Shown one piece after another: positions 1 through 64,000 of a stretch of 64,000 bases of DNA; within the stretch, counting starts at the first letter, position 1; each line of letters starts with the position of its first letter. Source of the DNA: Terriglobia bacterium. GTDB lineage: Bacteria; Acidobacteriota; Terriglobia; JAJPHL01; JAPKYU01. A program made the translations under genes and the position numbers. The stretch is from contig CBDBKE010000004.1 in assembly GCA_965206645.1 (NCBI GenBank), positions 448,001 through 512,000 on the forward strand. The letters run 5' to 3'. Under the pieces are notes generated by a model, which had not been told where the DNA came from, ran no database searches, and worked only from the letters and a program-made list of their open reading frames with translations.

Positions 1-833
1 TCCAGAGCCTCGTAAATCTCCGGCTTGGCAAAGGCCGCGTCGGCACGAAACACCACTTCCTTGCCCAGCTGCTGCTGCCGCTCGATCTCCGGCAGGAGAA
101 GTTCTTTCCAGTCCTCGGCGCTGTGCACGTTGCCCGGTCGCAGCTTGGCCGCCAGACAGTCACCCTCGCGATTGAACAGCAACAACGGGTGATAGCAGCT
201 CGACTCGAAATGCCCGTTGTAGGCACTCTGCTCCTGCTGGCCGTAGACCGGAATCTCGGTCGAGTCCATGTCCAGCACCACCCGTTGCGGGGAATCCATA
301 GCTTCCGCCCTGGCGATTAAATCCCGGTTGATCGCTGCCAAACCAGCCAGGTTCTCATCTTGCGTCAGTAGTTCTGTCTCGAACGATTGCAGCCGGGAAG
401 TCAACGCGGCTCCTCGCTCCCAGATCTTTTCTGAACCGATCAGCCGGAACGTCGGATCTTGAGAGAGCCGTTCCGCGTCATTCATATCTTCGTAACCCGC
501 CAAGCGGCTGTACACGGACTGGCGCAGGAGGTCAGCAAAGGGCAACCGTGTGTTCTTTCCCCGAGGATCGGCCAAGTGCTGTTTGATGAGTTCCCCGAAT
601 CCCAAATGTTCGTCTAATTCGCGCACGAGGATCAGGCCGCCGTCGGAAGTAACCCGCGACCCCTGGAAATAGACCTTCAATGCAGCATTGAAAGAGAACT
701 GAAAGGGCTGATTTTGCCTCTCACCCACTGGGTTTCTACCTCCGGAAGCTGTATTGACGCTGGAACCGGCATAAATATTGGCGTCGGAGGTCAGTATAAG
801 GTTAGCTTTGGAGTTTCAAAACGGAAATCCGGG
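1..833 (-). mobile_element. IS1380-family element, left end plus 5' part of the transposase (GTG at 728, runs off the window)
   Basis: Minus-strand translation MGERQNQPFQFSFN..VTSDGGLILVRELDE..VLDMDST..YNGHF is nearly the same as the copy at 34489; both copies share the end CCCGGATTTCC (823-833 and 34383-34393). Confidence 0.88.
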
Positions 834-847
834 CTTAGACAGAAGGC

Positions 848-1519
848 TCAATGGCGGATACAGACTATTCCACCGCATCCCGAAGAGTTCATGGCCTTCG
901 ACAAGCGACGGGTTTCAAAATCCAGCAGCAACGCGTCATCCTGCGTGATCTGGCGGGCATGCATGGTGTCCACACGCACCGGGTACATCCTTCGGAAAGA
1001 TTCGCGTACATTCTCCTTTCGATCGAAGATCGGCGAAAAGACATGCCAGTTGTCACGCTTGCACATCACCTGAACATAGTCGGTGAAGTCTGCATAGGCG
1101 ATCAGGGCATCTTCTCCTCGCCCACCCTGTTGCGCTTTTTGCTTCTTCTCTTTCCACTGGAGGTACATTCCGTTTGGCAACTGGTGTTTCGGCCAGTCGG
1201 AACCGTAGCATGCTGTCATCCGTTCATCGATGCAACGCCGCAACTGCGTTTCCAGCCCAGCAATCCGGACATACGCCATGGGGGCACGGCCTTCCTCTTT
1301 GTGGTCCAGCGGCTTGTCCCCACGCAGATCGGCGATATCTAGGCTTTTTTCGAAGGCCGGGGCAGAAAAATCCGGTCGCGCGCCCTTTAATCCACGGCTC
1401 ACATAGAAATCTGCGCGTTCGCCATAATCCGTGAGTATCTTTCTCGGCCAGGCGATCCGGTTCTGATCTTGCACCGCCGCCTCCGGCGTCGGGTTCACTA
1501 GCAGCGTTTTTTCAGTCAT
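848..1519 (-). CDS. Swt1-like HEPN domain protein (putative RNase effector)
   Basis: Own ATG with RBS GGAGG; helical LETQLRRCI..W..ADFTDY..W..F pattern and an RxxxxH motif (RVDTMH). It is in frame with the upstream recombinase. Confidence 0.65.
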   Translation of the reverse strand: MTEKTLLVNPTPEAAVQDQNRIAWPRKILTDYGERADFYVSRGLKGARPDFSAPAFEKSLDIADLRGDKPLDHKEEGRAPMAYVRIAGLETQLRRCIDERMTACYGSDWPKHQLPNGMYLQWKEKKQKAQQGGRGEDALIAYADFTDYVQVMCKRDNWHVFSPIFDRKENVRESFRRMYPVRVDTMHARQITQDDALLLDFETRRLSKAMNSSGCGGIVCIRH

Positions 1520-1657
1520 CTTTTCCTCCAAAGTTTTTCCTGAGTGCTGTGGTGTTGACGTGGTTCTAAGGTGCGGGAACCGTTCACCCGACAGCGGGAA
1601 TTCATCCCTGAGTGAAGCAGTATTGACATGGTTTTGATGTCCCCCGTCCCCGCCCCA

Positions 1658-2620
1658 TAAATACTTTCTGACCGCGCCGCGTTCGGCCGTGGCGCCCGCG
1701 CTGTAGTGGGCGACCATGCGCGACGTGCGCCAGTTCCCGGCCAACATGACTTCGGTTGTTGACGCGCCGCGCGCCGTCAGTTCGGACGCGAGCCCGACCC
1801 GGCCACTGTGCGCCGTCAAGCGCGCCTCGATGCCGGCGGCGTGGGCGGCAGCGGTGAACCGGCGCTGAATCTGCAACGGCGACAACCCGACCACCCGATC
1901 CGTGGGTGCGGCGTCGGGCCGGTCGGCGCGGACGGTGCGGATCGCTTTCGCGCCGCCGTTCTTCAGATACCGCACGTCGGCGGCGTCCCCCTCTTGATTC
2001 GTTTTCGAGGTCCGCACGGTGAGCAGCACGCCGTCGCCGTCGCTGGCGTCCGTCACGTCGGCCCAGCGCAAGGCGGCGACTTCCGACCGCCGCAGCCCGC
2101 CCATGAACAACAGCGAGGCGATCACGGCGTCGAGTCGGCCCCGGCGTTGCGCCGTGGTGTGGGATTCGACGCCCCGGCCGTCAGTGCGGGGACGGTCGGC
2201 GGTGGCGAGAATCGCGGCGAGCCCGTCCGCGCGCAGCGGGGCGGCCTGGCCCCGGCCCCGGTCGGCGGCCGTGCGACGGTAGCCGCCCAACACGCGGGCG
2301 GTCGCTTCCCCGGCGGGGTCCGGCTGGCCGGCGAGCTTGGCCCGAAACCGGACGGCGGCGACGGCGAGGGCGGCGGTTGCGGGCGCGCGGCCCGCCTCGA
2401 AGAGCTCGCCGAGGTAGACGGCCAGCAAGGGGTCGTCAACCGGGGCGGTCCCCCGCCATGCGTCCAGGCGCGCCAGCGCGCCGGCGTAGGCCAGTCGGGT
2501 GTTGCGGCTGATAGAGGCGTCGGCGAGCTGGCGCGTGGTCGGCGTGGCGACGGCCAGCGGCCCCGCCGTGTCGGGGCGTCGGGCGAGCGCGGCGGGTTCG
2601 GCCTGTGTTGTTTGAAGCAT
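1658..2620 (-). CDS. Cre-like tyrosine recombinase, copy 1 (stop codon lost, reads through into the HEPN ORF)
   Basis: GLRRSE, SKT, HSGRVG, AGNW and HYS catalytic motifs; near-identical to 20364-21329. Confidence 0.9.
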
Positions 2621-2626
2621 AATATC

Positions 2627-3854
2627 GGTGGTCTCAACCCATCGACGCAACACTTTGCCTTGAAAGGAGGAGGTGGAGTGTATGCGGATGAAGCAAAGAG
2701 CTCGTCGCGGTTACACGCTGGCGGAACTGGAGGAGGTGTGGGATCGGTGGAAACGAGGGGAGTCGCTCAAGTCGATTGGACGAGTGTTTTGTAAGCAGCC
2801 ATCGTCTGTTTACCATCAGCTTGCTCCGTACGGAGGCATCCGTCCTCGGCCACCACGCCGTTCATGTTGGGCACTGACGTTGTCGGAGCGCGAAGAGATC
2901 TCTCGAGGCATTGCGGCACATCAATCGATACGATCCATCGCCGGGTTGCTGGGTCGCTCACCATCGACGGTGAGCCGGGAGATTCGGCGGAATGGCGGCG
3001 ATAATGACTATCGAGCAGCGGAGGCCGATGAGCAAGCCGGGGAGAGGGCCCGCCGGCCGAAGCGGTGTCAGCTGGTCAAGCATCCACAACTACGACGGGT
3101 AGTGGCCAGAAAGCTCAGCATAAACTGGTCGCCTGAGCAGATCGCCAGCTGGCTGAAACGAGCCTATCCGAAGGATCCGTCCTATCACGTGTCTCACGAG
3201 ACCATCTACCGCAGCCTGTTTGTTCAAGCCCGCGGTGCGCTGAAGGCAGAGCTGATGCAGCATCTGCGGTCAAAGCGGACGATTCGTCGATCCCGACATG
3301 CAAGTCTGAGAGGCCATGGACGAGGACAGATCACCGACATCGTATCGATCCGTGAGCGCCCGGCCTCGGTCGAAGATCGTGCCGTGCCCGGTCATTGGGA
3401 AGGCGATCTGCTGTCCGGATCGAAGAACAGCCACATTGCGACTCTGGTCGAACGTCATACGCGCTACGTGATGCTTACGAAAGTATCCAGCAAGAAAACG
3501 GAGACGGTCGTGTCGGCGCTCATCAAGCACGCGAAGAAGCTGCCGACGGAACTGTACAAATCTCTGACTTGGGATCGAGGCCTGGAGCTCGCCGAGCATC
3601 GACGGTTCACGTTGGCGACCGACATTGACGTATACTTCTGTGATCCTCAGAGTCCATGGCAGCGCGGTTCGAATGAGAACACCAACGGTCTACTCCGACA
3701 GTACTTCCCCAAGGGAACGGACTTGTCGGTGCACTCTCAGGCGCATCTGAACAAGGTGGCACGTCAGCTGAACGAACGGCCCCGTCAGACGCTGGAGTTT
3801 GAAACTCCGGCAGAACGATTTAACGCTTGTGTTGCATCGACCGGTTGAGCTGGC
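2627..3854 (+). mobile_element. IS30-family element (transposase 2673-3848)
   Basis: HTH RSPSTVSREIRRN, GHWEGD, TWDRG, WQRGSNENTNGLLRQY; imperfect IRs CTCAACCCATCGACGCAACAC / GTGTTGCATCGACCGGTTGAG; ATC flanks both sides (3-bp TSD). Confidence 0.95.
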
Positions 3855-3887
3855 ATCCTTTATCATGCGTGATAAGCTTCCTCTCCC

Positions 3888-3928
3888 GCCGCTCCCCGGC
3901 AGGCCATAATGCCGGATCGCTCCCTAAC
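3888..3928 (-). repeat. 41-bp sequence, perfect inverted copy of 27809-27849
   Basis: 41/41 match by eye. Confidence 0.9.
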
Positions 3929-4242
3929 GTATAGTAGAAGAGGAGCTTCCCCCATGCCCTCCCAACCCGCCTGGTTTCATCGACTTGACGAAATCCTCGC
4001 ACTGCTGCGGGGCTTCGACACCAGATACCTCGATCGGCAAGCGGGTCGAGAGGCTGTTGAAAGGTACGCGCGCGCCGCGCACCGACGCGCCATTCCGTCG
4101 CCGGTCCGGGCATACGCCGCCTGGTGGTCATCGGCGCTCTCGTTTCGTTTGTGATCAGGTGGGAGATCGGACTGCAAACAATTGTGACGATTCGTGCAAC
4201 AACGCCATTACTCACCATCGTGAACATCATCAGGAGATTCGA

Positions 4243-4728
4243 ATGCATGATCACATAGCGCTTGTGTATGGGTTCAACCTTATGCGCGCAGAAACCCTCG
4301 TCAAAGACCTCTCAGCCGAACAGATGGTCGAACAGCCGAACGGTGTAATCAACCACCCGGCGTGGTCCCTTGGTCACCTCGTCGTCTGGGCCAACAACCT
4401 TGGCTCGATGCTCGGACTTGAATCGAGCCTGCCGGATGGGTGGGACAAGACATTTGCCACCGGTGAAACACCGTCGTCAGACGTTTCAGCCTATCCGTCG
4501 AAAGACGAGATCCTCGGTGCGCTCAGGGAACAGCACTCGCGCAACACTGAAGCGCTGAAGAGCGCCGACCTTGAATCGTGGGCCAAGCCCCATCCGTACG
4601 TGAAAACGCTTCCCTATTTCCCGACGGTCGGCGACATGATCACGTTCTTGATGACGGCCCACGAGATGAACCACGTCGGACAGATCGCGGCCTGGCGACG
4701 TGCAATGGGACTCGGCTCCGCGACGTGA
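4243..4728 (+). CDS. DinB-family protein
   Basis: RBS AGGAG; NHPAWSLGHL and HEMNHVGQI metal-binding His motifs. Confidence 0.88.
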   Translation: MHDHIALVYGFNLMRAETLVKDLSAEQMVEQPNGVINHPAWSLGHLVVWANNLGSMLGLESSLPDGWDKTFATGETPSSDVSAYPSKDEILGALREQHSRNTEALKSADLESWAKPHPYVKTLPYFPTVGDMITFLMTAHEMNHVGQIAAWRRAMGLGSAT

Positions 4729-4779
4729 GTCTAAGCCGGGATTTCCGATTTGCCTGCCCCGGAGGGCCCCGTTATACAC

Positions 4780-4935
4780 CCGACCGCGGAGCTGGAGCGG
4801 GTCGGGCTGTCGGGTCGGCTCGATTTCCGGGCGTTGATGGCGTCCGATCTACAGGGCCGGACTCGGGCATTCCGACAGCTTCGGGACGGCGGGATGGGCG
4901 AGTCAGAGGCGCGGGCCGTGTGCGGATTCGACTAG
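4780..4935 (+). pseudogene. possible C-terminal fragment of a phage portal-like protein
   Basis: LDFRALMASDLQGRTRAFRQLRDGGM resembles the C-terminus of small-prophage portal proteins; recognised from memory only. Confidence 0.4.
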
Positions 4936-5749
4936 GGCGTGTTAACACTAACGCAGTGCATCGAAAATGAGTGCGAAGTGGATGAAGCCAAGGAAGAGCA
5001 CATCCAGCTTGTCAAAGCGCGAGAAGATCCGGCGATAGCCCTTCAAGCGGCGGAACAGGCGCTCGATCTCGTTGCGCCGCTTGTACAGCTCCCGGTCGTA
5101 CTCCCAAGGGTCCACGCGGGTCGCGACCGGCGGCACCACCGGCGTGAACCCCAGATCCAACGCCAGTTGGCGGGTCTCGTCACCCTGGTAGGCGCGGTCC
5201 ATCACCAGCGCCAGCGGCTCGTCGTGCGGTCCCCAGTGCGTGAGGAGCTTGCGCCCTTCCGGCGCATCGTGGGCTTGGCCGGGGGAAAGCGCGAACGTTA
5301 TTGCCGTATGAGCATCCGCGGCAACCAGATGAATCTTGGTGGTCCACCCGCCGCGGGATTTGCCGATGGCCTGGGGACCGTTTTTTTTAGCGCCCCCGTG
5401 CCGTCGGGATGGACCTTGACGATGGTGCTGTCCAGCGACACCGCCTCCAGCTTGATGCGGATCAACTGGGCGCGTTGCAGGTGTTCGAACACCCGGTCGA
5501 GCACCCCGTTTTTGGACCAGCGATTTATGCGGGTGTAGATCGTGTGCCAATTCCCGAAGCGACGCGGCATGCCCCGCCACTTGCACCCGTGCTCGGCGAC
5601 GTACAGGATCGCATTGAGCACCTGCTGGTTGGACACGCTGACATTGCCACGTTGCCGCGGAAGATAGGACGCAATGCGCGCGTATTGTGCCTCGGTGAGT
5701 TCCATCCATGAAGGGTAACACGATAAGGCTAAATAGTGTTAACAGGCCC
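4935..5749 (-). mobile_element. IS5-family (IS427-like) element with split transposase (5298-5705 plus frameshifted ORF ending 4948)
   Basis: IRs GGGCGTGTTAACACTA / TAGTGTTAACAGGCCC, TA duplication, A8 slippery run at 5381-5388, motifs GKSRGGWTTKIH and YKRRNEIERLF. Confidence 0.93.
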
Positions 5750-5847
5750 TAATTCGGCTCCGATTTCAATTTTGAGATAGGTTCTAAGGTGTGCGACACA
5801 TCCGCCTACCCTGACGTCTCACGACGACCGCCGGTCACAGAGTTTCC

Positions 5848-6702
5848 ATGGCTTACCTGCTCGCACTCAGTTCGGCGGCGCTGTACGGCACAGCCGATTT
5901 CCTTTGCGGCCTCGCCTCGCGCCGAGCGAGCACCCTCGGCATCGTCGTTACGTCGCAGGGCTGTGGCCTGACGCTGCTGGTGCTCAGTCTGCCGTTGTTG
6001 CCCGCGGCCACACCTGCCGCGCGCGATCTGGTCTGGGGCGGCGCGGCCGGATTGGCCGGTGGCGTCGGAGTGACGCTCCTGTATCGGGCGCTTGCCGTGG
6101 GGCGGATGGCGGTCGTGGCTCCGACGACGGCCGTGTGCGCAGTGACGATTCCGGTCGTCACCAGTGTCGTGCTCGGCGAACGGCTCGCGCCGCTGACGAT
6201 GCTCGGCATCGCGCTGGCGATCGTGGCCATCGTGCTGGTCAGTCAGCAGGAGGCAGCGGCGAGTCCCGTGTCGGTGCGGGCCAGGGCGCTGCCGCCTGGT
6301 GTCGGGCTCGCGCTCCCGTCGGGCGTGGCGATCGGCTTGTTCTTCCTGGCCCTCGCTGAAACAGACGCCCAGGCAGGCATGTGGCCTCTCGTGGCGGCGC
6401 GTGCCGCCTCGGTGACGCTGTTCGGCGTCATCGCGCTGGTCAGCGCGCGGCCGTGGCGCATGTCGGCGGCCGTCACCAGGATCGCCATCGCCGCCGGCGC
6501 CATCGACATAGGCGCCAACGCACTGTACCTGTTGGCCACCCGTTACGGGCCCCTCAGCATCGCTGTCACCCTGTCATCGCTGTACCCCGCGAGTACTGTG
6601 ATCCTCGCGCGGATCGTGCTTGGCGAGCACCTCAATGGCTGGCAAGTCATCGGTGTGGCGTGCGCCGTCCTCGCGGTCGCGTTCATCGTCAGTCCGGGAT
6701 GA
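5848..6702 (+). CDS. EamA/DMT-family transporter
   Basis: About 10 hydrophobic helices in two EamA repeats (LGERL, LGEHL). Confidence 0.88.
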   Translation: MAYLLALSSAALYGTADFLCGLASRRASTLGIVVTSQGCGLTLLVLSLPLLPAATPAARDLVWGGAAGLAGGVGVTLLYRALAVGRMAVVAPTTAVCAVTIPVVTSVVLGERLAPLTMLGIALAIVAIVLVSQQEAAASPVSVRARALPPGVGLALPSGVAIGLFFLALAETDAQAGMWPLVAARAASVTLFGVIALVSARPWRMSAAVTRIAIAAGAIDIGANALYLLATRYGPLSIAVTLSSLYPASTVILARIVLGEHLNGWQVIGVACAVLAVAFIVSPG

Positions 6703-6873
6703 CGACGGCGAATGCACACCTGGCAACGGCGCCATACCCGACGAGAGCGACTCAGCGACCAGAGGACTGGCTCGGCACTCAGCCCGCGCCGGTGTATCCG
6801 TAGAGCTCAATGAGGCGGTGCGCCTGGGCGCGGGTGAGCTTCATTGATGCGGCTCCTTAGCCCGCATTTCTCA

Positions 6874-8869
6874 GTGCGCCGTGCGAAGGCGCCACTCCCC
6901 AGCGGGTGCGAATCCCGCCCGGCAACTGTCGCTCCAGCCGGTAGCAGACGGAGCGGATGATGGAGGTAACGATATCGCCCGAAGCACTCCGACGGCAAAG
7001 GGCCGCGTAGGCGGCTCAGCGACCATGCGGGCCGCAACGCGAGTGAACGCCGAGCAGGCCTCGAAACGGGTAACGTGGAGGCCGACCCGCCTGAGATACA
7101 GGGAAGGCTGCCAGCGGCCGGGTAGCGAGCGACACATGCACCGGCCGGCTCCGCCGGGGTAGTGGCGGCGGCACGCATGGAAGAGGGGAATGGACGCAAC
7201 ACGGGAAGCCCTGCCGGCGGCGTGGCACGCGCCAACCGACAGCCCGCGAGGGTCAGGTCGGGCCGGAGAGGGTGGCGGAGAGGCCCGTAGTACCGGGGAA
7301 GCCGAGTAATGTCGGCGGAGGGAAGGGGCCTCGGTTCGAGAGCAGCGCAGGACGGAGGAAGGGACGTGGGGACTGGCGAGAGCCTAACAGCCTCAGAGAG
7401 GGTTCAGCGACTCCAGACGGCGCTCCATGCGAAAGCGAAGGAAGCTCCGGGCTTCCGGTTCTACTCGCTGAGCGACAAGGTGTGGCGCGATGACGTTCTC
7501 GCGGTCTCCTGGCAGGCTGTGCGCCGCAACGGCGGGTCGGCCGAGGTGGACGGCGAGACGGTCGCGGACATCGAGTCGCAGGGGGTGGACCGGTGGCTGG
7601 GAGCACTGGCGCGGGACCTGAAGTCGGGGACTTACCGGCCGCGTGCGGTCCGGCAGGTCCTGATTCCGAAGAAGCAACGCGGGAAGTTTCGGCCGTTAGG
7701 CATACCTTGTCTCCGAGACCGGGTAGCGCAGACGGCGGCGATGCTGGTGTTATCGCCGATCTTCGAAGCGGACCTTGAACCGGAGCAGTATGCCTATCGG
7801 CCGGGCCGAGACGCGCGTGACGCGGTCAGGCGCGTACACCGGCTGCTGACGACGGGCCACCGGGAGGTGGTGGACGCCGACTTGTCGGACTACTTCGGCC
7901 AGATACCGCACGCGGAGTTGATGCAGTCGATGGCCCGGCGCGTGAGCGACGGGCGGCTGTTGGGCTGGGTCAAGGCGTGGCTGGAAATGGCGGTGGAGGA
8001 GGACGACGGGCGCGGTGGCCGCCGCCTGACGAACCGGGCGCGTCGGGAGCGGAAGGGGACCCCGCAAGGGTCTCCGATTTCGCCGTTGTTCAGCAACATC
8101 TACATGCGTCGCTTCATCTTGGGCTGGAATGTGCTGGGCTATGCCCGGCGCTTCAAGGCGGACCTCGTCAACTACGCGGACGACATCGCGGTGCTCGGCC
8201 GAGCGCCGGCAGCGGAGATGCTGGCGGCGGTGGAAGGGCTGATGAAGCGTCTGAAGCTGCCGCTGAACGCCGAGAAGACCCGCTGCTGCCGGGTGCCGGA
8301 GGAACCGATGACGTTGCTCGGCTACCGGATTGGCCGCAACTGGCGCCGGGACACGGGGCAAGCCTACATCGGCACCCGCCCGAGCCCGGCGAGCGTCCAG
8401 AGCATTTGCCGTCGCGTGAGTGAGCTGACGGCGTCGCGTTACGGGCTTCTGGAACCCGAGGTCGTGGTGGGTCGCCTGAACCGGTTGCTGACCGGCTGGG
8501 CGAACTACTTCACCTTGGGCCAGGTCAGCCCGGCCTACGCGGCGATTGACCGGCACGCTACCCGGCGGCTGCGCCAGTGGCTCTGTCGCAAGCAGAAGGT
8601 GCGGTCCGGGAAATGTGTGCGCTTCCCGGACGAGCGACTGTGGACCGAGTACGGGCTCACGCACCTTGGATCGCGAACGGCGAGTCTTCCGTGGGCGAAG
8701 GCATGATCTCGTCCGAGAGCCGGATGCGGAAAATTCGCATGTCCGGTTCGATGAGCGGCGACTGGAAACGGAGCCATGGCAGGGATTGAGGCACCGGCTA
8801 CGGGCGAAAGCCGCCGGGAACGGCTACCCCCCTTCCGCCTACCGCCACCGCGCCAGTCGTCGACTCTAC
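6874..8869 (+). ncRNA. group II intron
   Basis: 5' GTGCG; domain V GAGAGCCGGATGCGGAAAATTCGCATGTCCGGTTCGATGAGCGG; domain VI ending CGACTCTAC. Confidence 0.9.
7366..8706 (+). CDS. ltrA: group II intron reverse transcriptase/maturase, no endonuclease domain
   Basis: RPLGIP, GTPQGSPISPL, YADD, domain X GWANYF. Start position is uncertain. Confidence 0.93.
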   Translation: MGTGESLTASERVQRLQTALHAKAKEAPGFRFYSLSDKVWRDDVLAVSWQAVRRNGGSAEVDGETVADIESQGVDRWLGALARDLKSGTYRPRAVRQVLIPKKQRGKFRPLGIPCLRDRVAQTAAMLVLSPIFEADLEPEQYAYRPGRDARDAVRRVHRLLTTGHREVVDADLSDYFGQIPHAELMQSMARRVSDGRLLGWVKAWLEMAVEEDDGRGGRRLTNRARRERKGTPQGSPISPLFSNIYMRRFILGWNVLGYARRFKADLVNYADDIAVLGRAPAAEMLAAVEGLMKRLKLPLNAEKTRCCRVPEEPMTLLGYRIGRNWRRDTGQAYIGTRPSPASVQSICRRVSELTASRYGLLEPEVVVGRLNRLLTGWANYFTLGQVSPAYAAIDRHATRRLRQWLCRKQKVRSGKCVRFPDERLWTEYGLTHLGSRTASLPWAKA

Positions 8870-9277
8870 CGAGCGTTCGTCGCGAGGGCGTCGAGGCGCC
8901 GTGGTGGTGGGGCGCACGGACTGAACGACGCTGCAGGCGTAGTCGCAACTACGTCGAAGCGGCGTGAGGGAGTACGCCCCGTCAACGCGAGCGGATCGGC
9001 GTCCGCAGCAGAAGGCTGGTGAGAAATACGCGTGGACGTCCGGCCCCGAAGACCGCTGGGCCGGGCGCGCCGGGGCACCCCCGGATCGTCGCCGTCGATC
9101 CCGGTGATGATGTCGCTGACTCAAGGACACCCGCCTGCTTCACACGCGGGTCGATCGGACGTGCGGTCGGGCCGCGCCGACGTCCCCGCATGTCCCGCAG
9201 CGCGCCTTGCTCACGCTGCCGTCGCCAGTTCGCCGAGTGCGAGCTTTACAACTCACGGCATCGACTATATTCGGCGT

Positions 9278-10036
9278 ATGCCGATTCCAGCCTGCATCCT
9301 TCTGATCCTTGCCCATCCAGACGACGAGAGCTTTTTCGCGGCCGGTCTGGCGCGGCGCCACGTCGAGCGGGGCGCGAAGGTCACCCTCGTGACGGCCACT
9401 CGTGGCGACGCCGGCCAAGTGGGAGATCCACCGCTGTGCGACCGCGACGCCCTACCCGCGCTCCGCGAGGCCGAGCTTCGTGAGGCAGCCGACATCCTCG
9501 GAATTTCAGAGGTGCACCTGTTGGACTATCAGGACACGCGGCTCGCAGAGGCGCCGATCGATCAGATTCGCTGCGAGTTGGTCGCACTCATCCGTCGCCA
9601 CCGGCCGCATGTGGTGATCACATTTGATCCGAACGGCCAAAACGGTCATGCCGACCATGTCGCGATTTCGCGGTTCACGACGGATGCCGTGGCAGCGGCC
9701 GCGGATCCGCGCTGGGCGTCCGAACCGACCACCCCGCACCTGGTGCAACGGCTCCTGTGGACCTCGCCAATTGCGCCGTGGGAGGTGACGCGCCCGGCGG
9801 CCCTGCGTCTCGAGGCGGGGGTGGACTTCGCGATCGACATCGCCCCGTATCGGACCGTGAAGACCGAGGCACTTCGGGCGCACCGGAGTCAGCACGTTCC
9901 GGTCGATCGCTGGTTCCTGAGCAAGCCTGACCTGGACCAAATCTTGAGTATCGAAACGTTCAGACAGGCGTGGGGCCCTACCTTGCGACGGGTGCCCGCC
10001 GACGACGTGTTGGCGGGAATCGACCTGTCCGTGTAG
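9278..10036 (+). CDS. PIG-L/LmbE-family deacetylase
   Basis: AHPDDE, TRGDAG, GHADH and AHRSQ motifs. Confidence 0.9.
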   Translation: MPIPACILLILAHPDDESFFAAGLARRHVERGAKVTLVTATRGDAGQVGDPPLCDRDALPALREAELREAADILGISEVHLLDYQDTRLAEAPIDQIRCELVALIRRHRPHVVITFDPNGQNGHADHVAISRFTTDAVAAAADPRWASEPTTPHLVQRLLWTSPIAPWEVTRPAALRLEAGVDFAIDIAPYRTVKTEALRAHRSQHVPVDRWFLSKPDLDQILSIETFRQAWGPTLRRVPADDVLAGIDLSV

Positions 10037-10269
10037 CAGAGGTCGGCGGCTTCGCCGCCGCGCACTTCGCCGACGACGATGTGATCGGGTCGGTGCCGCA
10101 GGGCGTGACGCTGCTAACGGAGGAACTTTAGGCCGGACAGCGCGTTGACGGCCTGACGATCGTCAATCCGTTCGTCTGAAAGCCGCTCGGTTCTTGTAGT
10201 TGAGGACCGCGCGGGCCAGCCGTCGGGCCGACCGGGTGCACGCGATAGCATGGCAAGGAACGCGGCATT

Positions 10270-11111
10270 CGCTGCAACCAGGGCCGCGCCGCACGTCACG
10301 GGGTGGTCAGCGCAGATACTCGGATTTGGCGATCGAGACATGCCTGATGCTGCGCACGGCATACCATCTTGGACTGCGTCAGACACAGGGGCTTATGGGT
10401 TCCATCGGCACGCTCATGGGGTTGGATATACGGGTACCGGATTACTCCACGCTGTCGCGTCGCGCAAACGGGGTGAGCATCGCTCAGGTGATGAGGCAAG
10501 CAGGATCTGTGCCTATCCATCTGCTGGTCGACAGTACTGGCCTGAAGATCTTCGGCGAGGGCGAATGGCTAGCGCAGAAGCATAACACCAAGGGAATACG
10601 CCGCCGCTGGCGCAAGCTCCACCTCGGACTGGACCTCGCCAGCGGGGCGATTGTTTGCGCCGCTCTGACTCACGATAACGTTGGAGACAGCACAGCCTTA
10701 CCCAGCCTCCTGGATCAGCTGGATGCCCCGGTCACGGGCTTTCTGGCTGACGGCGCCTACGATGGAGCGTCCACACGAAATCTGCTGAGGCAGCGGTATG
10801 AGGAGACCCTGGATGTGGTCATACCGCCGCCAAAGGACGCAGTGATCCGCCTGCAATCGGCGCGTGATGCGACCGTTCGGGATCGCCATATTGCCCAAAT
10901 CCGCAGCAACGGCCGCATGGCCTGGCAGACGGCAACAGGGTACAACCAGCGCAGCCGAATAGAAACGCAGATGGGCCGTTGGAAGAGCGTCATCGGCCCC
11001 AAACTCAAATCCCGCAGCTTCTCCAGGCAGATCACGGAGATCCAACTCGGCCGAAAAGTCCTGAACACAATGACCGCGCTCGGACGGCCTGTGTTCGAAC
11101 GCATCGCCTGA
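10270..11111 (+). pseudogene. IS5-family (IS903-like) transposase, 5'-truncated
   Basis: YSDLAIET, PDYSTLSRR, VDSTGLKIFGEGEW, WRKLHL, ADGAYD; the normal N-terminus is absent. Confidence 0.85.
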
Positions 11112-11153
11112 CACTACCGCTTGGGGAAAGGGGGTTCTTGCCCACTGGCGCAA

Positions 11154-11596
11154 CCGCCATTTCATAGGTTTGTGTCCCTTCTTCATCGCCGCTCCTGGGG
11201 GGTTGTTTCTGAGCCTTCCCGCAGGGATAAATGAGGACGTGAGCGACCCCATGGGGGCCGGTACAGAGGCGTGCCACGAACGCCATCTGTGCGGGACCGC
11301 ATGACCCCCCGGTTTTTGGGGGGGGCGCTCACGTCCCCCGCCTTTCTCCCGCGTCCGAAGCGGGAGGGCCGTTTCAAAGCAGATAACAACAGCGGAATGA
11401 GTCATATAGACTAATGTGGCCGTGGTAGACCTGAGCGAAAAGTCGTGCCACACCCCCCCCTCTGAGGGTGTGGCATCCTGGTACGGCGCTGGTGGCATGA
11501 AAAACTACCGATTTTCCCTCTCTCTCAGCCGATCTCATCCCGCTCCGCAAACCGCACGGCCCGCCATGTCGAATAGTCGTCAATCGAGACTCCTTC
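11154..11596 (-). pseudogene. remnant of a third ICE copy: 3' end of the wHTH gene, the full origin-like intergenic region and the first codons of the VirD4-like gene
   Basis: EGVSIDDYSTWRA matches the C-termini of 46022-46966 and 57293-58234; MKWR start; shares GAGCCTTCCCGCAGGGATAAATGAGGACG with 56959-56987. Confidence 0.85.
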
Positions 11597-11662
11597 GAGC
11601 CGCGCCGATCCGAGTCTCAGGCAGTCACCGTTTCGCGTCCTGCTGGTAGGCTGGATGCGCTC

Positions 11663-14495
11663 ATGACGCCGCACGAGTTCATCACCAAGTGGCGCGCTTC
11701 CGAACTGAAGGAGAGTTCGGCGTCGCAGGAACACTTCATCAACCTGTGCGAGCTGCTGGGCGAGCCAACACCGGCCGAAGCCGACCCGACCGGCGACCGC
11801 TACTGCTTCGAACGCGGAGCGCGCAAGGACACCGGCGGCGACGGCTGGGCCGACGTGTGGAAGCGGCACTGCTTCGCCTGGGAATACAAGGGCAAGCATG
11901 CGGACCTGGACGCCGCCTTCGCCCAACTCCGGCAATACGCGCTGGCGCTGGAGAACCCGCCGCTGCTGATCGTTTCGGATATGGCGCGGTTCCGCATCCG
12001 CACCAATTGGACCAACAGCGTGAGCGAAAAGCACGAGTTCGCGCTGGACGATCTCGCCGACGCGACCGTTCGAGACAAGCTCAAGTGGGCGATGTCCGAT
12101 CCCGACCGTCTGCGTCCGGGCGAGAGCCGACAGGCGCTGACCGAGCGTGCGGCGGAAACTTTCGCATCGCTGGCGCAATCGTTGCGGGAACGTGGACACG
12201 ACCCGCAGGCGGTGGCGCATTTCGTCAACCGGCTGGTTTTCTGCATGTTTGCCGAGGATGTGGGCCTGCTGGCCGACAACATATTCACCCGGATGCATGG
12301 AACATGCACACAAGCGTCCCGAGGACTTCGCTGCCCTGGCGCGGGACTTATTCGGGGCGATGGCCACCGGAGGCCGGATCGGGTTCGAGGCGGTGGCATG
12401 GTTCAACGGCGGACTGTTCGACGACGACACCGCCTTACCGCTGGACAAAACCGAGATCGATACAACGCTCAAGGCGTCGTCGCTCGACTGGTCGGAGATC
12501 GACCCGTCGATTCTTGGCACGCTGTTCGAGCGCGGGCTCGACCCGGACAAGCGCTCGCAGCTTGGCGCGCATTATACGGATCGCGACAAGATCATGCGGA
12601 TCATTGAGCCAGTGGTCATCCGTCCCTGGCTCGCGGAATGGGAGACGGCGAAGGCCGAGATTGCCGCCGGTCTCGAACGCGCGGATGCGGCCAAGTCGAG
12701 GCCGGCGCGGACGCGACAGCACAGGCAGGCGGAGCATCTGCTGCGCTCCTTCCTCGAACGGCTGCGGGATTTCACCGTGCTCGACCCTGCCTGCGGCTCG
12801 GGCAACTTCCTCTATCTCGCGTTGCACGCGCTCAAGGACCTGGAGCACCGGATGCAGTTGGAAGGCGAGGCGTTGGGCCTTCAGCGGGCTTTCCCAGCGG
12901 TCGGCCCAGCCAACGTCAAGGGGATCGAGATCAACGCCTACGCCGCCGAGCTCGCTCGCGTGTCGGTATGGATCGGCGAAATCCAGTGGATGCGGCGCAA
13001 CGGGTTCCATGAGTCACGCGACCCGATTCTCAAGCCGCTCGACACCGTCGAATGCCGCGACGCGATCCTGACGCCGGACGGCGGGGAGCCGGAATGGCCG
13101 GAATCCGATGTTGTGATCGGGAACCCACCGTTTCTGGGCAACAGAAAGCTCCGTAGCGAGTTGGGGTCCGTCTACACCGAAGCGCTGCAACGGACCTACA
13201 CGGGATTAGTCCGCGGTAAACCAGACCTGGTTTGCTACTGGTTCGCCAAGGCTGGACAACTCCTAGCAAAAGGCAATATCCAACGCGCCGGTTTAGTGGC
13301 GACGAACTCGATCCGTGGCGGTACCAATCGGGCAGTGCTAGACGAAATCCTAGAGGCCTCAACAATTTTCGCCGCTTGGTCCGATGAGCCCTGGGTGGTC
13401 GATGGTGCCGCCGTGCGGGTCTCGTTGGTCTGCTTCGCTTCGAAGAACGCTGGGCTACCCATATCCCTGAACAACGTCGAAGAATCGAGAATCAACGCGG
13501 ACCTTACGGCGGGGACCCTCGATCTCACGCGCGCAACTCCACTGAAACGAAGCAAGGGCGTTGCCTTCCAAGGTGATATCAAACGCGGTCCGTTCGACAT
13601 TCCCGGTGACATGGCCCGAGAGTGGCTCCGCTTGCCTGCCAATCCCAACGGTCGCCCGAATGCCGATGTTCTCAAGCCATGGGTCAATGGAATGGACTTG
13701 ACCCGCCGTTCATCGGGTAAGTGGATCATCGATTTCGGCGATACGATGAGCGAAGCCCAAGCCGCGCTTTACGAAGCCCCTTTCGGCTACATCGACGGGC
13801 ATGTGAAACCGGTGCGCCAGGAGAACCGAGAGAAGGCAAGCAGAGAGTTCTGGTTCAGACACTGGAACCCGCGCCCTGGTATGTGGCGAGCGCTCGACGG
13901 GCTGTCACGCTACATCGCCACGCCGACCCTCGCCAAGCACCGGCTGTTCGTCTGGTGCGACGCCCGCATCTGCCCCGATCATCAACTGATCGTCATCGCA
14001 CGCGACGACGATACGACATTCGGGATCCTGCACAGCCGGTTTCACGAGATCTGGTCGCTCCGACTCGGAACGAGCCTGGAGGATCGGCCGCGCTACACCC
14101 CGACCACCACATTCGAGACGTTCCCGTTCCCCGAAGGGCTATCGCCCGACATACCCGCGGCCAACTATGCGAATGATCCGCGTGCCGCCGCCATTGCGGC
14201 GGACGTGCAGCGGCTGGTCGAACTGCGCAACCGCTGGCTCAACCCGCCCGAATGGGTGGAATGGGTGGACGAGCCGGTTCCCGGCTATCCCAAGCGCCCG
14301 GTGCCCCGCGACGAAGACGCGGCGAAGGCGCTCAAGAAGCGCACGCTGACGAACCTCTACAACGCCCGGCCGCAATGGCTCGCCGATGCGCACGAGGCTC
14401 TTGACGCGGCGGTGGCTGCCGCGTACGGTTGGCCCGCCGACATCTCCGACGACGAGGTTCTCCGCGAGTTGCTGGCGCTCAACGGTGGCTGCTGA
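11663..14495 (+). pseudogene. MmeI-like (type IIL/IIG) restriction-methyltransferase with one frameshift near 12297
   Basis: N-terminal AD..WEYK nuclease motif; FNGGLF, GAHYT, LDPACGSGNFL, GNPPF and a TRD; split between ORFs 11663 and 12147 at FTRM/EHA. Confidence 0.88.
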
Positions 14496-14558
14496 GATGC
14501 AGTCTTGAGGGGAGCGAAACTGGCCCTGTCTTGTCTGGGGAACATGGGAGAATAGGGC

Positions 14559-14630
14559 ATGCAGCGTAAACGAGACGGCTTGGTTCCCATCGGGGAAGTC
14601 TTCTCTGATCTGAGCGGGCCGGTGGCGGCG
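14559..14630 (+). pseudogene. N-terminal stub of plasmid RepA (RepA_C-like)
   Basis: MQRKRDGLVPIGEVFSDLSGPVAA matches the start of the 17222-17444 fragment. Confidence 0.55.
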
Positions 14631-14707
14631 ATGTCGAATCCAGCCTGTTCGAATCCGAGGCTTAGGCCCCCTGCCCCCGCAAACAGGTCGACTCCGATCG
14701 GACGCAC
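14628..14707 (-). pseudogene. N-terminal stub of a C5 cytosine DNA methyltransferase
   Basis: RBS GGAGGT; MRPIGVDLFAGAGGLSLGFEQAGFD is motif I. Confidence 0.8.
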
Positions 14708-15119
14708 TTGTACCTCCCGCCCTATGCTAATTTGCCTGGCAGGTCTTCGCGATGGAGCCGATATCGATAGCCCCTAGCATGGAGACAACGTCGGACGAGC
14801 ATTTCCGGCTTCGTATCTTTGCTCTTAACGGCTTGCATGATACGCCGTCTTTGTTTGGGTGTTCGCGTGTCCATAAACAAAGACTGTCGGCGCGTATGAC
14901 GCGGGCCGATCCCCGCGTTGACGCTGCATGGCTTTTTATTCTCACATGCGCCTCAGAAGTAGAGCATATTGGCGTCAGGCAGAAGCAGCTAATAATGAAA
15001 CGGCCAGTTGAGTGACGACGATGAACTACAGGTGGATTTATCGCTCACGATTGAGTGGCGACCGCGATACGCGGCTTTGATTCTTCGGCGTCTGGAACGC
15101 TCTACTTTGGTCGACTTGG

Positions 15120-15407
15120 TCACTGTCTCTTCAACACCCGGCGCAGTACGTCATTGACCGCCGGGTTTCCCAATACGTCATGCGGCTTTCGCTTTTCCGG
15201 CGTCATTCGCGAGCGTTCTTGCCCTTCGCAAACTGGGCAATGCTTCTCGTGGTCCTCAGTTAGTCTGCTGACAATATCAGCCGGGTATTTCTCATCCTTA
15301 GTCGGAAAATCAGCCGCGCTGACGACCGCGACGGCGCCGCTTGCGATCAACTCGATGTGTTCCCCTTGAACCTCCGGCGGTGCGTCAACTAATACCATTC
15401 GTATCAT
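15120..15407 (-). CDS. hypothetical protein
   Basis: RBS AGGAGG upstream; 95-aa ORF. Confidence 0.5.
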   Translation of the reverse strand: MIRMVLVDAPPEVQGEHIELIASGAVAVVSAADFPTKDEKYPADIVSRLTEDHEKHCPVCEGQERSRMTPEKRKPHDVLGNPAVNDVLRRVLKRQ

Positions 15408-15718
15408 CTTGGATTCCTCCTAGTTCGTTGCCTGTTCGTTTCGCGCGCGCGGCATCGCGGATCGCCTTCATGCGCTCGATATCGGCATCCGGGATATCCG
15501 ACAGATCCTCAATCTGTTCGCCGTCTGAAACGTCGGCCACTCGCGCGACGGGCGGGAAGTTTTCAACGATGACGCGAGACGCGGCGCGAACTGCGGGTAC
15601 GCCGCCGTCGTCTAGCAGCTCGTTCGCGGCGTCAATGAGCCGTTTTCGAATCTGCACAAGCCCGATCTGAATGGCGTCCTGGCACTCGCGGACGGTGAAC
15701 TCGACGTAGGCGGCGCGG

Positions 15719-16966
15719 GTGTGGGCGGATGCCGACCCCATGCGAGCGATGCAGGCCATCTGCACGCCGGACACGTTACGGGCGCTGCGACGGCAGTACG
15801 TCAGCTTGCGCCGGGCGGATCGTCGGTTGCGTGAGCCGATGCGGGCCTGTGTGCGAACAGTCCGGGCGGTTGTGCGGGTGCTGGCGGGCGGCGAGAACCT
15901 CACACCTAATGACGCGCTCCTTGCCGTCCCTGTCTTCACGCGCGGGCTCGTTCCTGTCATGGCGGAAAGGGCCGTGGATACATCGGGCCTATCGGCACTC
16001 GCGTTCGCGTATGCGCGCCGGCCGAAGGCGGCAAACCTACAACGGCTTGATCCGATTCTGCCTCGTATCACGGTCGGCGCGGTAAACCCGGCGCGCGAAC
16101 GCGGCGAGCTGCTGCTTGCTGTGAACGGGCTGCCGGGGTTGCGAGAATCCGCGCTGCCGCTGTTTCCCGAAGTGGCCGACGATGACGCGATCGTACCGCT
16201 GCTAGAACTGGCGAACGTGGCGACGGGCGACCGGGCGGTATCCAGTGGACGCGGCGCGGCGCATGAGCTCCGGTTGGTGTTCGAGGCGCTAACCGCGCTA
16301 CCGCCGGGCGGCTACGCGGGCGGGGTGCCAGTCGCGTACACCGTAGAGGATCTGCTGCGGGCGTTCTATCGGGGCGGGGCGGCGAGCATGTATCGGAGTG
16401 GTGACCGGCCGGGCGACTGGGCTCAAATCCGGGCGGCGTGCGAGTGGATAGATCGGGCGGCGCTGCCGTGGCGCGTGCCGTCCGGTAACGTGCAATCCTG
16501 GTTTCTCATGCGGCTACGCACGCTGCCGGGAGATCGGCCGGCGCTGTCCGATCCGGTGGTGTTCGAGGTGGCACTGCCGCCGGGAAGCGAACACGGGCCG
16601 GCCGTGGATCGGCCGGCGCTACGTGTGGCTGGCCGGATATCGTCGCCGGCCTTCCGGATCGGGATCGCGGTACCTACGCTCACCTGGATACCGGGCTTGA
16701 CGCGCCGGCCAGTGAAAGGGCCGGGGGGCTTGTGGATCGGCGATGCGAGCCGCTACCCGGTGCTTTCGCGGCGTGACCGGCGGCGTATCGCGTTCGGGCC
16801 GGATGCCACGCATGACAACGCGCGGGTGGATCGCGCGTGGCGCAAGGCGGCGGACGCGGCGGGCGTCGTGATTCTGGACACAGAGGCCGTGGACCGGGTC
16901 GGCAAGCGCGGTTGGATCGTCGTGCCGGCGGCGGCGGCCAAAGCGATACGCAAGGCGACAAAGTAG
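15719..16966 (+). CDS. hypothetical protein, possibly a replication initiator of a small element
   Basis: 415-aa ORF with plausible codon usage, followed by a non-coding hairpin region; function is inferred from context only. Confidence 0.55.
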   Translation: MWADADPMRAMQAICTPDTLRALRRQYVSLRRADRRLREPMRACVRTVRAVVRVLAGGENLTPNDALLAVPVFTRGLVPVMAERAVDTSGLSALAFAYARRPKAANLQRLDPILPRITVGAVNPARERGELLLAVNGLPGLRESALPLFPEVADDDAIVPLLELANVATGDRAVSSGRGAAHELRLVFEALTALPPGGYAGGVPVAYTVEDLLRAFYRGGAASMYRSGDRPGDWAQIRAACEWIDRAALPWRVPSGNVQSWFLMRLRTLPGDRPALSDPVVFEVALPPGSEHGPAVDRPALRVAGRISSPAFRIGIAVPTLTWIPGLTRRPVKGPGGLWIGDASRYPVLSRRDRRRIAFGPDATHDNARVDRAWRKAADAAGVVILDTEAVDRVGKRGWIVVPAAAAKAIRKATK

Positions 16967-17221
16967 GTGGGGCCAACCGTTGCATTTAGGGGGGCTAAGT
17001 CCTTTGTTCGCTACAAATATTGGTCACGACGACCCCGACCTCGACAGAGGAGGGGAGGTACGGCGGGCCGGGCGTCCGCTTGAGGCTACCGCCCAACCCC
17101 CGCCGTACCTTCAACCGTGCTGCTAGACACCTTACCGGCCTGTTTACAGGGGTGCGACGGCCTGGCGCGGCCCGGCCCGCCGTCTATTCGGGGCGTCCGT
17201 GGCGTGAGCGATAATTCCCGT

Positions 17222-17444
17222 TAGCGCGCTTGTACTGAAGCCAGTTGCCGGGGTTGGTGCGGGGCAACGAGCAGAGCGCCATCATCCGCGCCATGAAACC
17301 AAGCTCCGGCTGCGCTTCGCTGGCCGAGACAAGCTGGTTTACCTGATCGAATCGGCTGTAGTGGTGGAGCGCCTGGGGCGAGGTGTCGCGGATCGCGGCC
17401 ACCGGGCCGTCCAGGTCGGAGAGAACTTCCGCAACCGGAACCAA
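17222..17444 (-). pseudogene. plasmid RepA (RepA_C-like) N-terminal fragment
   Basis: ELGFMARMMALCSLPRTNPG..YKRANG is typical of the RepA_C N-terminal region. Confidence 0.65.
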
Positions 17445-17525
17445 CTCGCAGTAGAAGCGGAAGGCGGCGTAGGCTTTGGCGGTTCCAGGGGTGCGGGGTG
17501 CCAGTCATGGCGACTATTGGGCCGA

Positions 17526-17753
17526 TCATGGTACCTCCGGGTCGGCCCCGATCAGCTTCGTCAATTCGATCACGGCTTTGTATTCGTCGCCGTCCTCACG
17601 CCGAACCTTGTAGATTTTGCCCGTGCTCGTATCGGTAGCAGTCAAAACAAGGGGTGCTGGTCCTTCGTTTATGGCGTCATGGTAGCCACGGACTCGGAAC
17701 CCGCGGTCTTCGATTTCTTTCACAGCGGCACGGGTAAGACTCAGCATGATCAC
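17526..17753 (-). CDS. small hypothetical protein
   Basis: 75-aa ORF with protein-like composition. Confidence 0.45.
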   Translation of the reverse strand: MIMLSLTRAAVKEIEDRGFRVRGYHDAINEGPAPLVLTATDTSTGKIYKVRREDGDEYKAVIELTKLIGADPEVP

Positions 17754-18092
17754 TCGCCGTTGATGACCTCAACTGGCGTGCATCCACTCTCATCGCAACG
17801 ACGGACTTCAGGCGGCTTCTCGCCCGGAAATGCGGTGCGTATCGTGTCTAGTCTTGGTACCAGGAGAAAGGCGCCTTCCACCTCAACTGGTTTACCTGAT
17901 CGGCAACGGTGAAGCCCCGTTGCGCCGGTGGTGGGGTTTTGCGGAGCGCCTGGCCCGGCCCGGGCTGTGTAATGATCCCGAACTAAAGAGAGGGCGTACT
18001 ATAGGCGTTTCTCTTCGAGAAACGCCGTGCGGCCAGTCTGCAAGCCCGTCCAGGCGGAATCAGAGATAGCCTCCGCCGAGAGGCGAGTCAAG

Positions 18093-18125
18093 CCGCTGGC
18101 GCGGCTCCTACGCTGCGCTACGGCC
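18093..18125 (+). repeat. 33-bp direct repeat, copy 1
   Basis: CCGCTGGCGCGGCTCCTACGCTGCGCTACGGCC, identical at 19194-19226. Confidence 0.9.
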
Positions 18126-18250
18126 TGCGCGAGTTGAAAAAATCAAGGACGCGTGGCCGGACCTGCACTATCGGACGGTCAAGGGCGCGCTCGTCATCGC
18201 GCCATCGCCGCCGTGTAATCGCACCGTCGCAACTGCGCCTAGTAGAATAG
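18125..18250 (+). pseudogene. RepA_C-like C-terminal fragment, frameshifted
   Basis: IKDAWPDLHYRTVKGALVIAPSPP..QLRLVE*. Confidence 0.55.
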
Positions 18251-18278
18251 CGCCAGTTGTTCCGAACAAAGTGTCTGT

Positions 18279-19049
18279 ATGGAATTCTGGGATCATCTTC
18301 TCGCCACCGGGGGGGGCGCAGCCATCGGCGTGTTGGCGGCCAAGCTCTGGCAGCGGTACCTGCAGCGCATGGTGACAATCCGATGGTCCGTGACCCATGA
18401 AACGCTTGCCGCCGGCGGTGACGACCCAAGATGGGGGCGCGTCGAAATACTTTTCAACGGTAATCCGGCCGGAAATCTGCTCCAGTGGTGCAGAGTTGAG
18501 ATCGAGAACGAAAGCGGCAGCCGCGACCTGTCGGACGTAGTCGTGAGTCTCCAGTACGATCAACCCGAGCCGGAGATTCTCAGTGGTGGCGGATCCCTTG
18601 AAGGCAGCAATCAGGGGCTCTTTTGGACCACCATGTTTGCCGCTGTGGTTACCAGCTATTTTGAGCTACCTGTTGCTGACCGGCCGCCATCAACCGACAT
18701 ATTTCGACGCCAGGACTTCGTAATCCCAGTACTGAATCGAGGCGCGAAGGCGATCTTTCTCTTTCTTGTCAGACCAAACATCTCGAACCAGACACTACGC
18801 GTCCACTGCGATCACCTCAGTGTGCGACTTAAGCATCGGCCCACGCGTCCACTGATCCTCGGCGTGGTTCAAACACGCGCCAGCTGGACCGGACTGGGCG
18901 TTGGAGCCCTGGTCGCCGGGGCCCTTGCGATGAGTCTCGCGAATATCTGGGTTGCCGTGTCCGTGGCGCTATTAGTGGGCTGGTTCGGGCAACTCGTAGG
19001 TGTCGCTGTGATCCGCGGGTGGCGAGGGCTTACGCGGGCGATAGGATGA
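18279..19049 (+). CDS. membrane protein (N-terminal TM, soluble beta-rich domain, two C-terminal TMs)
   Basis: 256-aa ORF, lower GC than its flanks, hydrophobic termini. Confidence 0.7.
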   Translation: MEFWDHLLATGGGAAIGVLAAKLWQRYLQRMVTIRWSVTHETLAAGGDDPRWGRVEILFNGNPAGNLLQWCRVEIENESGSRDLSDVVVSLQYDQPEPEILSGGGSLEGSNQGLFWTTMFAAVVTSYFELPVADRPPSTDIFRRQDFVIPVLNRGAKAIFLFLVRPNISNQTLRVHCDHLSVRLKHRPTRPLILGVVQTRASWTGLGVGALVAGALAMSLANIWVAVSVALLVGWFGQLVGVAVIRGWRGLTRAIG

Positions 19050-19193
19050 GTGTCGTCTTCTGGTAGACCGGTCCATGTGCCAGCGCCGCCAAGCCGAGCA
19101 GGGGCACGCTGAGGCCCAAGCAAGGCTCGGTTACACGGCGAGGTTACCCCGTGCCCGTCCCGCCGTCCTCCGCCCGTAAATCGCGCTCTTGGT

Positions 19194-19226
19194 CCGCTGG
19201 CGCGGCTCCTACGCTGCGCTACGGCC
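19194..19226 (+). repeat. 33-bp direct repeat, copy 2
   Basis: Identical to 18093-18125. Confidence 0.9.
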
Positions 19227-19574
19227 CTGCGGGTGACAGCGCCCCTCGGCTACGGCTCAAGCGGCTGGTATAACCGTTCATCATACGCTTAGCAACTCGC
19301 CCTCGCGCCACACGGCCCGAACCCCCCCTTTCCCCTCATAAATAGCCATCCGGGGCAGAGTGTCTGTCCAGTCCCGATGTCTTCACCCTCGACGCCGCAC
19401 AGCGTGATCGACTCGCTGCAGGACTCGCCCACCCAGTCCACGCGCAAGTGGCGATAACGTCCTTTCCCGGCGGAGCGCCTGGATGACCGCCTCGCGGACG
19501 GCGTTGCAAAAAACTATCGCCAATTGAATCTCTCCTGCAATACCGTTTCGCAACCCCCCAGCCCTTGAAAACCA

Positions 19575-19603
19575 GGGTCTATCCCCGCGTGTGCGGGGGA
19601 ACC
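19575..19603 (-). CRISPR. solitary type I-E-like CRISPR repeat (no array)
   Basis: GGTTCCCCCGCACACGCGGGGATAGACCC: 29 nt, CCCCGC/GCGGGG stem with a 4-nt loop, ATAGACCC handle; no second repeat 61 bp away on either side. Confidence 0.75.
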
Positions 19604-19777
19604 CTCCAAGAGCACCAACCGGGTCTTCTGCGCCCACAAGGGCGGCAAGAATAGCCGCGCCGCCCACCAGGATCATCCCACGTTTACGCATCTCCATCTT
19701 CCTTCCCGATCGCTAACGGCTATTCCACGAGGCGCAGTTTAGACGGCGGGATGCGCGGGGCCGAGGCGATCGCGCCG

Positions 19778-20263
19778 TCAGCAGCCATGTGTCTCATCAA
19801 CAACACATTCACAAGTTTCTTTAGGTTCCCCCATGAACCACACTCTGCGAAAACGACCTGCGCCACTGCTAAATAACTCTTGAATTGAAGAAATACTCAT
19901 GTCTGGCGGCTGCACGACTCGACCGGCTGTGTAGAAAAGAAGCTCGATTGGATATGCAGTCCGGTAGTTTTCAGATTTTTTTATTTTCTTCCTTGCGATT
20001 CCAGGTACGGGATCGTCCGACCAAATGCCTTTCGATACACCACCCGTCTGAGGTATATGGGAAATCTCTCTAGGAATTTCGGGAGAACAGACTTCAGCGA
20101 GTTCGAACTGAACGTATTCACCAGACACCTTGCAGAGCATGTCGGGCTCCGGAGGATCGCATTTTCTGACTGATTGGCGGTCAATCGGTAAACCAGAGCG
20201 CTTTGTAAAATCCTCGAACACTTGCATCTCTCTTGCTGCCTTTTTTTCATCGATGCCGCCCAT
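19778..20263 (-). CDS. hypothetical protein with a possible PD-(D/E)xK-like motif
   Basis: Low-GC 161-aa ORF; PEPDMLC...VQFELAE. Confidence 0.6.
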   Translation of the reverse strand: MGGIDEKKAAREMQVFEDFTKRSGLPIDRQSVRKCDPPEPDMLCKVSGEYVQFELAEVCSPEIPREISHIPQTGGVSKGIWSDDPVPGIARKKIKKSENYRTAYPIELLFYTAGRVVQPPDMSISSIQELFSSGAGRFRRVWFMGEPKETCECVVDETHGC

Positions 20264-20363
20264 GAAATTCTTCTGAGTGCTGTGGTGTTGCTGTGATGTT
20301 GACGTGGTTCGAAGGTGCGGGAACCGTTCACCCGACAGCGCGAATTGACATACTTTTGACCTA

Positions 20364-21329
20364 CTACAGATACTTGGCGACCGCCCCTTTTTCGGCCACC
20401 GCGCCGGCCGAGTAGTGAGCGACCATGCGGGCGGTTTTCCAGTTGCCGGCCAGCATGACTTCGGTTGTGGACGCGCCGCGCGCCGTCAGTTCGGACGCGA
20501 GCCCGACCCGGCCACTGTGCGCCGTCAAGCGCGCCTCGATGCCGGCGGCGCGGGCGGCCGCGGTGAAGCGGCGCTGAATCTGCAACGGCGACAACCCGAC
20601 CACCCGATCCGTGGGCGCGGCGTCGGGCCGGTCGGCGCGGACGGTGCGGATCGCTTTCGCGCCGCCGTTCTTCAGATACCGCACGTCGGCGGCGTCCCCC
20701 TCTTGATTCGTTTTCGAGGTACGCACGGTGAGAAGCACGCCGTCGCCGTCGCTGGCGTCCGTCACGTCGGCCCAGCGCAAGGCGGCGACTTCCGACCGCC
20801 GCAGCCCTCCCATGAACAGCAAGCCGGCGATCACGGCGTCGAGTCGGCCCCGGCGTTGCGCCGTGGTGTGGGATTCGACGCCCCGGCCGTCAGTGCGGGG
20901 ACGGTCGGCGGTGGCGAGAATCGCGGCGAGCCCGTTCGCGCTCAGCGGGGCGGCCTGGCCCCGGCCCCGGTCGGCGGCCGTGCGACGGTAGCCGCCCAAC
21001 ACGCGCGCGGTGCGTTCCCCGGCGGGGTCCGCCTGGCCGGCGAGCTTGGCCCGAAACCGGACGGCGGCGACGGCGAGGGCGGCGGTTGCGGGCGCGCGGC
21101 CCGCCTCGAAGATCGCGCCGAGGTAGGCGGCTAGCAGGGCGTCGTCAACCGGGGCGGTCCCCCGCCATGCGTCCAGGCGCGCCAGCGCGCCGAGGTAGGC
21201 GCGGCGGGTGTTGAGGCTGATAGAGGCGTCGGTGAGCTTACGGGTGGTCGGCGTGGCGACGGCCAGCGGCCCCGCCGTGTCGGGGCGTCGGGCGAGCGTG
21301 GCCGGTGCGGTCGGTGTAGTCTGAAGCAT
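20364..21329 (-). CDS. Cre-like tyrosine recombinase, copy 2
   Basis: R-K-HxxR-W-Y motifs intact; ends with TAG TAG. Confidence 0.92.
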   Translation of the reverse strand: MLQTTPTAPATLARRPDTAGPLAVATPTTRKLTDASISLNTRRAYLGALARLDAWRGTAPVDDALLAAYLGAIFEAGRAPATAALAVAAVRFRAKLAGQADPAGERTARVLGGYRRTAADRGRGQAAPLSANGLAAILATADRPRTDGRGVESHTTAQRRGRLDAVIAGLLFMGGLRRSEVAALRWADVTDASDGDGVLLTVRTSKTNQEGDAADVRYLKNGGAKAIRTVRADRPDAAPTDRVVGLSPLQIQRRFTAAARAAGIEARLTAHSGRVGLASELTARGASTTEVMLAGNWKTARMVAHYSAGAVAEKGAVAKYL

Positions 21330-21351
21330 AAGTAATTATCAATCATAAAAG

Positions 21352-21414
21352 AACCTGCCCCGCTTGTTGTTGGCTTGGGTCTCGACCGAAGCGGTACGGA
21401 CCCAATCTCGTGAG
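21352..21414 (+). pseudogene. RepA_C-like internal fragment
   Basis: NLPRLLLAWVSTEAVRTQSRE, the conserved RepA_C core motif. Confidence 0.65.
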
Positions 21415-21421
21415 GGAAAGC

Positions 21422-21660
21422 ATGGCGAGGCCACGGCTAGGCGAGTCGGAACGGCGGACACGCACGATCGGCGTGCGGGTGACGGAGGCCGAGGAGGCAG
21501 AGCTGCGGGAGCGAGCCCAAGCCGCGCGCCTCTCCATGGGAGCCTACCTGCGCCGCCGGGCGCTGGGTCAGCGGGTGCGGCGCGCGGTTGAGCGGCGGCT
21601 GGGAGCGGCGGAGATGCGGGAGTTGAACCGGATCGGGGTGAATCTGAATCAAATGGCGCT
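21422..21660 (+). pseudogene. mobC: MobC-type ribbon-helix-helix relaxosome accessory protein, 3'-truncated
   Basis: IGVRVTEAE..LSMGAYLR..ELNRIGVNLNQMA; abuts the 3' end of hsdR. Confidence 0.8.
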
Positions 21661-24600
21661 TGCTTCCCCCGCTGCCTTCACCATCAACCCCGACTGGACC
21701 GCCTTCAGTGTGTCGAAAATCCCTTCGATCACGTTTTTCTTTCCACCAAACAATGTCTCCGGCCCCCCGGCGTGCAGGTTGCTGAAGGGCGGTTCGTAGA
21801 GAGCCGATGCCTCCATAACGCCTCGGGCCGTGAGCTGGTCGATCACCATCTCGACGAAGCGGATCTGCGGTGGCGTGAGGCTCTGGTCGGAGAGGAAGCC
21901 GGAGAAGGCGCGCTGCGCCGCGGCGCGATCCATCCCCACCATGTTCCGAACGAAGTGGGCCAGCGATGGCGCCTCGCTACGGGCCAGGAGGCCCGTCAAC
22001 AACGTCTGGCCGTCGTCCTCGCCGATCTCCGCCAGGGTCCTCTCCAATCCCAGCAAATCGGTCGCGGTGAGCGGCTGGTTGGTTCGTAGACGGTGGATGA
22101 CGATGTGGTCGAGGTGGTTCTTCAGGTAGGCCTTGACCTTCTTCTCATACTGGACACCGGTCATCTTCGGCATGTGGACGACCTCTTCATCTCGCACGCC
22201 TATAACCTGATCCTGGAAGTCGGTGTAGACGATCTTCTGCTTCTTCTTGTCGAGGAAGGGCACCAGCCTGCGTAGGCGCAGCCGCAACGCTTCGAGACCG
22301 TGCAGGTCGACCCCCTCCCAGAAGCCGCTCTCCTGCATGGAAGCCAGGAATTCGAGCTGGGCCTTGACGGCGGGGATCGTCGTCTTCTCCTCCAGCAGCA
22401 TGGCGATTTCGACCATCCGCTGCCGGTGACTCTCGACGGCGCTCATGTTGCCCTCGGCCAGGGCTACCTGCATGCGAAGGGCTGTGAGATCGAACATCCG
22501 TGACTCGATCTCATCTGTCTCGACCTCGCTTGGCAGCCCGGCGACTTCACGCTGTAGCACCTCACGGTCCGCGTCGCTGAGCTGTTCCCATGTCGTGCGC
22601 TCCCGGAAGCGATCCACGGCCTCCAGGTGCATCCGGACGATAAAGTTCTCGCGGTTCATCGCCGCCACTTCCCCATGGAGTTCCGTGATCAGGGCGCCCG
22701 CGAGCGCCGTATCCGGGTCCAGGTCGGGCGTCGCCTGGACATGGGTCAGCAGTTGCACCCGGGAGCGGAAGAGGCGGGTGCCGAGCGGGACGATACCGCG
22801 TCCCTCGATGCCCTCTGGATTCTCGCGGAAGAAGTCGAAATTGAAGCAGAAGTCGAAGACGCGGAAGTCCTGCTTGTCGTCGCCGGGACCGAACAGTTCC
22901 GGACAGAGTCGCGTGCCGCGTCCGATCATCTGCCAGAACTTGATCTTCGAGTAGACCGGCTTGAAGAAGACCAGGTTCGCGACCTCGGGAATGTCGATGC
23001 CGGTGTCGAGCATGTCGACCGAGATGGCAATGTGCGGCGCGTTGTCCTTCTGTGAGAAGTGGTCGAGGAGACTCTGCGGATACGTCGCATAGTGGTCAAT
23101 GACGCGCGCGAAGTGTCCCTTGTGCTGCGGGTAGTGGTGATTGAATCGCTCCTCGATGAACTGCGCGTGCGTGTGGTTGCGGGCGAAGAGAATCGTCTTG
23201 GCTAGCCGGTCCCGCCCTTCGACTTTGTGGCCATGTTCCATCAGGTGCTGGAGCACCTTGTCCACCGTGTCCTTGTTGAAGAGCCAACTGTTGAGGGCGG
23301 TGGCGTTGACCTTGTTCGGCAGACTGCTCTCGTCCACGTCGTCGCCCCAGTCGAGGCTCTCCCACTGTTCCTTCTCCTCGTCGCTGAGCGAGTCGTAGTC
23401 GATGCCTTCGCGGGGAAACTGCAGGTCCACCTGCTGCACGCGCGGTGGCACGAGGAAGCCGTCCGCGACGGCGGTCTCCAGTTCGTAGGCGTCGGTCGGC
23501 ACGCCCGACTCCAGGTCGAAGAGTGCGTAGGTGTTTCTGTCTACCTGCTCCCCTGGTGTCGCAGTCAGACCGATCAGCAGCGAGTCGAAGTAGCGGAAGA
23601 TCGCCCCGTACTTCTGGTACACCGAGCGATGCGCTTCGTCGATGATCACGAGATCGAAATGCCCGACGCTGAAGCGCGCCTCGCTGCCCTTCGTCTCGTT
23701 AATCAGTCCCATCATCGTCGGATAGGTGCAGACATAGACTCGACCCGTCGTGTCCTTCTCGGCGACCAGGTTCACCGGGCTGGACTGGGGAAGGTGTGCT
23801 TTGAACGCACCAACGGCTTGGTTCACCAGCGACACCCGGTCGGTCAGGAACAACGCCCGCTTCACCCAGCCCGCCCGTTGCAGCAGGTCCACCAGGGCGA
23901 TCGCCGTGCGTGTCTTGCCGCTGCCGGTGGCCATCACCAGCAGCGCCTTGCGTCGCGTCTGCGCGAACTGCTCGCCGATGCTGCCAATGGCCCGCTTCTG
24001 GTAGTAGCGCTCGACGATGTCGTCCTTCACCTGCGACACATCGAGCGGGGAGCGCTGGGCTCGGCGAATGATCAGGGACGCGAGCTCGTCCTTCTTGTAG
24101 AACCCGGCGACCGGACGTGGCGGGTAGGCGAGGTCATCCCACAGGAAGGTCTCGTACCCGTTGGTGTAGAAGATGACCGGACGCTGGCCGTGCATCGTCT
24201 CCAGGCAGTCGGCGTAGAGCTTCGCCTGCTGCTGGCCCACTGCCGGGTCGACGGTGGTCTTCTTCGCCTCCACCACCGCCAGCGGCTTGCCGTCGTCTCC
24301 CCAGAGGACATAGTCGGCATAGCCGATGCCCGAATCGTTCGGCATGCCCGTCACTTCGTATTCACGGTCCTGTTCCCGGTCCAGATGCCATCCGGCGCGT
24401 TCCAGATCGAGATCGATGATGAGCGTGCGGGTCTTGTCCTCGTTCCAGTCGTGGGTCTCGGGGAAACCTTCGTTCTCCGCCTTGATGGCCGCGAGGCGTC
24501 CACGCACCGCTTCAAGTTCGCTCTCGATCTCCTTGCGGGCCTCCGCCGCCGCATCCCGCTGGGCCTTCAGAGCCTCCAGCTCCTGGACGCTGGCTGGGGT

Positions 24601-25053
24601 AATTGCCGGTTCCACGTTCGGGACGAGGGATTCGTCGAAGGTCTTGCCCTGCAGACTCTCCGCGCCCTTGCGCAGGTAGGTGCGGCCCGTCCAGTAGAGG
24701 ACGTGATACAGCTCTCGCAGGACGTCGAGCGCCTTCTCGGGCGCGGGCGTCTTGGTACCGTGAACCGCGACCTTGCCCGCCTGGCGGACGAACTCGGCTT
24801 TCTGCCAGATGACCTCGGGCACGAGTTCGCGGAAGGCAAGGTCGCTGATGTAGCCGTCCAGGTTCGTGACCTTCAGCGGCTTCAGCGCCTTCTCGACCTT
24901 GTAGACACGCTTGAGCAGACGCTCCAGTGCGTGCCGGGCATGGAAGCAGGACGCCCGTGGGTCGCCGAAGACATGCCGCTCCGCAAAACTCGCACTCTCC
25001 GCCGCGTGCGGGAACTCTTGTTTCAGGAACGCGAAGTTGGCCGAGATCTCCAT
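21649..25053 (-). CDS. hsdR: type I restriction enzyme R subunit (EcoEI/EcoKI-like)
   Basis: ADY..VEAK nuclease motif, MATGSGKT, DEAH, LTATP, QMIGRGTR. Confidence 0.95.
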   Translation of the reverse strand: MEISANFAFLKQEFPHAAESASFAERHVFGDPRASCFHARHALERLLKRVYKVEKALKPLKVTNLDGYISDLAFRELVPEVIWQKAEFVRQAGKVAVHGTKTPAPEKALDVLRELYHVLYWTGRTYLRKGAESLQGKTFDESLVPNVEPAITPASVQELEALKAQRDAAAEARKEIESELEAVRGRLAAIKAENEGFPETHDWNEDKTRTLIIDLDLERAGWHLDREQDREYEVTGMPNDSGIGYADYVLWGDDGKPLAVVEAKKTTVDPAVGQQQAKLYADCLETMHGQRPVIFYTNGYETFLWDDLAYPPRPVAGFYKKDELASLIIRRAQRSPLDVSQVKDDIVERYYQKRAIGSIGEQFAQTRRKALLVMATGSGKTRTAIALVDLLQRAGWVKRALFLTDRVSLVNQAVGAFKAHLPQSSPVNLVAEKDTTGRVYVCTYPTMMGLINETKGSEARFSVGHFDLVIIDEAHRSVYQKYGAIFRYFDSLLIGLTATPGEQVDRNTYALFDLESGVPTDAYELETAVADGFLVPPRVQQVDLQFPREGIDYDSLSDEEKEQWESLDWGDDVDESSLPNKVNATALNSWLFNKDTVDKVLQHLMEHGHKVEGRDRLAKTILFARNHTHAQFIEERFNHHYPQHKGHFARVIDHYATYPQSLLDHFSQKDNAPHIAISVDMLDTGIDIPEVANLVFFKPVYSKIKFWQMIGRGTRLCPELFGPGDDKQDFRVFDFCFNFDFFRENPEGIEGRGIVPLGTRLFRSRVQLLTHVQATPDLDPDTALAGALITELHGEVAAMNRENFIVRMHLEAVDRFRERTTWEQLSDADREVLQREVAGLPSEVETDEIESRMFDLTALRMQVALAEGNMSAVESHRQRMVEIAMLLEEKTTIPAVKAQLEFLASMQESGFWEGVDLHGLEALRLRLRRLVPFLDKKKQKIVYTDFQDQVIGVRDEEVVHMPKMTGVQYEKKVKAYLKNHLDHIVIHRLRTNQPLTATDLLGLERTLAEIGEDDGQTLLTGLLARSEAPSLAHFVRNMVGMDRAAAQRAFSGFLSDQSLTPPQIRFVEMVIDQLTARGVMEASALYEPPFSNLHAGGPETLFGGKKNVIEGIFDTLKAVQSGLMVKAAGEASAI

Positions 25054-25059
25054 CGAGGT

Positions 25060-26217
25060 TCAGAGGTCTCCTCGGAAGGCGCGGGCTTGCAGGGAGGTGA
25101 AGAAGGTGTCGAGTTCGGCCAGGTGGGCGTGCTGGCTGGCCTTCTGGCGTTCGACGGATTCGACGATGGCGGCGAAGCGATGTTGGAGGTTGAGGGGTGG
25201 ATTCGTTAGTCGGATGCTCTTCACATCATTGAAATTCAGGCCCGCCTTAACTCCCTCACGATTGAGCCGGTTGAATTGAGCTTGCCCACCTTTCGAGGCC
25301 AACTGATAGCTGACAAAGACCGGGTTCAGGCTCGTAAACCTTAGGATTGCAAGATGCTGGTTGATATGAGCCTTAGCAATGCCACCAGGGACGACCGCGG
25401 TTCTGCCTAAGTCGGCGGTGATGCTTAGCAGAACGTCTCCAGGCTCAACCGTTGTTCGCTTCGCCTCTGCGGATTCAGGTGCGTTGACGAAGGCGCTGTC
25501 ATCAAGATCAAGTTGTCCGCCCTTCAGATTCTGAATCCTAATGAACGTGTCGCCCTCCTTTGCATAGTACCTAGCCCACCCCCGTGAACCGCTGGTCAGA
25601 AAACTGATCTCGTCACCCACGCTGACGACTTCCCACCCCATGGGATTGGTGACGGGGTCGCCGAACATGTCGAGGAAGGTGGATTGGAGGAGGGTGTCGA
25701 GCTGGGCGAGGGCCTCGCGGCGCTTGGCCCGCAAGGCGTCCGCCGCATCCAGAATCCGCGCGATCCGCTTCTGCTCGGCGAGGGGCGGGAGGGGGATCTG
25801 GATCTTGAACACCTCGGCAGGTCTGGCCCTGAGCAGCGACCCGCCAACGCCCGAGACTGTCCGCATGAAAGCCGAGTGAAAAACATCTCCGACCAACTGC
25901 CACCGCAAGTATTTCGGCCAAATGCGCTCGTCTCTGAAAATGATCCATTCGCCCGATGCGATCTGACGATGTCCCTTGGCTGGCCCAACAACACACGCCC
26001 GACGGATGTGCGGAACGATGCGCGAGATCATCACGTCGTTCGGCTGGACAGCTTTCTTTGAAGAGCCAATTGCAGAGCCAGCAACTACTTCAGGAACACC
26101 GGCATCGAAAGCGGGGATGCTATAAAGCTCGAACACTCCGTCCTGGTGCTTCTTGGGATCTACAGAGCCACCTTTGCGAAGAGCAATGTCTCCCGTTGAG
26201 ATCATGTTCCACTTCAT
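25060..26217 (-). CDS. hsdS: type I RM specificity subunit
   Basis: Two TRDs with conserved IPLPPLAEQKRIA and PPLNLQHRFA helices. Confidence 0.95.
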   Translation of the reverse strand: MKWNMISTGDIALRKGGSVDPKKHQDGVFELYSIPAFDAGVPEVVAGSAIGSSKKAVQPNDVMISRIVPHIRRACVVGPAKGHRQIASGEWIIFRDERIWPKYLRWQLVGDVFHSAFMRTVSGVGGSLLRARPAEVFKIQIPLPPLAEQKRIARILDAADALRAKRREALAQLDTLLQSTFLDMFGDPVTNPMGWEVVSVGDEISFLTSGSRGWARYYAKEGDTFIRIQNLKGGQLDLDDSAFVNAPESAEAKRTTVEPGDVLLSITADLGRTAVVPGGIAKAHINQHLAILRFTSLNPVFVSYQLASKGGQAQFNRLNREGVKAGLNFNDVKSIRLTNPPLNLQHRFAAIVESVERQKASQHAHLAELDTFFTSLQARAFRGDL

Positions 26218-27698
26218 CCCAGCATCCCCTCCAACTCCTTACGTCCCTTCGCGATGTCCTCCTCCAACGCCGCTAGCCGCCCAAGGATCACCTTCGGTGG
26301 GTCGCACTCCACCGCCTGGTAACTGACCTCCTTGTAGCGGTTGATGGAAAGGTCGTAGTCGTTGCCCGCGATCTCGGCCTTGGGCACGAGGAAACTCTGG
26401 TCCGTCCGCGCCCGCTTGCGCTCCGCCTCGCGGTTCCGCCAGCGGGCGAGGATGTCGGCGAGGTCGCTGTTGTCGGGTTGCGGCGTGCGCTTGTCGTCCA
26501 GCGAGTAGCCGTCCGCCTGCATGTCGTAGAACCAGACGTCGTCCGTGCCGGCGGAGTTGGTCTTGGTGAAGAACAGGATGGCGGTGGAGACGCCGGCGTA
26601 GGGTTTGAAGACACCGGAGGGCATGGAGACGATGGCGTCGAGCTTCTGCTCCTCGACCAGAATCTTGCGCAGGGTCCTGTGCGCTTTGCTCGACCCGAAG
26701 AGCACGCCGTCGGGCACGATGCCGGCGGCGCGGCCGCCGGTCTGGAGCAGGCGCAGAAACAGGGCAAGGAACAGCAGCTCGGTCTTCTTGGTCTTGACGA
26801 CCTGCTGCAGGTCCTTGGCGGTGGACTCGTAGTCGAGACTGCCCGCAAACGGCGGATTGGCGAGGACCAAGGAGTACTTCTCCGCGTCATCATCGTCGGT
26901 CTGGGCCAGCGAGTCCTTGTAGCGGATGTCTGGGTTCTCCACGCCGTGCAGCAGCATGTTCATACTGCCGATGCGCAGCATGGTGTTGTCGAAGTCGTAG
27001 CCGTGGAACGTGTCCTCGTTGAAGTGGCGGCGCGCCGTAGCGTTCTTGTAGATGGTGTCGCTGTGGTGCTCCACTAGGTGCTCAGACGCGGCAACGAGGA
27101 AGCCCGCCGTGCCGCAGGCCGGGTCGCAGATCACGTCCTTGGGCGTCGGGGCGGTCATGATCACCATCAGACGGATGATGTGACGCGGCGTGCGGAACTG
27201 ACCGTTCTGTCCGGCGGTGGCAATCTTGCCGAGCATGTACTCGTAGAGGTCGCCCTTGGTGTCGCTGTCGGCCATATCAATGCCGTCGAGTTGGTCGACG
27301 ACGTTGGCCAGCACACGGGCCGTGGGCATCATGAAGAGGGCATCCTTCATATGGTGGCTGTACGTCGAGCCCCCCTCGCCATCCGCCTCCCCCTTCTGCC
27401 CGAGCGTCTTGATGAAGGAGAACACTCCGTCGCGGACCGTCTCAAACATCTGCTCCGGCGCGGCCTCTCTAAAGCGTGACCAGCGGAGTTTGTCCTGCTT
27501 GGCGGTGAAGATCGGATCCTCGATATGCTTGCCGGTGCGGGCGGCCTTGCGCTCCTTCAGGGTGTGTAGTTCGTCGAGCCGCTTGATGAAGAGCAGGTAG
27601 GTGAGCTGCTCGATGACCGAGAGCGGATTCGAGATGCCGCCAGACCACATCGTGTTCCAGATGCTGTCCACCTTGGATTTGAGTGCGCCGGTGATCAT
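26214..27698 (-). CDS. hsdM: type I RM methyltransferase subunit
   Basis: GQFRTP, DPACGTAGFL, ANPPF. Confidence 0.96.
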   Translation of the reverse strand: MITGALKSKVDSIWNTMWSGGISNPLSVIEQLTYLLFIKRLDELHTLKERKAARTGKHIEDPIFTAKQDKLRWSRFREAAPEQMFETVRDGVFSFIKTLGQKGEADGEGGSTYSHHMKDALFMMPTARVLANVVDQLDGIDMADSDTKGDLYEYMLGKIATAGQNGQFRTPRHIIRLMVIMTAPTPKDVICDPACGTAGFLVAASEHLVEHHSDTIYKNATARRHFNEDTFHGYDFDNTMLRIGSMNMLLHGVENPDIRYKDSLAQTDDDDAEKYSLVLANPPFAGSLDYESTAKDLQQVVKTKKTELLFLALFLRLLQTGGRAAGIVPDGVLFGSSKAHRTLRKILVEEQKLDAIVSMPSGVFKPYAGVSTAILFFTKTNSAGTDDVWFYDMQADGYSLDDKRTPQPDNSDLADILARWRNREAERKRARTDQSFLVPKAEIAGNDYDLSINRYKEVSYQAVECDPPKVILGRLAALEEDIAKGRKELEGMLG

Positions 27699-27808
27699 GA
27701 CCTCTCCTTCAATCCTGCCTGTTCAGTAGCCTACACCGCTAGCCAGCTAGATTCGGACTTCAGCAACGGGTTTTTGGTTAGCCATGATGCCCTCCTGTGA
27801 AGTTAAAT

Positions 27809-27849
27809 GTTAGGGAGCGATCCGGCATTATGGCCTGCCGGGGAGCGGC
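27809..27849 (+). repeat. 41-bp sequence, inverted copy of 3888-3928
   Basis: GTTAGGGAGCGATCCGGCATTATGGCCTGCCGGGGAGCGGC. Confidence 0.9.
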
Positions 27850-27882
27850 CACGCGGCGGTATCTGCCTACGGGCGGCTGGCC

Positions 27883-28263
27883 GTGGAGCTGCCTTGCCGC
27901 GAGAATGGCGAAGGCGGCGAGGCGGCGGTGTTCTTTGGCCTGGTAGCGTTCGGCGAGCTGGCCGAATCCCTGGCCCTGCACGTGAAGGGCGACATGATGG
28001 GCGCGTTCGGGCGCGTCAAGATCAACCGCTACACGAATCGGGAGGGCGAGGCGCGGGAGGAACTGCAAATCATGGCCGACGGCCTGGTATCGGCCCGCAC
28101 CGTCCGGCCCGGCGGCGGGCGCAAGAATAAGGCGGCGGCCACGGCCACGGCGGCGGCGCTGCCGTTCGAGGTTCCGGCCACAGAGCGGAAACCCAAAGCG
28201 GTGGCGGCCTCGCGGCCCGTCACCGACCAGGACCCGATCACCGATGACGATATCCCGTTCTGA
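27883..28263 (+). CDS. ssb: single-stranded DNA-binding protein, probably 5'-truncated
   Basis: VAFGELAE..KGD..GR OB-fold pattern and DDDIPF tail. Confidence 0.8.
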   Translation: MELPCRENGEGGEAAVFFGLVAFGELAESLALHVKGDMMGAFGRVKINRYTNREGEAREELQIMADGLVSARTVRPGGGRKNKAAATATAAALPFEVPATERKPKAVAASRPVTDQDPITDDDIPF

Positions 28264-28315
28264 ATCCTTGGGCGCGTGGACATGATCGCCTGCCGTAAGG
28301 AGAGAGAGAGGACCA

Positions 28316-28684
28316 ATGATTGAGGCCAACATCCACCCGGAGCCGATCCCCGCGCGCGTCATGCGGCAGGTCGCAAGCGGCACGCTCGATGAAGCGCGGC
28401 TATTGCCGGCGCCGGACAAGCGCGAACGCGACGTAAGAAAGAGCCTGGCGAGGCTGGCGGAACACAAGAGCTGGTATCAGTTCGCGGCGGGTCAAGCCTA
28501 CGTGATGCTCCACGGCAAAGCGGCGGGCCAGCGCAACGCGGGGATTACGCTTGTCCGCGAGGCGACACGCTGGCGCGCGGAAGTGAAGCGGTACGCGCCG
28601 GACGGGCTGGCAGGATTCGACGCGCTGATTCAGCACGCACTGAGCAACCCGGTGCCGTTGCCGCAACGGCAGGACAGGCCGTGA
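28316..28684 (+). CDS. hypothetical protein
   Basis: RBS GAGGA; overlaps the next start (GTGA). Confidence 0.6.
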   Translation: MIEANIHPEPIPARVMRQVASGTLDEARLLPAPDKRERDVRKSLARLAEHKSWYQFAAGQAYVMLHGKAAGQRNAGITLVREATRWRAEVKRYAPDGLAGFDALIQHALSNPVPLPQRQDRP

Positions 28685-29646
28685 TCGGCTGGCTGGAGCT
28701 GGAACGCGCGGCGCAACAAGCTGGGTGGAAGCGCACCGGGCGCACCTGGCGGGGCGGGCCGTGCCCGTCATGCGGCGGCGGCACGCGGGATACAGCGTGG
28801 GTTGCGCCTGGCCGTCGCTCCGCGTTTATCGGCGGCTGCAACGGGGGCTGCACCGGGCCCGACGTCGCGCGGGCCTTGGTGCCGGACAGCGGCCCGTCGC
28901 CTGTGGTGTGGCGAGGGCCACGCACGCGGAACGCACACGCGCCGCAAGAAACCCCGCCCACGCTGCCGGAGCGCGCCTGGCGGGCGACTGAGCCCGTTGA
29001 ACACACACCCGGCGCAACCTACCTCACGGCGCGGGGACTGGCGGGACCGTGGCCGGTGTCTGTGCGCTGGCTGCCGACTGAATCCGCGCGGCGCGTGGGC
29101 CTGCAACCGTCGCTGCCGGCGGGCGCGGCCGGGTGCTTGGTCTATCGGTTCGCTTCGCCGGGGGAAGCCGACACCTACGCGGCGCAACTGGAAGCGGTGA
29201 ACACGGCCGGCGCGCGTGTGCTGTTCGCCACGGCTGGCAAGCGGCCAAGCGTCCGGGGCTCCACCTTCGCCCACGGCGCGCGCGTGTTCCATGCTGGCGG
29301 CGACGCCGATCGCGGCGTGCAACTGTGCGAGGGGCCGCTTGACGCGCTGGCGCTCATGCACCTGGAGCAGCTCGGGGCGGTGGAGCTTGCCGGCGGCGCG
29401 GTGCATGGCGCGCCGGGCGTGTCCGGGTTTCAACTGGCGGCGTGTCCGGGCCGGGGGCCGGTGACGTTGTGGCCGGACGCGGACGGGGCCGGAATCCGCG
29501 CGGCGCTGCGGTTGCGCCTGGCGCTTGAGGCGGCGGGCCGACGTTGCGCTGTCCGGCTCGCCGGGGACCTGGGCGACGTAGCAGATTGGGCGGCGCACAC
29601 AAGGAGAAAAAAATGGAGCACAGAAGACACCCGCAAAGTGAATTGA
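28681..29646 (+). CDS. Zn-finger/TOPRIM primase-like protein
   Basis: CPSC..C...C, YLTARGL, CEGPLDAL, DADGAG, DVADW. Confidence 0.8.
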   Translation: MIGWLELERAAQQAGWKRTGRTWRGGPCPSCGGGTRDTAWVAPGRRSAFIGGCNGGCTGPDVARALVPDSGPSPVVWRGPRTRNAHAPQETPPTLPERAWRATEPVEHTPGATYLTARGLAGPWPVSVRWLPTESARRVGLQPSLPAGAAGCLVYRFASPGEADTYAAQLEAVNTAGARVLFATAGKRPSVRGSTFAHGARVFHAGGDADRGVQLCEGPLDALALMHLEQLGAVELAGGAVHGAPGVSGFQLAACPGRGPVTLWPDADGAGIRAALRLRLALEAAGRRCAVRLAGDLGDVADWAAHTRRKKWSTEDTRKVN

Positions 29647-30077
29647 AACCCAGCATGAGCACGCATGAATTCAGCGCGCTGGTCGAATCCATGAAGGCAC
29701 ACGGATTCGATGACAGCTTCCCGATTCTCTTATTCGAGAACCAAATCGTTGACGGGTGGCAACGCTACAAAGCGGCACTGAAGGCCGGCGTGACGCCTGC
29801 GTTTCGGGTGTGGCGCGGGGCAAAGGCGAAGCTGCAAGCGTTGGTCATCTACGCCAATTCCACGAGGCGGCATCTATCGAAGGCCACACACGCGGCCGTG
29901 CTGGTGAAGGCTCGCGCCGGCGGCCTAACAATCACCAACAAGGAAATCGCTATGGCAACAGGGGCCAGCATACCGACTGTCGGCGAGCAGGACCGACTTC
30001 GGCGCATTAACCCGAAGATCGCAGACGAGGTGGCAGACGGCAAGACCAAGGCGACGTGGGCTCGGAGGGAGGGGTGA
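29613..30077 (+). CDS. ParB-like N-terminal domain protein
   Basis: RBS AAGGAG; LVESMKAHG..PI..IVDGWQRYKA..N..RRHL. Confidence 0.75.
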   Translation: MEHRRHPQSELKPSMSTHEFSALVESMKAHGFDDSFPILLFENQIVDGWQRYKAALKAGVTPAFRVWRGAKAKLQALVIYANSTRRHLSKATHAAVLVKARAGGLTITNKEIAMATGASIPTVGEQDRLRRINPKIADEVADGKTKATWARREG

Positions 30078-31186
30078 TGGCGACACGCGAGGAAGTAGAG
30101 CGGACGTTGTGTGCATATGAGCCGGGGCCGGACGATCCGAGCCTGGCCGACATCATGCGGGGACCCCTTGACGCGGCGGGCGCACACGCGGCGGTTGAGC
30201 CCGAGCCCTGCCCGGCCATAAACGGAGACACCTGGATCGGGCCGTGGCCGGAACGCGAATGGCTGATACCCGGCTGGTTGCCAGTCGGCCGGCTGGGTAT
30301 GCTGTCGGGCCGCGGCGGGCGCGGCAAATCTCGCCTGGCGCTGCAACTGGCGGCTCGCATAGCGGCCGTGCCGGCGGCGCGCGGGGCATTAGTGCCGGAG
30401 GGGCGCGGGCAGGGGGACTGGGCGGCGGTGAGGAGTGCGAACTTAGAACTCGACGCCACGCACGCCGGGCCTGTGGTTTACGTGTCTTGGGAAGATGAAC
30501 GCGAGGAAGCGGGGCGGCGCATTGCTCAATTCGGCGCGGACGGGCTCGCGGTCCCCGACGCACTGGCCGGGCGGCTGCGGTATCTCGACCTTCGCGGCGA
30601 GGGGCCGCTGTGGGGGCCGTTCGGCGAGGGCCGGAGCCTGACCGCGGTGGGCGACCTGACGCCGGCCGGCCGGCGCGTGCGGGACACGTGCGAAGCGCTG
30701 GACGCGCGGTTGCTGATTCTGGATAGCCTGGCCGGGGCTTACGGCTCAGATGAGAACGTGCGGGCGCTTGTGAGGCTTTTCTGTGCGAGTTGGGACAGGT
30801 GGGCGACTGACAAGCGGTGTGCCGTGATGTTGATCGCCCACCCGCCAAAGACGGTTGCCGGCGCGGGTATTGGACAGGTTGACAGAGACTATGCCGGCTC
30901 AACCGACTGGCACGGCGCGGCGCGCTGGCGCTGGACGCTGGACCCGGCCGATACGGGCGAGGCCACGCCGGGCCTGAGCGGCGGCAGGGGACAACCGAAG
31001 CCGGTTGAGGCGCTGGCGCTCTCGCTGGCAAAGTCTTCCTATGGCCCTGGCGGCCGTCGCCTATTCCTGGAACCGTCGGCCAGCGGAACCGGATGGCTGG
31101 GCGTGTCAAGCGCGCGCGCGACACAACAGGCCGTCGCGGCACAACAGGCTATGGAAGGGGGAGACGACGATGCAATCCGGTGGTAA
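30077..31186 (+). CDS. AAA_25 / RSF1010 RepA-like replicative helicase
   Basis: REWLIPGWLP, Walker A GRGGRGKS, LLILDSL, IAHPPK, GSTDW. Confidence 0.85.
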   Translation: MATREEVERTLCAYEPGPDDPSLADIMRGPLDAAGAHAAVEPEPCPAINGDTWIGPWPEREWLIPGWLPVGRLGMLSGRGGRGKSRLALQLAARIAAVPAARGALVPEGRGQGDWAAVRSANLELDATHAGPVVYVSWEDEREEAGRRIAQFGADGLAVPDALAGRLRYLDLRGEGPLWGPFGEGRSLTAVGDLTPAGRRVRDTCEALDARLLILDSLAGAYGSDENVRALVRLFCASWDRWATDKRCAVMLIAHPPKTVAGAGIGQVDRDYAGSTDWHGAARWRWTLDPADTGEATPGLSGGRGQPKPVEALALSLAKSSYGPGGRRLFLEPSASGTGWLGVSSARATQQAVAAQQAMEGGDDDAIRW

Positions 31187-31307
31187 CACAGACCCGGCAG
31201 CCGTCAGCAACCACGCGGCGGCGGCGTGGGCCGAGGCCGATCCGCGCGAGGCCGTGATCGTGGCGGCGAGTGAAGACGGCCAAGCGGCGCTCATGCGCGC
31301 GGCCGAC

Positions 31308-32111
31308 GGTACTGTCAAGTTCAGTGGGAGCGTGGCAGACTTGGCCGATGAAACGCGACACGCTGAGCTACCATGGATATCGATTCCCACCCGACATTAT
31401 CAGCCACGCCGTCTGGCTGTATCACCGCTTCGGTGTGAGCTTTCGCGATGTCGAAGATCTCCTGGCCCAACGCGGCATTACGGCGTCCTACGAAGCGATC
31501 CGGCTGTGGTGCCTCACGGTCGGTTCAGTATACGCTCGCCGGCTCAAGCGTCGACAGGGCCGGCTGGGCGACATCTGGCACCTGGACGAGGTCTTCGTCA
31601 CCATCCAGGGACAGCGGCGCTATCTCTGGCGTGCCGTCGATCAAGATGGTGACGTCATCGATATCCTCGTCCAGTCGCATCGCGACTGTCGGGCGGCTAC
31701 ACGCTTTTTCCGCAAGCTGTTGAAGGGCCAGGAGCGTACGCCTGGGCGGTTGGTCACCGACAAGCTGAGCAGCTACAGGGCTGCGCACCGAGCGGTCATG
31801 CCGTCCGTCGCCCATCGCACGGACCGATACGAGAACAATCGCGCCGAAGTCTCCCACCAGCCCACACGGCAACGCGAGCGACAAATGCGCCGGTTCAAAT
31901 CTCCCGGGCAGGCACAACGATTCTTGTCCGTGCATGGACTCGTCCGCAACCTCTTCCGCGTTGGCCGTCACCTGGTGCGAGCGGTGCATCATCGGGAGCT
32001 ACGAGGACGCTCTTTTCTCATTTGGGATGCAGTCACGATCGCCGCCTGACTCGAACTGAGATCACGATCCCGAGTACCGGCTCGCTCGACGAACGCTAAC
32101 TTGACAGTACC
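31308..32111 (+). mobile_element. IS6-family element (transposase 31348-32049)
   Basis: 14-bp perfect IRs GGTACTGTCAAGTT; WHLDE, YLWRAVD, VTDK, NNRAE; no TSD. Confidence 0.95.
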
Positions 32112-32117
32112 AACCCA

Positions 32118-32379
32118 ATGGGTGAGAGCGGAAAACAGGGATTTCAGCTGTCGTTCAACCGATTTCTGCGAGTCGGGTTTCAGGGATCACGGGTGACTTC
32201 CAATGGTGGACTGATTCTGGTCCGGGAGTTGGATGAGCGTCTGGGATGCAGCGAACTCATTGACGAGCACCTGACCGATTCGCGGGCAAACAATGCTCGG
32301 TTTTCTTTCGCGGACTTGCTGCGGCAGTCGGTATACAGTCGCCTAGCTGGATACGAGGATGTCAATGATGCCGAGCGGC
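32118..32379 (+). pseudogene. IS1380 transposase N-terminal fragment
   Basis: MGESGKQGFQLSFNR..AGYEDVNDAER, then cut off. Confidence 0.85.
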
Positions 32380-32830
32380 GGCGTTGTTGCGTAATTCGCG
32401 CTCGCGGCGAACCGGGCCGAGAAGCTCATCCGTCTCAGTACACGCGCTCCGATCGTGGCATTCCAAGCTCCGCCATCCGGTTCAGCACAGCGCACTTGAT
32501 CGCGGCTTCGACTTTTTGGTTCTTGACCGTGCGGGCCGAGAGGCTTACCCCGAGTATCGCCTTGTACCGTGAGACCGCATTCTCCGCCACGCTCTGGCGA
32601 GTGCAGCCACTCGACTTCCGCCACACATAACGGCCCTGCGTCCTAATACGCCGGAGATGGGTATCACGCATCGCACGCCACGGAGGCGGATGAGAGTCTC
32701 GGCTGCATCGTGCATTGCGTCGCGGCAAGATCGTCACGATAGCGTCGTGCTGGAGCACGGCCTCGTAGCAGGAACCCGTGTCGTAGGCCCGGTCTGCGGA
32801 GACTTGCCCGATCGAACCAGGAGTCTTAGA
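32380..32830 (-). pseudogene. IS5-family (IS903-like) right end plus transposase C-terminus
   Basis: IR GGCGTTGTTGCGTAA; ADRAYD, RQSVAEN..RYK, LNRM..LGMP. Confidence 0.8.
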
Positions 32831-33216
32831 GCGGATGTCCGCCTTGCCGTCTACGAACCTGAACCTGACGCTGCCGCTGAGCCGGTCAGGAAACCAGATT
32901 CCGGTGGGCAAGGTGGTGATCACGTCACCCACGTTGTACCGTGTTTCGGCTGTATCGTCTCCGCCGGTGGGAATATCAATCAACCGCCAGTCGTATTCTA
33001 CGCTCGATCCGTCGTCGCACGTGGAGGTTGCGGTGCCCGAGTTCGTCGAATCAAACGTAAGGCTGGCCGTACAGCGATCGCCGTCATCGTAGTTAAACGA
33101 GAAGCGCATTGTCTTCGGAACCCTCGACAACGATCCGATCGCCGTCTTCCGGGACAAGCTGTGGCCCGGAAAAGAAGTCGCGGTCAGCTTCATCATGGAC
33201 CATGTGAAAGACTAGG

Positions 33217-33624
33217 TCACGCAGACCTCACGATTCTTTCCACCTTCGATATCACTCGGTCGAGATCCTTCTTTATTTCGTGCTCCCAAAGTCGAATGAC
33301 TGTCCAATCGGCACCACGTAAGCGCCGAAAGTTCCGTTGATCTCGTCTCCTGTTTGCGCGCAACTTCGATCTCCAAAACTCGGACAATTTATGTTCCCAC
33401 GCTGGCAATCGCCATCCGTGCCAAAAATCACCGTCAATGAAGATCGCAACCATATTCTTCCGAAACACTATATCGGGAGTCCCTTCTACTTTTTTATAAT
33501 TTGTCTGAAAACGCAGACCGATCTTCCGAAGCTCCTGCTGAATCAATAGCTCCAAGGGGCCATCTCTAAGCTTCACGCATTTCATTGCGTGTGAGCGCTG
33601 AGCAGGTGTCATATGATCAGGCAT
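33217..33624 (-). CDS. vsr: very short patch repair endonuclease
   Basis: MPDHMTPAQRSHAM, GTPDIV, FIDGDFWHG, W.VIRLWEHE. Confidence 0.92.
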   Translation of the reverse strand: MPDHMTPAQRSHAMKCVKLRDGPLELLIQQELRKIGLRFQTNYKKVEGTPDIVFRKNMVAIFIDGDFWHGWRLPAWEHKLSEFWRSKLRANRRRDQRNFRRLRGADWTVIRLWEHEIKKDLDRVISKVERIVRSA

Positions 33625-33655
33625 GATGGACGACTCCTGAAATGCCACTCTGTAA

Positions 33656-34382
33656 TCATTTTGACTTCGACAAGATCGTCTTGACTCTTCCCTTGATGTT
33701 TTCCCGAACGGTCGAGAGCTTCTTTTTCGCCGCAATCGTCAAAAGAGCGGTGTGTGCCACTGCGTCTCTGATAGGCTTGTATTCTTTCGCGTCTCTTGCC
33801 AAACAAGCTTCTGTCGCAGCGTCTCTCTTATCGATCAGATTGGCGAGGCCGTCCATGGACAAATAACTTAGATTATTGGGTTCCCTACGAATGTCTATGC
33901 TGATGTTGCCTCTGTCCTTGCTGATGTTTTCCCTGTCTTTCCATTGTTTCGCGTCGGTTTTCGCCTTCTTGGACAATGGGAGTTTTCTGTCATTGATAAA
34001 TGTCCTTACCAAGTTCTCTGAGATGAAACAGTCGGCATAAGATTCGAAGTTGAACGTAGCATCGCTAGACAACCCAGCAACCCAACCACCAACCGTACCC
34101 CTATTCACCGAGCCTCTAGCAAGACCGTATTCCTTGGACACAGCCCCATACAAACCAAGCGACGCCCTTTGCTTTTTTGTCAGCCTTGGATTGTGAGGAT
34201 CACCCTCCTCCCGATGTTTTATTCGCCACTTGTCCCAATCCTCAACGACTTTCAGAATGGTCTTCCGAAATGCTACTAAGAACTTCGTATACTTAGGATC
34301 GGCGGCGACGATGCCCTCGCGACTACTCGTAAACCGATCGGTCGCATCATCCAGGGCATCGAAATGAACCTGGCCATATAGA
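33656..34382 (-). pseudogene. C-terminal part of a low-GC gene (possibly an RM-associated GHKL/HATPase), cut by IS1380
   Basis: YGQVHFDALD..FTSSREGI resembles the MORC/HATPase S5-fold region; the end has IRDAVAH (RxxxxH). Confidence 0.5.
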
Positions 34383-35500
34383 CCCGGATTTCCTTTATGA
34401 ACTATCGGCGGCAACCTTCTGAATGACTCCAACGTCAGTATTGATGCGGGTTCCAGCATCAATACTGCCTTCCGGAGGTGTACACCGAATGGGTGAGAGC
34501 CAAAAACAGGCGTTTCAACTGTCATTCAACCGGTTTCTGCGGGTCACATTTCAGGGATCGCGAATCACTTCCGACGGCGGTCTGATTGTGGTGCGCGAGT
34601 TGGACGAACGTTTGAGGTTCGGCGAACTTATCGAACAGCACTTGATCGACTCTCGGGGGAAGAACACCCGGTTGCCCCTCGCTGACTTGCTGCGGCAGTC
34701 CATCTACAGCCGCTTGGCAGGATACGAAGACGTCAACGACGCCGAGCGGCTTTCCCAAGATCCGACGTTCCGGCTGATCGGTTCGGAGAAGATCTGGGAA
34801 CGTGGCGCAGCCCTGACTTCCCGGTTACAGTCGTTCGAGACAGAACTGCTGACGCAAGACGAGAACCTTGCTGGTTTGGCAGCGATCAACCGGGATTTGA
34901 TCGCCAGGGCGGAAGCTATGGATGCGCCGCGCCGGGTGGTGCTGGACATGGACAGCACCGAGATCCCGGTCTACGGCGAACAGGAGCAGAGCGCCTACAA
35001 CGGGCATTTCGAGTCGAGTTGCTATCACCCGTTGTTGCTGTTCAGTCGCGAGGGTGACTGTCTGGCGGCCAAGCTGCGACCCGGCAACGTGCACAGCGCC
35101 GAGGATTGGGAAGAACTTCTCCTGCCAGAGATCGAACGGCAGCAGAAGCTGGGCAAGGAAGTGGTGTTTCGCGCCGACGCCGCCTTCGCCAAGCCGGAGA
35201 TCTACGACGCACTGGAGGAGCGGGACGTGAAGTATGCGATTCGCATCCCGACCAACGACAGTCTGGAGAGGGACATCGCGGAGTTGTTGACGCGGTCAGT
35301 GGGGCGACCGAGCCACAAGCCGGTGGTCTGGTACAAGAGCTTTCTCTACCAGGCAGCCAGTTGGAAAAAGGCGCGGCGGGTGGTGGCGAAGGTGGAGTTC
35401 CACTTTGGCGAACTGTTCCCTCGCGTGGGGTTCATCGTCACCAATCTGGAGACCGACAGCCGGGCGGTGGTCCGGTTCTACAACAAGCGGGGCACCGCAG
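34383..35500 (+). mobile_element. IS1380-family element, truncated by IS3 (transposase from 34489)
   Basis: End CCCGGATTTCC; VLDMDST, RADAAF, FYNKRGTA, then the IS3 IR. Confidence 0.9.
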
Positions 35501-36750
35501 TGACCAGACCGATTTTTTGTACCAACCGTAGTGAGAGTTTACATCGCAGCCTGGGGCTGTGAAACTGGTTTCAGTGGCAGGGGAGGGCTATAGGCCCCCG
35601 GCGCCGGGGGCCTATAGCCGAGCGCCGAGTGCGGCCGCACCGTGTTGTATTGCACCCTCCACTGTTCAATCACCACCTGTGCCTCCTTCAACGAGTAGAA
35701 GATCTCTCCATTCAGGCATTCGTCCCGCAGCTTCCCATTGAAACTCTCGCAGTACCCGTTCTCCCAGGGACTGCCCGGTTCGATGTACAGTGTCCCGGTC
35801 CCTAGATTTGCCAACCACTGGCGCAGTTGTTTGGCGATGAACTCGGGACCATTGTCGGATCGAATCTGTTCCGGTATCCCTCGCCACAACATCACGTCCG
35901 ACAACGCCTCAATGATTTGTTGGCTGCCCATCCTCCGCTCCACCCGGATCGCCAGGCATTCCCGCGTGTACTCATCCAGCAAGGTCAGCAGCCGCAGCGT
36001 TCTCCCCTCGTGCGTTCTGGCACTCATGAAGTCGTAGCTCCACACGTGGTTCGGTCGCTCCGGCCTCAGTCGTACACAGGAACCGTCGTTCAGCCACAGC
36101 CGTCCTCGCGGCCTTTGTTTTTGCGGCACTTTCAGCCCTTCCCGCCGCCAAATCCGCTGCACCCGGTCCTTGCCCACTTCCCAGCCCGCACTCCGCAGCA
36201 ACGCTGTGATCCTCCGGTAGCCATATCGCCCGTACTTCGCTCCCAGGGCAATGATCGCTCGGGTCAGAGCATCCTCGTCCACCCGATGAATCGGCTCGTA
36301 TCGTTGTGTCCCTCGCCATTGCCCCAGCAGCCGGCAGGCATGCCGTTCCGACAACCCGTGTTGCTCCCACGCACGCTCCACCGCACAACGCCGCCGCTCA
36401 GGGCTCAGAAGTTTCCCTGTGCCACATCCCGCAGCACCTGCTTCTCCAGAGAAAGCTCCGCTACCAACCGCTTCAGCCGCGTGTTTTCCTTCTCCAACTC
36501 CTTTAGCCGTTTTGCCTGCACCACCTTCAGCCCGCCGTATTCCTTCCGCCACCGGTAGTAGGTTTGGGTGTGGATTCCAGCTTCTTTGCAGGCTTGGGGC
36601 GCAGTCTTCCCGTTCCCCATCTGCACTTCTATCTGCCGTAGCACCGCTACAATCTGCTCCGGCTTGTAACTCCTTGTCGGCATGACCTCACTTCCTCCTC
36701 AAGTGGATTCTCTCTCTTTCCACTTGGTACAAAAAGTGCCGGTCAGGTCA
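35501..36750 (-). mobile_element. IS3-family (IS407-like) element: orfA 36405-36683, orfB to 35539
   Basis: TG...CA IRs TGACCAGACCGATTTTTTGTACCAA / TTGGTACAAAAAGTGCCGGTCAGGTCA; GGGAAAC frameshift site; WSYDF, SDNGPEF, ESFNGKLRDE. Confidence 0.95.
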
Positions 36751-36951
36751 CAACAGATGACCAATTACCTCATGGACCGTGCGGTCGAGCACGAGCGCGA
36801 AGCGCCGGTCAAGGAGAAGACGGCGGCGGAGTTGAGCCACCAATATTCTCATGCTCGCGGGCCTCAGATCAGCCAGACGCCGAAGCAATCCACGGAACAA
36901 CACGCGCAGAAGCTCCAACGCGAGGCTGGGTTGAGCCGGTAAGGAGCCGTC

Positions 36952-37848
36952 GTGTTCGATCCGCGAGACCTAGCTACCGATCCCCGCAGGACCGTAACGC
37001 GCCCCAGGCGCGACCACACCAAAGAACGAGAGCAAAGACAGCGCGACGGCCACCGGCGCGAATACGATCCCCGCACCGAGCGCCGGAACTTCCAGGAGCG
37101 GGCGGATCGGGCGGTGGCCGACCTGGGGATGTATCGGAGTGTCGCCTACCGCGATCTGGCCGATGCTCACTTCGATGGACACCCTTACGCGGCGCGTCGG
37201 GCCGTGGATCGCATGATTCGGGCCGGGCACGTCCGGGAGCACACTGCCGAGGGGCCGCAAGGCGGCGCCTACAAGGTGCTCACGCTCACCGAGCGCGGAG
37301 TAGAGCGGGCCGGGCGCGTAGCCCGCGAACAAGGGCTGGACCCGGCGCAGAAGGCATGGAGCGGCCTCGTGAAGCCCGGAGAGCTTCAACATGACGTGGC
37401 CGTGTTTCGAGCCGCAAGGATTGAGCAAGTGCGGTTGCTCGAACAAGGAGCCGTCCTCAAGCGGGTCCGCATTGACGCCGAACTCAAGCGCGAGGTCGCC
37501 CGCGCCACGGAAAGCGCGAGAGCGCGAGGCGGTAAGGAGGCGGCGGACGCCGCACGGTTCCAGGCGGCGGAAGAGTTGAGCCTCCCCGTCAAGGATGGAC
37601 GGGTGGAGTACCCGGACGCGCAGCTGGAGTACGACATCGAGGGCCGCAGCGGGCGCGTGAACGTCGAGATTGCGACCGAGCACTACAGCGCCAAGAGTAT
37701 CGGCGCAAAAGCCGCCGCTGGATTCGCCGTGCATGGAAGCAATGGGCGGGCGGCGGCACGAGTAGCGCGGGCGCTCGGCCAGGACCACAGCACCGGAGGC
37801 GGAGGAGGAAGCGGAGGCAGACGAGACAAGGGCTCCATCGAACTCTGA
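36952..37848 (+). CDS. replication-relaxation (MOBC-like) relaxase candidate
   Basis: wHTH-like region (LTLTERG), then HDVAV, YPDA..VNVEIATEHY..K (PD-(D/E)xK-like); first gene of the T4SS operon. Confidence 0.6.
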   Translation: MFDPRDLATDPRRTVTRPRRDHTKEREQRQRDGHRREYDPRTERRNFQERADRAVADLGMYRSVAYRDLADAHFDGHPYAARRAVDRMIRAGHVREHTAEGPQGGAYKVLTLTERGVERAGRVAREQGLDPAQKAWSGLVKPGELQHDVAVFRAARIEQVRLLEQGAVLKRVRIDAELKREVARATESARARGGKEAADAARFQAAEELSLPVKDGRVEYPDAQLEYDIEGRSGRVNVEIATEHYSAKSIGAKAAAGFAVHGSNGRAAARVARALGQDHSTGGGGGSGGRRDKGSIEL

Positions 37849-37858
37849 GGGAGAAGCG

Positions 37859-38182
37859 ATGCAACCGTGGAAAATCAGTGTCGGACTGACGGCCATCATC
37901 CTGGCCGTGGCCTTGATGGTGGCCGGCGAGAGCTTCGCTTATCTCAAGCCGTACTTAGGAATCATCGCAACCAACTACTGGCTACCCGTCGCGTGGTATG
38001 GCGGGCTGGCCGTGGTGACGCTGATGGTCACGCTCTACTCCGCCGCCCGCGCCTTGGGGCTGGCCGACATGGGCCGCAAGGTCGATCTGATGGAGCGGTC
38101 CATTCGGCGCGGGGAAGGCGGGCAAACCGAGCTTGCCGAGAAACTGGAACAAGAGGACCGGGGGCAGTTTCCCGGAGCCTGA
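37859..38182 (+). CDS. small two-TM membrane protein
   Basis: Two hydrophobic segments; operonic position. Confidence 0.7.
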   Translation: MQPWKISVGLTAIILAVALMVAGESFAYLKPYLGIIATNYWLPVAWYGGLAVVTLMVTLYSAARALGLADMGRKVDLMERSIRRGEGGQTELAEKLEQEDRGQFPGA

Positions 38183-38214
38183 TGCACAGCGACCCAACAG
38201 ACACGGAGGGAAGC

Positions 38215-38508
38215 ATGAAGGACAACAACTCAATCACCTGGAAGCGAGGAGCGCTGCTGGCGAGCATCCTTGCACTATCGGCGGGAGAACTCATGGCGCA
38301 GGGAACGAGCCCCTGGCTGCAAGCCATAGACGTGCTGCAGGCGGCGTTCACCGGACCCATTGCGCGAGGACTGAGCTTGATTGCCATCGTGGTGGGCGGG
38401 CTCATGTTCGCCTTTGGTGAAGGCGGCAGCAAAAAGGCCCTGGCCGGGATCGTCTTCGGTCTTGGCATGGCCATGGGCGCGGCCAACTTTCTGGCGTGGC
38501 TCTTCTGA
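38215..38508 (+). CDS. virB2: VirB2/TrbC pilin
   Basis: Signal peptide, SPW..FTGPIA, two TMs. Confidence 0.85.
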   Translation: MKDNNSITWKRGALLASILALSAGELMAQGTSPWLQAIDVLQAAFTGPIARGLSLIAIVVGGLMFAFGEGGSKKALAGIVFGLGMAMGAANFLAWLF

Positions 38509-38804
38509 TGGAGCGCGGCAAGACATGGCGCGGCTACCCGGCGCTTTCCAAACCCCTAACGATCATGGGCGTGGAACGGCGCTGGTTCCTTCTGAGCGCC
38601 ACGTTGGGCCTTGCCATGTGGAACGCCATCAACTCCATTGTGACCGGGGGAGTCATTTTCGCGGTGCTCTACGGCGTGGGATTTTGGGCCTGGAAACAAG
38701 ACCCCAACATGCTTGAAATCCTGCGAGCGTCGGCCAAGTTCCGCGTCCGCTACGATCCCGGCAAGTGGGCGGCTTCTCCCTGGACGATCCTGATTCGGAG
38801 ATAG
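38508..38804 (+). CDS. virB3: VirB3/TrbD
   Basis: ALSKPLTIMGVER, two TMs, DP motif; TGATG coupling. Confidence 0.85.
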   Translation: MERGKTWRGYPALSKPLTIMGVERRWFLLSATLGLAMWNAINSIVTGGVIFAVLYGVGFWAWKQDPNMLEILRASAKFRVRYDPGKWAASPWTILIRR

Positions 38805-38807
38805 CGC

Positions 38808-41231
38808 GTGAATGTGGACAACGAACTCCTGGACTACGAAGCGGCGGGATCGCTGGCCGAGGAACTGCCCTGGTGGGGCTGGCTGGGAGATGGGCAAACG
38901 TGTCTGACGCGGGCGGGAGAACTTCTGAGCATCGGGCGGGTGACACCCAGCGTCCTGGACGGCCAGACGCCCGAACAACTGGATCGAGTGATCGACCGCT
39001 GGCAGCGGATGTTGTCGGGGCTCGATTCCAGGACGCGGCTTTACTTCTATCTATTGCGCCGCCCGATCCGCTTTGCGGACGATACCGATGGCGCGACATC
39101 GAGCGTGGCCGCGCTCGGACGGCGCAAGCGGCGGGCGTTCCTCGCGGATCGAGTGCAGGACGTGAGCGCCTACGTTGCATGGGTTCACGATCCGCACCTG
39201 TCCGCCGTCACCACCGGGAGGACGGGCGGGCCGTGGTGGATGGCCTATGCCAAGAACTGGATGGCCCGGAGGCGGAACCGGCATGAATCCGTTTACCTCC
39301 ATTCCTCTATCGAATCCGCAGCAGCCAGCTTCCGGCAGCTGGTCGAGGCAAGCCGGGCGCTGGTCGATGACCTTACGCCGGTGCGGATGCTCGAAGCGCG
39401 GGAAGCGTCTCTCGTCTTGAATGAACTCACGAACCGGCCCGGAACCTTTTGGGACGGCGCGAGGGGCAGCGGCATGAACTGGCGGCTGGCCGTCTCAGAG
39501 CTCGAAGCGGAGCGGCGCAATCTGCGCCTGGACGGTGAACCCGTCATTCTCTACTCGCTGCTTTCGCCACCGGGAGCGGCCCGCGCCAATCTTCTGCAGG
39601 GTCTTTACCGGCTCGATGCAACGATGACGGTGACGCTCGAATGGCGGCCGCAGCGCCTCGATGCCGCCCGGCGCAAAATCCGTGGAGCGCAGCGGCATTA
39701 CTTCTCGAAGCGCTACTCGATGTCCGCGCACGTTCAGGAAACCGAGGGAACGGCGTCGGCGATGGTGGACACGGCGGCGGCGGCGGAATCCGACCGGCTG
39801 GGCGATGCCCTGGTCGAGTTGGAGACGGACGGGATCGCCTACGGCGACCTGGCCTTGACCGTGGCGATCCACGGCCCGCTATCCGAGACCGAGAGCCTGG
39901 ACGGGGATATTCGACGCATCTTTAACAGCCACGACGCCAAGGTGATCCGGGAAGGTTACGGGCAGCTTCCGGCCTGGTTCTCGCGGATGCCCGCGCAACC
40001 GCGACGGCGGCAGGTTCGATCCGTGTTTGTATCGGCGGGCGCGGTTGCTTCGATGGCCCCGATCTTCGGGCCGCCGGTGGGGACACCCCGGAGCGGCCAC
40101 TTGCGGAAGCCGGCGCTGGCGATCCTTGAGACCCAATGGCGGACTCCCTACCACTACGATCTGTTTCAGGGCGACGTGGGACACACGCTGGTTCTCGGCG
40201 CGACCGGCGCGGGTAAAAGTTTCTTGCTCAATTTCCTGCTGGTTCAGGCGCTCCAATACGATCCGCGTGTTCTCATTCTCGATCTCGGCGGCTCCTATCG
40301 CTGGCTGACGCAGTTTCTAGGGGGCGGCTATATGGAGCTATCCCCCGACGGGAGCGGGAGCGCCGGTTTTCGGTTGCGCCCCTTCTCGCTCCCGGTCGGG
40401 GAGCGGAGCTTCCAATTCCTCACCGGCTGGATATCGCGCTTGTTGAGGATCGGCGGGTGGAAACTCAGTGGCGAAGACCCCAGCGAGATTCGCGCCCGCG
40501 TCGAAGACCTCTACGCCTTTGCACCCCAGCGGCGGACCCTTGGGGTGCTGGTCCGTTCTCTTCCCGCAAAGATGTGGCCCGCTTTGGGCCGCTGGCACGG
40601 AGCCGGCGCGTGGGCCAGGTACTTTGACAACCCGGCGGACGGAGACGATCTCAACTTTCAAGACTGGCAGGTGATCGACATGGCGGGCGCGGCGGAGCAC
40701 GAAGACTTGTGCGAAGCGGCGCTGTTCTACCTTCTCGAACGGTTGCGGCTGGCTTTGGAGAACCCGGATGAGACCGCAAGGGTAAAACTCATGGTGGTCG
40801 ATGAAGCCTGGCGCTACCTGAAAGACCCGGCGGTGCTTTCCTATCTGGCCGAGGCCGCGAAGACCTGGCGCAAGAAGAACGCGGCGCTCGTCGTCGCCAC
40901 GCAGAGCGCCGTGGACGTAACCGGAACCGCAGGGGCGGAAGCGTTGCTCGAATCCATGCCGACCAAGCTATTCCTTGCCAATCCCGACTTGCCGGAGAAA
41001 GCCGCAGACACCTTCCGGCTCAACCCTTCGGAAATGAACACCATTCGCGGCTTGATCCCCAAACGGGAGCTTTATCTACGGCGCACCGACGCGGCGGGCA
41101 TCTTGCGGCTCGAAGTCGATCCAGCCAGCTATTGGCTCTATACCTCGTCGCCGGTCGATGCTCAGAAGCGGGCGGAAGCAGTCAAACAGTATGGCCTCAC
41201 CGAGGCCATTGAACATCTGTCCAGGAGGTAG
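38808..41231 (+). CDS. virB4: VirB4/TrbE ATPase
   Basis: GHTLVLGATGAGKS, VVDEAW, RK..ATQS. Confidence 0.93.
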   Translation: MNVDNELLDYEAAGSLAEELPWWGWLGDGQTCLTRAGELLSIGRVTPSVLDGQTPEQLDRVIDRWQRMLSGLDSRTRLYFYLLRRPIRFADDTDGATSSVAALGRRKRRAFLADRVQDVSAYVAWVHDPHLSAVTTGRTGGPWWMAYAKNWMARRRNRHESVYLHSSIESAAASFRQLVEASRALVDDLTPVRMLEAREASLVLNELTNRPGTFWDGARGSGMNWRLAVSELEAERRNLRLDGEPVILYSLLSPPGAARANLLQGLYRLDATMTVTLEWRPQRLDAARRKIRGAQRHYFSKRYSMSAHVQETEGTASAMVDTAAAAESDRLGDALVELETDGIAYGDLALTVAIHGPLSETESLDGDIRRIFNSHDAKVIREGYGQLPAWFSRMPAQPRRRQVRSVFVSAGAVASMAPIFGPPVGTPRSGHLRKPALAILETQWRTPYHYDLFQGDVGHTLVLGATGAGKSFLLNFLLVQALQYDPRVLILDLGGSYRWLTQFLGGGYMELSPDGSGSAGFRLRPFSLPVGERSFQFLTGWISRLLRIGGWKLSGEDPSEIRARVEDLYAFAPQRRTLGVLVRSLPAKMWPALGRWHGAGAWARYFDNPADGDDLNFQDWQVIDMAGAAEHEDLCEAALFYLLERLRLALENPDETARVKLMVVDEAWRYLKDPAVLSYLAEAAKTWRKKNAALVVATQSAVDVTGTAGAEALLESMPTKLFLANPDLPEKAADTFRLNPSEMNTIRGLIPKRELYLRRTDAAGILRLEVDPASYWLYTSSPVDAQKRAEAVKQYGLTEAIEHLSRR

Positions 41232-41237
41232 CTGATT

Positions 41238-42080
41238 ATGTTGAAGATCATTCCACTCGTGATGGCGGCGCTGCTTGCCCTGTCGTTGCCGCTGATCGCT
41301 CAGGACGGCGGGCAGGTCCTGCGCGTCATCGAGGCCCAGGATCAAATCATCCAGATTCGGGCCAAGACCCGGCACACCACCGTCATCGTGCTTCCCGCGA
41401 CGGAAAACGTGCTGGATTTTGTCGTGGGGGATTCCGAGTACTGGCACCTGACCGGGGCCGCTAATCTGGCCTTCCTCAAACCCATCGCCGAGGGCGTGAC
41501 TACCAACGTCGCGCTGGTTTGCGCCTCCGGTCGCATCTACTCGTTCCTCGTCACCGAGCGGAGCGCGGGAGATCCGCACCTGGTGGTTCGCATCGAGGCG
41601 CAGGGAGAAGCCGACCCGCGCATTTCACCGACCGGGCACGAACCGGCCTTTGTCGCTCGCTCCCAGGTCGCGGCCTATCAGCAGATGGCGGAAACGGCCA
41701 TCGAGACGGCCAAGGCCGCGCAGGTAGACGCGGATAACCGGATCGCGGAGGCGGCGGCGGAGGAGGCACAGAAAACCGAGGCGTTCCGGGCGGAGTATCC
41801 CACGCGCCTCAAGTTCCCTTACCGATTGGAGGACAAGGCGAAGAAATGGCCGTTTCTGGTCGAAGGGATGTGGCATGACGGGCGGTTTACCTACCTTCGC
41901 GCCAACCCCCAGGAGTCGCCCGCGCTGTACGAAGAGAAGGACGGGAAACCGGCGCTGGTGGCCTACGATCTGGGCGAGGACGGGCTGTATATCGCCCGTC
42001 ACGTTTTAGGTGACGGCTGGTTGCAGATCGGCAAACAAAAAGTCCGATGGCGCTTCACGGCGCCGGAGATCGGACCGTGA
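41238..42080 (+). CDS. virB9: VirB9/TrbG
   Basis: Signal peptide, GDSEYW, FLKP..TTN, HDGRFTY..PALY. Confidence 0.85.
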   Translation: MLKIIPLVMAALLALSLPLIAQDGGQVLRVIEAQDQIIQIRAKTRHTTVIVLPATENVLDFVVGDSEYWHLTGAANLAFLKPIAEGVTTNVALVCASGRIYSFLVTERSAGDPHLVVRIEAQGEADPRISPTGHEPAFVARSQVAAYQQMAETAIETAKAAQVDADNRIAEAAAEEAQKTEAFRAEYPTRLKFPYRLEDKAKKWPFLVEGMWHDGRFTYLRANPQESPALYEEKDGKPALVAYDLGEDGLYIARHVLGDGWLQIGKQKVRWRFTAPEIGP

Positions 42081-43429
42081 TCGGCTGGCGGCGGCTGTAC
42101 CCCAAACCGGCGGGATCGCTGCCCGGCGGCATCGTCACTCAATGGGGCGTCGGGATCATCACCATTCTGGTCCTCGTATTTCTGACGTACTGGATTTATT
42201 TCGGCGGCGGCGAGGAAGCGGAGCTTTCGCCGGGCACGGAGACGGAACAGGGGGCGGCGCGGAGCTTCGCCGATCAAATGGCCGCGCAGGTCGAAGCAGA
42301 GTCGCTTCGAGCCGCGACGCGCCGACAAGCGGCGGAGCGGGCGTTGCAGCAGCAACAACGACAACAGGGGGCCAGCGGAGGCGGGATCGGCGCGGGGCGC
42401 GTAACCGCCGATCAAGCGAAGGCGCTGGCCGGGACAAGTCCCGACACCGGGCAGCCCTACACCGAGGAAGAATGGGAACTCCGGAAACGCTTGCGGCTGG
42501 AAGCGGTCGAGCGGCGCAGCCGGTCGCTTCGCAGTTCGCCGGTCGCACAGACCTACCGGCAAGTGGATCGAGCGGCGGCGGAAACCGAGGCGCGGCGGAG
42601 CGAAACCGCAAGCCCGGTCGATGCCATGAGAGCGGAAGGGGCGGCGGCGCTCGAACAGGCGCTCGACACGATTGGGACGGTCACGACCGGCCTCGAAGAT
42701 GAAGTAGCGGCGGAGACCCAAGCGGACCGAGCGTTTATCGAAGCACTCAGAGGGACACCAACCGCTGCGGCCACGCCCGCCGTTCCCACGGCGTCAGCGG
42801 GCCCCCCACCGGCGCGGGATTACTCTTCTCCGGCTCGTGTTGGTGCACCGGATGATCCCCCCGGTTGGGAGCGCATCCATGAAGGCTCGTTTTTGGAAGC
42901 GGCCCTGGTCACGCAGCTTTCCGGTGACTTTCCCGGCCCGGTCCTGGCCGTGGTTTCGGTGCCTGTTTATTCGGCAGACCGACAGCGCATCTTGGTGCCG
43001 CGTGGTACGCGGGTCATTGGTACGGCTCAGGCCGTATCCAATCAGGACCAAGCCCGACTCGCCGTGAGTTTCCACCGCTTGATCTACCCCGACGGGCGTT
43101 GGGTGGCGCTGCAATTTCATGGGTTGAATCAAGTCGGCGAGGGAGCCCTGAAAGATCAAGTCAACCGACACTACTTTTCCATGTTCGCCGCTGTCGGGGC
43201 GGTCGGCATCCTGGCCGGACTCACGGCGCAAGGCGGCAACCCTTACGAGGGCGGCGTGGCGGGCTTCCGGGCCGGTGCGGGGCAGGGACTCGGACAGGCC
43301 GCTACTCGCATCCTGGATCGTTTCTTGAATCGTTTATCCACCCTCACAATACGCGCCGGGCATCGGCTTCGCGTCTGGTTCACTTCCGACGTGCTGGTGC
43401 CCCGGTCCGCAAAAAGGAGATTGAAATGA
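42077..43429 (+). CDS. virB10: VirB10/TrbI
   Basis: N-terminal TM; PGPV..VYS..LVPRGTRVIG..TIRAG. Confidence 0.9.
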   Translation: MIGWRRLYPKPAGSLPGGIVTQWGVGIITILVLVFLTYWIYFGGGEEAELSPGTETEQGAARSFADQMAAQVEAESLRAATRRQAAERALQQQQRQQGASGGGIGAGRVTADQAKALAGTSPDTGQPYTEEEWELRKRLRLEAVERRSRSLRSSPVAQTYRQVDRAAAETEARRSETASPVDAMRAEGAAALEQALDTIGTVTTGLEDEVAAETQADRAFIEALRGTPTAAATPAVPTASAGPPPARDYSSPARVGAPDDPPGWERIHEGSFLEAALVTQLSGDFPGPVLAVVSVPVYSADRQRILVPRGTRVIGTAQAVSNQDQARLAVSFHRLIYPDGRWVALQFHGLNQVGEGALKDQVNRHYFSMFAAVGAVGILAGLTAQGGNPYEGGVAGFRAGAGQGLGQAATRILDRFLNRLSTLTIRAGHRLRVWFTSDVLVPRSAKRRLK

Positions 43430-44340
43430 AACACCGAATTTTTACCGGAGCGGTGGTCATCCCGCTTCTGATCGTGCTGACCACCACGCCCGCCTACGCC
43501 ATCTTCGGCTCGATCCTGGCGGGCATTCAACGGGCGCAGATGATCATCAATCAGGGCGTCCAGATTTACGAGGCGCAGATCGCCAAGCTGACGATGGACA
43601 CCCAATTGACCGAACTGACGGACCAGTTCTCACACTTGAAAGATCAGGCGCTCGGAAGCGTCGGCGCGCTCACCGATCCGTTCACCGACCTGGCATCGGT
43701 CCCGACGCGGTTCATCGGCGTGGGCCTATCGTGGAAAAGCGATTTTACCGGCGTGGCGGCGGAGCTTGCGTCGTCAGTCGAACAGATGGGCGAAACCGGC
43801 AAGAGCTTTGCCCAATCCTGGCGCGGGCGGCTCACCGCCGCCGACACGGTGACCGAGAGCGACATCCTCACTCTGTACGGGGACTATCGCCCGGAGATCG
43901 CGGCGCAGGCGGCCAGCGGCTACCTCGCGGCGCGGGAGGAAGGCGACAAGCGCCTGGTGCTCGATCACGCAATGAGCGACGCGGCGGCGAATCTCATGAT
44001 TGCGGCGCGAGACGCCGTGGAGTCCTACGAAGGACTACGAAACAACACCAATACTTCCAACACCGCCCTTGCTCAATCACAAGTGGCCGGGACGGTGACG
44101 CAAGGAAACCTCACCGCTGCTATGGCGCAGTTGATGGCATTCCAGGCGGCGAAGGAGGCGGCAGAGGATTACGAACGCGAGATTGCTCGGCGGGAGGCGC
44201 TGGCTCGATGGATCGAGACGCAGCGCCGCGCCGAGATCACCTTCGCGGCGCAACAGGCCGGGCTCGATGCCCGCCGCGATTCCATGCGCGAAGGGTTGCT
44301 CTTTCGGATTCACCCGGCCTACGGCGGGAACGGCCAGTAA
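43426..44340 (+). CDS. secreted helical T4SS protein (VirB5/TrbJ-like)
   Basis: Signal peptide, coiled-coil character, position before VirB6. Confidence 0.6.
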   Translation: MKHRIFTGAVVIPLLIVLTTTPAYAIFGSILAGIQRAQMIINQGVQIYEAQIAKLTMDTQLTELTDQFSHLKDQALGSVGALTDPFTDLASVPTRFIGVGLSWKSDFTGVAAELASSVEQMGETGKSFAQSWRGRLTAADTVTESDILTLYGDYRPEIAAQAASGYLAAREEGDKRLVLDHAMSDAAANLMIAARDAVESYEGLRNNTNTSNTALAQSQVAGTVTQGNLTAAMAQLMAFQAAKEAAEDYEREIARREALARWIETQRRAEITFAAQQAGLDARRDSMREGLLFRIHPAYGGNGQ

Positions 44341-44352
44341 TCCATTTCGCCG

Positions 44353-45351
44353 ATGCAGATTCAACTCGATCCCAACATCCCGGCCAACCTTTCCCCGGAA
44401 CAACTGAGGGACTTCAAGTCGTTCCTCGATGTCGCTCTGGATGGCCTGACCGCGGCGGCGGCCGGGGAGGTTTTCGCCACCGGAAACGCGCTCTTCGGGG
44501 GGCTGGCTCTCATCGTTGTGGTGTTGAAGGGGCTGAAGATCGCCTTTAGCGGAAACATTCAGCCGTGGGAGCTGGTGCGGGTCGTCATCGGGCTATGGAT
44601 ACCGTGGGTGATGTTGCAGTTCTACACCACCACCATTCCGGGAATGGCTTTCACCTTCCCAGGGATGATTGCGGCGGGCGGAAATTGGCTTCACGAACTG
44701 CTGATCGGCGATGCCGTCTATTCGATGCAGACCGAGCTTGGCAACCTCATTCGCTCCCTTGCGGCGAACCAGGCAGCCCAGGCGCAAGCGGGGAACACGC
44801 TCGGCCTACTCACCGGCGGGATTCATGCCGCGATAACGGCGGTTGCGGGGTTTGCAATGTTTGTGTTCGTAGTCCTTATGCTCCTTCTGTTGGCCGCCGT
44901 CACCTACGCTCAAGTGATCTGGGCTCAAATCGCGCTTGCCATCCTCATCATCTTGGGGCCGATCTTCATTCCGTTTCTGGTGTTCGAGCCGCTGTCGTTT
45001 CTGTTCTGGGGATGGTTCCGGGCGATGATTACCTACTCGCTTTATGCCGTGATCGCCGGAGCGGTGCTGCGCGTGTTCTCCGCTGTCGGAATCTCCTACA
45101 TCACGAGCTTGGGGAATGCCAACCTGGACATGCAGAGCTTCATAGACGTGGGCTTGTGGATGATCGCCGTCGTGCCCTTGTTTGTCGCCGGGATGCTGGC
45201 AAGCCTCAAGTGCGGGGAGCTCGCCTCGATGCTCGTTACCAGCACAGGAGCAGCCGGCAGCGGCCTCATGGGGATGGCAACCACGGCGGGAACGGTTGCG
45301 GCCACCGGAGGCGCGGCGGCGGCGAAGATCGGAGCAGGGGGGATTAAATGA
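44353..45351 (+). CDS. virB6: VirB6/TrbL
   Basis: Polytopic; LGPIFIPF..F.GW; Gly/Ala-rich tail. Confidence 0.85.
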   Translation: MQIQLDPNIPANLSPEQLRDFKSFLDVALDGLTAAAAGEVFATGNALFGGLALIVVVLKGLKIAFSGNIQPWELVRVVIGLWIPWVMLQFYTTTIPGMAFTFPGMIAAGGNWLHELLIGDAVYSMQTELGNLIRSLAANQAAQAQAGNTLGLLTGGIHAAITAVAGFAMFVFVVLMLLLLAAVTYAQVIWAQIALAILIILGPIFIPFLVFEPLSFLFWGWFRAMITYSLYAVIAGAVLRVFSAVGISYITSLGNANLDMQSFIDVGLWMIAVVPLFVAGMLASLKCGELASMLVTSTGAAGSGLMGMATTAGTVAATGGAAAAKIGAGGIK

Positions 45352-46025
45352 GCGAACCCGAAACCGCCGGCAAAGATGCCGGAGCCGAGTACGCCGAAAT
45401 ATGGGGCGAAGCCATCCACTCCAACCGTCATCTACGGGTGCTCTCCGTCGGGTTGGGAATCGGGTTGCTCTTGCTCATCATCGTCGTCATTCGTATTGTG
45501 TCGGTTGATCCGCCCCGCCCCATCGTCGTGAGGGTCGATGAAGTAGGCCGGGCCGAGGCCATCGCCTACGAGGCGATGGAGGCCCAGGCCGACCCGCTGG
45601 ACTCCACCACCAAATACTTTCTCAATCGCTTCATTTACGACTTCTACTCGCGGCGGCGGGCCACGGTCCAAGAGAACTGGTCCCGCAGTCTGCGCTTCCT
45701 GACCACGGAGCTTGCCAACGCAAGTTTCCGGGCCGAGAGTCAGAATATCGCTCTTCTCGCGGCGGGAGCGGCGCGGGATGAACTGCAAGTGGATCGCGTC
45801 GTTTTGAGGATTCAGGCCAATCCCCAGGAGCCGCACAGCGCGACGGCAGATTTTGACCTGGTGCGGATGGTGATGGCAAACGAAGTAAGCCGGGAGCGCT
45901 GGACCCTCTCGCTGCAATTCCAGTTCCTCGATGAGATCCCGCCGGACCTGATCGTCCACAACCCTATGGGGATCGTTATCAGCTATCTGCAAGGGGATCG
46001 GGCGATAGTCACCGGCGACCAATGA
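45348..46025 (+). CDS. virB8: VirB8/TrbF
   Basis: One TM, PIVVRVD, NPMGIVI. Confidence 0.85.
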   Translation: MSEPETAGKDAGAEYAEIWGEAIHSNRHLRVLSVGLGIGLLLLIIVVIRIVSVDPPRPIVVRVDEVGRAEAIAYEAMEAQADPLDSTTKYFLNRFIYDFYSRRRATVQENWSRSLRFLTTELANASFRAESQNIALLAAGAARDELQVDRVVLRIQANPQEPHSATADFDLVRMVMANEVSRERWTLSLQFQFLDEIPPDLIVHNPMGIVISYLQGDRAIVTGDQ

Positions 46026-46966
46026 TGATCGAGCACTTGCGCGGACGCGAAACAGCACTGGAAGCGCTCGGCTGGACCGGGCCGGAGGCGGAGTGGATCG
46101 CGCTGGTGTGTCTGCATAGCGGCGTCTTCACCCGCGCTCAATTCTGTCACTACTTCAATACAGATCGGAAGCAGGCGCTTCGCTTTGTAAAGGCATTGAT
46201 TGACCGCCGGGCGGCGGTCGAAAGCGATCATGTAACGTTCAACGGCGGCGGGCGGACGTGCCGGATATCGAACAAGCCGATCTATCGGGCGCTGGGAGTC
46301 GAGAACATCCGCCACCGGCGCAAGGCCCATCCGCCGGTTGTGATGCGGCGGCTGCTCTCGTTGGATTTCGTTCTGGAACATCCGGGCATGAACTGGCTCC
46401 CCGCCGAGCCGGAGAAGGTCGCGTTTTTTGACGGGCTCGGCCTATCGCGGCGGCTGATCCCGCGACGGATTTACTACGGCGCTGTGGGAGCGCAGAAGCG
46501 CTACTTTGCGCTCAAACTTCCCCTGGCCAGTGACGCTGAAACCGTCATCTTCGCCTACGTCGATCCGGGCCACCAAACGGATCGGGAGTTGCACTCCTGG
46601 GGAGCCGCGCATGGGCCGCTTTGGGATGCGCTTCGCAAAAAGGGGCGGCAGGTCCGGGTGATCGGGATTGCGGCGGAAAACGAAACCGTGGATCGGACGG
46701 CGCGGGTGCTCCGCGTGTGGGCCGCAGCCCCCGCGAAGGAGACCGGAGAGGGGCGGACGTTGGCGGAGGAAATCAAGAGGATCGACACCGCACTGAGAAC
46801 CAATGATCCGATAGTCCTGGCCGAGTACGGGGGATTCAACGCGGCAATGAAAAAAGGAGCGGAACTCGAAAGTCTCCCGGAGGCAAAAGTGACGGAAGGG
46901 GTCTCGATTGACGACTATTCGACGTGGCGGGCCACCCGGTTTGCGGCGCGAGACGAAGGCGGATGA
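46022..46966 (+). CDS. conserved hypothetical wHTH-like DNA-binding protein next to the origin-like region
   Basis: Homolog at 57293-58234 and remnant at 11525-11596; function inferred. Confidence 0.7.
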   Translation: MMIEHLRGRETALEALGWTGPEAEWIALVCLHSGVFTRAQFCHYFNTDRKQALRFVKALIDRRAAVESDHVTFNGGGRTCRISNKPIYRALGVENIRHRRKAHPPVVMRRLLSLDFVLEHPGMNWLPAEPEKVAFFDGLGLSRRLIPRRIYYGAVGAQKRYFALKLPLASDAETVIFAYVDPGHQTDRELHSWGAAHGPLWDALRKKGRQVRVIGIAAENETVDRTARVLRVWAAAPAKETGEGRTLAEEIKRIDTALRTNDPIVLAEYGGFNAAMKKGAELESLPEAKVTEGVSIDDYSTWRATRFAARDEGG

Positions 46967-47325
46967 AAAGAGCGCACAAACCCGGGAGTTTTTGTGCCAC
47001 TGAGGACCGCATGTTAAGTGCCACGCGCTCGGAGTGGGGGGTGTGGCACGATTCTAGCTAAAGGTGCGGCAAAACCACATTCCTTTATGTCTCTCATTCC
47101 GCTGTGTTTCTCCCCTGCTAATCGGACTCACCCGCGCCGATCCAGGAAAATCGGGGAGGACGATAGCGACCCCCCGAAAACCGGGGGGGCATGTGGCCCC
47201 GATAGCGGCGCGCTGTTCCACGCCTCTATCCGGCCCCATGCGGGGTCGCTATCGTCCTCATTGATCCCTGCGGGAAGGCTCGGAGCAGCCCCCAACGGGG
47301 GCGCTGACGGAAGGGAGACGGAGCT
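46967..47325 (+). promoter_or_regulatory. origin-like (oriT/oriV candidate) structured intergenic region
   Basis: Four TGCCRC boxes at 23-24 bp spacing; invariant CTCATTCCGCTGT; 18-bp perfect IR 47156-47173 / 47242-47259. Confidence 0.6.
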
Positions 47326-49437
47326 ATGAAATGGCGGCGCTTCATTCCTCACATCCTTCTGTTTTTCGGCGGCCTGGGGTACGCCCTGTGGAGCTTTGTC
47401 CGCCGTCCCTTCCCCATGCTTGGGGATAGTCCCTTGCTCGATCTCATGGACTATCACACCCCCAACTTCTACGGCTGGGTGATGCTCTGGTACTACGCTT
47501 CGCCTTTCGTCGCCGTCATGCTCGCGGGGCTCATTCTCATGTCCGTCTGGAAGGTCTGGCTGGAATCGCGGCGGCGGGATTTCGCGCCCTTTGGGGCGCT
47601 CCCGACCTGGCCGCTTTCACCCCGGCAAACGGCCCCGGCCATCGTAATCGGTGAGGTTCATCATCCGGTGGAGGCGCGCGAGATTTTCAATCCCTCCTGG
47701 CTCACGATCCCGGAGCGTGGGCTGTATACCGGCGTGGCGATTTTCGGAGCCGTCGGGTCCGGGAAGACCTCGGCTTGTATGCACCCCTTCGCCCGCCAGC
47801 TTCTCGGCTGGCAAGCCGAGAATCCACAGATGCGGGCGGCGGCGCTCATGCTTGAAGTCAAGGGAGATTTCTGTCACGACATCCGCCAAATCCTGATCGA
47901 GGCGGGCCGGGGAAAAGACTACATCGAGCTTGGCATGAATGGGCGCTGGCAATGGAACCCGCTCTCGGCCTGGTGGCTCGATTCCTACTCGCTGGCCTAC
48001 ACCGTTTCGAGCCTTCTCAACCAGCTGTTCGGGAAGGGCAAGGAACCCTTCTGGCAGCAAGCCTATACCAACCTGGTCCGCTGGATCATTGAGCTTCACC
48101 GGATATTCCCGGAACGGTGGGTGACGTTGCAGCAGGTCTACCGCTGCGCCATCGACCCGGACCTTTTCGCAGCCAAGATCGAGCAAGCCGAAGCGTGGAG
48201 CGACGAGTTGAACAAGGGAACCGTTTTCGTTCGGGCCGATCTAGTAGGCGAGAACAAAATGAAGCTGGCTGAATGGGTATGGGAAGGGACGCTGGGCCGG
48301 GAGGAACAGCAAGCCGTCTACAGCCGCGCCTTGCTCAACAAACTGGACGAGCTCAAGCTGACCTACCGGGTGGTTTGGGACCCCGGACCCGGAGACGAAG
48401 TGAGAGAACGGGTGGAGGCGGTGAAGCGCTGGTTTGTCAACGACTGGCAAACGCTGGATAACAAAATCAAGTCCTCGATTGTGGAGGGGGTTTCGGTATT
48501 CCTTGCCATGTTCGACATGCCGGATGTGGCGAAGGTGTTTTGCCCGCCCGCGCCGGAAGTCCCCGACGATCCACAAGCCATTGCAATTCAGGCCAGGGCC
48601 GCGAAGCGGGCCGGGGAAGAAGCCCGGGAGCCGAACAAGGAGCCGGAGGCCGCGCCCACGTCGATTCCTTCCGTCGAAGAGGAACGAATCGCCGGGCCGC
48701 GACACCTGCCCTCGCTCTATGAATTGATCGAAAGGGGCAAGGTGCTGGCCTTGAATATGCCCGCCGGATCGAACCCGGCGCTGGCCCGCGCCGTGGGCGT
48801 GATGCTCAAGAACGCCTGGCTACAGGCGCTTCTCATGCGCCCGACCAAGATGAAGGAGTCGCCGGGCGTCTACTTCCGCCCGGCGGTTTTCATCTGCGAC
48901 GAGTATCAGGCGTTTGCTTCGGTGGGCGAGGACGATCCATCGGGCGATGAAAAATCCTTTGCGCTAACCCGGCAATGCCGCTGCATCCCGATTGTCGCCA
49001 CTCAATCCATTTCCTCGCTCCGATCTGTGTTGGGAAGCTCGGAAGCATGGCGGTCGCTGTTGCAGACGCTCCGCACACGGATTTTCCTGTCTCTCAGCGA
49101 CGACGCCAGCGCCAAGATTGCAAGCGAAATGTGCGGGCAGGTGGCGAAGATCAAGGGATCCTACACGATCAGCGAGACCTCCAAGCGGGCGGAAGTCTCC
49201 CCGCTGTCAGGCCGCGCCGGTGGAGGCGGCGGCAGCATCGGCGCGACCAAGTCTTTCCGGGAGCAACGCGAGGCCGTGTTTCACCCGCGAGACTTCACGC
49301 TGCTCTCGAACTGTCAAGCGATCTGTCTGCCCTATGACGGGGCGCAGTCGCTTGAACCGCGCCGGGTCTATCTCAAGCCTCACTATCTGCCCCTCGATTA
49401 TTCCTATTGGAGAGCGAAGGAGGCGGGCAGATTATGA
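47326..49437 (+). CDS. virD4: VirD4/TraD-like type IV coupling protein
   Basis: Two N-terminal TMs, GAVGSGKT, EVKGD, FICDEY, ATQS. Confidence 0.85.
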   Translation: MKWRRFIPHILLFFGGLGYALWSFVRRPFPMLGDSPLLDLMDYHTPNFYGWVMLWYYASPFVAVMLAGLILMSVWKVWLESRRRDFAPFGALPTWPLSPRQTAPAIVIGEVHHPVEAREIFNPSWLTIPERGLYTGVAIFGAVGSGKTSACMHPFARQLLGWQAENPQMRAAALMLEVKGDFCHDIRQILIEAGRGKDYIELGMNGRWQWNPLSAWWLDSYSLAYTVSSLLNQLFGKGKEPFWQQAYTNLVRWIIELHRIFPERWVTLQQVYRCAIDPDLFAAKIEQAEAWSDELNKGTVFVRADLVGENKMKLAEWVWEGTLGREEQQAVYSRALLNKLDELKLTYRVVWDPGPGDEVRERVEAVKRWFVNDWQTLDNKIKSSIVEGVSVFLAMFDMPDVAKVFCPPAPEVPDDPQAIAIQARAAKRAGEEAREPNKEPEAAPTSIPSVEEERIAGPRHLPSLYELIERGKVLALNMPAGSNPALARAVGVMLKNAWLQALLMRPTKMKESPGVYFRPAVFICDEYQAFASVGEDDPSGDEKSFALTRQCRCIPIVATQSISSLRSVLGSSEAWRSLLQTLRTRIFLSLSDDASAKIASEMCGQVAKIKGSYTISETSKRAEVSPLSGRAGGGGGSIGATKSFREQREAVFHPRDFTLLSNCQAICLPYDGAQSLEPRRVYLKPHYLPLDYSYWRAKEAGRL

Positions 49438-50399
49438 GCGCCGCGAGTGGACTGGAACACCTGAAACCGTTTCTACCGGGATTGGAAAGCGCCCTGGAAG
49501 ATTCCGAAGTCAGCGAGATCATGATTAACGGGCCGTTCAATGTCTGGGTCGAGCGGGCCGGGCGGTTGACGGCACATGACGCGCCGGACCTGGACGAATC
49601 GGCCCTGTTGCGGGCGGCCATCCACATCGCCCGTCCTTTGGGCTTGGATCCGGCGAGCTCGCCGATTGTCGATGCGCGCCTGGACGACGGCTCGCGGGTT
49701 GCCATCTGTGTCCCGCCCGCGAGCCCCACGGTGGCGATCACCATGCGGCGCTTTGGCAAGCGGGCGTTCTCGGCGGATGATCTCGTGAAGCAAGGCGCAC
49801 TTCCTAAAAACGTGCGTGCGGAAGCGGAGCGGGTGTTGCGCTCGCGCCGCAACATCCTGGTTTCAGGCGGCACCGGATCGGGCAAGACCACCCTGCTTAA
49901 CGCACTTATTGAATTGCTTCCCGACGACGAGCGTATTGTCGCCATCGAGGACACCCTGGAGCTTCGCATCGAGCGCTCCAATTGCGTCCGCTTCGAGGCT
50001 CGCGGATTACAGGAAGGAGCGGTGACGATCCGGGACTTGGTACGCCACGCGCTGCGTCACCGCCCGGATCACATCGTCGTGGGCGAGGTGCGCGGCGGGG
50101 AGGCGGCGGACCTGCTGCAAGCCTTGAATACCGGACACGGCGGCTCGCTCACCACCGTACACGCCAACAACGCCGAGTCGGCCTTGTCGCGCATCGCCAG
50201 TTGCGCCATGCAGGGCGGCGGTGAGCTTCCCTGGGAGGTCACATGCCGAGGCGTGGTGGACGGCATCGCTATGGTGATTCACATGACGCGCCGCGAGGGA
50301 CGCCGCTTCGTGGAGGAGGCCTTGCTCGTGGAAGGTTATGACGCACCACAGAACCGCTGGCTCATCGAGCCAATCCGGAGGGAACACGATAACGGATGA
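49434..50399 (+). CDS. virB11: VirB11/TrbB ATPase
   Basis: SEIMING, SGGTGSGKTT, IEDTLEL, RPD..VGEVRG, NTGHGG..T.HAN. Confidence 0.93.
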   Translation: MSAASGLEHLKPFLPGLESALEDSEVSEIMINGPFNVWVERAGRLTAHDAPDLDESALLRAAIHIARPLGLDPASSPIVDARLDDGSRVAICVPPASPTVAITMRRFGKRAFSADDLVKQGALPKNVRAEAERVLRSRRNILVSGGTGSGKTTLLNALIELLPDDERIVAIEDTLELRIERSNCVRFEARGLQEGAVTIRDLVRHALRHRPDHIVVGEVRGGEAADLLQALNTGHGGSLTTVHANNAESALSRIASCAMQGGGELPWEVTCRGVVDGIAMVIHMTRREGRRFVEEALLVEGYDAPQNRWLIEPIRREHDNG

Positions 50400-50542
50400 A
50401 GACCCTCAAGGACTCCACCCCTGATCTCGCCGAAGCCCTGCATCGTGATGCCACCGGCGAGTGGGACTAACGACAAAATCGCAACAGCCTCTCCGCGCGG
50501 AGTTCCCCCTTGTGGTCTTGTATGGAGAGTAGGGAGGGAAAG

Positions 50543-50758
50543 ATGAGCCTTGACGGAGAAGCGCCAGATGCCCCGATCACGGTGAAGGCCGCCGCCCGCT
50601 TCTTGGGGGTTAGCCCCTCGCTGGTGTATGCTTACGTCGAGCGAAAGCAGATTCCCCATCTCCGCGTGATGGGGCGAAGCATCCGGTTTCTCAAATCGGA
50701 TTTGGAGCCCTTCCGCGCAAGCTTCAGGCAGGAGGTGGAGAATGGCAAGACCGAGTAA
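50543..50758 (+). CDS. xis: excisionase-like HTH protein
   Basis: TVKAAARFLGVS..VY..IP..RF; overlaps the integrase start. Confidence 0.85.
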   Translation: MSLDGEAPDAPITVKAAARFLGVSPSLVYAYVERKQIPHLRVMGRSIRFLKSDLEPFRASFRQEVENGKTE

Positions 50759-51869
50759 GCATGATGGTGTCATCTATCGCCGGAACGACAGCAACATTTG
50801 GTGGATGCGCTATCGGGATAAGGCCGGGCGGCGTCGCCTGGAATCAACACGAACGGAGGACTGGCAAGAAGCCCAACGGTGCCTACGCGAGCGGCTTCAG
50901 GCCAGAGACAATAATACCCTGGCCGCCCTTCGCCGGGGTCAACGGGTTACTTTCGGGGAATGGGCCGACTTTTTCCTGGTCAACTACTCTCAGCCCCCGA
51001 TTCGGGCCGAGAAGACTCACGAGGCAAACGAATGCGCGCTCAAGAGTCTGCGGCCAGTGTTCGGACCGATGAAGATAACCGAGATCGGAGCTGAGCAAAT
51101 CGAGCTTCATCTCCGCCAACGGCTGCAACAGCACAAGCGAGTCCGTCGTCGGAGTGGTGTCGTCGAACTCGGGCTTCTGAAACCCACCACCGTGCATCAA
51201 GAGCTTCGAGTTCTCCGGCGTATCTTTAGTGTTGCAGTGAAGAAGAAGCTCTGCCCGGCCAACCCCTGCGCCGGCGTGGAGTTTCCGGTGATCCTGAAAG
51301 GTTTCTTCCGACCCCACTACATGACCTGGTCCGAGCAGCAGAAAATCGAGCGGCATGCTCCCGCCTATCTCAGGAACATAATTCGGATCATCACGGAAAC
51401 GGGGCTCCGGGTCTATAAAGAGCTTGCCGCTATGCGCAAGGATCGAGTAGACCTCGCCAACAAGGTAGTCTTCGTGGAAGATTCGAAGACACCGACCGGG
51501 GTAGCCGAGGTTCCTTTGACCGGCATGGCTACTGAAGCCTTCCGTAACCAGATCGAATTAGCGGGACCCGGCCCATGGCTCTTTCCCAGCCCGCAGAACC
51601 CAATTGGGCATCAGACTAACTTCAGAAAGACCTGGGAAAGAGCACTCCGCAGAGCCGGAGTTCCCTACTTCCGCTTATACGACCTGCGCTCCACCCACGC
51701 TACGCGCCTTAGCGCCGGCGGCGTTGCGGACGAGTGGGTGACCCAGCTTCTTCGTCAGACGGACGCCAAAGTCTTCAAGAAGTATTCTCAGATGAAGCTC
51801 CAGATGAAGCGGGATGCGTTGACAAAACTCAATCACCGTGCAAATGAAACTGCAGCCGTTGGGTTTTGA
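50742..51869 (+). CDS. int: tyrosine integrase of the left ICE
   Basis: Arm-binding N-terminus, TGLR, SKT, YDLR, terminal Y (FKKYS). Confidence 0.92.
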   Translation: MARPSKHDGVIYRRNDSNIWWMRYRDKAGRRRLESTRTEDWQEAQRCLRERLQARDNNTLAALRRGQRVTFGEWADFFLVNYSQPPIRAEKTHEANECALKSLRPVFGPMKITEIGAEQIELHLRQRLQQHKRVRRRSGVVELGLLKPTTVHQELRVLRRIFSVAVKKKLCPANPCAGVEFPVILKGFFRPHYMTWSEQQKIERHAPAYLRNIIRIITETGLRVYKELAAMRKDRVDLANKVVFVEDSKTPTGVAEVPLTGMATEAFRNQIELAGPGPWLFPSPQNPIGHQTNFRKTWERALRRAGVPYFRLYDLRSTHATRLSAGGVADEWVTQLLRQTDAKVFKKYSQMKLQMKRDALTKLNHRANETAAVGF

Positions 51870-51921
51870 TACGGCACATCAACAGTTGTAGGGTTTTGAT
51901 ACGGTTTTGATACGGTTTTGA
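51861..51921 (+). repeat. GGTTTTGATAC repeats, putative integrase arm sites
   Basis: Three full copies and one partial; the same motif is mirrored at 52138-52191. Confidence 0.75.
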
Positions 51922-51983
51922 GGTTCAGGGATGGGCAAATGCAATCGAGACCGATTTAACTCATTGATTTCGAAGGACTGGAC

Positions 51984-52060
51984 TGGTGGGCGACAGAGGA
52001 CTCGAACCTCTGACCTCCTGCGTGTGAAGCAGGCGCTCTAACCAACTGAGCTAGTCGCCC
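51984..52060 (-). tRNA. tRNA-Val(CAC)
   Basis: GGGCGACTAGCTCAGTTGGTTAGAGCG-CCTGC TTCACAC GCAGG-..GGTTCGAGTCC..GTCGCCCACCA; full cloverleaf with encoded CCA. Confidence 0.97.
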
Positions 52061-52137
52061 CTTGGAGTTACTTCCTTTCTTCCAAACCACTTGCAGATTC
52101 TGTTCCATCGGCGAAATCGCTTAAACCGGCCCCAATT

Positions 52138-52191
52138 GTATCAAAACTGTATCAAAACCCCAGTTTTTTGGGCCCGGAGTGTATCAGAACC
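52138..52191 (-). repeat. TT(T/C)TGATAC repeats, putative arm sites of the right ICE
   Basis: Three copies on the minus strand overlapping the integrase 3' end. Confidence 0.7.
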
Positions 52192-53298
52192 CTGCTCCTC
52201 ACCCGCCTGACGGTTTAGACGCCGTAGCGCTTCCCGTTTCATCCCCAGTTTCATCTGTGAGTACTTCTTGAACACCTTCGCATCACTTTGCCGCAGGAGC
52301 TGGGTCACCCACTCGTCTGCCACGCCTCCCGCGCTTAAACGGGTTGCATATGTCGAGCGCAGATCGTAGATCCGGAAGTACGGAACGCCCGCGCGTTCCA
52401 ACGTTGTGCGCCAGATCTTCTTGAAGCTCGCCTGGTAGCCGCGCTGATTCCGACCGCTCGGAAACAACCACGGCCCTGGTCCAGCAAGCCAGAGCTGGTC
52501 GCGGAAGGCCTCTACCGCCAAGTCCGTCAGTGGCACCTCCCCCACGCCGGTGGGGGTTTTCGAGTCAGGTATCCAGACCACTGCGTTTGCCAGGTCGACC
52601 TGGTCTTTCCGCATCGGTGCAAGCTCCTTGTAGACCCGTAATCCGGTTTCGGTGATGATCCGGATCAGGTTCCGCAAGTACGGAGGTGCGTGCAACTCAA
52701 TCCGCTGCTGTTCCGACCACGGCATGTAGTGCGGCCGAAACAACCCCTTGACCGTGACCGGGAACTCCGCTGAGTTGCAAGGGTTGGCCGCGATGAACTT
52801 CTTCTTCACCGCGACATTCAACACCCGGCGCAACACGCGAAACTCCTGGTGCACGGTCGCCGGCTTCAGCAGCCCGAGCTCCCGATACCCCAGCCGTGTC
52901 CTGACTCGCTTCTGTTGCCGAAGCCGCCAGCGCAAGTACCCCTCAACATCCTCGGCGCCGATGGCGGACAACATTTGCGGTCCGAACACGGGCTTGAGTT
53001 GCTTCACCGCGTTTTGGTTGGCTGCGTGCGTCTTCCTACTCCGCAAGGGCGGCTGGGAATAGTGCTCCAGGAAAAAGTCCGCCCACTCGTGAAACCTGAG
53101 TTGTTGGCCGCGCCGAACGAGCGCGAGCACGTTCTCATCGCGTGCCTGCAATCGTTCACGTAGCCGTGTTTGGGCTTCCTGCCAGTCACTTGTCTCTGTG
53201 GATTCGAGGCGCCGGGTGCCGTCTCGATCCCAGTACCGCATCCACCAGAAACGGCCGCGCCGGTACAGGACGCCGTCATGCTTTTTCGGTCGTGCCAT
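52141..53298 (-). CDS. int: tyrosine integrase of the right ICE
   Basis: Paralog of 50742-51869 with the same motifs. Confidence 0.92.
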   Translation of the reverse strand: MARPKKHDGVLYRRGRFWWMRYWDRDGTRRLESTETSDWQEAQTRLRERLQARDENVLALVRRGQQLRFHEWADFFLEHYSQPPLRSRKTHAANQNAVKQLKPVFGPQMLSAIGAEDVEGYLRWRLRQQKRVRTRLGYRELGLLKPATVHQEFRVLRRVLNVAVKKKFIAANPCNSAEFPVTVKGLFRPHYMPWSEQQRIELHAPPYLRNLIRIITETGLRVYKELAPMRKDQVDLANAVVWIPDSKTPTGVGEVPLTDLAVEAFRDQLWLAGPGPWLFPSGRNQRGYQASFKKIWRTTLERAGVPYFRIYDLRSTYATRLSAGGVADEWVTQLLRQSDAKVFKKYSQMKLGMKREALRRLNRQAGEEQGSDTLRAQKTGVLIQF

Positions 53299-53512
53299 TC
53301 ACCACCTCCTGTTGAAACGTGGCGCGAAAGGCCGAAAGCTCCGATCGTAAAAACCGGATGTTCCGGCCCATCACGCGGAGATGGGGAATCTGCCGCCGCT
53401 CGACCCAAGCATACACGGTCTGCGGACTCACGCCAAGAAACCGGGCAGCCTCCTTCACCGTCAACGGTACCTCGTGGGCCAAAGCCTGCATCACAACCGC
53501 CTCAACCAACAC
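53276..53512 (-). CDS. xis: excisionase-like HTH protein
   Basis: LTVKEAARFLGVSPQTVY. Start uncertain. Confidence 0.85.
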   Translation of the reverse strand: MLVEAVVMQALAHEVPLTVKEAARFLGVSPQTVYAWVERRQIPHLRVMGRNIRFLRSELSAFRATFQQEVVNGTTEKA

Positions 53513-53837
53513 ACCTATCGCAACGAGGACTCAGAGCACACCTGTTCCAATGTCCAACAGTGACCATCGCCACCCAACCCCGCCGTCGGCGAGCGCTTTG
53601 AGCACGCGCGTCTTGGCTTCTCCCGTGGCGCGCAGGGCAACCCCGGCGCTCATCGCCGGCGTCAACTCTCTTTTTCTACCAGTCATTGGTGCAGGGGTCC
53701 CGCACGGCTTCCCGGATCTTCTTCCTCGCCGCCCACGTCCTCGGGAAAGACGCCGTCTTGTTCGGCGATCCAGGCCGGGACTTCCAGCGTCTCCTCACCG
53801 CCCCGGCCGAGCTCCCGGTCGAAGTCCTCGATAGTCT

Positions 53838-54803
53838 TTATCCGTCATCGTGTTCCCTCCAGATCGGCTTGATGAGCCAGCGGTTCTGTGGCGCGTCGTA
53901 GCCCTGGACGAGCAGCGCTTCCTCCACGAAGCGACGTCCCTCTCGCCGTGTCATGTGAATCACCATAGCGATGCCGTCCACCACGCCCCGGCAGGTGACT
54001 TCCCAGGGAAGCTCCCCGCCGCCCTGCATGGCGCAACTGGCGATGCGCGACAAGGCCGATTCGGCGTTGTTGGCGTGTACGGTGGTGAGCGAGCCGCCGT
54101 GTCCGGTGTTCAAGGCTTGCAGCAGGTCGGCGGCCTCGCCGCCCCGGACCTCGCCCACCACGATGTGATCCGGGCGGTGCCGCAAGGCGTGGCGCACCAG
54201 GTCGCGGATCGTCACCGCGCCGGTTTCCAGGCCCCGAGCCTCGAAACGGACGCAATTAGAGCGCTCGATGCGAAGCTCCAGGGTGTCCTCGATGGCGACG
54301 ATGCGCTCGTCATCGGGTAGTAGTTCGATCAGCGCATTGAGCAGGGTGGTCTTGCCCGATCCGGTGCCGCCTGAAACCAGGATGTTGCGGCGCGAGTGCA
54401 ACACCCGCTCCGCTTCCGCTCGCACGTCTTCGGGGAGTGCGCCTTGCGTCACGAGATCATCCGCCGAGAACGCCCGCTTGCCAAAGCGCCGCATGGTGAT
54501 CGCCACCGTGGGGCTCGCGGGCGGAACACAGATGGCAACCCGCGATCCGTCGTCCAGGCGCGCATCGACAATCGGCGAGCTCGCCGGGTCCAAGCCCAAA
54601 GGACGGGCGATGTGGATGGCCGCCCGCAATAGGGCCGATTCGTCCAGGTCCGGCGCGTCATGTGCCGTCAACCGCCCGGCCCGCTCGACCCAGACATTGA
54701 ACGGCCCGTTAATCATGATCTCGCTGACTTCGGAATCTTCCAGGGCGCTTTCCAATCCCGGTAGAAACGGTTTCAGGTGTTCCAGTCCACTCGCGGCGCT
54801 CAT
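53838..54803 (-). CDS. virB11: VirB11/TrbB ATPase
   Basis: Near-identical to 49434-50399. Confidence 0.93.
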   Translation of the reverse strand: MSAASGLEHLKPFLPGLESALEDSEVSEIMINGPFNVWVERAGRLTAHDAPDLDESALLRAAIHIARPLGLDPASSPIVDARLDDGSRVAICVPPASPTVAITMRRFGKRAFSADDLVTQGALPEDVRAEAERVLHSRRNILVSGGTGSGKTTLLNALIELLPDDERIVAIEDTLELRIERSNCVRFEARGLETGAVTIRDLVRHALRHRPDHIVVGEVRGGEAADLLQALNTGHGGSLTTVHANNAESALSRIASCAMQGGGELPWEVTCRGVVDGIAMVIHMTRREGRRFVEEALLVQGYDAPQNRWLIKPIWREHDDG

Positions 54804-56911
54804 AATCTGCCCGCCTCCTTCGCTCTCCAATAGGAATAATCGAGGGGCAGATAGTGAGGCTTGAGGTAGACACGTCGCGGTTCAAGCGACTGCGACCCGT
54901 CATAGGGCAAACAGATCGCTTGACAGTTCGAGAGCAGCGCGAAATCTCGCGGGTGAAACACGGCCTCGCGTTGCTCCCGGAAAGACTTGGTAGCGCCGAT
55001 GCTGCCCCCGCCTCCACCGGCGCGGCCCGAGAGCGGGGAGACTTCCGCCCGCTTGGAGGTCTCGCTGATCGTGTAGGATTCCTTGATCTTCGCCACCTGC
55101 CCGCACATTTCGCTTGCAATCTTGGCGCTGGCGTCGTCGCTGAGAGACAGGAAAATCCGTGTGCGGAGCGTCTGCAACAGCGACCGCCAAGCTTCCGAGC
55201 TTCCCAACACGGAGCGCAGCGAGGAAATGGATTGAGTGGCGACAATCGGGATGCAGCGGCATTGCCGGGTCAGCGCAAAGGATTTTTCATCGCCCGATGG
55301 ATCGTCCTCACCCACCGAAGCGAAGGCTTGATATTCGTCACAGATAAAGACGGCGGGCCGGAAATAGACCCCCGGCGACTCCTTCATCTTGGTCGGGCGC
55401 ATGAGAAGCGCCTGTAGCCAGGCGTTTTTGAGCATCACGCCCACGGCGCGGGCCAGCGCCGGGTTCGATCCGGCGGGCATGTTCAAGGCCAGCACCTTGC
55501 CCCTTTCGATCAATTCATAGAGCGGGGGAAGGTGTCGCGGCCCGGCGATTCGTTCCTCTTCGACGGAAGGAATCGACGTGGGCGCGGCCTCCGGCTCCTT
55601 ATTCGGCTCCCGGGCTTCTTCCCCGGCCCGCTTCGCGGCCCTGGCCTGAATTGCAATGGCTTGTGGATCGTCGGGGATTTCCGGCGCATCCGGACAAAAC
55701 ACCTTCGCCACATCCGGCATATCGAACATGGCAAGGAATACCGAAACCCCCTCCACAATCGAGGACTTCACTTTGTTGTCCAGCGTTTGCCAGTCGTTGA
55801 CAAACCAGCGCTTCACCGCCTCCACCCGTTCTCTCACTTCGTCTCCGGGTCCAGGGTCCCAAACCACCCGGTAGGTCAGCTTGAGCTCGTCCAGTTTGTT
55901 GAGCATGGGGCGGGAGTAGGCGGCCCGCACTTCTTCCGTTCCCGGTATGTCTTTCCATAGCCATTCAGCCAAGGTCATGATGTGGGCTTGGTATACGACC
56001 TCCGGAATGAAAACCGTGCCTTTGTTCAACTCGTTGCTCCACGCTTCGGCTTGCTCGATCTTGGCTGCGAAAAGGTCCGGGTCGATGGCGCAGCGGTAGA
56101 CCTGCTGCAACGTCACCCACCGCTCCGGGAAGATCCGGTGAAGCTCGATGATCCAGCGGACCAGATTGGTATAGGCTTGCTGCCAGAAGGGTTCCTTGCC
56201 CTTGCCGAATAGCTGGTTGAGAAGGCTGGAAACGGTGTAGGCCAGCGAGTAGGAATCGAGCCACCAGGCCGAGAGCGGGTTCCATTGCCAGCGCCCATTC
56301 ATCCCCAGCTCGATGTAGTCTTTTCCCCGGCCCGTCTCGATCAGGATTCGCCGGATATCGTGACAGAAATCTCCCTTGACTTCGAGCATGAGCGCTGCCG
56401 CCCGCATCTGTGGATTCCCTGCTTGCCAGCCGAGAAGCTGCTTGGCGAAAGGGTGCATACAAGCCGAAGTCTTGCCGGACCCGACGGCCCCGAAGATCGC
56501 CACGCCGGTATACAGGCCACGCTCCGGGATGGTGAGCCAGGAGGGATTGAAAATCTCCCGCGCCTCGACCGGGTGATGAACCTCCCCGATCACGATGGCC
56601 GGGGACTTTTGTTGGGGTGAAAGCGGCCAGGTTGGAAGGGCGCCGAAGGGTGCAAAATCCCGCCGCCGCGCTTCCAGCCAGACCTTCCAAACGGACATGA
56701 GAATGAGCCCCGCGAGCATGACGGCGAAGAAAGGCGAAGCGTAGTACCAGAGCATCACCCAGCCGTAGAAGTTCGGGGTGTGGTAGTCCATGAGATCGAG
56801 CAAGGGACTATCCCCAAGCATGGGGAAGGGACGGCGGACAAAGCTCCACAGGGCGTACCCCAGACCGCCGAAAAACAGAAGGATGTGAGGAATGAAGCGC
56901 CGCCATTTCAT
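54800..56911 (-). CDS. virD4: VirD4/TraD-like coupling protein
   Basis: Same length and motifs as 47326-49437. Confidence 0.85.
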   Translation of the reverse strand: MKWRRFIPHILLFFGGLGYALWSFVRRPFPMLGDSPLLDLMDYHTPNFYGWVMLWYYASPFFAVMLAGLILMSVWKVWLEARRRDFAPFGALPTWPLSPQQKSPAIVIGEVHHPVEAREIFNPSWLTIPERGLYTGVAIFGAVGSGKTSACMHPFAKQLLGWQAGNPQMRAAALMLEVKGDFCHDIRRILIETGRGKDYIELGMNGRWQWNPLSAWWLDSYSLAYTVSSLLNQLFGKGKEPFWQQAYTNLVRWIIELHRIFPERWVTLQQVYRCAIDPDLFAAKIEQAEAWSNELNKGTVFIPEVVYQAHIMTLAEWLWKDIPGTEEVRAAYSRPMLNKLDELKLTYRVVWDPGPGDEVRERVEAVKRWFVNDWQTLDNKVKSSIVEGVSVFLAMFDMPDVAKVFCPDAPEIPDDPQAIAIQARAAKRAGEEAREPNKEPEAAPTSIPSVEEERIAGPRHLPPLYELIERGKVLALNMPAGSNPALARAVGVMLKNAWLQALLMRPTKMKESPGVYFRPAVFICDEYQAFASVGEDDPSGDEKSFALTRQCRCIPIVATQSISSLRSVLGSSEAWRSLLQTLRTRIFLSLSDDASAKIASEMCGQVAKIKESYTISETSKRAEVSPLSGRAGGGGGSIGATKSFREQREAVFHPRDFALLSNCQAICLPYDGSQSLEPRRVYLKPHYLPLDYSYWRAKEAGRL

Positions 56912-57292
56912 AGAGTCCGTTTCCCTTCTTTCATCGCCCCGGCTGGGGGCGCTCTTCCGAGCCTTCCCGCAGGGATAAATGAGGACGATAGCGACCCTCA
57001 TGGGGGGGCAGGAACGGTGTGCCGCAACGCACCGCTGCTGGGGCCACATGATCCCCCACTTTTCGGGGGGGTCGCTATCGTCCTCCCCGATTTTCCTGGA
57101 TCGGCGCGGGTGAGGCCGCTCGACAGGTGATAACCACAGCGGAATGAGGGAGATGGGAGAATGTAGTTTTGCCGCATCTCTTGGCTGAATTTTGCCGTAC
57201 CCTCCCTCTGTGACTGCGGCACCCTGGATAGGGCGTTGCGGCATGAAAAAAACCTTCAATTTCCTCTCTCCGTTCCGGCCTTCGTGCTGCTT
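56912..57292 (-). promoter_or_regulatory. origin-like structured intergenic region, copy 2
   Basis: 17-bp IR 56981-56997 / 57069-57085; four TGCCG boxes; CTCATTCCGCTGT. Confidence 0.6.
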
Positions 57293-58234
57293 TCATCCGG
57301 TTTCCTCCAGGACCGCAAACCGGGCGGCCCGCCACGTCGAGTAGTCGTCAATCGAGACCCCTTCCGTCAGCTTCGCTTCGGGGAGACGTTGAAGCTCCAC
57401 CGACCGTCTTCCGGCTGCCGCGAATCCCCCATACTGCGCCAGAAATTCCCGGTCCTTGTGAGTCATCGCGTCGTCAATCGCCTTGATTTCCTGCCGCACC
57501 GTCCACCCTTCCCCGGTCTCCTTCGGGGCGGTCGCGGCCCACACCCGGAGCACCCGCGCCGTCCGATCCACGGTTTCATTCTCCGCTGCGATCCCGATCA
57601 CCCGGACCTGTCGGCCTTTCTTACGCAGCGCATCCCAAAGCCGCCCATGCGCGGCTCCCCAGGAGTGCAACTCCCGATCCGTTTGGTGGCCCGGATCGAC
57701 GTAGGCGAAGGTGACGGTTTCGGGGTCCGCCGCAATAGGAAGTTTGAGCGCAAAGTAGCGTTTCTGCGCTCCCACAGCACCGTAGTAAATCCGTCGCGGG
57801 ATCAGTCGCCGCGAGAGGCCGAGCTTTTCAAAGAACGCAACCTTCTCCGACTCGGCGGGGAGCCAGTTCATGCCCGGATGTTCCAATACGAAATCGAGCG
57901 AGAGAAGGCGGCGCATCACCACCGGCGGGCGGGCTTTGCGACGGTGGCGGATGTTCTCGACCCCCAGCGCCCGGTAGATCGGCTTGCTCGATATCCGGCA
58001 CGGCCTCGCCCCCCCGGAGAACATCAAGTTTTCATTCTCTACCGCTGCCCGCCGTACAACCAACGCTTGGACGAAGCGGTGCGCCCGCTTGCTCTCCGCA
58101 TCAAAGTAGAAACAGAACTGCGGGCGAGTGAAGACGCCGCTGTGAAGGCACACCAGCGCGATCCACTCCGCTTCCCGGCCCGTCCAACCGAATTGTTCCA
58201 GTGCTGTTTCCCTTCCCCGCAAGTGCTCGATCAT
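57293..58234 (-). CDS. conserved hypothetical wHTH-like protein
   Basis: Homolog of 46022-46966. Confidence 0.7.
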   Translation of the reverse strand: MIEHLRGRETALEQFGWTGREAEWIALVCLHSGVFTRPQFCFYFDAESKRAHRFVQALVVRRAAVENENLMFSGGARPCRISSKPIYRALGVENIRHRRKARPPVVMRRLLSLDFVLEHPGMNWLPAESEKVAFFEKLGLSRRLIPRRIYYGAVGAQKRYFALKLPIAADPETVTFAYVDPGHQTDRELHSWGAAHGRLWDALRKKGRQVRVIGIAAENETVDRTARVLRVWAATAPKETGEGWTVRQEIKAIDDAMTHKDREFLAQYGGFAAAGRRSVELQRLPEAKLTEGVSIDDYSTWRAARFAVLEETG

Positions 58235-58908
58235 TGGTCGCCTGTGACTATCGCCCGATCCCCTTGCAGATAGCTGATAACGATCCCCATAGGGTTGTGG
58301 ACGATCAGGTCCGGGGGGATCTCATCGAGGAACAGGAATTGCAGCGAGAGGGTCCAGCGTTCCCGGCTTACTTCGTTTGCCATCGCCATCCGCACCAGGT
58401 CAAAATCGGCCGTCGCGCTGTACGGCTCCTGGGGATTGGCCTGAATCCGCAAAACGACGCGATCCACTTGCAGTTCATCCTTTGCCGCTCCTGCCGCGAG
58501 AAGAGCGATATTTTGACTCTCGGCGCGAAACGAGGCGTTGGCGAGCTCCGTGGTCAGGAAGCGCAGACTGCGGGACCAGTTCTCTTCGACCGTGGCCCGC
58601 CGCCGCGAGTAGAAGTCGTAAATGAAGCGATTGAGAAAGTATTTGGTGGTGGGGTCCAGCGGATCGGCCTGGGCCTCCATCGCTTCATAGGCGATGGCCT
58701 CGGCCCGGCCTACTTCATCGACCCTCACGACGATGGGGCGGGGCGGATCGACCGACACAATGCGAATGACGACGATGATGAGCAAGAGCAAGCCGATTCC
58801 CAACCCGACGGAGATCACCCGTAGATGACGGTTGGAGTGGATGGCCTCGCCCCATATTTCGGCGTACTCGGCTCCGGCGTCTTTGGCCTTGGTTCCGGGT
58901 TCGCTCAT
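58231..58908 (-). CDS. virB8: VirB8/TrbF
   Basis: Near-identical to 45348-46025. Confidence 0.85.
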   Translation of the reverse strand: MSEPGTKAKDAGAEYAEIWGEAIHSNRHLRVISVGLGIGLLLLIIVVIRIVSVDPPRPIVVRVDEVGRAEAIAYEAMEAQADPLDPTTKYFLNRFIYDFYSRRRATVEENWSRSLRFLTTELANASFRAESQNIALLAAGAAKDELQVDRVVLRIQANPQEPYSATADFDLVRMAMANEVSRERWTLSLQFLFLDEIPPDLIVHNPMGIVISYLQGDRAIVTGDQ

Positions 58909-59903
58909 TTAATTCCTCCCGCGCCCGCCTTTGCCGCCGCCGCGCCCCCGGTGGCCGCAACCGTTCCCGCCGTGGTCGCCATTCCCATGAGGCCGCTCCC
59001 CGCCGCTCCTGTGCTGGTAACGAGCATCGAGGCAAGCTCTCCGCACTTGAGGCTTGCCAGCATCCCGGCGACAAACAAGGGCACGACGGCGATCATCCAC
59101 AAGCCCACGTCTATGAAGCTCTGCATGTCCAGGTTGGCATTCCCCAAGCTCGTGATGTAGGAGATTCCGACAGCGGAGAAGACCCGGAGCACCGCTCCGG
59201 CGATCACGGCATAAAGCGAGTAGGTAATCATCGCCCGGAACCATCCCCAGAACAGAAACGACAGCGGCTCGAACACCAGAAACGGAATGAAGATCGGCCC
59301 CAAGATGATGAGAATGGCAAGCGCGATTTGAGCCCAGATGACTTGAGCGTAGGTGACGGCGGCCAACAGAAGGAGCATAAGGACTACGAACACAAACATT
59401 GCAAACCCCGCAACCGCCGTTATCGCGGCATGAATCCCGCCGGTGAGTAGGCCGAGCGTGTTCCCCGCTTGCGCCTGGGCCGCCTGGTTCGCCGCGAGGG
59501 AGCGAATGAGGTTGCCAAGCTCGGTCTGCATCGAATAGACGGCATCGCCGATCAGCAGTTCGTGAAGCCAATTTCCACCCGCCGCAATCATCCCTGGGAA
59601 GGTGAAAGCCATGCCCGGAATGGTGGTGGTGTAGAACTGCAACATCACCCACGGTATCCACAACCCAATGACGACCCGAATCAGTTCCCACGGCTGAATG
59701 TTCCCGCTAAAGGCGATCTTCAGCCCGTTCAACACCACAACGATGAGCGCCAGACCCCCGAAGAGCGCGTTTCCGGTGGTGAAAACCTCCCCGCCCGCCG
59801 CCGTCGTCAGTCCATCCAGAGCGACATCGAGGAACGATTTGAAGTCCCTCAGTTGTTCCGGGGAAAGGTTGGCCGGGATGTTGGGATCGAGTTGAATCTG
59901 CAT
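58905..59903 (-). CDS. virB6: VirB6/TrbL
   Basis: Near-identical to 44353-45351. Confidence 0.85.
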   Translation of the reverse strand: MQIQLDPNIPANLSPEQLRDFKSFLDVALDGLTTAAGGEVFTTGNALFGGLALIVVVLNGLKIAFSGNIQPWELIRVVIGLWIPWVMLQFYTTTIPGMAFTFPGMIAAGGNWLHELLIGDAVYSMQTELGNLIRSLAANQAAQAQAGNTLGLLTGGIHAAITAVAGFAMFVFVVLMLLLLAAVTYAQVIWAQIALAILIILGPIFIPFLVFEPLSFLFWGWFRAMITYSLYAVIAGAVLRVFSAVGISYITSLGNANLDMQSFIDVGLWMIAVVPLFVAGMLASLKCGELASMLVTSTGAAGSGLMGMATTAGTVAATGGAAAAKAGAGGIK

Positions 59904-59915
59904 CGGCGAAATGGA

Positions 59916-60830
59916 TTACTGGCCGTTCCCGCCGTAGGCCGGGTGAATCCGAAAGAGCAACCCTTCGCGCATGGAATCGCGGCGGGCATCGAGCCCGGCC
60001 TGTTGCGCCGCGAAGGTGATCTCGGCGCGGCGCTGCGTCTCGATCCATCGAGTCAGCGCCTCCCGCCGAGCAATCTCGCGTTCGTAATCCTCTGCCGCCT
60101 CCTTCGCCGCCTGGAATGCCATCAACTGCGCCATAGCAGCGGTGAGGTTTCCTTGCGTCACCGTCCCGGCCACTTGTGATTGAGCAAGGGCGGTGTTGGA
60201 AGTATTGGTGTTGTTTCGTAGTCCTTCGTAGGACTCCACGGCGTCTCGCGCCGCAATCATGAGATTCGCCGCCGCGTCGCTCATTGCGTGATCGAGCACC
60301 AGGCGCTTGTCGCCTTCCTCCCGCGCCGCGAGGTAGCCGCTGGCCGCCTGCGCCGCGATCTCCGGGCGATAGTCCCCGTACAGAGTGAGGATGTCGCTCT
60401 CGGTCACCGTGTCGGCGGCGGTGAGCCGCCCGCGCCAGGATTGGGCAAAGCTCTTGCCGGTTTCGCCCATCTGTTCGACTGACGACGCAAGCTCCGCCGC
60501 CACGCCGGTAAAGTCGCTTTTCCACGATAGGCCCACGCCGATAAACTGCGCCGGTGCGGATGCCAATTCAGTGAACGGATCGGTCAGCGCTCCCACGGCT
60601 CCAAGCGCTTGCTCTTTCAGGTGCGACGCCTGATCTATCATCTGGGTGAGTTGGCCGTCAAACGTGATCTTCGCCATGGTGTCTTTGTAGATTTGGATGC
60701 CCTGATTGATGATCATCTGCGCCCGTTGAATGCCCGCCAGGATTGAGCCGAAGATGGCGTAGGCGGGCGTGGTGCTCAGGACGATAAAGAGTGGGATAAC
60801 AACTACTGCGGTCAAGATTCGGTGTTTCAT
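59916..60830 (-). CDS. VirB5/TrbJ-like secreted protein
   Basis: Homolog of 43426-44340. Confidence 0.6.
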   Translation of the reverse strand: MKHRILTAVVVIPLFIVLSTTPAYAIFGSILAGIQRAQMIINQGIQIYKDTMAKITFDGQLTQMIDQASHLKEQALGAVGALTDPFTELASAPAQFIGVGLSWKSDFTGVAAELASSVEQMGETGKSFAQSWRGRLTAADTVTESDILTLYGDYRPEIAAQAASGYLAAREEGDKRLVLDHAMSDAAANLMIAARDAVESYEGLRNNTNTSNTALAQSQVAGTVTQGNLTAAMAQLMAFQAAKEAAEDYEREIARREALTRWIETQRRAEITFAAQQAGLDARRDSMREGLLFRIHPAYGGNGQ

Positions 60831-60833
60831 TTT

Positions 60834-62192
60834 TCAGTCTCCTTTTGTGGGCCGGGGCACCAGCACGTCGGAAGTGAACCAGACGCGAAGCCGATGCCCG
60901 GCGCGAATGGTGATGGTGGGTAAACGATTCAAGAACCGCTGCAAGATTTGGGTGGCGCTTTGTCCGAGTCCCTGCCCGGCACCGGCCCGGAAGCCCGCCA
61001 CGCCGCCCTCGTAAGGGTTGCCGCCTTGCGCCGTGAGTCCGGCCAGGATGCCGACCGCCCCGACAGCGGCGAACATGGAAAAGTAGTGTCGGTTGACTTG
61101 ATCTTTCAGGGCTCCCTCGCCGACTTGATTGAGCCCATGAAATTCGAGCGACACCCAACGCCCGTCGGGGTAGATCAAGCGGTGGAAACTCACGGCGAGT
61201 CGGGCTTGGTCCTGATTGGATACGGCCTGAGCCGTGCCAATGACCCGCGTACCTCGCGGCACCAAGATGCGCTGCCGGTCTGCCGAATAAAAAGGCACCG
61301 AAACCACGGCCAGGACCGGGCCGGGAAAGTCACCGGAAAGCTGAGTGACCAGCGCCGCTTCTAAAAACGAGCCTTCATGGATGCGCTCCCAACCGGGGGG
61401 ATCATCCGGCCCGTCAAGCCGGGCCGGAGAAGAGTAATCCCGCGCCGGTGGGGGGCCCGCTGACGCCGTGGGAACGGCGGGCGTGGCCGCAGCGGTTGGT
61501 GTCCCTCTGAGTGCTTCGATAAACGCTCGGTCCGCCTGGGCCTCCGCCGCTACTTCATCTTGGAGGCCGGTCGTGACCGTCCCAATCGTGTCGAGGGCCT
61601 GTTCGAGCGCCGCCGCCCCTTCCGCTCTCATGGCATCGACCGGGCTTGCGGTTTCGGCCCCCTGCCCCTCGGACGACGCCCCCTCCCTGCCGTCCAGTTG
61701 CCGGTAGGTCTGTGCGACCGGCGAACTGCGAAGCGACCGGCTGCGCCGCTCGAGGGCTTCCAGCCGCAAGCGTTCCCGGAGTTCCCATTCTTCCTCGGTA
61801 TAGGGTTGCCCGGTGTCGGGACTCGGCCCGGCCAGGAGCATCGCTTCATCGACACTCACCCGCCCCGCGCCGATCCCGCCTCCGCTGGCCCCCTGTTGTC
61901 GTTGCTGCCGTCCCTGCTGCTGCAAAGCCCGCTCCGCCGCTTGTCGGCGCGTCTCCGCTCGAAGCGACTCCGCTTCGACCTGCGCGGCCATCTGATCGGC
62001 GAAGCTCCGGGGCGCGGTCTGCTCTGTGGCCGTCTCGGTCGCAAGCCCTGCTTCCTCACCGCCTCCGAAATAAATCCAGTACGTCAGAAACACGAGGACC
62101 AGAATGGTGATGATCCCGACGCCCCATTGAGTGACGATGCCGCCCGGCAGCGATCCCGCCGGTTTGGGGTACAGCCGCCGCCAGCCGATCAC
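60834..62192 (-). CDS. virB10: VirB10/TrbI
   Basis: Homolog of 42077-43429. Confidence 0.9.
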   Translation of the reverse strand: MIGWRRLYPKPAGSLPGGIVTQWGVGIITILVLVFLTYWIYFGGGEEAGLATETATEQTAPRSFADQMAAQVEAESLRAETRRQAAERALQQQGRQQRQQGASGGGIGAGRVSVDEAMLLAGPSPDTGQPYTEEEWELRERLRLEALERRSRSLRSSPVAQTYRQLDGREGASSEGQGAETASPVDAMRAEGAAALEQALDTIGTVTTGLQDEVAAEAQADRAFIEALRGTPTAAATPAVPTASAGPPPARDYSSPARLDGPDDPPGWERIHEGSFLEAALVTQLSGDFPGPVLAVVSVPFYSADRQRILVPRGTRVIGTAQAVSNQDQARLAVSFHRLIYPDGRWVSLEFHGLNQVGEGALKDQVNRHYFSMFAAVGAVGILAGLTAQGGNPYEGGVAGFRAGAGQGLGQSATQILQRFLNRLPTITIRAGHRLRVWFTSDVLVPRPTKGD

Positions 62193-63031
62193 GGCCCGAT
62201 CTCCGGCGCGGTGAAGCGCCACCGGACTTTTTGTTTGCCGATCTGCAACCAGCCGTCACCCAAAACGTGACGGGCGATATACAGCCCGTCCTCGCCCAGA
62301 TCGTAGGCCACCAGCGCCGGTTTCCCGTCCTTCTCTTCGTACAGTGCGGGCGACTCCTGGGCGTTGGCGCGAAGGTAGGTAAACCGCCCGTCGTGCCACA
62401 TCCCTTCGACTAGAAACGGCCATTTCTTCGCCTTGTCCTCCAATCGGTAAGGGAACTTGAGGCGCGTGGGATACTCCGCCCGGAACGCCTCGGTTTCCCG
62501 CGCCGCAAGCGCCGTAACGTCGGCGATGCGGGAATCCGCGTCAACTTGCGCATCCTTGGCCGTCTCAATGGCTGTTTTCGCCATTTGCTGATAGGCCGCG
62601 ACCTGGGAGCGAGCGACAAAGGCCGGTTCGTGCCCGGTCGGTGAAATGCGCGGGTCGGCGTCCGCCTGGGCCTCGACGCGAACCACCAGATGCGGCTGGC
62701 CCGCACTTCGCTCGGTGACGAGGAACGAGTAGATGCGCCCGGAGGCGCAAACCAGCGCGACGTTGGTAGTCACGCCCTCGGCGATGGGTTTGAGGAAGGC
62801 CAGATTAGCGGCCCCGGTCAGGTGCCAGTACTCGGAATCTCCCACGACAAAATCCAGCACGTTTTCCGTCGCGGGAAGCACGATGACGGTGGTGTGCCGG
62901 GTCTTGGCCCGAACCTGAATGATTTGATCCTGGGCCTCGATGACGCGCAGGACCTGCCCACCGTCCTGAGCGATCAGCGGCAACGACAGGGCAAGTAGCG
63001 CCGCTATCACGAGTGGAATGATCTTCAACAT
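62189..63031 (-). CDS. virB9: VirB9/TrbG
   Basis: Homolog of 41238-42080. Confidence 0.85.
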   Translation of the reverse strand: MLKIIPLVIAALLALSLPLIAQDGGQVLRVIEAQDQIIQVRAKTRHTTVIVLPATENVLDFVVGDSEYWHLTGAANLAFLKPIAEGVTTNVALVCASGRIYSFLVTERSAGQPHLVVRVEAQADADPRISPTGHEPAFVARSQVAAYQQMAKTAIETAKDAQVDADSRIADVTALAARETEAFRAEYPTRLKFPYRLEDKAKKWPFLVEGMWHDGRFTYLRANAQESPALYEEKDGKPALVAYDLGEDGLYIARHVLGDGWLQIGKQKVRWRFTAPEIGP

Positions 63032-63037
63032 AATCAG

Positions 63038-64000
63038 CTACCTCCTGGACAGGTGTTCAATGGCCTCGGTGAGGCCATACTGTTTGACTGCTTCCGCCCG
63101 CTTCTGAGCATCGACCGGCGACGAGGTATAGAGCCAGTAGCTCGCCGGATCGACTTCGAGCCGCAAGATGCCCGCCGCGTCGGTGCGCCGTAGATAAAGC
63201 TCCCGTTTGGGGATCAAGCCGCGAATGGTGTTCACTTCCGAAGGGTTGAGCCGGAACGTCTCGGCGGCTTTCTCCGGCAAGTCGGGATTGGCAAGGAATA
63301 GCTTGGTCGGCATGGATTCGAGCAACGCTTCCGCCCCTGCGGTCCCGGTTACGTCCACGGCGCTCTGCGTGGCGACGACGAGCGCCGCATTCTTCTTGCG
63401 CCAGGTCTTCGCGGCCTCGGCCAGATAGGAAAGCACCGCCGGGTCTTGGAGGTAGCGCCAGGCTTCATCGACCACCATGAGTTTTACCCTTGCGGTCTCA
63501 TCCGGGTTCTCCAAAGCCAGCCGCAACCGTTCGAGAAGGTAGAACAGCGCCGCTTCGCACAAGTCTTCGTGCTCCGCCGCGCCCGCCATGTCGATCACCT
63601 GCCAGTCCTGAAAGTTGAGATCGTCTCCGTCTGCCGGGTTGTCAAAGTACCTGGCCCACGCTCCGGCTCCGTGCCAGCGGCCCAAAGCGGGCCACATCTT
63701 TGCGGGAAGGGAGCGGACCAGCACCCCAAGGGTCCGCCGCTGGGGTGCAAAGGCATAGAGGTCTTCGACGCGGGCGCGAATCTCGCTGGGGTCTTCGCCG
63801 CTGAGTTTCCACCCGCCGATCCTCAACAGACGCGATATCCAGCCGGTGAGGAACTGGAAGCTCCGCTCCCCGACCGGGAGCGAGAAGGGGCGCAACCGGA
63901 AACCGGCGCTCCCGCTCCCGTCGGGGGATAGCTCCATATAGCCGCCGCCTAGAAACTGCGTGAGCCAGCGATAGGAGCCGCCTAGATCGAGAATGAGAAC
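63038..64000 (-). CDS. virB4: VirB4/TrbE ATPase, 3' part (begins beyond the window)
   Basis: Near-identical to the C-terminus of 38808-41231. Confidence 0.92.
   Translation of the reverse strand, partial: VLILDLGGSYRWLTQFLGGGYMELSPDGSGSAGFRLRPFSLPVGERSFQFLTGWISRLLRIGGWKLSGEDPSEIRARVEDLYAFAPQRRTLGVLVRSLPAKMWPALGRWHGAGAWARYFDNPADGDDLNFQDWQVIDMAGAAEHEDLCEAALFYLLERLRLALENPDETARVKLMVVDEAWRYLQDPAVLSYLAEAAKTWRKKNAALVVATQSAVDVTGTAGAEALLESMPTKLFLANPDLPEKAAETFRLNPSEVNTIRGLIPKRELYLRRTDAAGILRLEVDPASYWLYTSSPVDAQKRAEAVKQYGLTEAIEHLSRR

Follow-up and report, generated by a model that had tools for sequence, protein, structure and literature searches.

Two related ICEs of opposite polarity very probably flank the anticodon loop of a single-copy tRNA-Val(CAC) gene

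Can one tRNA gene be occupied by two related mobile elements, one docked at each of its ends? The question is raised by a 64-kb stretch of a Terriglobia bacterium genome (the window; contig C4 of genome G000), in which ARAGORN finds a single tRNA gene, tRNA-Val(cac), at 51984-52060. The gene lies on the minus strand, so that its 3' end is at 51984, and it is the genome's sole gene for the CAC anticodon. An earlier note, made from the letters of the window, had proposed that sister elements use this tRNA in opposite orientations, the right one restoring the 5' part. Comparison of the sequence with its wider contig and with related genomes indicates that two related ICEs, here called A (left) and B (right), very probably flank the anticodon loop of this single-copy gene, A rebuilding its 3' part and B its 5' part.

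The tRNA is enclosed by two convergent tyrosine integrase genes. On its left, intA (50742-51869, plus strand; Pfam PF00589, E 4e-16) stops 114 nt from the tRNA 3' end and has the tRNA antisense downstream (3' polarity); on its right, intB (52141-53298, minus strand; PF00589, E 2e-16) stops 80 nt from the tRNA 5' end and has the tRNA in sense downstream (5' polarity). IntA and IntB are 72% identical across 369 residues. Each side also has its own gene for an excisionase-family HTH protein, xisA (50510-50758, plus strand; PF12728 and TIGR01764) and xisB (53276-53512, minus strand; TIGR01764, E 7.5e-14), with products that are 68% identical, and the int/xis modules as a whole share just 68% DNA identity. 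Beyond these modules both sides run into a 13.7-kb inverted repeat (36755-50414 versus 53823-67522, 92.9% identity). The intact tRNA between paralogous integrases, the separate xis genes and the missing host flank are thus as the earlier note had described them. In the Pfam scan (E<=1e-5), PF00589 was the only match in either integrase and no arm-binding N-terminal domain was recognised; IntA and IntB may contain a divergent one.

If each element had integrated into this gene, a displaced 3' tRNA fragment was predicted at the far left boundary and a displaced 5' fragment with native upstream DNA at the far right, and both were found. The 3' fragment (tRNA nt 28-77, 49/50 identical) lies at C4:433305-433354 (window -14695 to -14646), 66.6 kb left of the tRNA, and repeats the block at 51984-52033 (minus strand), whereas the 5' fragment (tRNA nt 1-42, 42/42 identical) lies at C4:569032-569073 (window 121032-121073), 69 kb to the right, and repeats the block at 52019-52060 (minus strand). 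Both fragments are oriented like tRNA-Val(CAC), each has two TTTTGATAC arm repeats beside it, and the 5' fragment adjoins native upstream DNA and a MoxR-like gene. Element A, with its integrase beside the intact tDNA and a same-orientation 3' fragment downstream within 2-200 kb, therefore belongs to the 3'-fragment class of tDNA islands, and element B, with a same-orientation 5' fragment upstream and its integrase within the interval, to the 5'-fragment class. The right-hand att core accordingly falls inside the tRNA rather than wholly outside it, and the gene reads as the chimeric att junction that had been suggested, its 3' block repeated at the far end of A and its 5' block at the far end of B.

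The same locus in related genomes provides the uninterrupted states that this reading implies. An intact tRNA-Val(CAC) stands beside a MoxR-like gene in 10 of 11 relatives' loci, which identifies the tRNA position in the present genome as native. The empty site sought in relatives is present in G004 (locus L014) and G006 (L012), where a DUF58 gene, tRNA-Val(cac) and MoxR follow one another directly. In G001, an A-type element (98% identical at its integrase end, 94.5% in its backbone) occupies the tRNA 3' side and native upstream DNA the 5' side. In G003, B sits at the tRNA 5' side with an intB copy that is 98% identical, a 42-nt fragment and MoxR follow 34 kb away, and no A-type integrase was found at the tRNA-Val(CAC) locus. 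Displaced fragments and relatives thus agree on sister elements that use one tRNA in opposite orientations.

Element A spans about 66.6 kb (C4:433355-499983) and begins outside the window, at about -14645, beside the displaced 3' fragment; element B spans about 69.0 kb (C4:500061-569031) and ends at about window position 121031, beside the displaced 5' fragment. We counted A as one att-bounded unit because a blastn-short search returned no internal tRNA-Val fragment. Its conjugation backbone (36755-50414, plus strand; Pfam) comprises VirB2/TrbC, VirB3, a VirB4-like ATPase, VirB9/CagX, VirB10/TrbI, VirB6/TrbL, VirB8, a TraG/VirD4-type coupling protein and a VirB11-type ATPase, and the backbone of B runs on the minus strand from 53823 to the window edge at 64000 and on to about 67522. 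Pfam matches to TrbC, VirB3, TraG P-loop/AAA_10, CagX, TrbI, TrbL, VirB8, TraG-D_C/TrwB and T2SSE recur on both elements, and A and B each carry a T4SS with a VirB4-type ATPase and a coupling protein, as ICEs do. The VirB4-like gene of B is apparently split (96 + 708 aa versus 807 aa in A), and B may therefore be defective. No relaxase family was matched in A or B among 122 called ORFs (Pfam, E<=1e-5) or 24 selected ORFs (NCBIfam), a scan outside which four border-crossing ORFs fall.

The homology between A and B has its outer edge at a 1.25-kb IS with an rve/HTH_21 transposase (35501-36750, minus strand), of which dozens of near-identical copies are found genome-wide. The cargo part of A within the window (1-36754; Pfam) includes a type I R-M system (21652-27698), an MmeI-like enzyme (12147-14492) and a group II intron RT (7309-8703), and A also holds several transposases and, besides intA, another two tyrosine recombinases; with plasmid-type RepA/ParA genes present too, the 66.6-kb island may be a nest of several elements. 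Anti-phage cargo is heavy on both elements, with type I R-M, the MmeI-like enzyme and 6A-MBL on A and BREX on B, making the locus a double-sided defence island as well.

The geometry of the att sites suggests how the two elements are related. TTTTGATAC occurs five times in the window, each copy no more than 160 bp from the tRNA, three on the plus strand to its left and two on the minus strand to its right; shuffled sequences give an expectation of 0.13, and 0 of 100 shuffles reach five, in keeping with the arm-like repeats noted earlier on each side of the tRNA. Measured from the centre of the anticodon loop, the P-arm repeats of A (three TTTTGATAC, 51864-51913, plus strand) are centred at -157, -127 and -116 bp and those of B (two TTTTGATAC and one TTCTGATAC, 52138-52189, minus strand) at +160, +128 and +117 bp, while the P' repeats lie at +123 and +134 bp for A and at -123 and -134 bp for B. 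The core of each element is thus flanked left and right by arm-type repeats, as in lambda-type integrase systems. The copy of TTTTGATAC at 52138-52146 overlaps the intB stop codon, and the second copy and TTCTGATAC lie within the intB 3' end. The A and B identity blocks overlap solely in the anticodon stem-loop (52019-52033, minus strand; loop 52022-52028), from which we infer a shared crossover region and the point of strand exchange within it. This overlap and the mirror-equal arm distances point to one attP architecture for A and B with the orientation of the core flipped.

An IHF-like string had also been noted on the 3' side, and the window does contain a single match to the consensus WATCAANNNNTTR (51957-51969, minus strand). 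Chance alone would account for this, however, since 0.45 matches are expected and 35 of 100 shuffles have at least one, and the site is absent from the 98%-identical element of G001; it was dropped as evidence. The match falls in an A/T-rich motif, some 60 bp away from the loop, which arms of the family retain in semi-conserved form at the same place in both polarities and which is a possible site for a bending protein.

Polarity is a trait of the integrase family. Among 19 paralogues in G000, G001, G003 and G023, the tRNA or 5' fragment is in sense in nine and antisense in ten. A phylum-wide sample, in which two of 301 genomes match IntB at E<=1e-60, was too sparse to type the family, and a pattern scan of genome contigs was used instead. 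Among the 62 loci that could be typed in other Acidobacteriota genomes, drawn from the best 80 of 490 relatives, 40 are of the 5' type, with the sense arrangement at fixed spacing, and 22 of the 3' type. On the integrase-family tree, polarity has switched at least 4-5 times. At one locus (L118) an integrase flanks tRNA-Pro(TGG) on its 5' side, and a correctly oriented 5' fragment of 43 nt lies 188 kb further upstream. Further mirror pairs occur at Val(TAC) in G000, tRNA-Pro in G023 and tRNA-Arg in G003. The pair at tRNA-Pro(TGG) in G023, for which no displaced fragments were found in its genome, is only suggestive as a second case, and of the 80 related loci compared from other genomes, 2 have a convergent partner integrase within 900 bp. 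Simple integration does not account for four B-like copies dispersed in G000, each with a 40-nt 5' fragment of Val(TAC) and identical distal sequence but no intact tRNA.

The 80 bp between intB and the tRNA (52061-52140, minus strand), by comparison of sequences, are a B-supplied upstream region that replaces the native promoter region. Transcription of the tRNA may start at a promoter of the element or be read through from int. In 39 of 40 5'-type arms the tRNA is preceded, at a fixed 15-18 nt (mostly 18), by a TA[GA]AAT hexamer that resembles a -10 element and in its sharpened form is specific to the 5' type; at this position B has TGGAAG (52079-52084), a degenerate copy. The motif AAGTGGTTT.GAATCA was rejected as a mark of the 5' type: a related motif stands at the equivalent place in 3'-type arms, so that it probably belongs to the recombination site. 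Scans for two-hexamer promoters (on either strand) and for terminators gave no match around the tRNA or at the native upstream region. By eye, extended -10-like strings were spotted in native upstream DNA (TGGTATAAT) and in B's arm repeat (TGATACAAT), both as candidates.

An arrangement this symmetrical could in principle be produced by the assembly, through a false join of two repeated-element copies around a tRNA. The dozens of IS copies, together with at least eight related element copies in G000, make rearrangement and misjoining a real risk; C3:1-11847 duplicates C4:1971746-1983597 at 98%, and the whole junction is spanned by no short-read contig examined. At least half of the sampled words occur in each of fifteen sequencing runs, and among the short Logan contigs of four of them (X1, X2, X4 and X15), which are fragmented and neutral on the assembly, on excised circles and on empty sites, none crosses the whole of intA-tRNA-intB; neither an excised circle nor a restored attB was seen. 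Contig joints at 50700/53351 (opposite strands) and between 52060 and 52138 could come from relatives or from graph joins induced by repeats, and we give them no weight. A fold-back chimera or palindromic artefact is contradicted by the divergence between the two sides, 7% in the arms and 32% in the int/xis modules. Matching tRNA fragments with native flanks stand at both outer ends. Separate assemblies of other species repeat the junctions, G001 that of A and G003 that of B together with its far end, and in an RNA-library contig of 160 nt (X15) the 5' part of the tRNA is joined to the end of intB, with a single mismatch. An artefact is, in light of these observations, very improbable.

Two other histories would leave the assembly intact. 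In one, A and B both entered by the usual 3' route, whether at tRNA-Val(CAC) or at a different tRNA, and intB reached the tRNA 5' end only afterwards, through an inversion between homologous elements or between IS copies; with inverted repeats of 13.7 kb and so many IS copies, inversions are likely, and the dispersed int-plus-fragment copies suggest past rearrangements. What a homologous inversion cannot yield, however, is a directly oriented 42-nt piece of the tRNA 5' part that terminates in the anticodon stem and lies next to MoxR and the native promoter. Relatives with the empty site have the two outer flanks joined, and the sense arrangement recurs at fixed spacing in most typed loci of other genomes. 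Already contradicted by the direct 5' repeat, this history is the least probable of those considered. In the other, both halves and the tRNA would form a single 135-kb mobile unit carrying its own tRNA-Val. The outermost sites have the same core sequence in direct orientation, so that excision of the whole block is formally possible, and mirror pairs recur at Val(TAC), tRNA-Pro and tRNA-Arg. The native position of the tRNA, the occurrence at this same tRNA of A without B in G001 and of B without A in G003, and the rarity of convergent partners among the 80 related loci argue against it, and we regard a composite unit as highly unlikely, though a little less so than a misassembly.

Occupation of one tRNA by both A and B remains our preferred reading, and each element has counterparts among known systems. 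Element A resembles classic 3'-restoring tRNA islands and ICEs in having int at the tRNA 3' end, a displaced 3' fragment at its far end, a core with arm-type repeats to either side, and an excisionase gene upstream of int. In contrast to tandem arrays of such islands, the second element here is mirror-imaged on the 5' side and not stacked 3', so that the homologous backbones form inverted and not direct repeats. Like lambda-type heterobivalent integrases, A and B have arm motifs on both sides at 116-160 bp, with putative binding to the repeats, and an adjacent excisionase gene; unlike them, IntA and IntB have no arm-binding N-terminal domain that Pfam recognises.

The 5'-restoring integration proposed for B is supported, although it represents a catalogued minority class and not an unknown one. 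Table 1 of the Islander study (Hudson, Lau and Williams 2015, PMC4383910) assigns 159 of its 3919 islands to the class with a 5' tDNA fragment and the other 3760 to the class with a 3' fragment. The 5'-fragment class with anticodon-centred attP resembles B in having int within the island, the intact tRNA proximal to int, a same-orientation 5' fragment upstream at the distal end and a block that ends in the anticodon stem, and the 69-kb length of B agrees with it; it differs in that B is a T4SS-bearing, conjugative-type element that shares its tRNA with a sister of opposite polarity. The 5' type makes up 40 of 62 typed loci in the integrase family of B, compared with about 4% in the Islander table overall. 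Pelagiphages are likewise described, in a preprint (bioRxiv 10.1101/410191), as carrying 5' tRNA parts that complement a split host gene, and the attP of the HTVC019P type, like that of B, has a tRNA 5' part that completes that gene. These are small SAR11 podophages with core sites described at the 5' end or middle of tRNA-Cys/Leu/Arg, whereas A and B, found in an Acidobacteriota-like genome, are islands of conjugative type that measure 66-69 kb. Integration of the phages was demonstrated by junction sequencing, that of A and B is read from genomes alone. Front-half (5') insertion is thus already known as a minority arrangement; what appears new is the mirror double occupancy of one tRNA by sister ICEs, together with an integrase family that flips polarity. 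Our literature search returned no paper on sister ICEs flanking one tRNA or on polarity-flipping integrase clades, a weak result, as phrases with a prime sign (5' end) are unsearchable.

The most probable course of events is as follows. Element A is very probably a classic tRNA island whose attP carries tRNA nt 28-77; on integration it rebuilt the tRNA 3' part, and the native copy of that part came to lie 66.6 kb downstream. Element B, of reverse polarity, very probably brought an attP with tRNA nt 1-42 and 80 bp of its own upstream DNA and rebuilt the 5' part, while the native 5' part stayed with its promoter region next to the MoxR-like gene, now 69 kb upstream. With its 3' part from A and its 5' part from B, the working tRNA gene would consist wholly of island DNA. 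Both integrases most likely swap strands in the 7-nt anticodon loop, with the palindromic anticodon stem (CCTGC/GCAGG) as putative core sites. As the attP sites of A and B appear to share architecture and arm distances and to differ in core orientation, the orientation of the loop sequence in attP may decide on which side of the tRNA an element lands. The joint proposal, in which the core flips against fixed arms by exploiting the near-palindromic layout of a tRNA gene around its anticodon stem-loop, sister ICEs consequently coexist on one tRNA and 5'-type elements bring their own tRNA promoter, is a tentative one that we think unlikely to hold as a whole. If it is true, sister ICEs on opposite sides would form inverted repeats rather than deletion-prone direct repeats, and the element would take over the expression of a single-copy host tRNA, which could become coupled to Int/Xis binding in the adjacent arm.

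The locus offers a natural experiment on integration polarity, in which 72%-identical integrases with superimposable attP arms take opposite halves of the same tRNA. In one widespread integrase family of soil bacteria 5' polarity, supposedly rare, is the majority state, and island finders that search for 3' fragments only will miss or mis-bound such elements. More broadly, a host's sole gene for a tRNA can become composed entirely of mobile-element DNA, with transcription signals that the element would supply.

The only tRNA gene of the window, tRNA-Val(CAC), lies on the minus strand at 51984-52060, with its 3' end at 51984, and is the one gene with anticodon CAC among the 50 tRNA genes of the source genome, G000 (C3 and C4 denote its contigs, and the window spans C4:448001-512000; plain coordinates are window positions). 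Two convergent integrase genes flank it: intA of the left element, A, a 375-residue plus-strand ORF ending at 51869, with its stop codon 114 nt from the tRNA 3' end, and intB of the right element, B, a 385-residue minus-strand ORF ending at 52141, with its stop codon 80 nt from the tRNA 5' end. Both products match the phage-integrase family (PF00589) and are 72% identical (264/369). Each gene is preceded by an excisionase-family gene with a TIGR01764 match, xisA (50510-50758, plus strand) and xisB (53276-53512, minus strand), whose products share 68% identity. The motif TTTTGATAC occurs five times in the window, every copy beside the tRNA (three on the plus strand to its left, two on the minus strand to its right), against 0.13 expected from shuffles. 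The arrangement of tRNA, int, xis and repeats described in an earlier note is accurate; the IHF-like string also reported there is present as the sole consensus match in the window, although a single match is not above chance.

Displaced tRNA fragments were sought by blastn-short of the source genome with window 51840-52200 as query, and the matches were then read in sequence. A copy of the tRNA's 3' 50 nt (nt 28-77), with one mismatch, lies 66.6 kb to the left at C4:433305-433354, in the same orientation and with two TTTTGATAC repeats about 110 nt past it. An exact copy of the 5' 42 nt (nt 1-42) lies 69 kb to the right at C4:569032-569073, again in the tRNA's orientation; two TTTTGATAC motif repeats on the other strand precede it. 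As blastn-short returned no other tRNA-Val fragment between these two, the order from left to right is left flank, displaced 3' fragment, the 66.6 kb of element A, the intact tRNA, the 69.0 kb of element B, displaced 5' fragment and right flank. The right flank opens with a gene for a MoxR-like ATPase, 42 nt from the 5' fragment. Both distal fragments anticipated by the earlier note, one at each far boundary, therefore exist, the 5' fragment with its native upstream DNA. The two identity blocks overlap only at 52019-52033, the anticodon stem-loop, with stem CCTGC/GCAGG and loop TTCACAC in tRNA sense. Separately, the T stem of the window tRNA is perfectly paired (AGAGG/CCTCT) with the element-borne 3' part, while CCCCT in the displaced native 3' fragment and in the tRNA of the relative G003 leads to an A-C mismatch in that stem.

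Related genomes show the site in its other states. An intact tRNA-Val(CAC) lies beside the MoxR-like gene in 10 of the 11 relatives' loci holding that gene. The comparison with an empty locus proposed in the earlier note is provided by G004 (locus L014) and G006 (L012), of the same family and other genera, in which the left-flank DUF58 gene, the tRNA and the MoxR gene are uninterrupted and contiguous within about 200 bp. In G001, of the same genus, an A-type integrase end 98% identical to that of A lies at the tRNA 3' side and is followed by a conjugation backbone, and the 5' side consists of native upstream DNA and MoxR. In G003, also of the same genus, the tRNA 5' side has, at a distance of 83 nt, an intB 98% identical to that of B; the far arm of B is found 34 kb away together with the 42-nt fragment and MoxR, and no A-type integrase is found at this tRNA. 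The sequence upstream of the G000 5' fragment is that upstream of the intact G001 tRNA, and the 3' fragment of G000 is followed by sequence similar to that downstream of the empty-site tRNA in G004.

The tRNA is also the centre of a large inverted repeat (36755-50414 versus 67522-53823, 92.9% identity over 13.7 kb), within which the int/xis modules (50573-51818 versus 53467-52228) share only 68% identity. Such a mirror layout might have arisen by homologous inversion, or A, tRNA and B might form a single indivisible unit; all four occupancy states are found among close relatives, and this rules out both. The mirror-image observation is confirmed, and its interpretation as sister elements using one tRNA in opposite orientations, the right one restoring the 5' part, is supported by both displaced fragments and by the relatives.

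Read from the integrase gene, attP-A and attP-B appear to have the same arms and a different core. With the centre of the anticodon loop as zero, the repeats of the int-proximal P arm lie at -157, -127 and -116 bp in A and at +160, +128 and +117 bp in B, those of the distal P' arm lie at +123 and +134 bp in A and at -123 and -134 bp in B, and all point one way relative to the integrase gene in both elements. About 60 bp from the loop, arms of the 5'-type (integrase facing the tRNA 5' end) carry AAGTGGTTTAGAATCAA, and those of the 3'-type (facing the 3' end) carry related strings such as AAGTCTTTTGCAATCAGG. The core of attP-A is the antisense of tRNA nt 77-28; that of attP-B is nt 1-42 in sense. 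The anticodon stem forms a perfect inverted repeat, so the 5-bp stems flanking the loop read alike in both attP, and only the 7-nt loop is inverted between the cores. For tyrosine recombinases in general, the orientation of the exchanged core region in attP sets the direction of insertion. We propose that both integrases would exchange strands in the anticodon loop, with the direction of insertion set by loop orientation in attP.

Insertion of B leaves the native upstream region with the 5' fragment, and element B supplies the 80 nt that precede the working tRNA. Of the 5'-type arms in other genomes, 39/40 have a TA[GA]AAT hexamer whose end lies 15-18 nt (mostly 18) upstream of the tRNA start; 1/22 3'-type arms have it, at a different distance, related loci among these counts not being independent samples. 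The placement of the hexamer would fit an element-borne -10 box. Element B has TGGAAG at this position (52079-52084, minus strand), its nearest relative (L048) has TGGAAT, and a two-hexamer scan found no promoter upstream of tRNA-Val(CAC). Read-through into the tRNA is possible, as intB is transcribed toward it. In an RNA library, one 160-nt contig connects the tRNA 5' part with the end of intB, DNA carry-over being a possible source.

Both arms of the inverted repeat encode a type IV secretion set comprised of TrbC/VirB2, VirB3, a VirB4-type ATPase, CagX/VirB9, TrbI/VirB10, TrbL/VirB6, VirB8, a TraG/VirD4-type coupling protein and a VirB11-type ATPase; Pfam searches of called ORFs of A and B, and NCBIfam searches of a selection of them, recognised no relaxase. 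The VirB4-like gene of A is a single ORF of 807 residues, and that of B is two (96 and 708 residues; 63038-65394, partly past the window), a split that may reflect a frameshift. Element A encodes a 1180-residue fused E2/ThiF(E1)/JAB/patatin protein (L001 8800-13444, window about -11200 to -6556) next to an anti-phage 6A-MBL family match (NF058524, E 2e-87) as defence cargo, as well as a type I restriction-modification system (HsdR, HsdS, HsdM; 21652-27698) and an MmeI-like fused methylase-nuclease (12147-14492). A group II intron reverse transcriptase/maturase ORF (RVT_1 and GIIM) lies at 7309-8703. Element B carries a type 1 BREX-like set (BrxA, BrxB, BrxC, PglX-type methylase, PglZ and BrxL; L003 3725-18206, window about 87700-102200), its BrxL split into ORFs of 378 and 315 residues.

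Mirror pairs are occasional, not obligatory. A convergent partner integrase lies within 900 bp at 2/80 loci, these being the best 80 of 490 relatives in a pattern scan of one genome per species (all labelled Acidobacteriota-type MAGs, except one labelled Baltobacteraceae). Outside the window, G000 has a second pair (C4:2047515-2050066, L040), in which tRNA-Val(TAC) at C4 c[2048746-2048822] lies between a plus-strand 3'-type integrase (C4:2047515-2048636) and a minus-strand 5'-type integrase (C4:2048915-2050066). In G003, A-type and B-type integrases converge on tRNA-Arg(TCT) (L022 1150-1560; G003:C2, around 1914655-1914731); a remnant of about 20 nt of the tRNA-Val 5' part lies between this tRNA and the arm of B, joined at a shared GGCGC, and the junction looks like a rearranged or retargeted att site. 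A further pair occupies tRNA-Pro(TGG) in genome G023, a search of which found no displaced fragments of it. Four dispersed B-like integrase copies in G000 (C4:1073435-1074623, C4:1973733-1975027, C3:8573-9856 and C3:425413-425878) are followed by the first 40 nt of tRNA-Val(TAC) and then identical non-tRNA distal sequence, and all four lack an intact tRNA in the vicinity. Possible explanations are intact attP sites, look-alike-site insertions and products of IS-mediated rearrangement. The genome is very repeat-rich. Dozens of copies of a 1.25-kb IS with an rve/HTH_21 transposase, at least 99% identical, are spread over all four contigs, one (35501-36750) bounding the A backbone and two inside B. 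The first 11.8 kb of C3 (C3:1-11847) duplicates C4:1971746-1983597 in inverted orientation at 98%, which may be real or an assembly boundary effect.

Among the tDNA islands of Islander, the 3' class accommodates A as an ordinary case, and B belongs to the already catalogued 5' class. Table 1 of that resource counts 159 islands that displace a 5' fragment versus 3760 that displace a 3' fragment; in 2083, attP is centred on the anticodon (PMC4383910). The pelagiphage report describes demonstrated integration for phages with attP-borne 5' tRNA parts (bioRxiv 10.1101/410191). Literature searches, in which the prime sign is not searchable, returned no sister ICEs (backbones 93% and integrases 72% identical) flanking one tRNA on opposite sides, no mirror-equal attP geometry and no integrase family with a predominant, repeatedly flipped 5' polarity.

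Matches to IntB number 13 in G000, 2 in G001 and 16 in G003. Nineteen integrases from these matches and one G023 pair were typed by the DNA downstream of the stop codon, which holds a tRNA or a 40-42-nt 5' fragment in sense in 9 and antisense in 10; a careful tree of these integrases cannot be reconciled, at its well-supported branches, with fewer than two polarity changes. Among the best 80 of 490 relatives, 62 were typed (40 5'-type and 22 3'-type), and the remaining 18 were dropped because they lacked either an ORF of at least 330 residues or a complete tRNA between -60 and +400 nt relative to the stop. The L118 chromosome offers an independent check: an integrase lies at the 5' side of tRNA-Pro(TGG), and a correctly oriented 43-nt 5' fragment is found a further 188 kb upstream. 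Five polarity changes are needed on a quick tree of 72 integrases, which has three long branches and SH-aLRT values as its sole support; well-supported branches force four of the five, and these changes usually coincide with a change of target tRNA. Polarity is a property of this integrase family.
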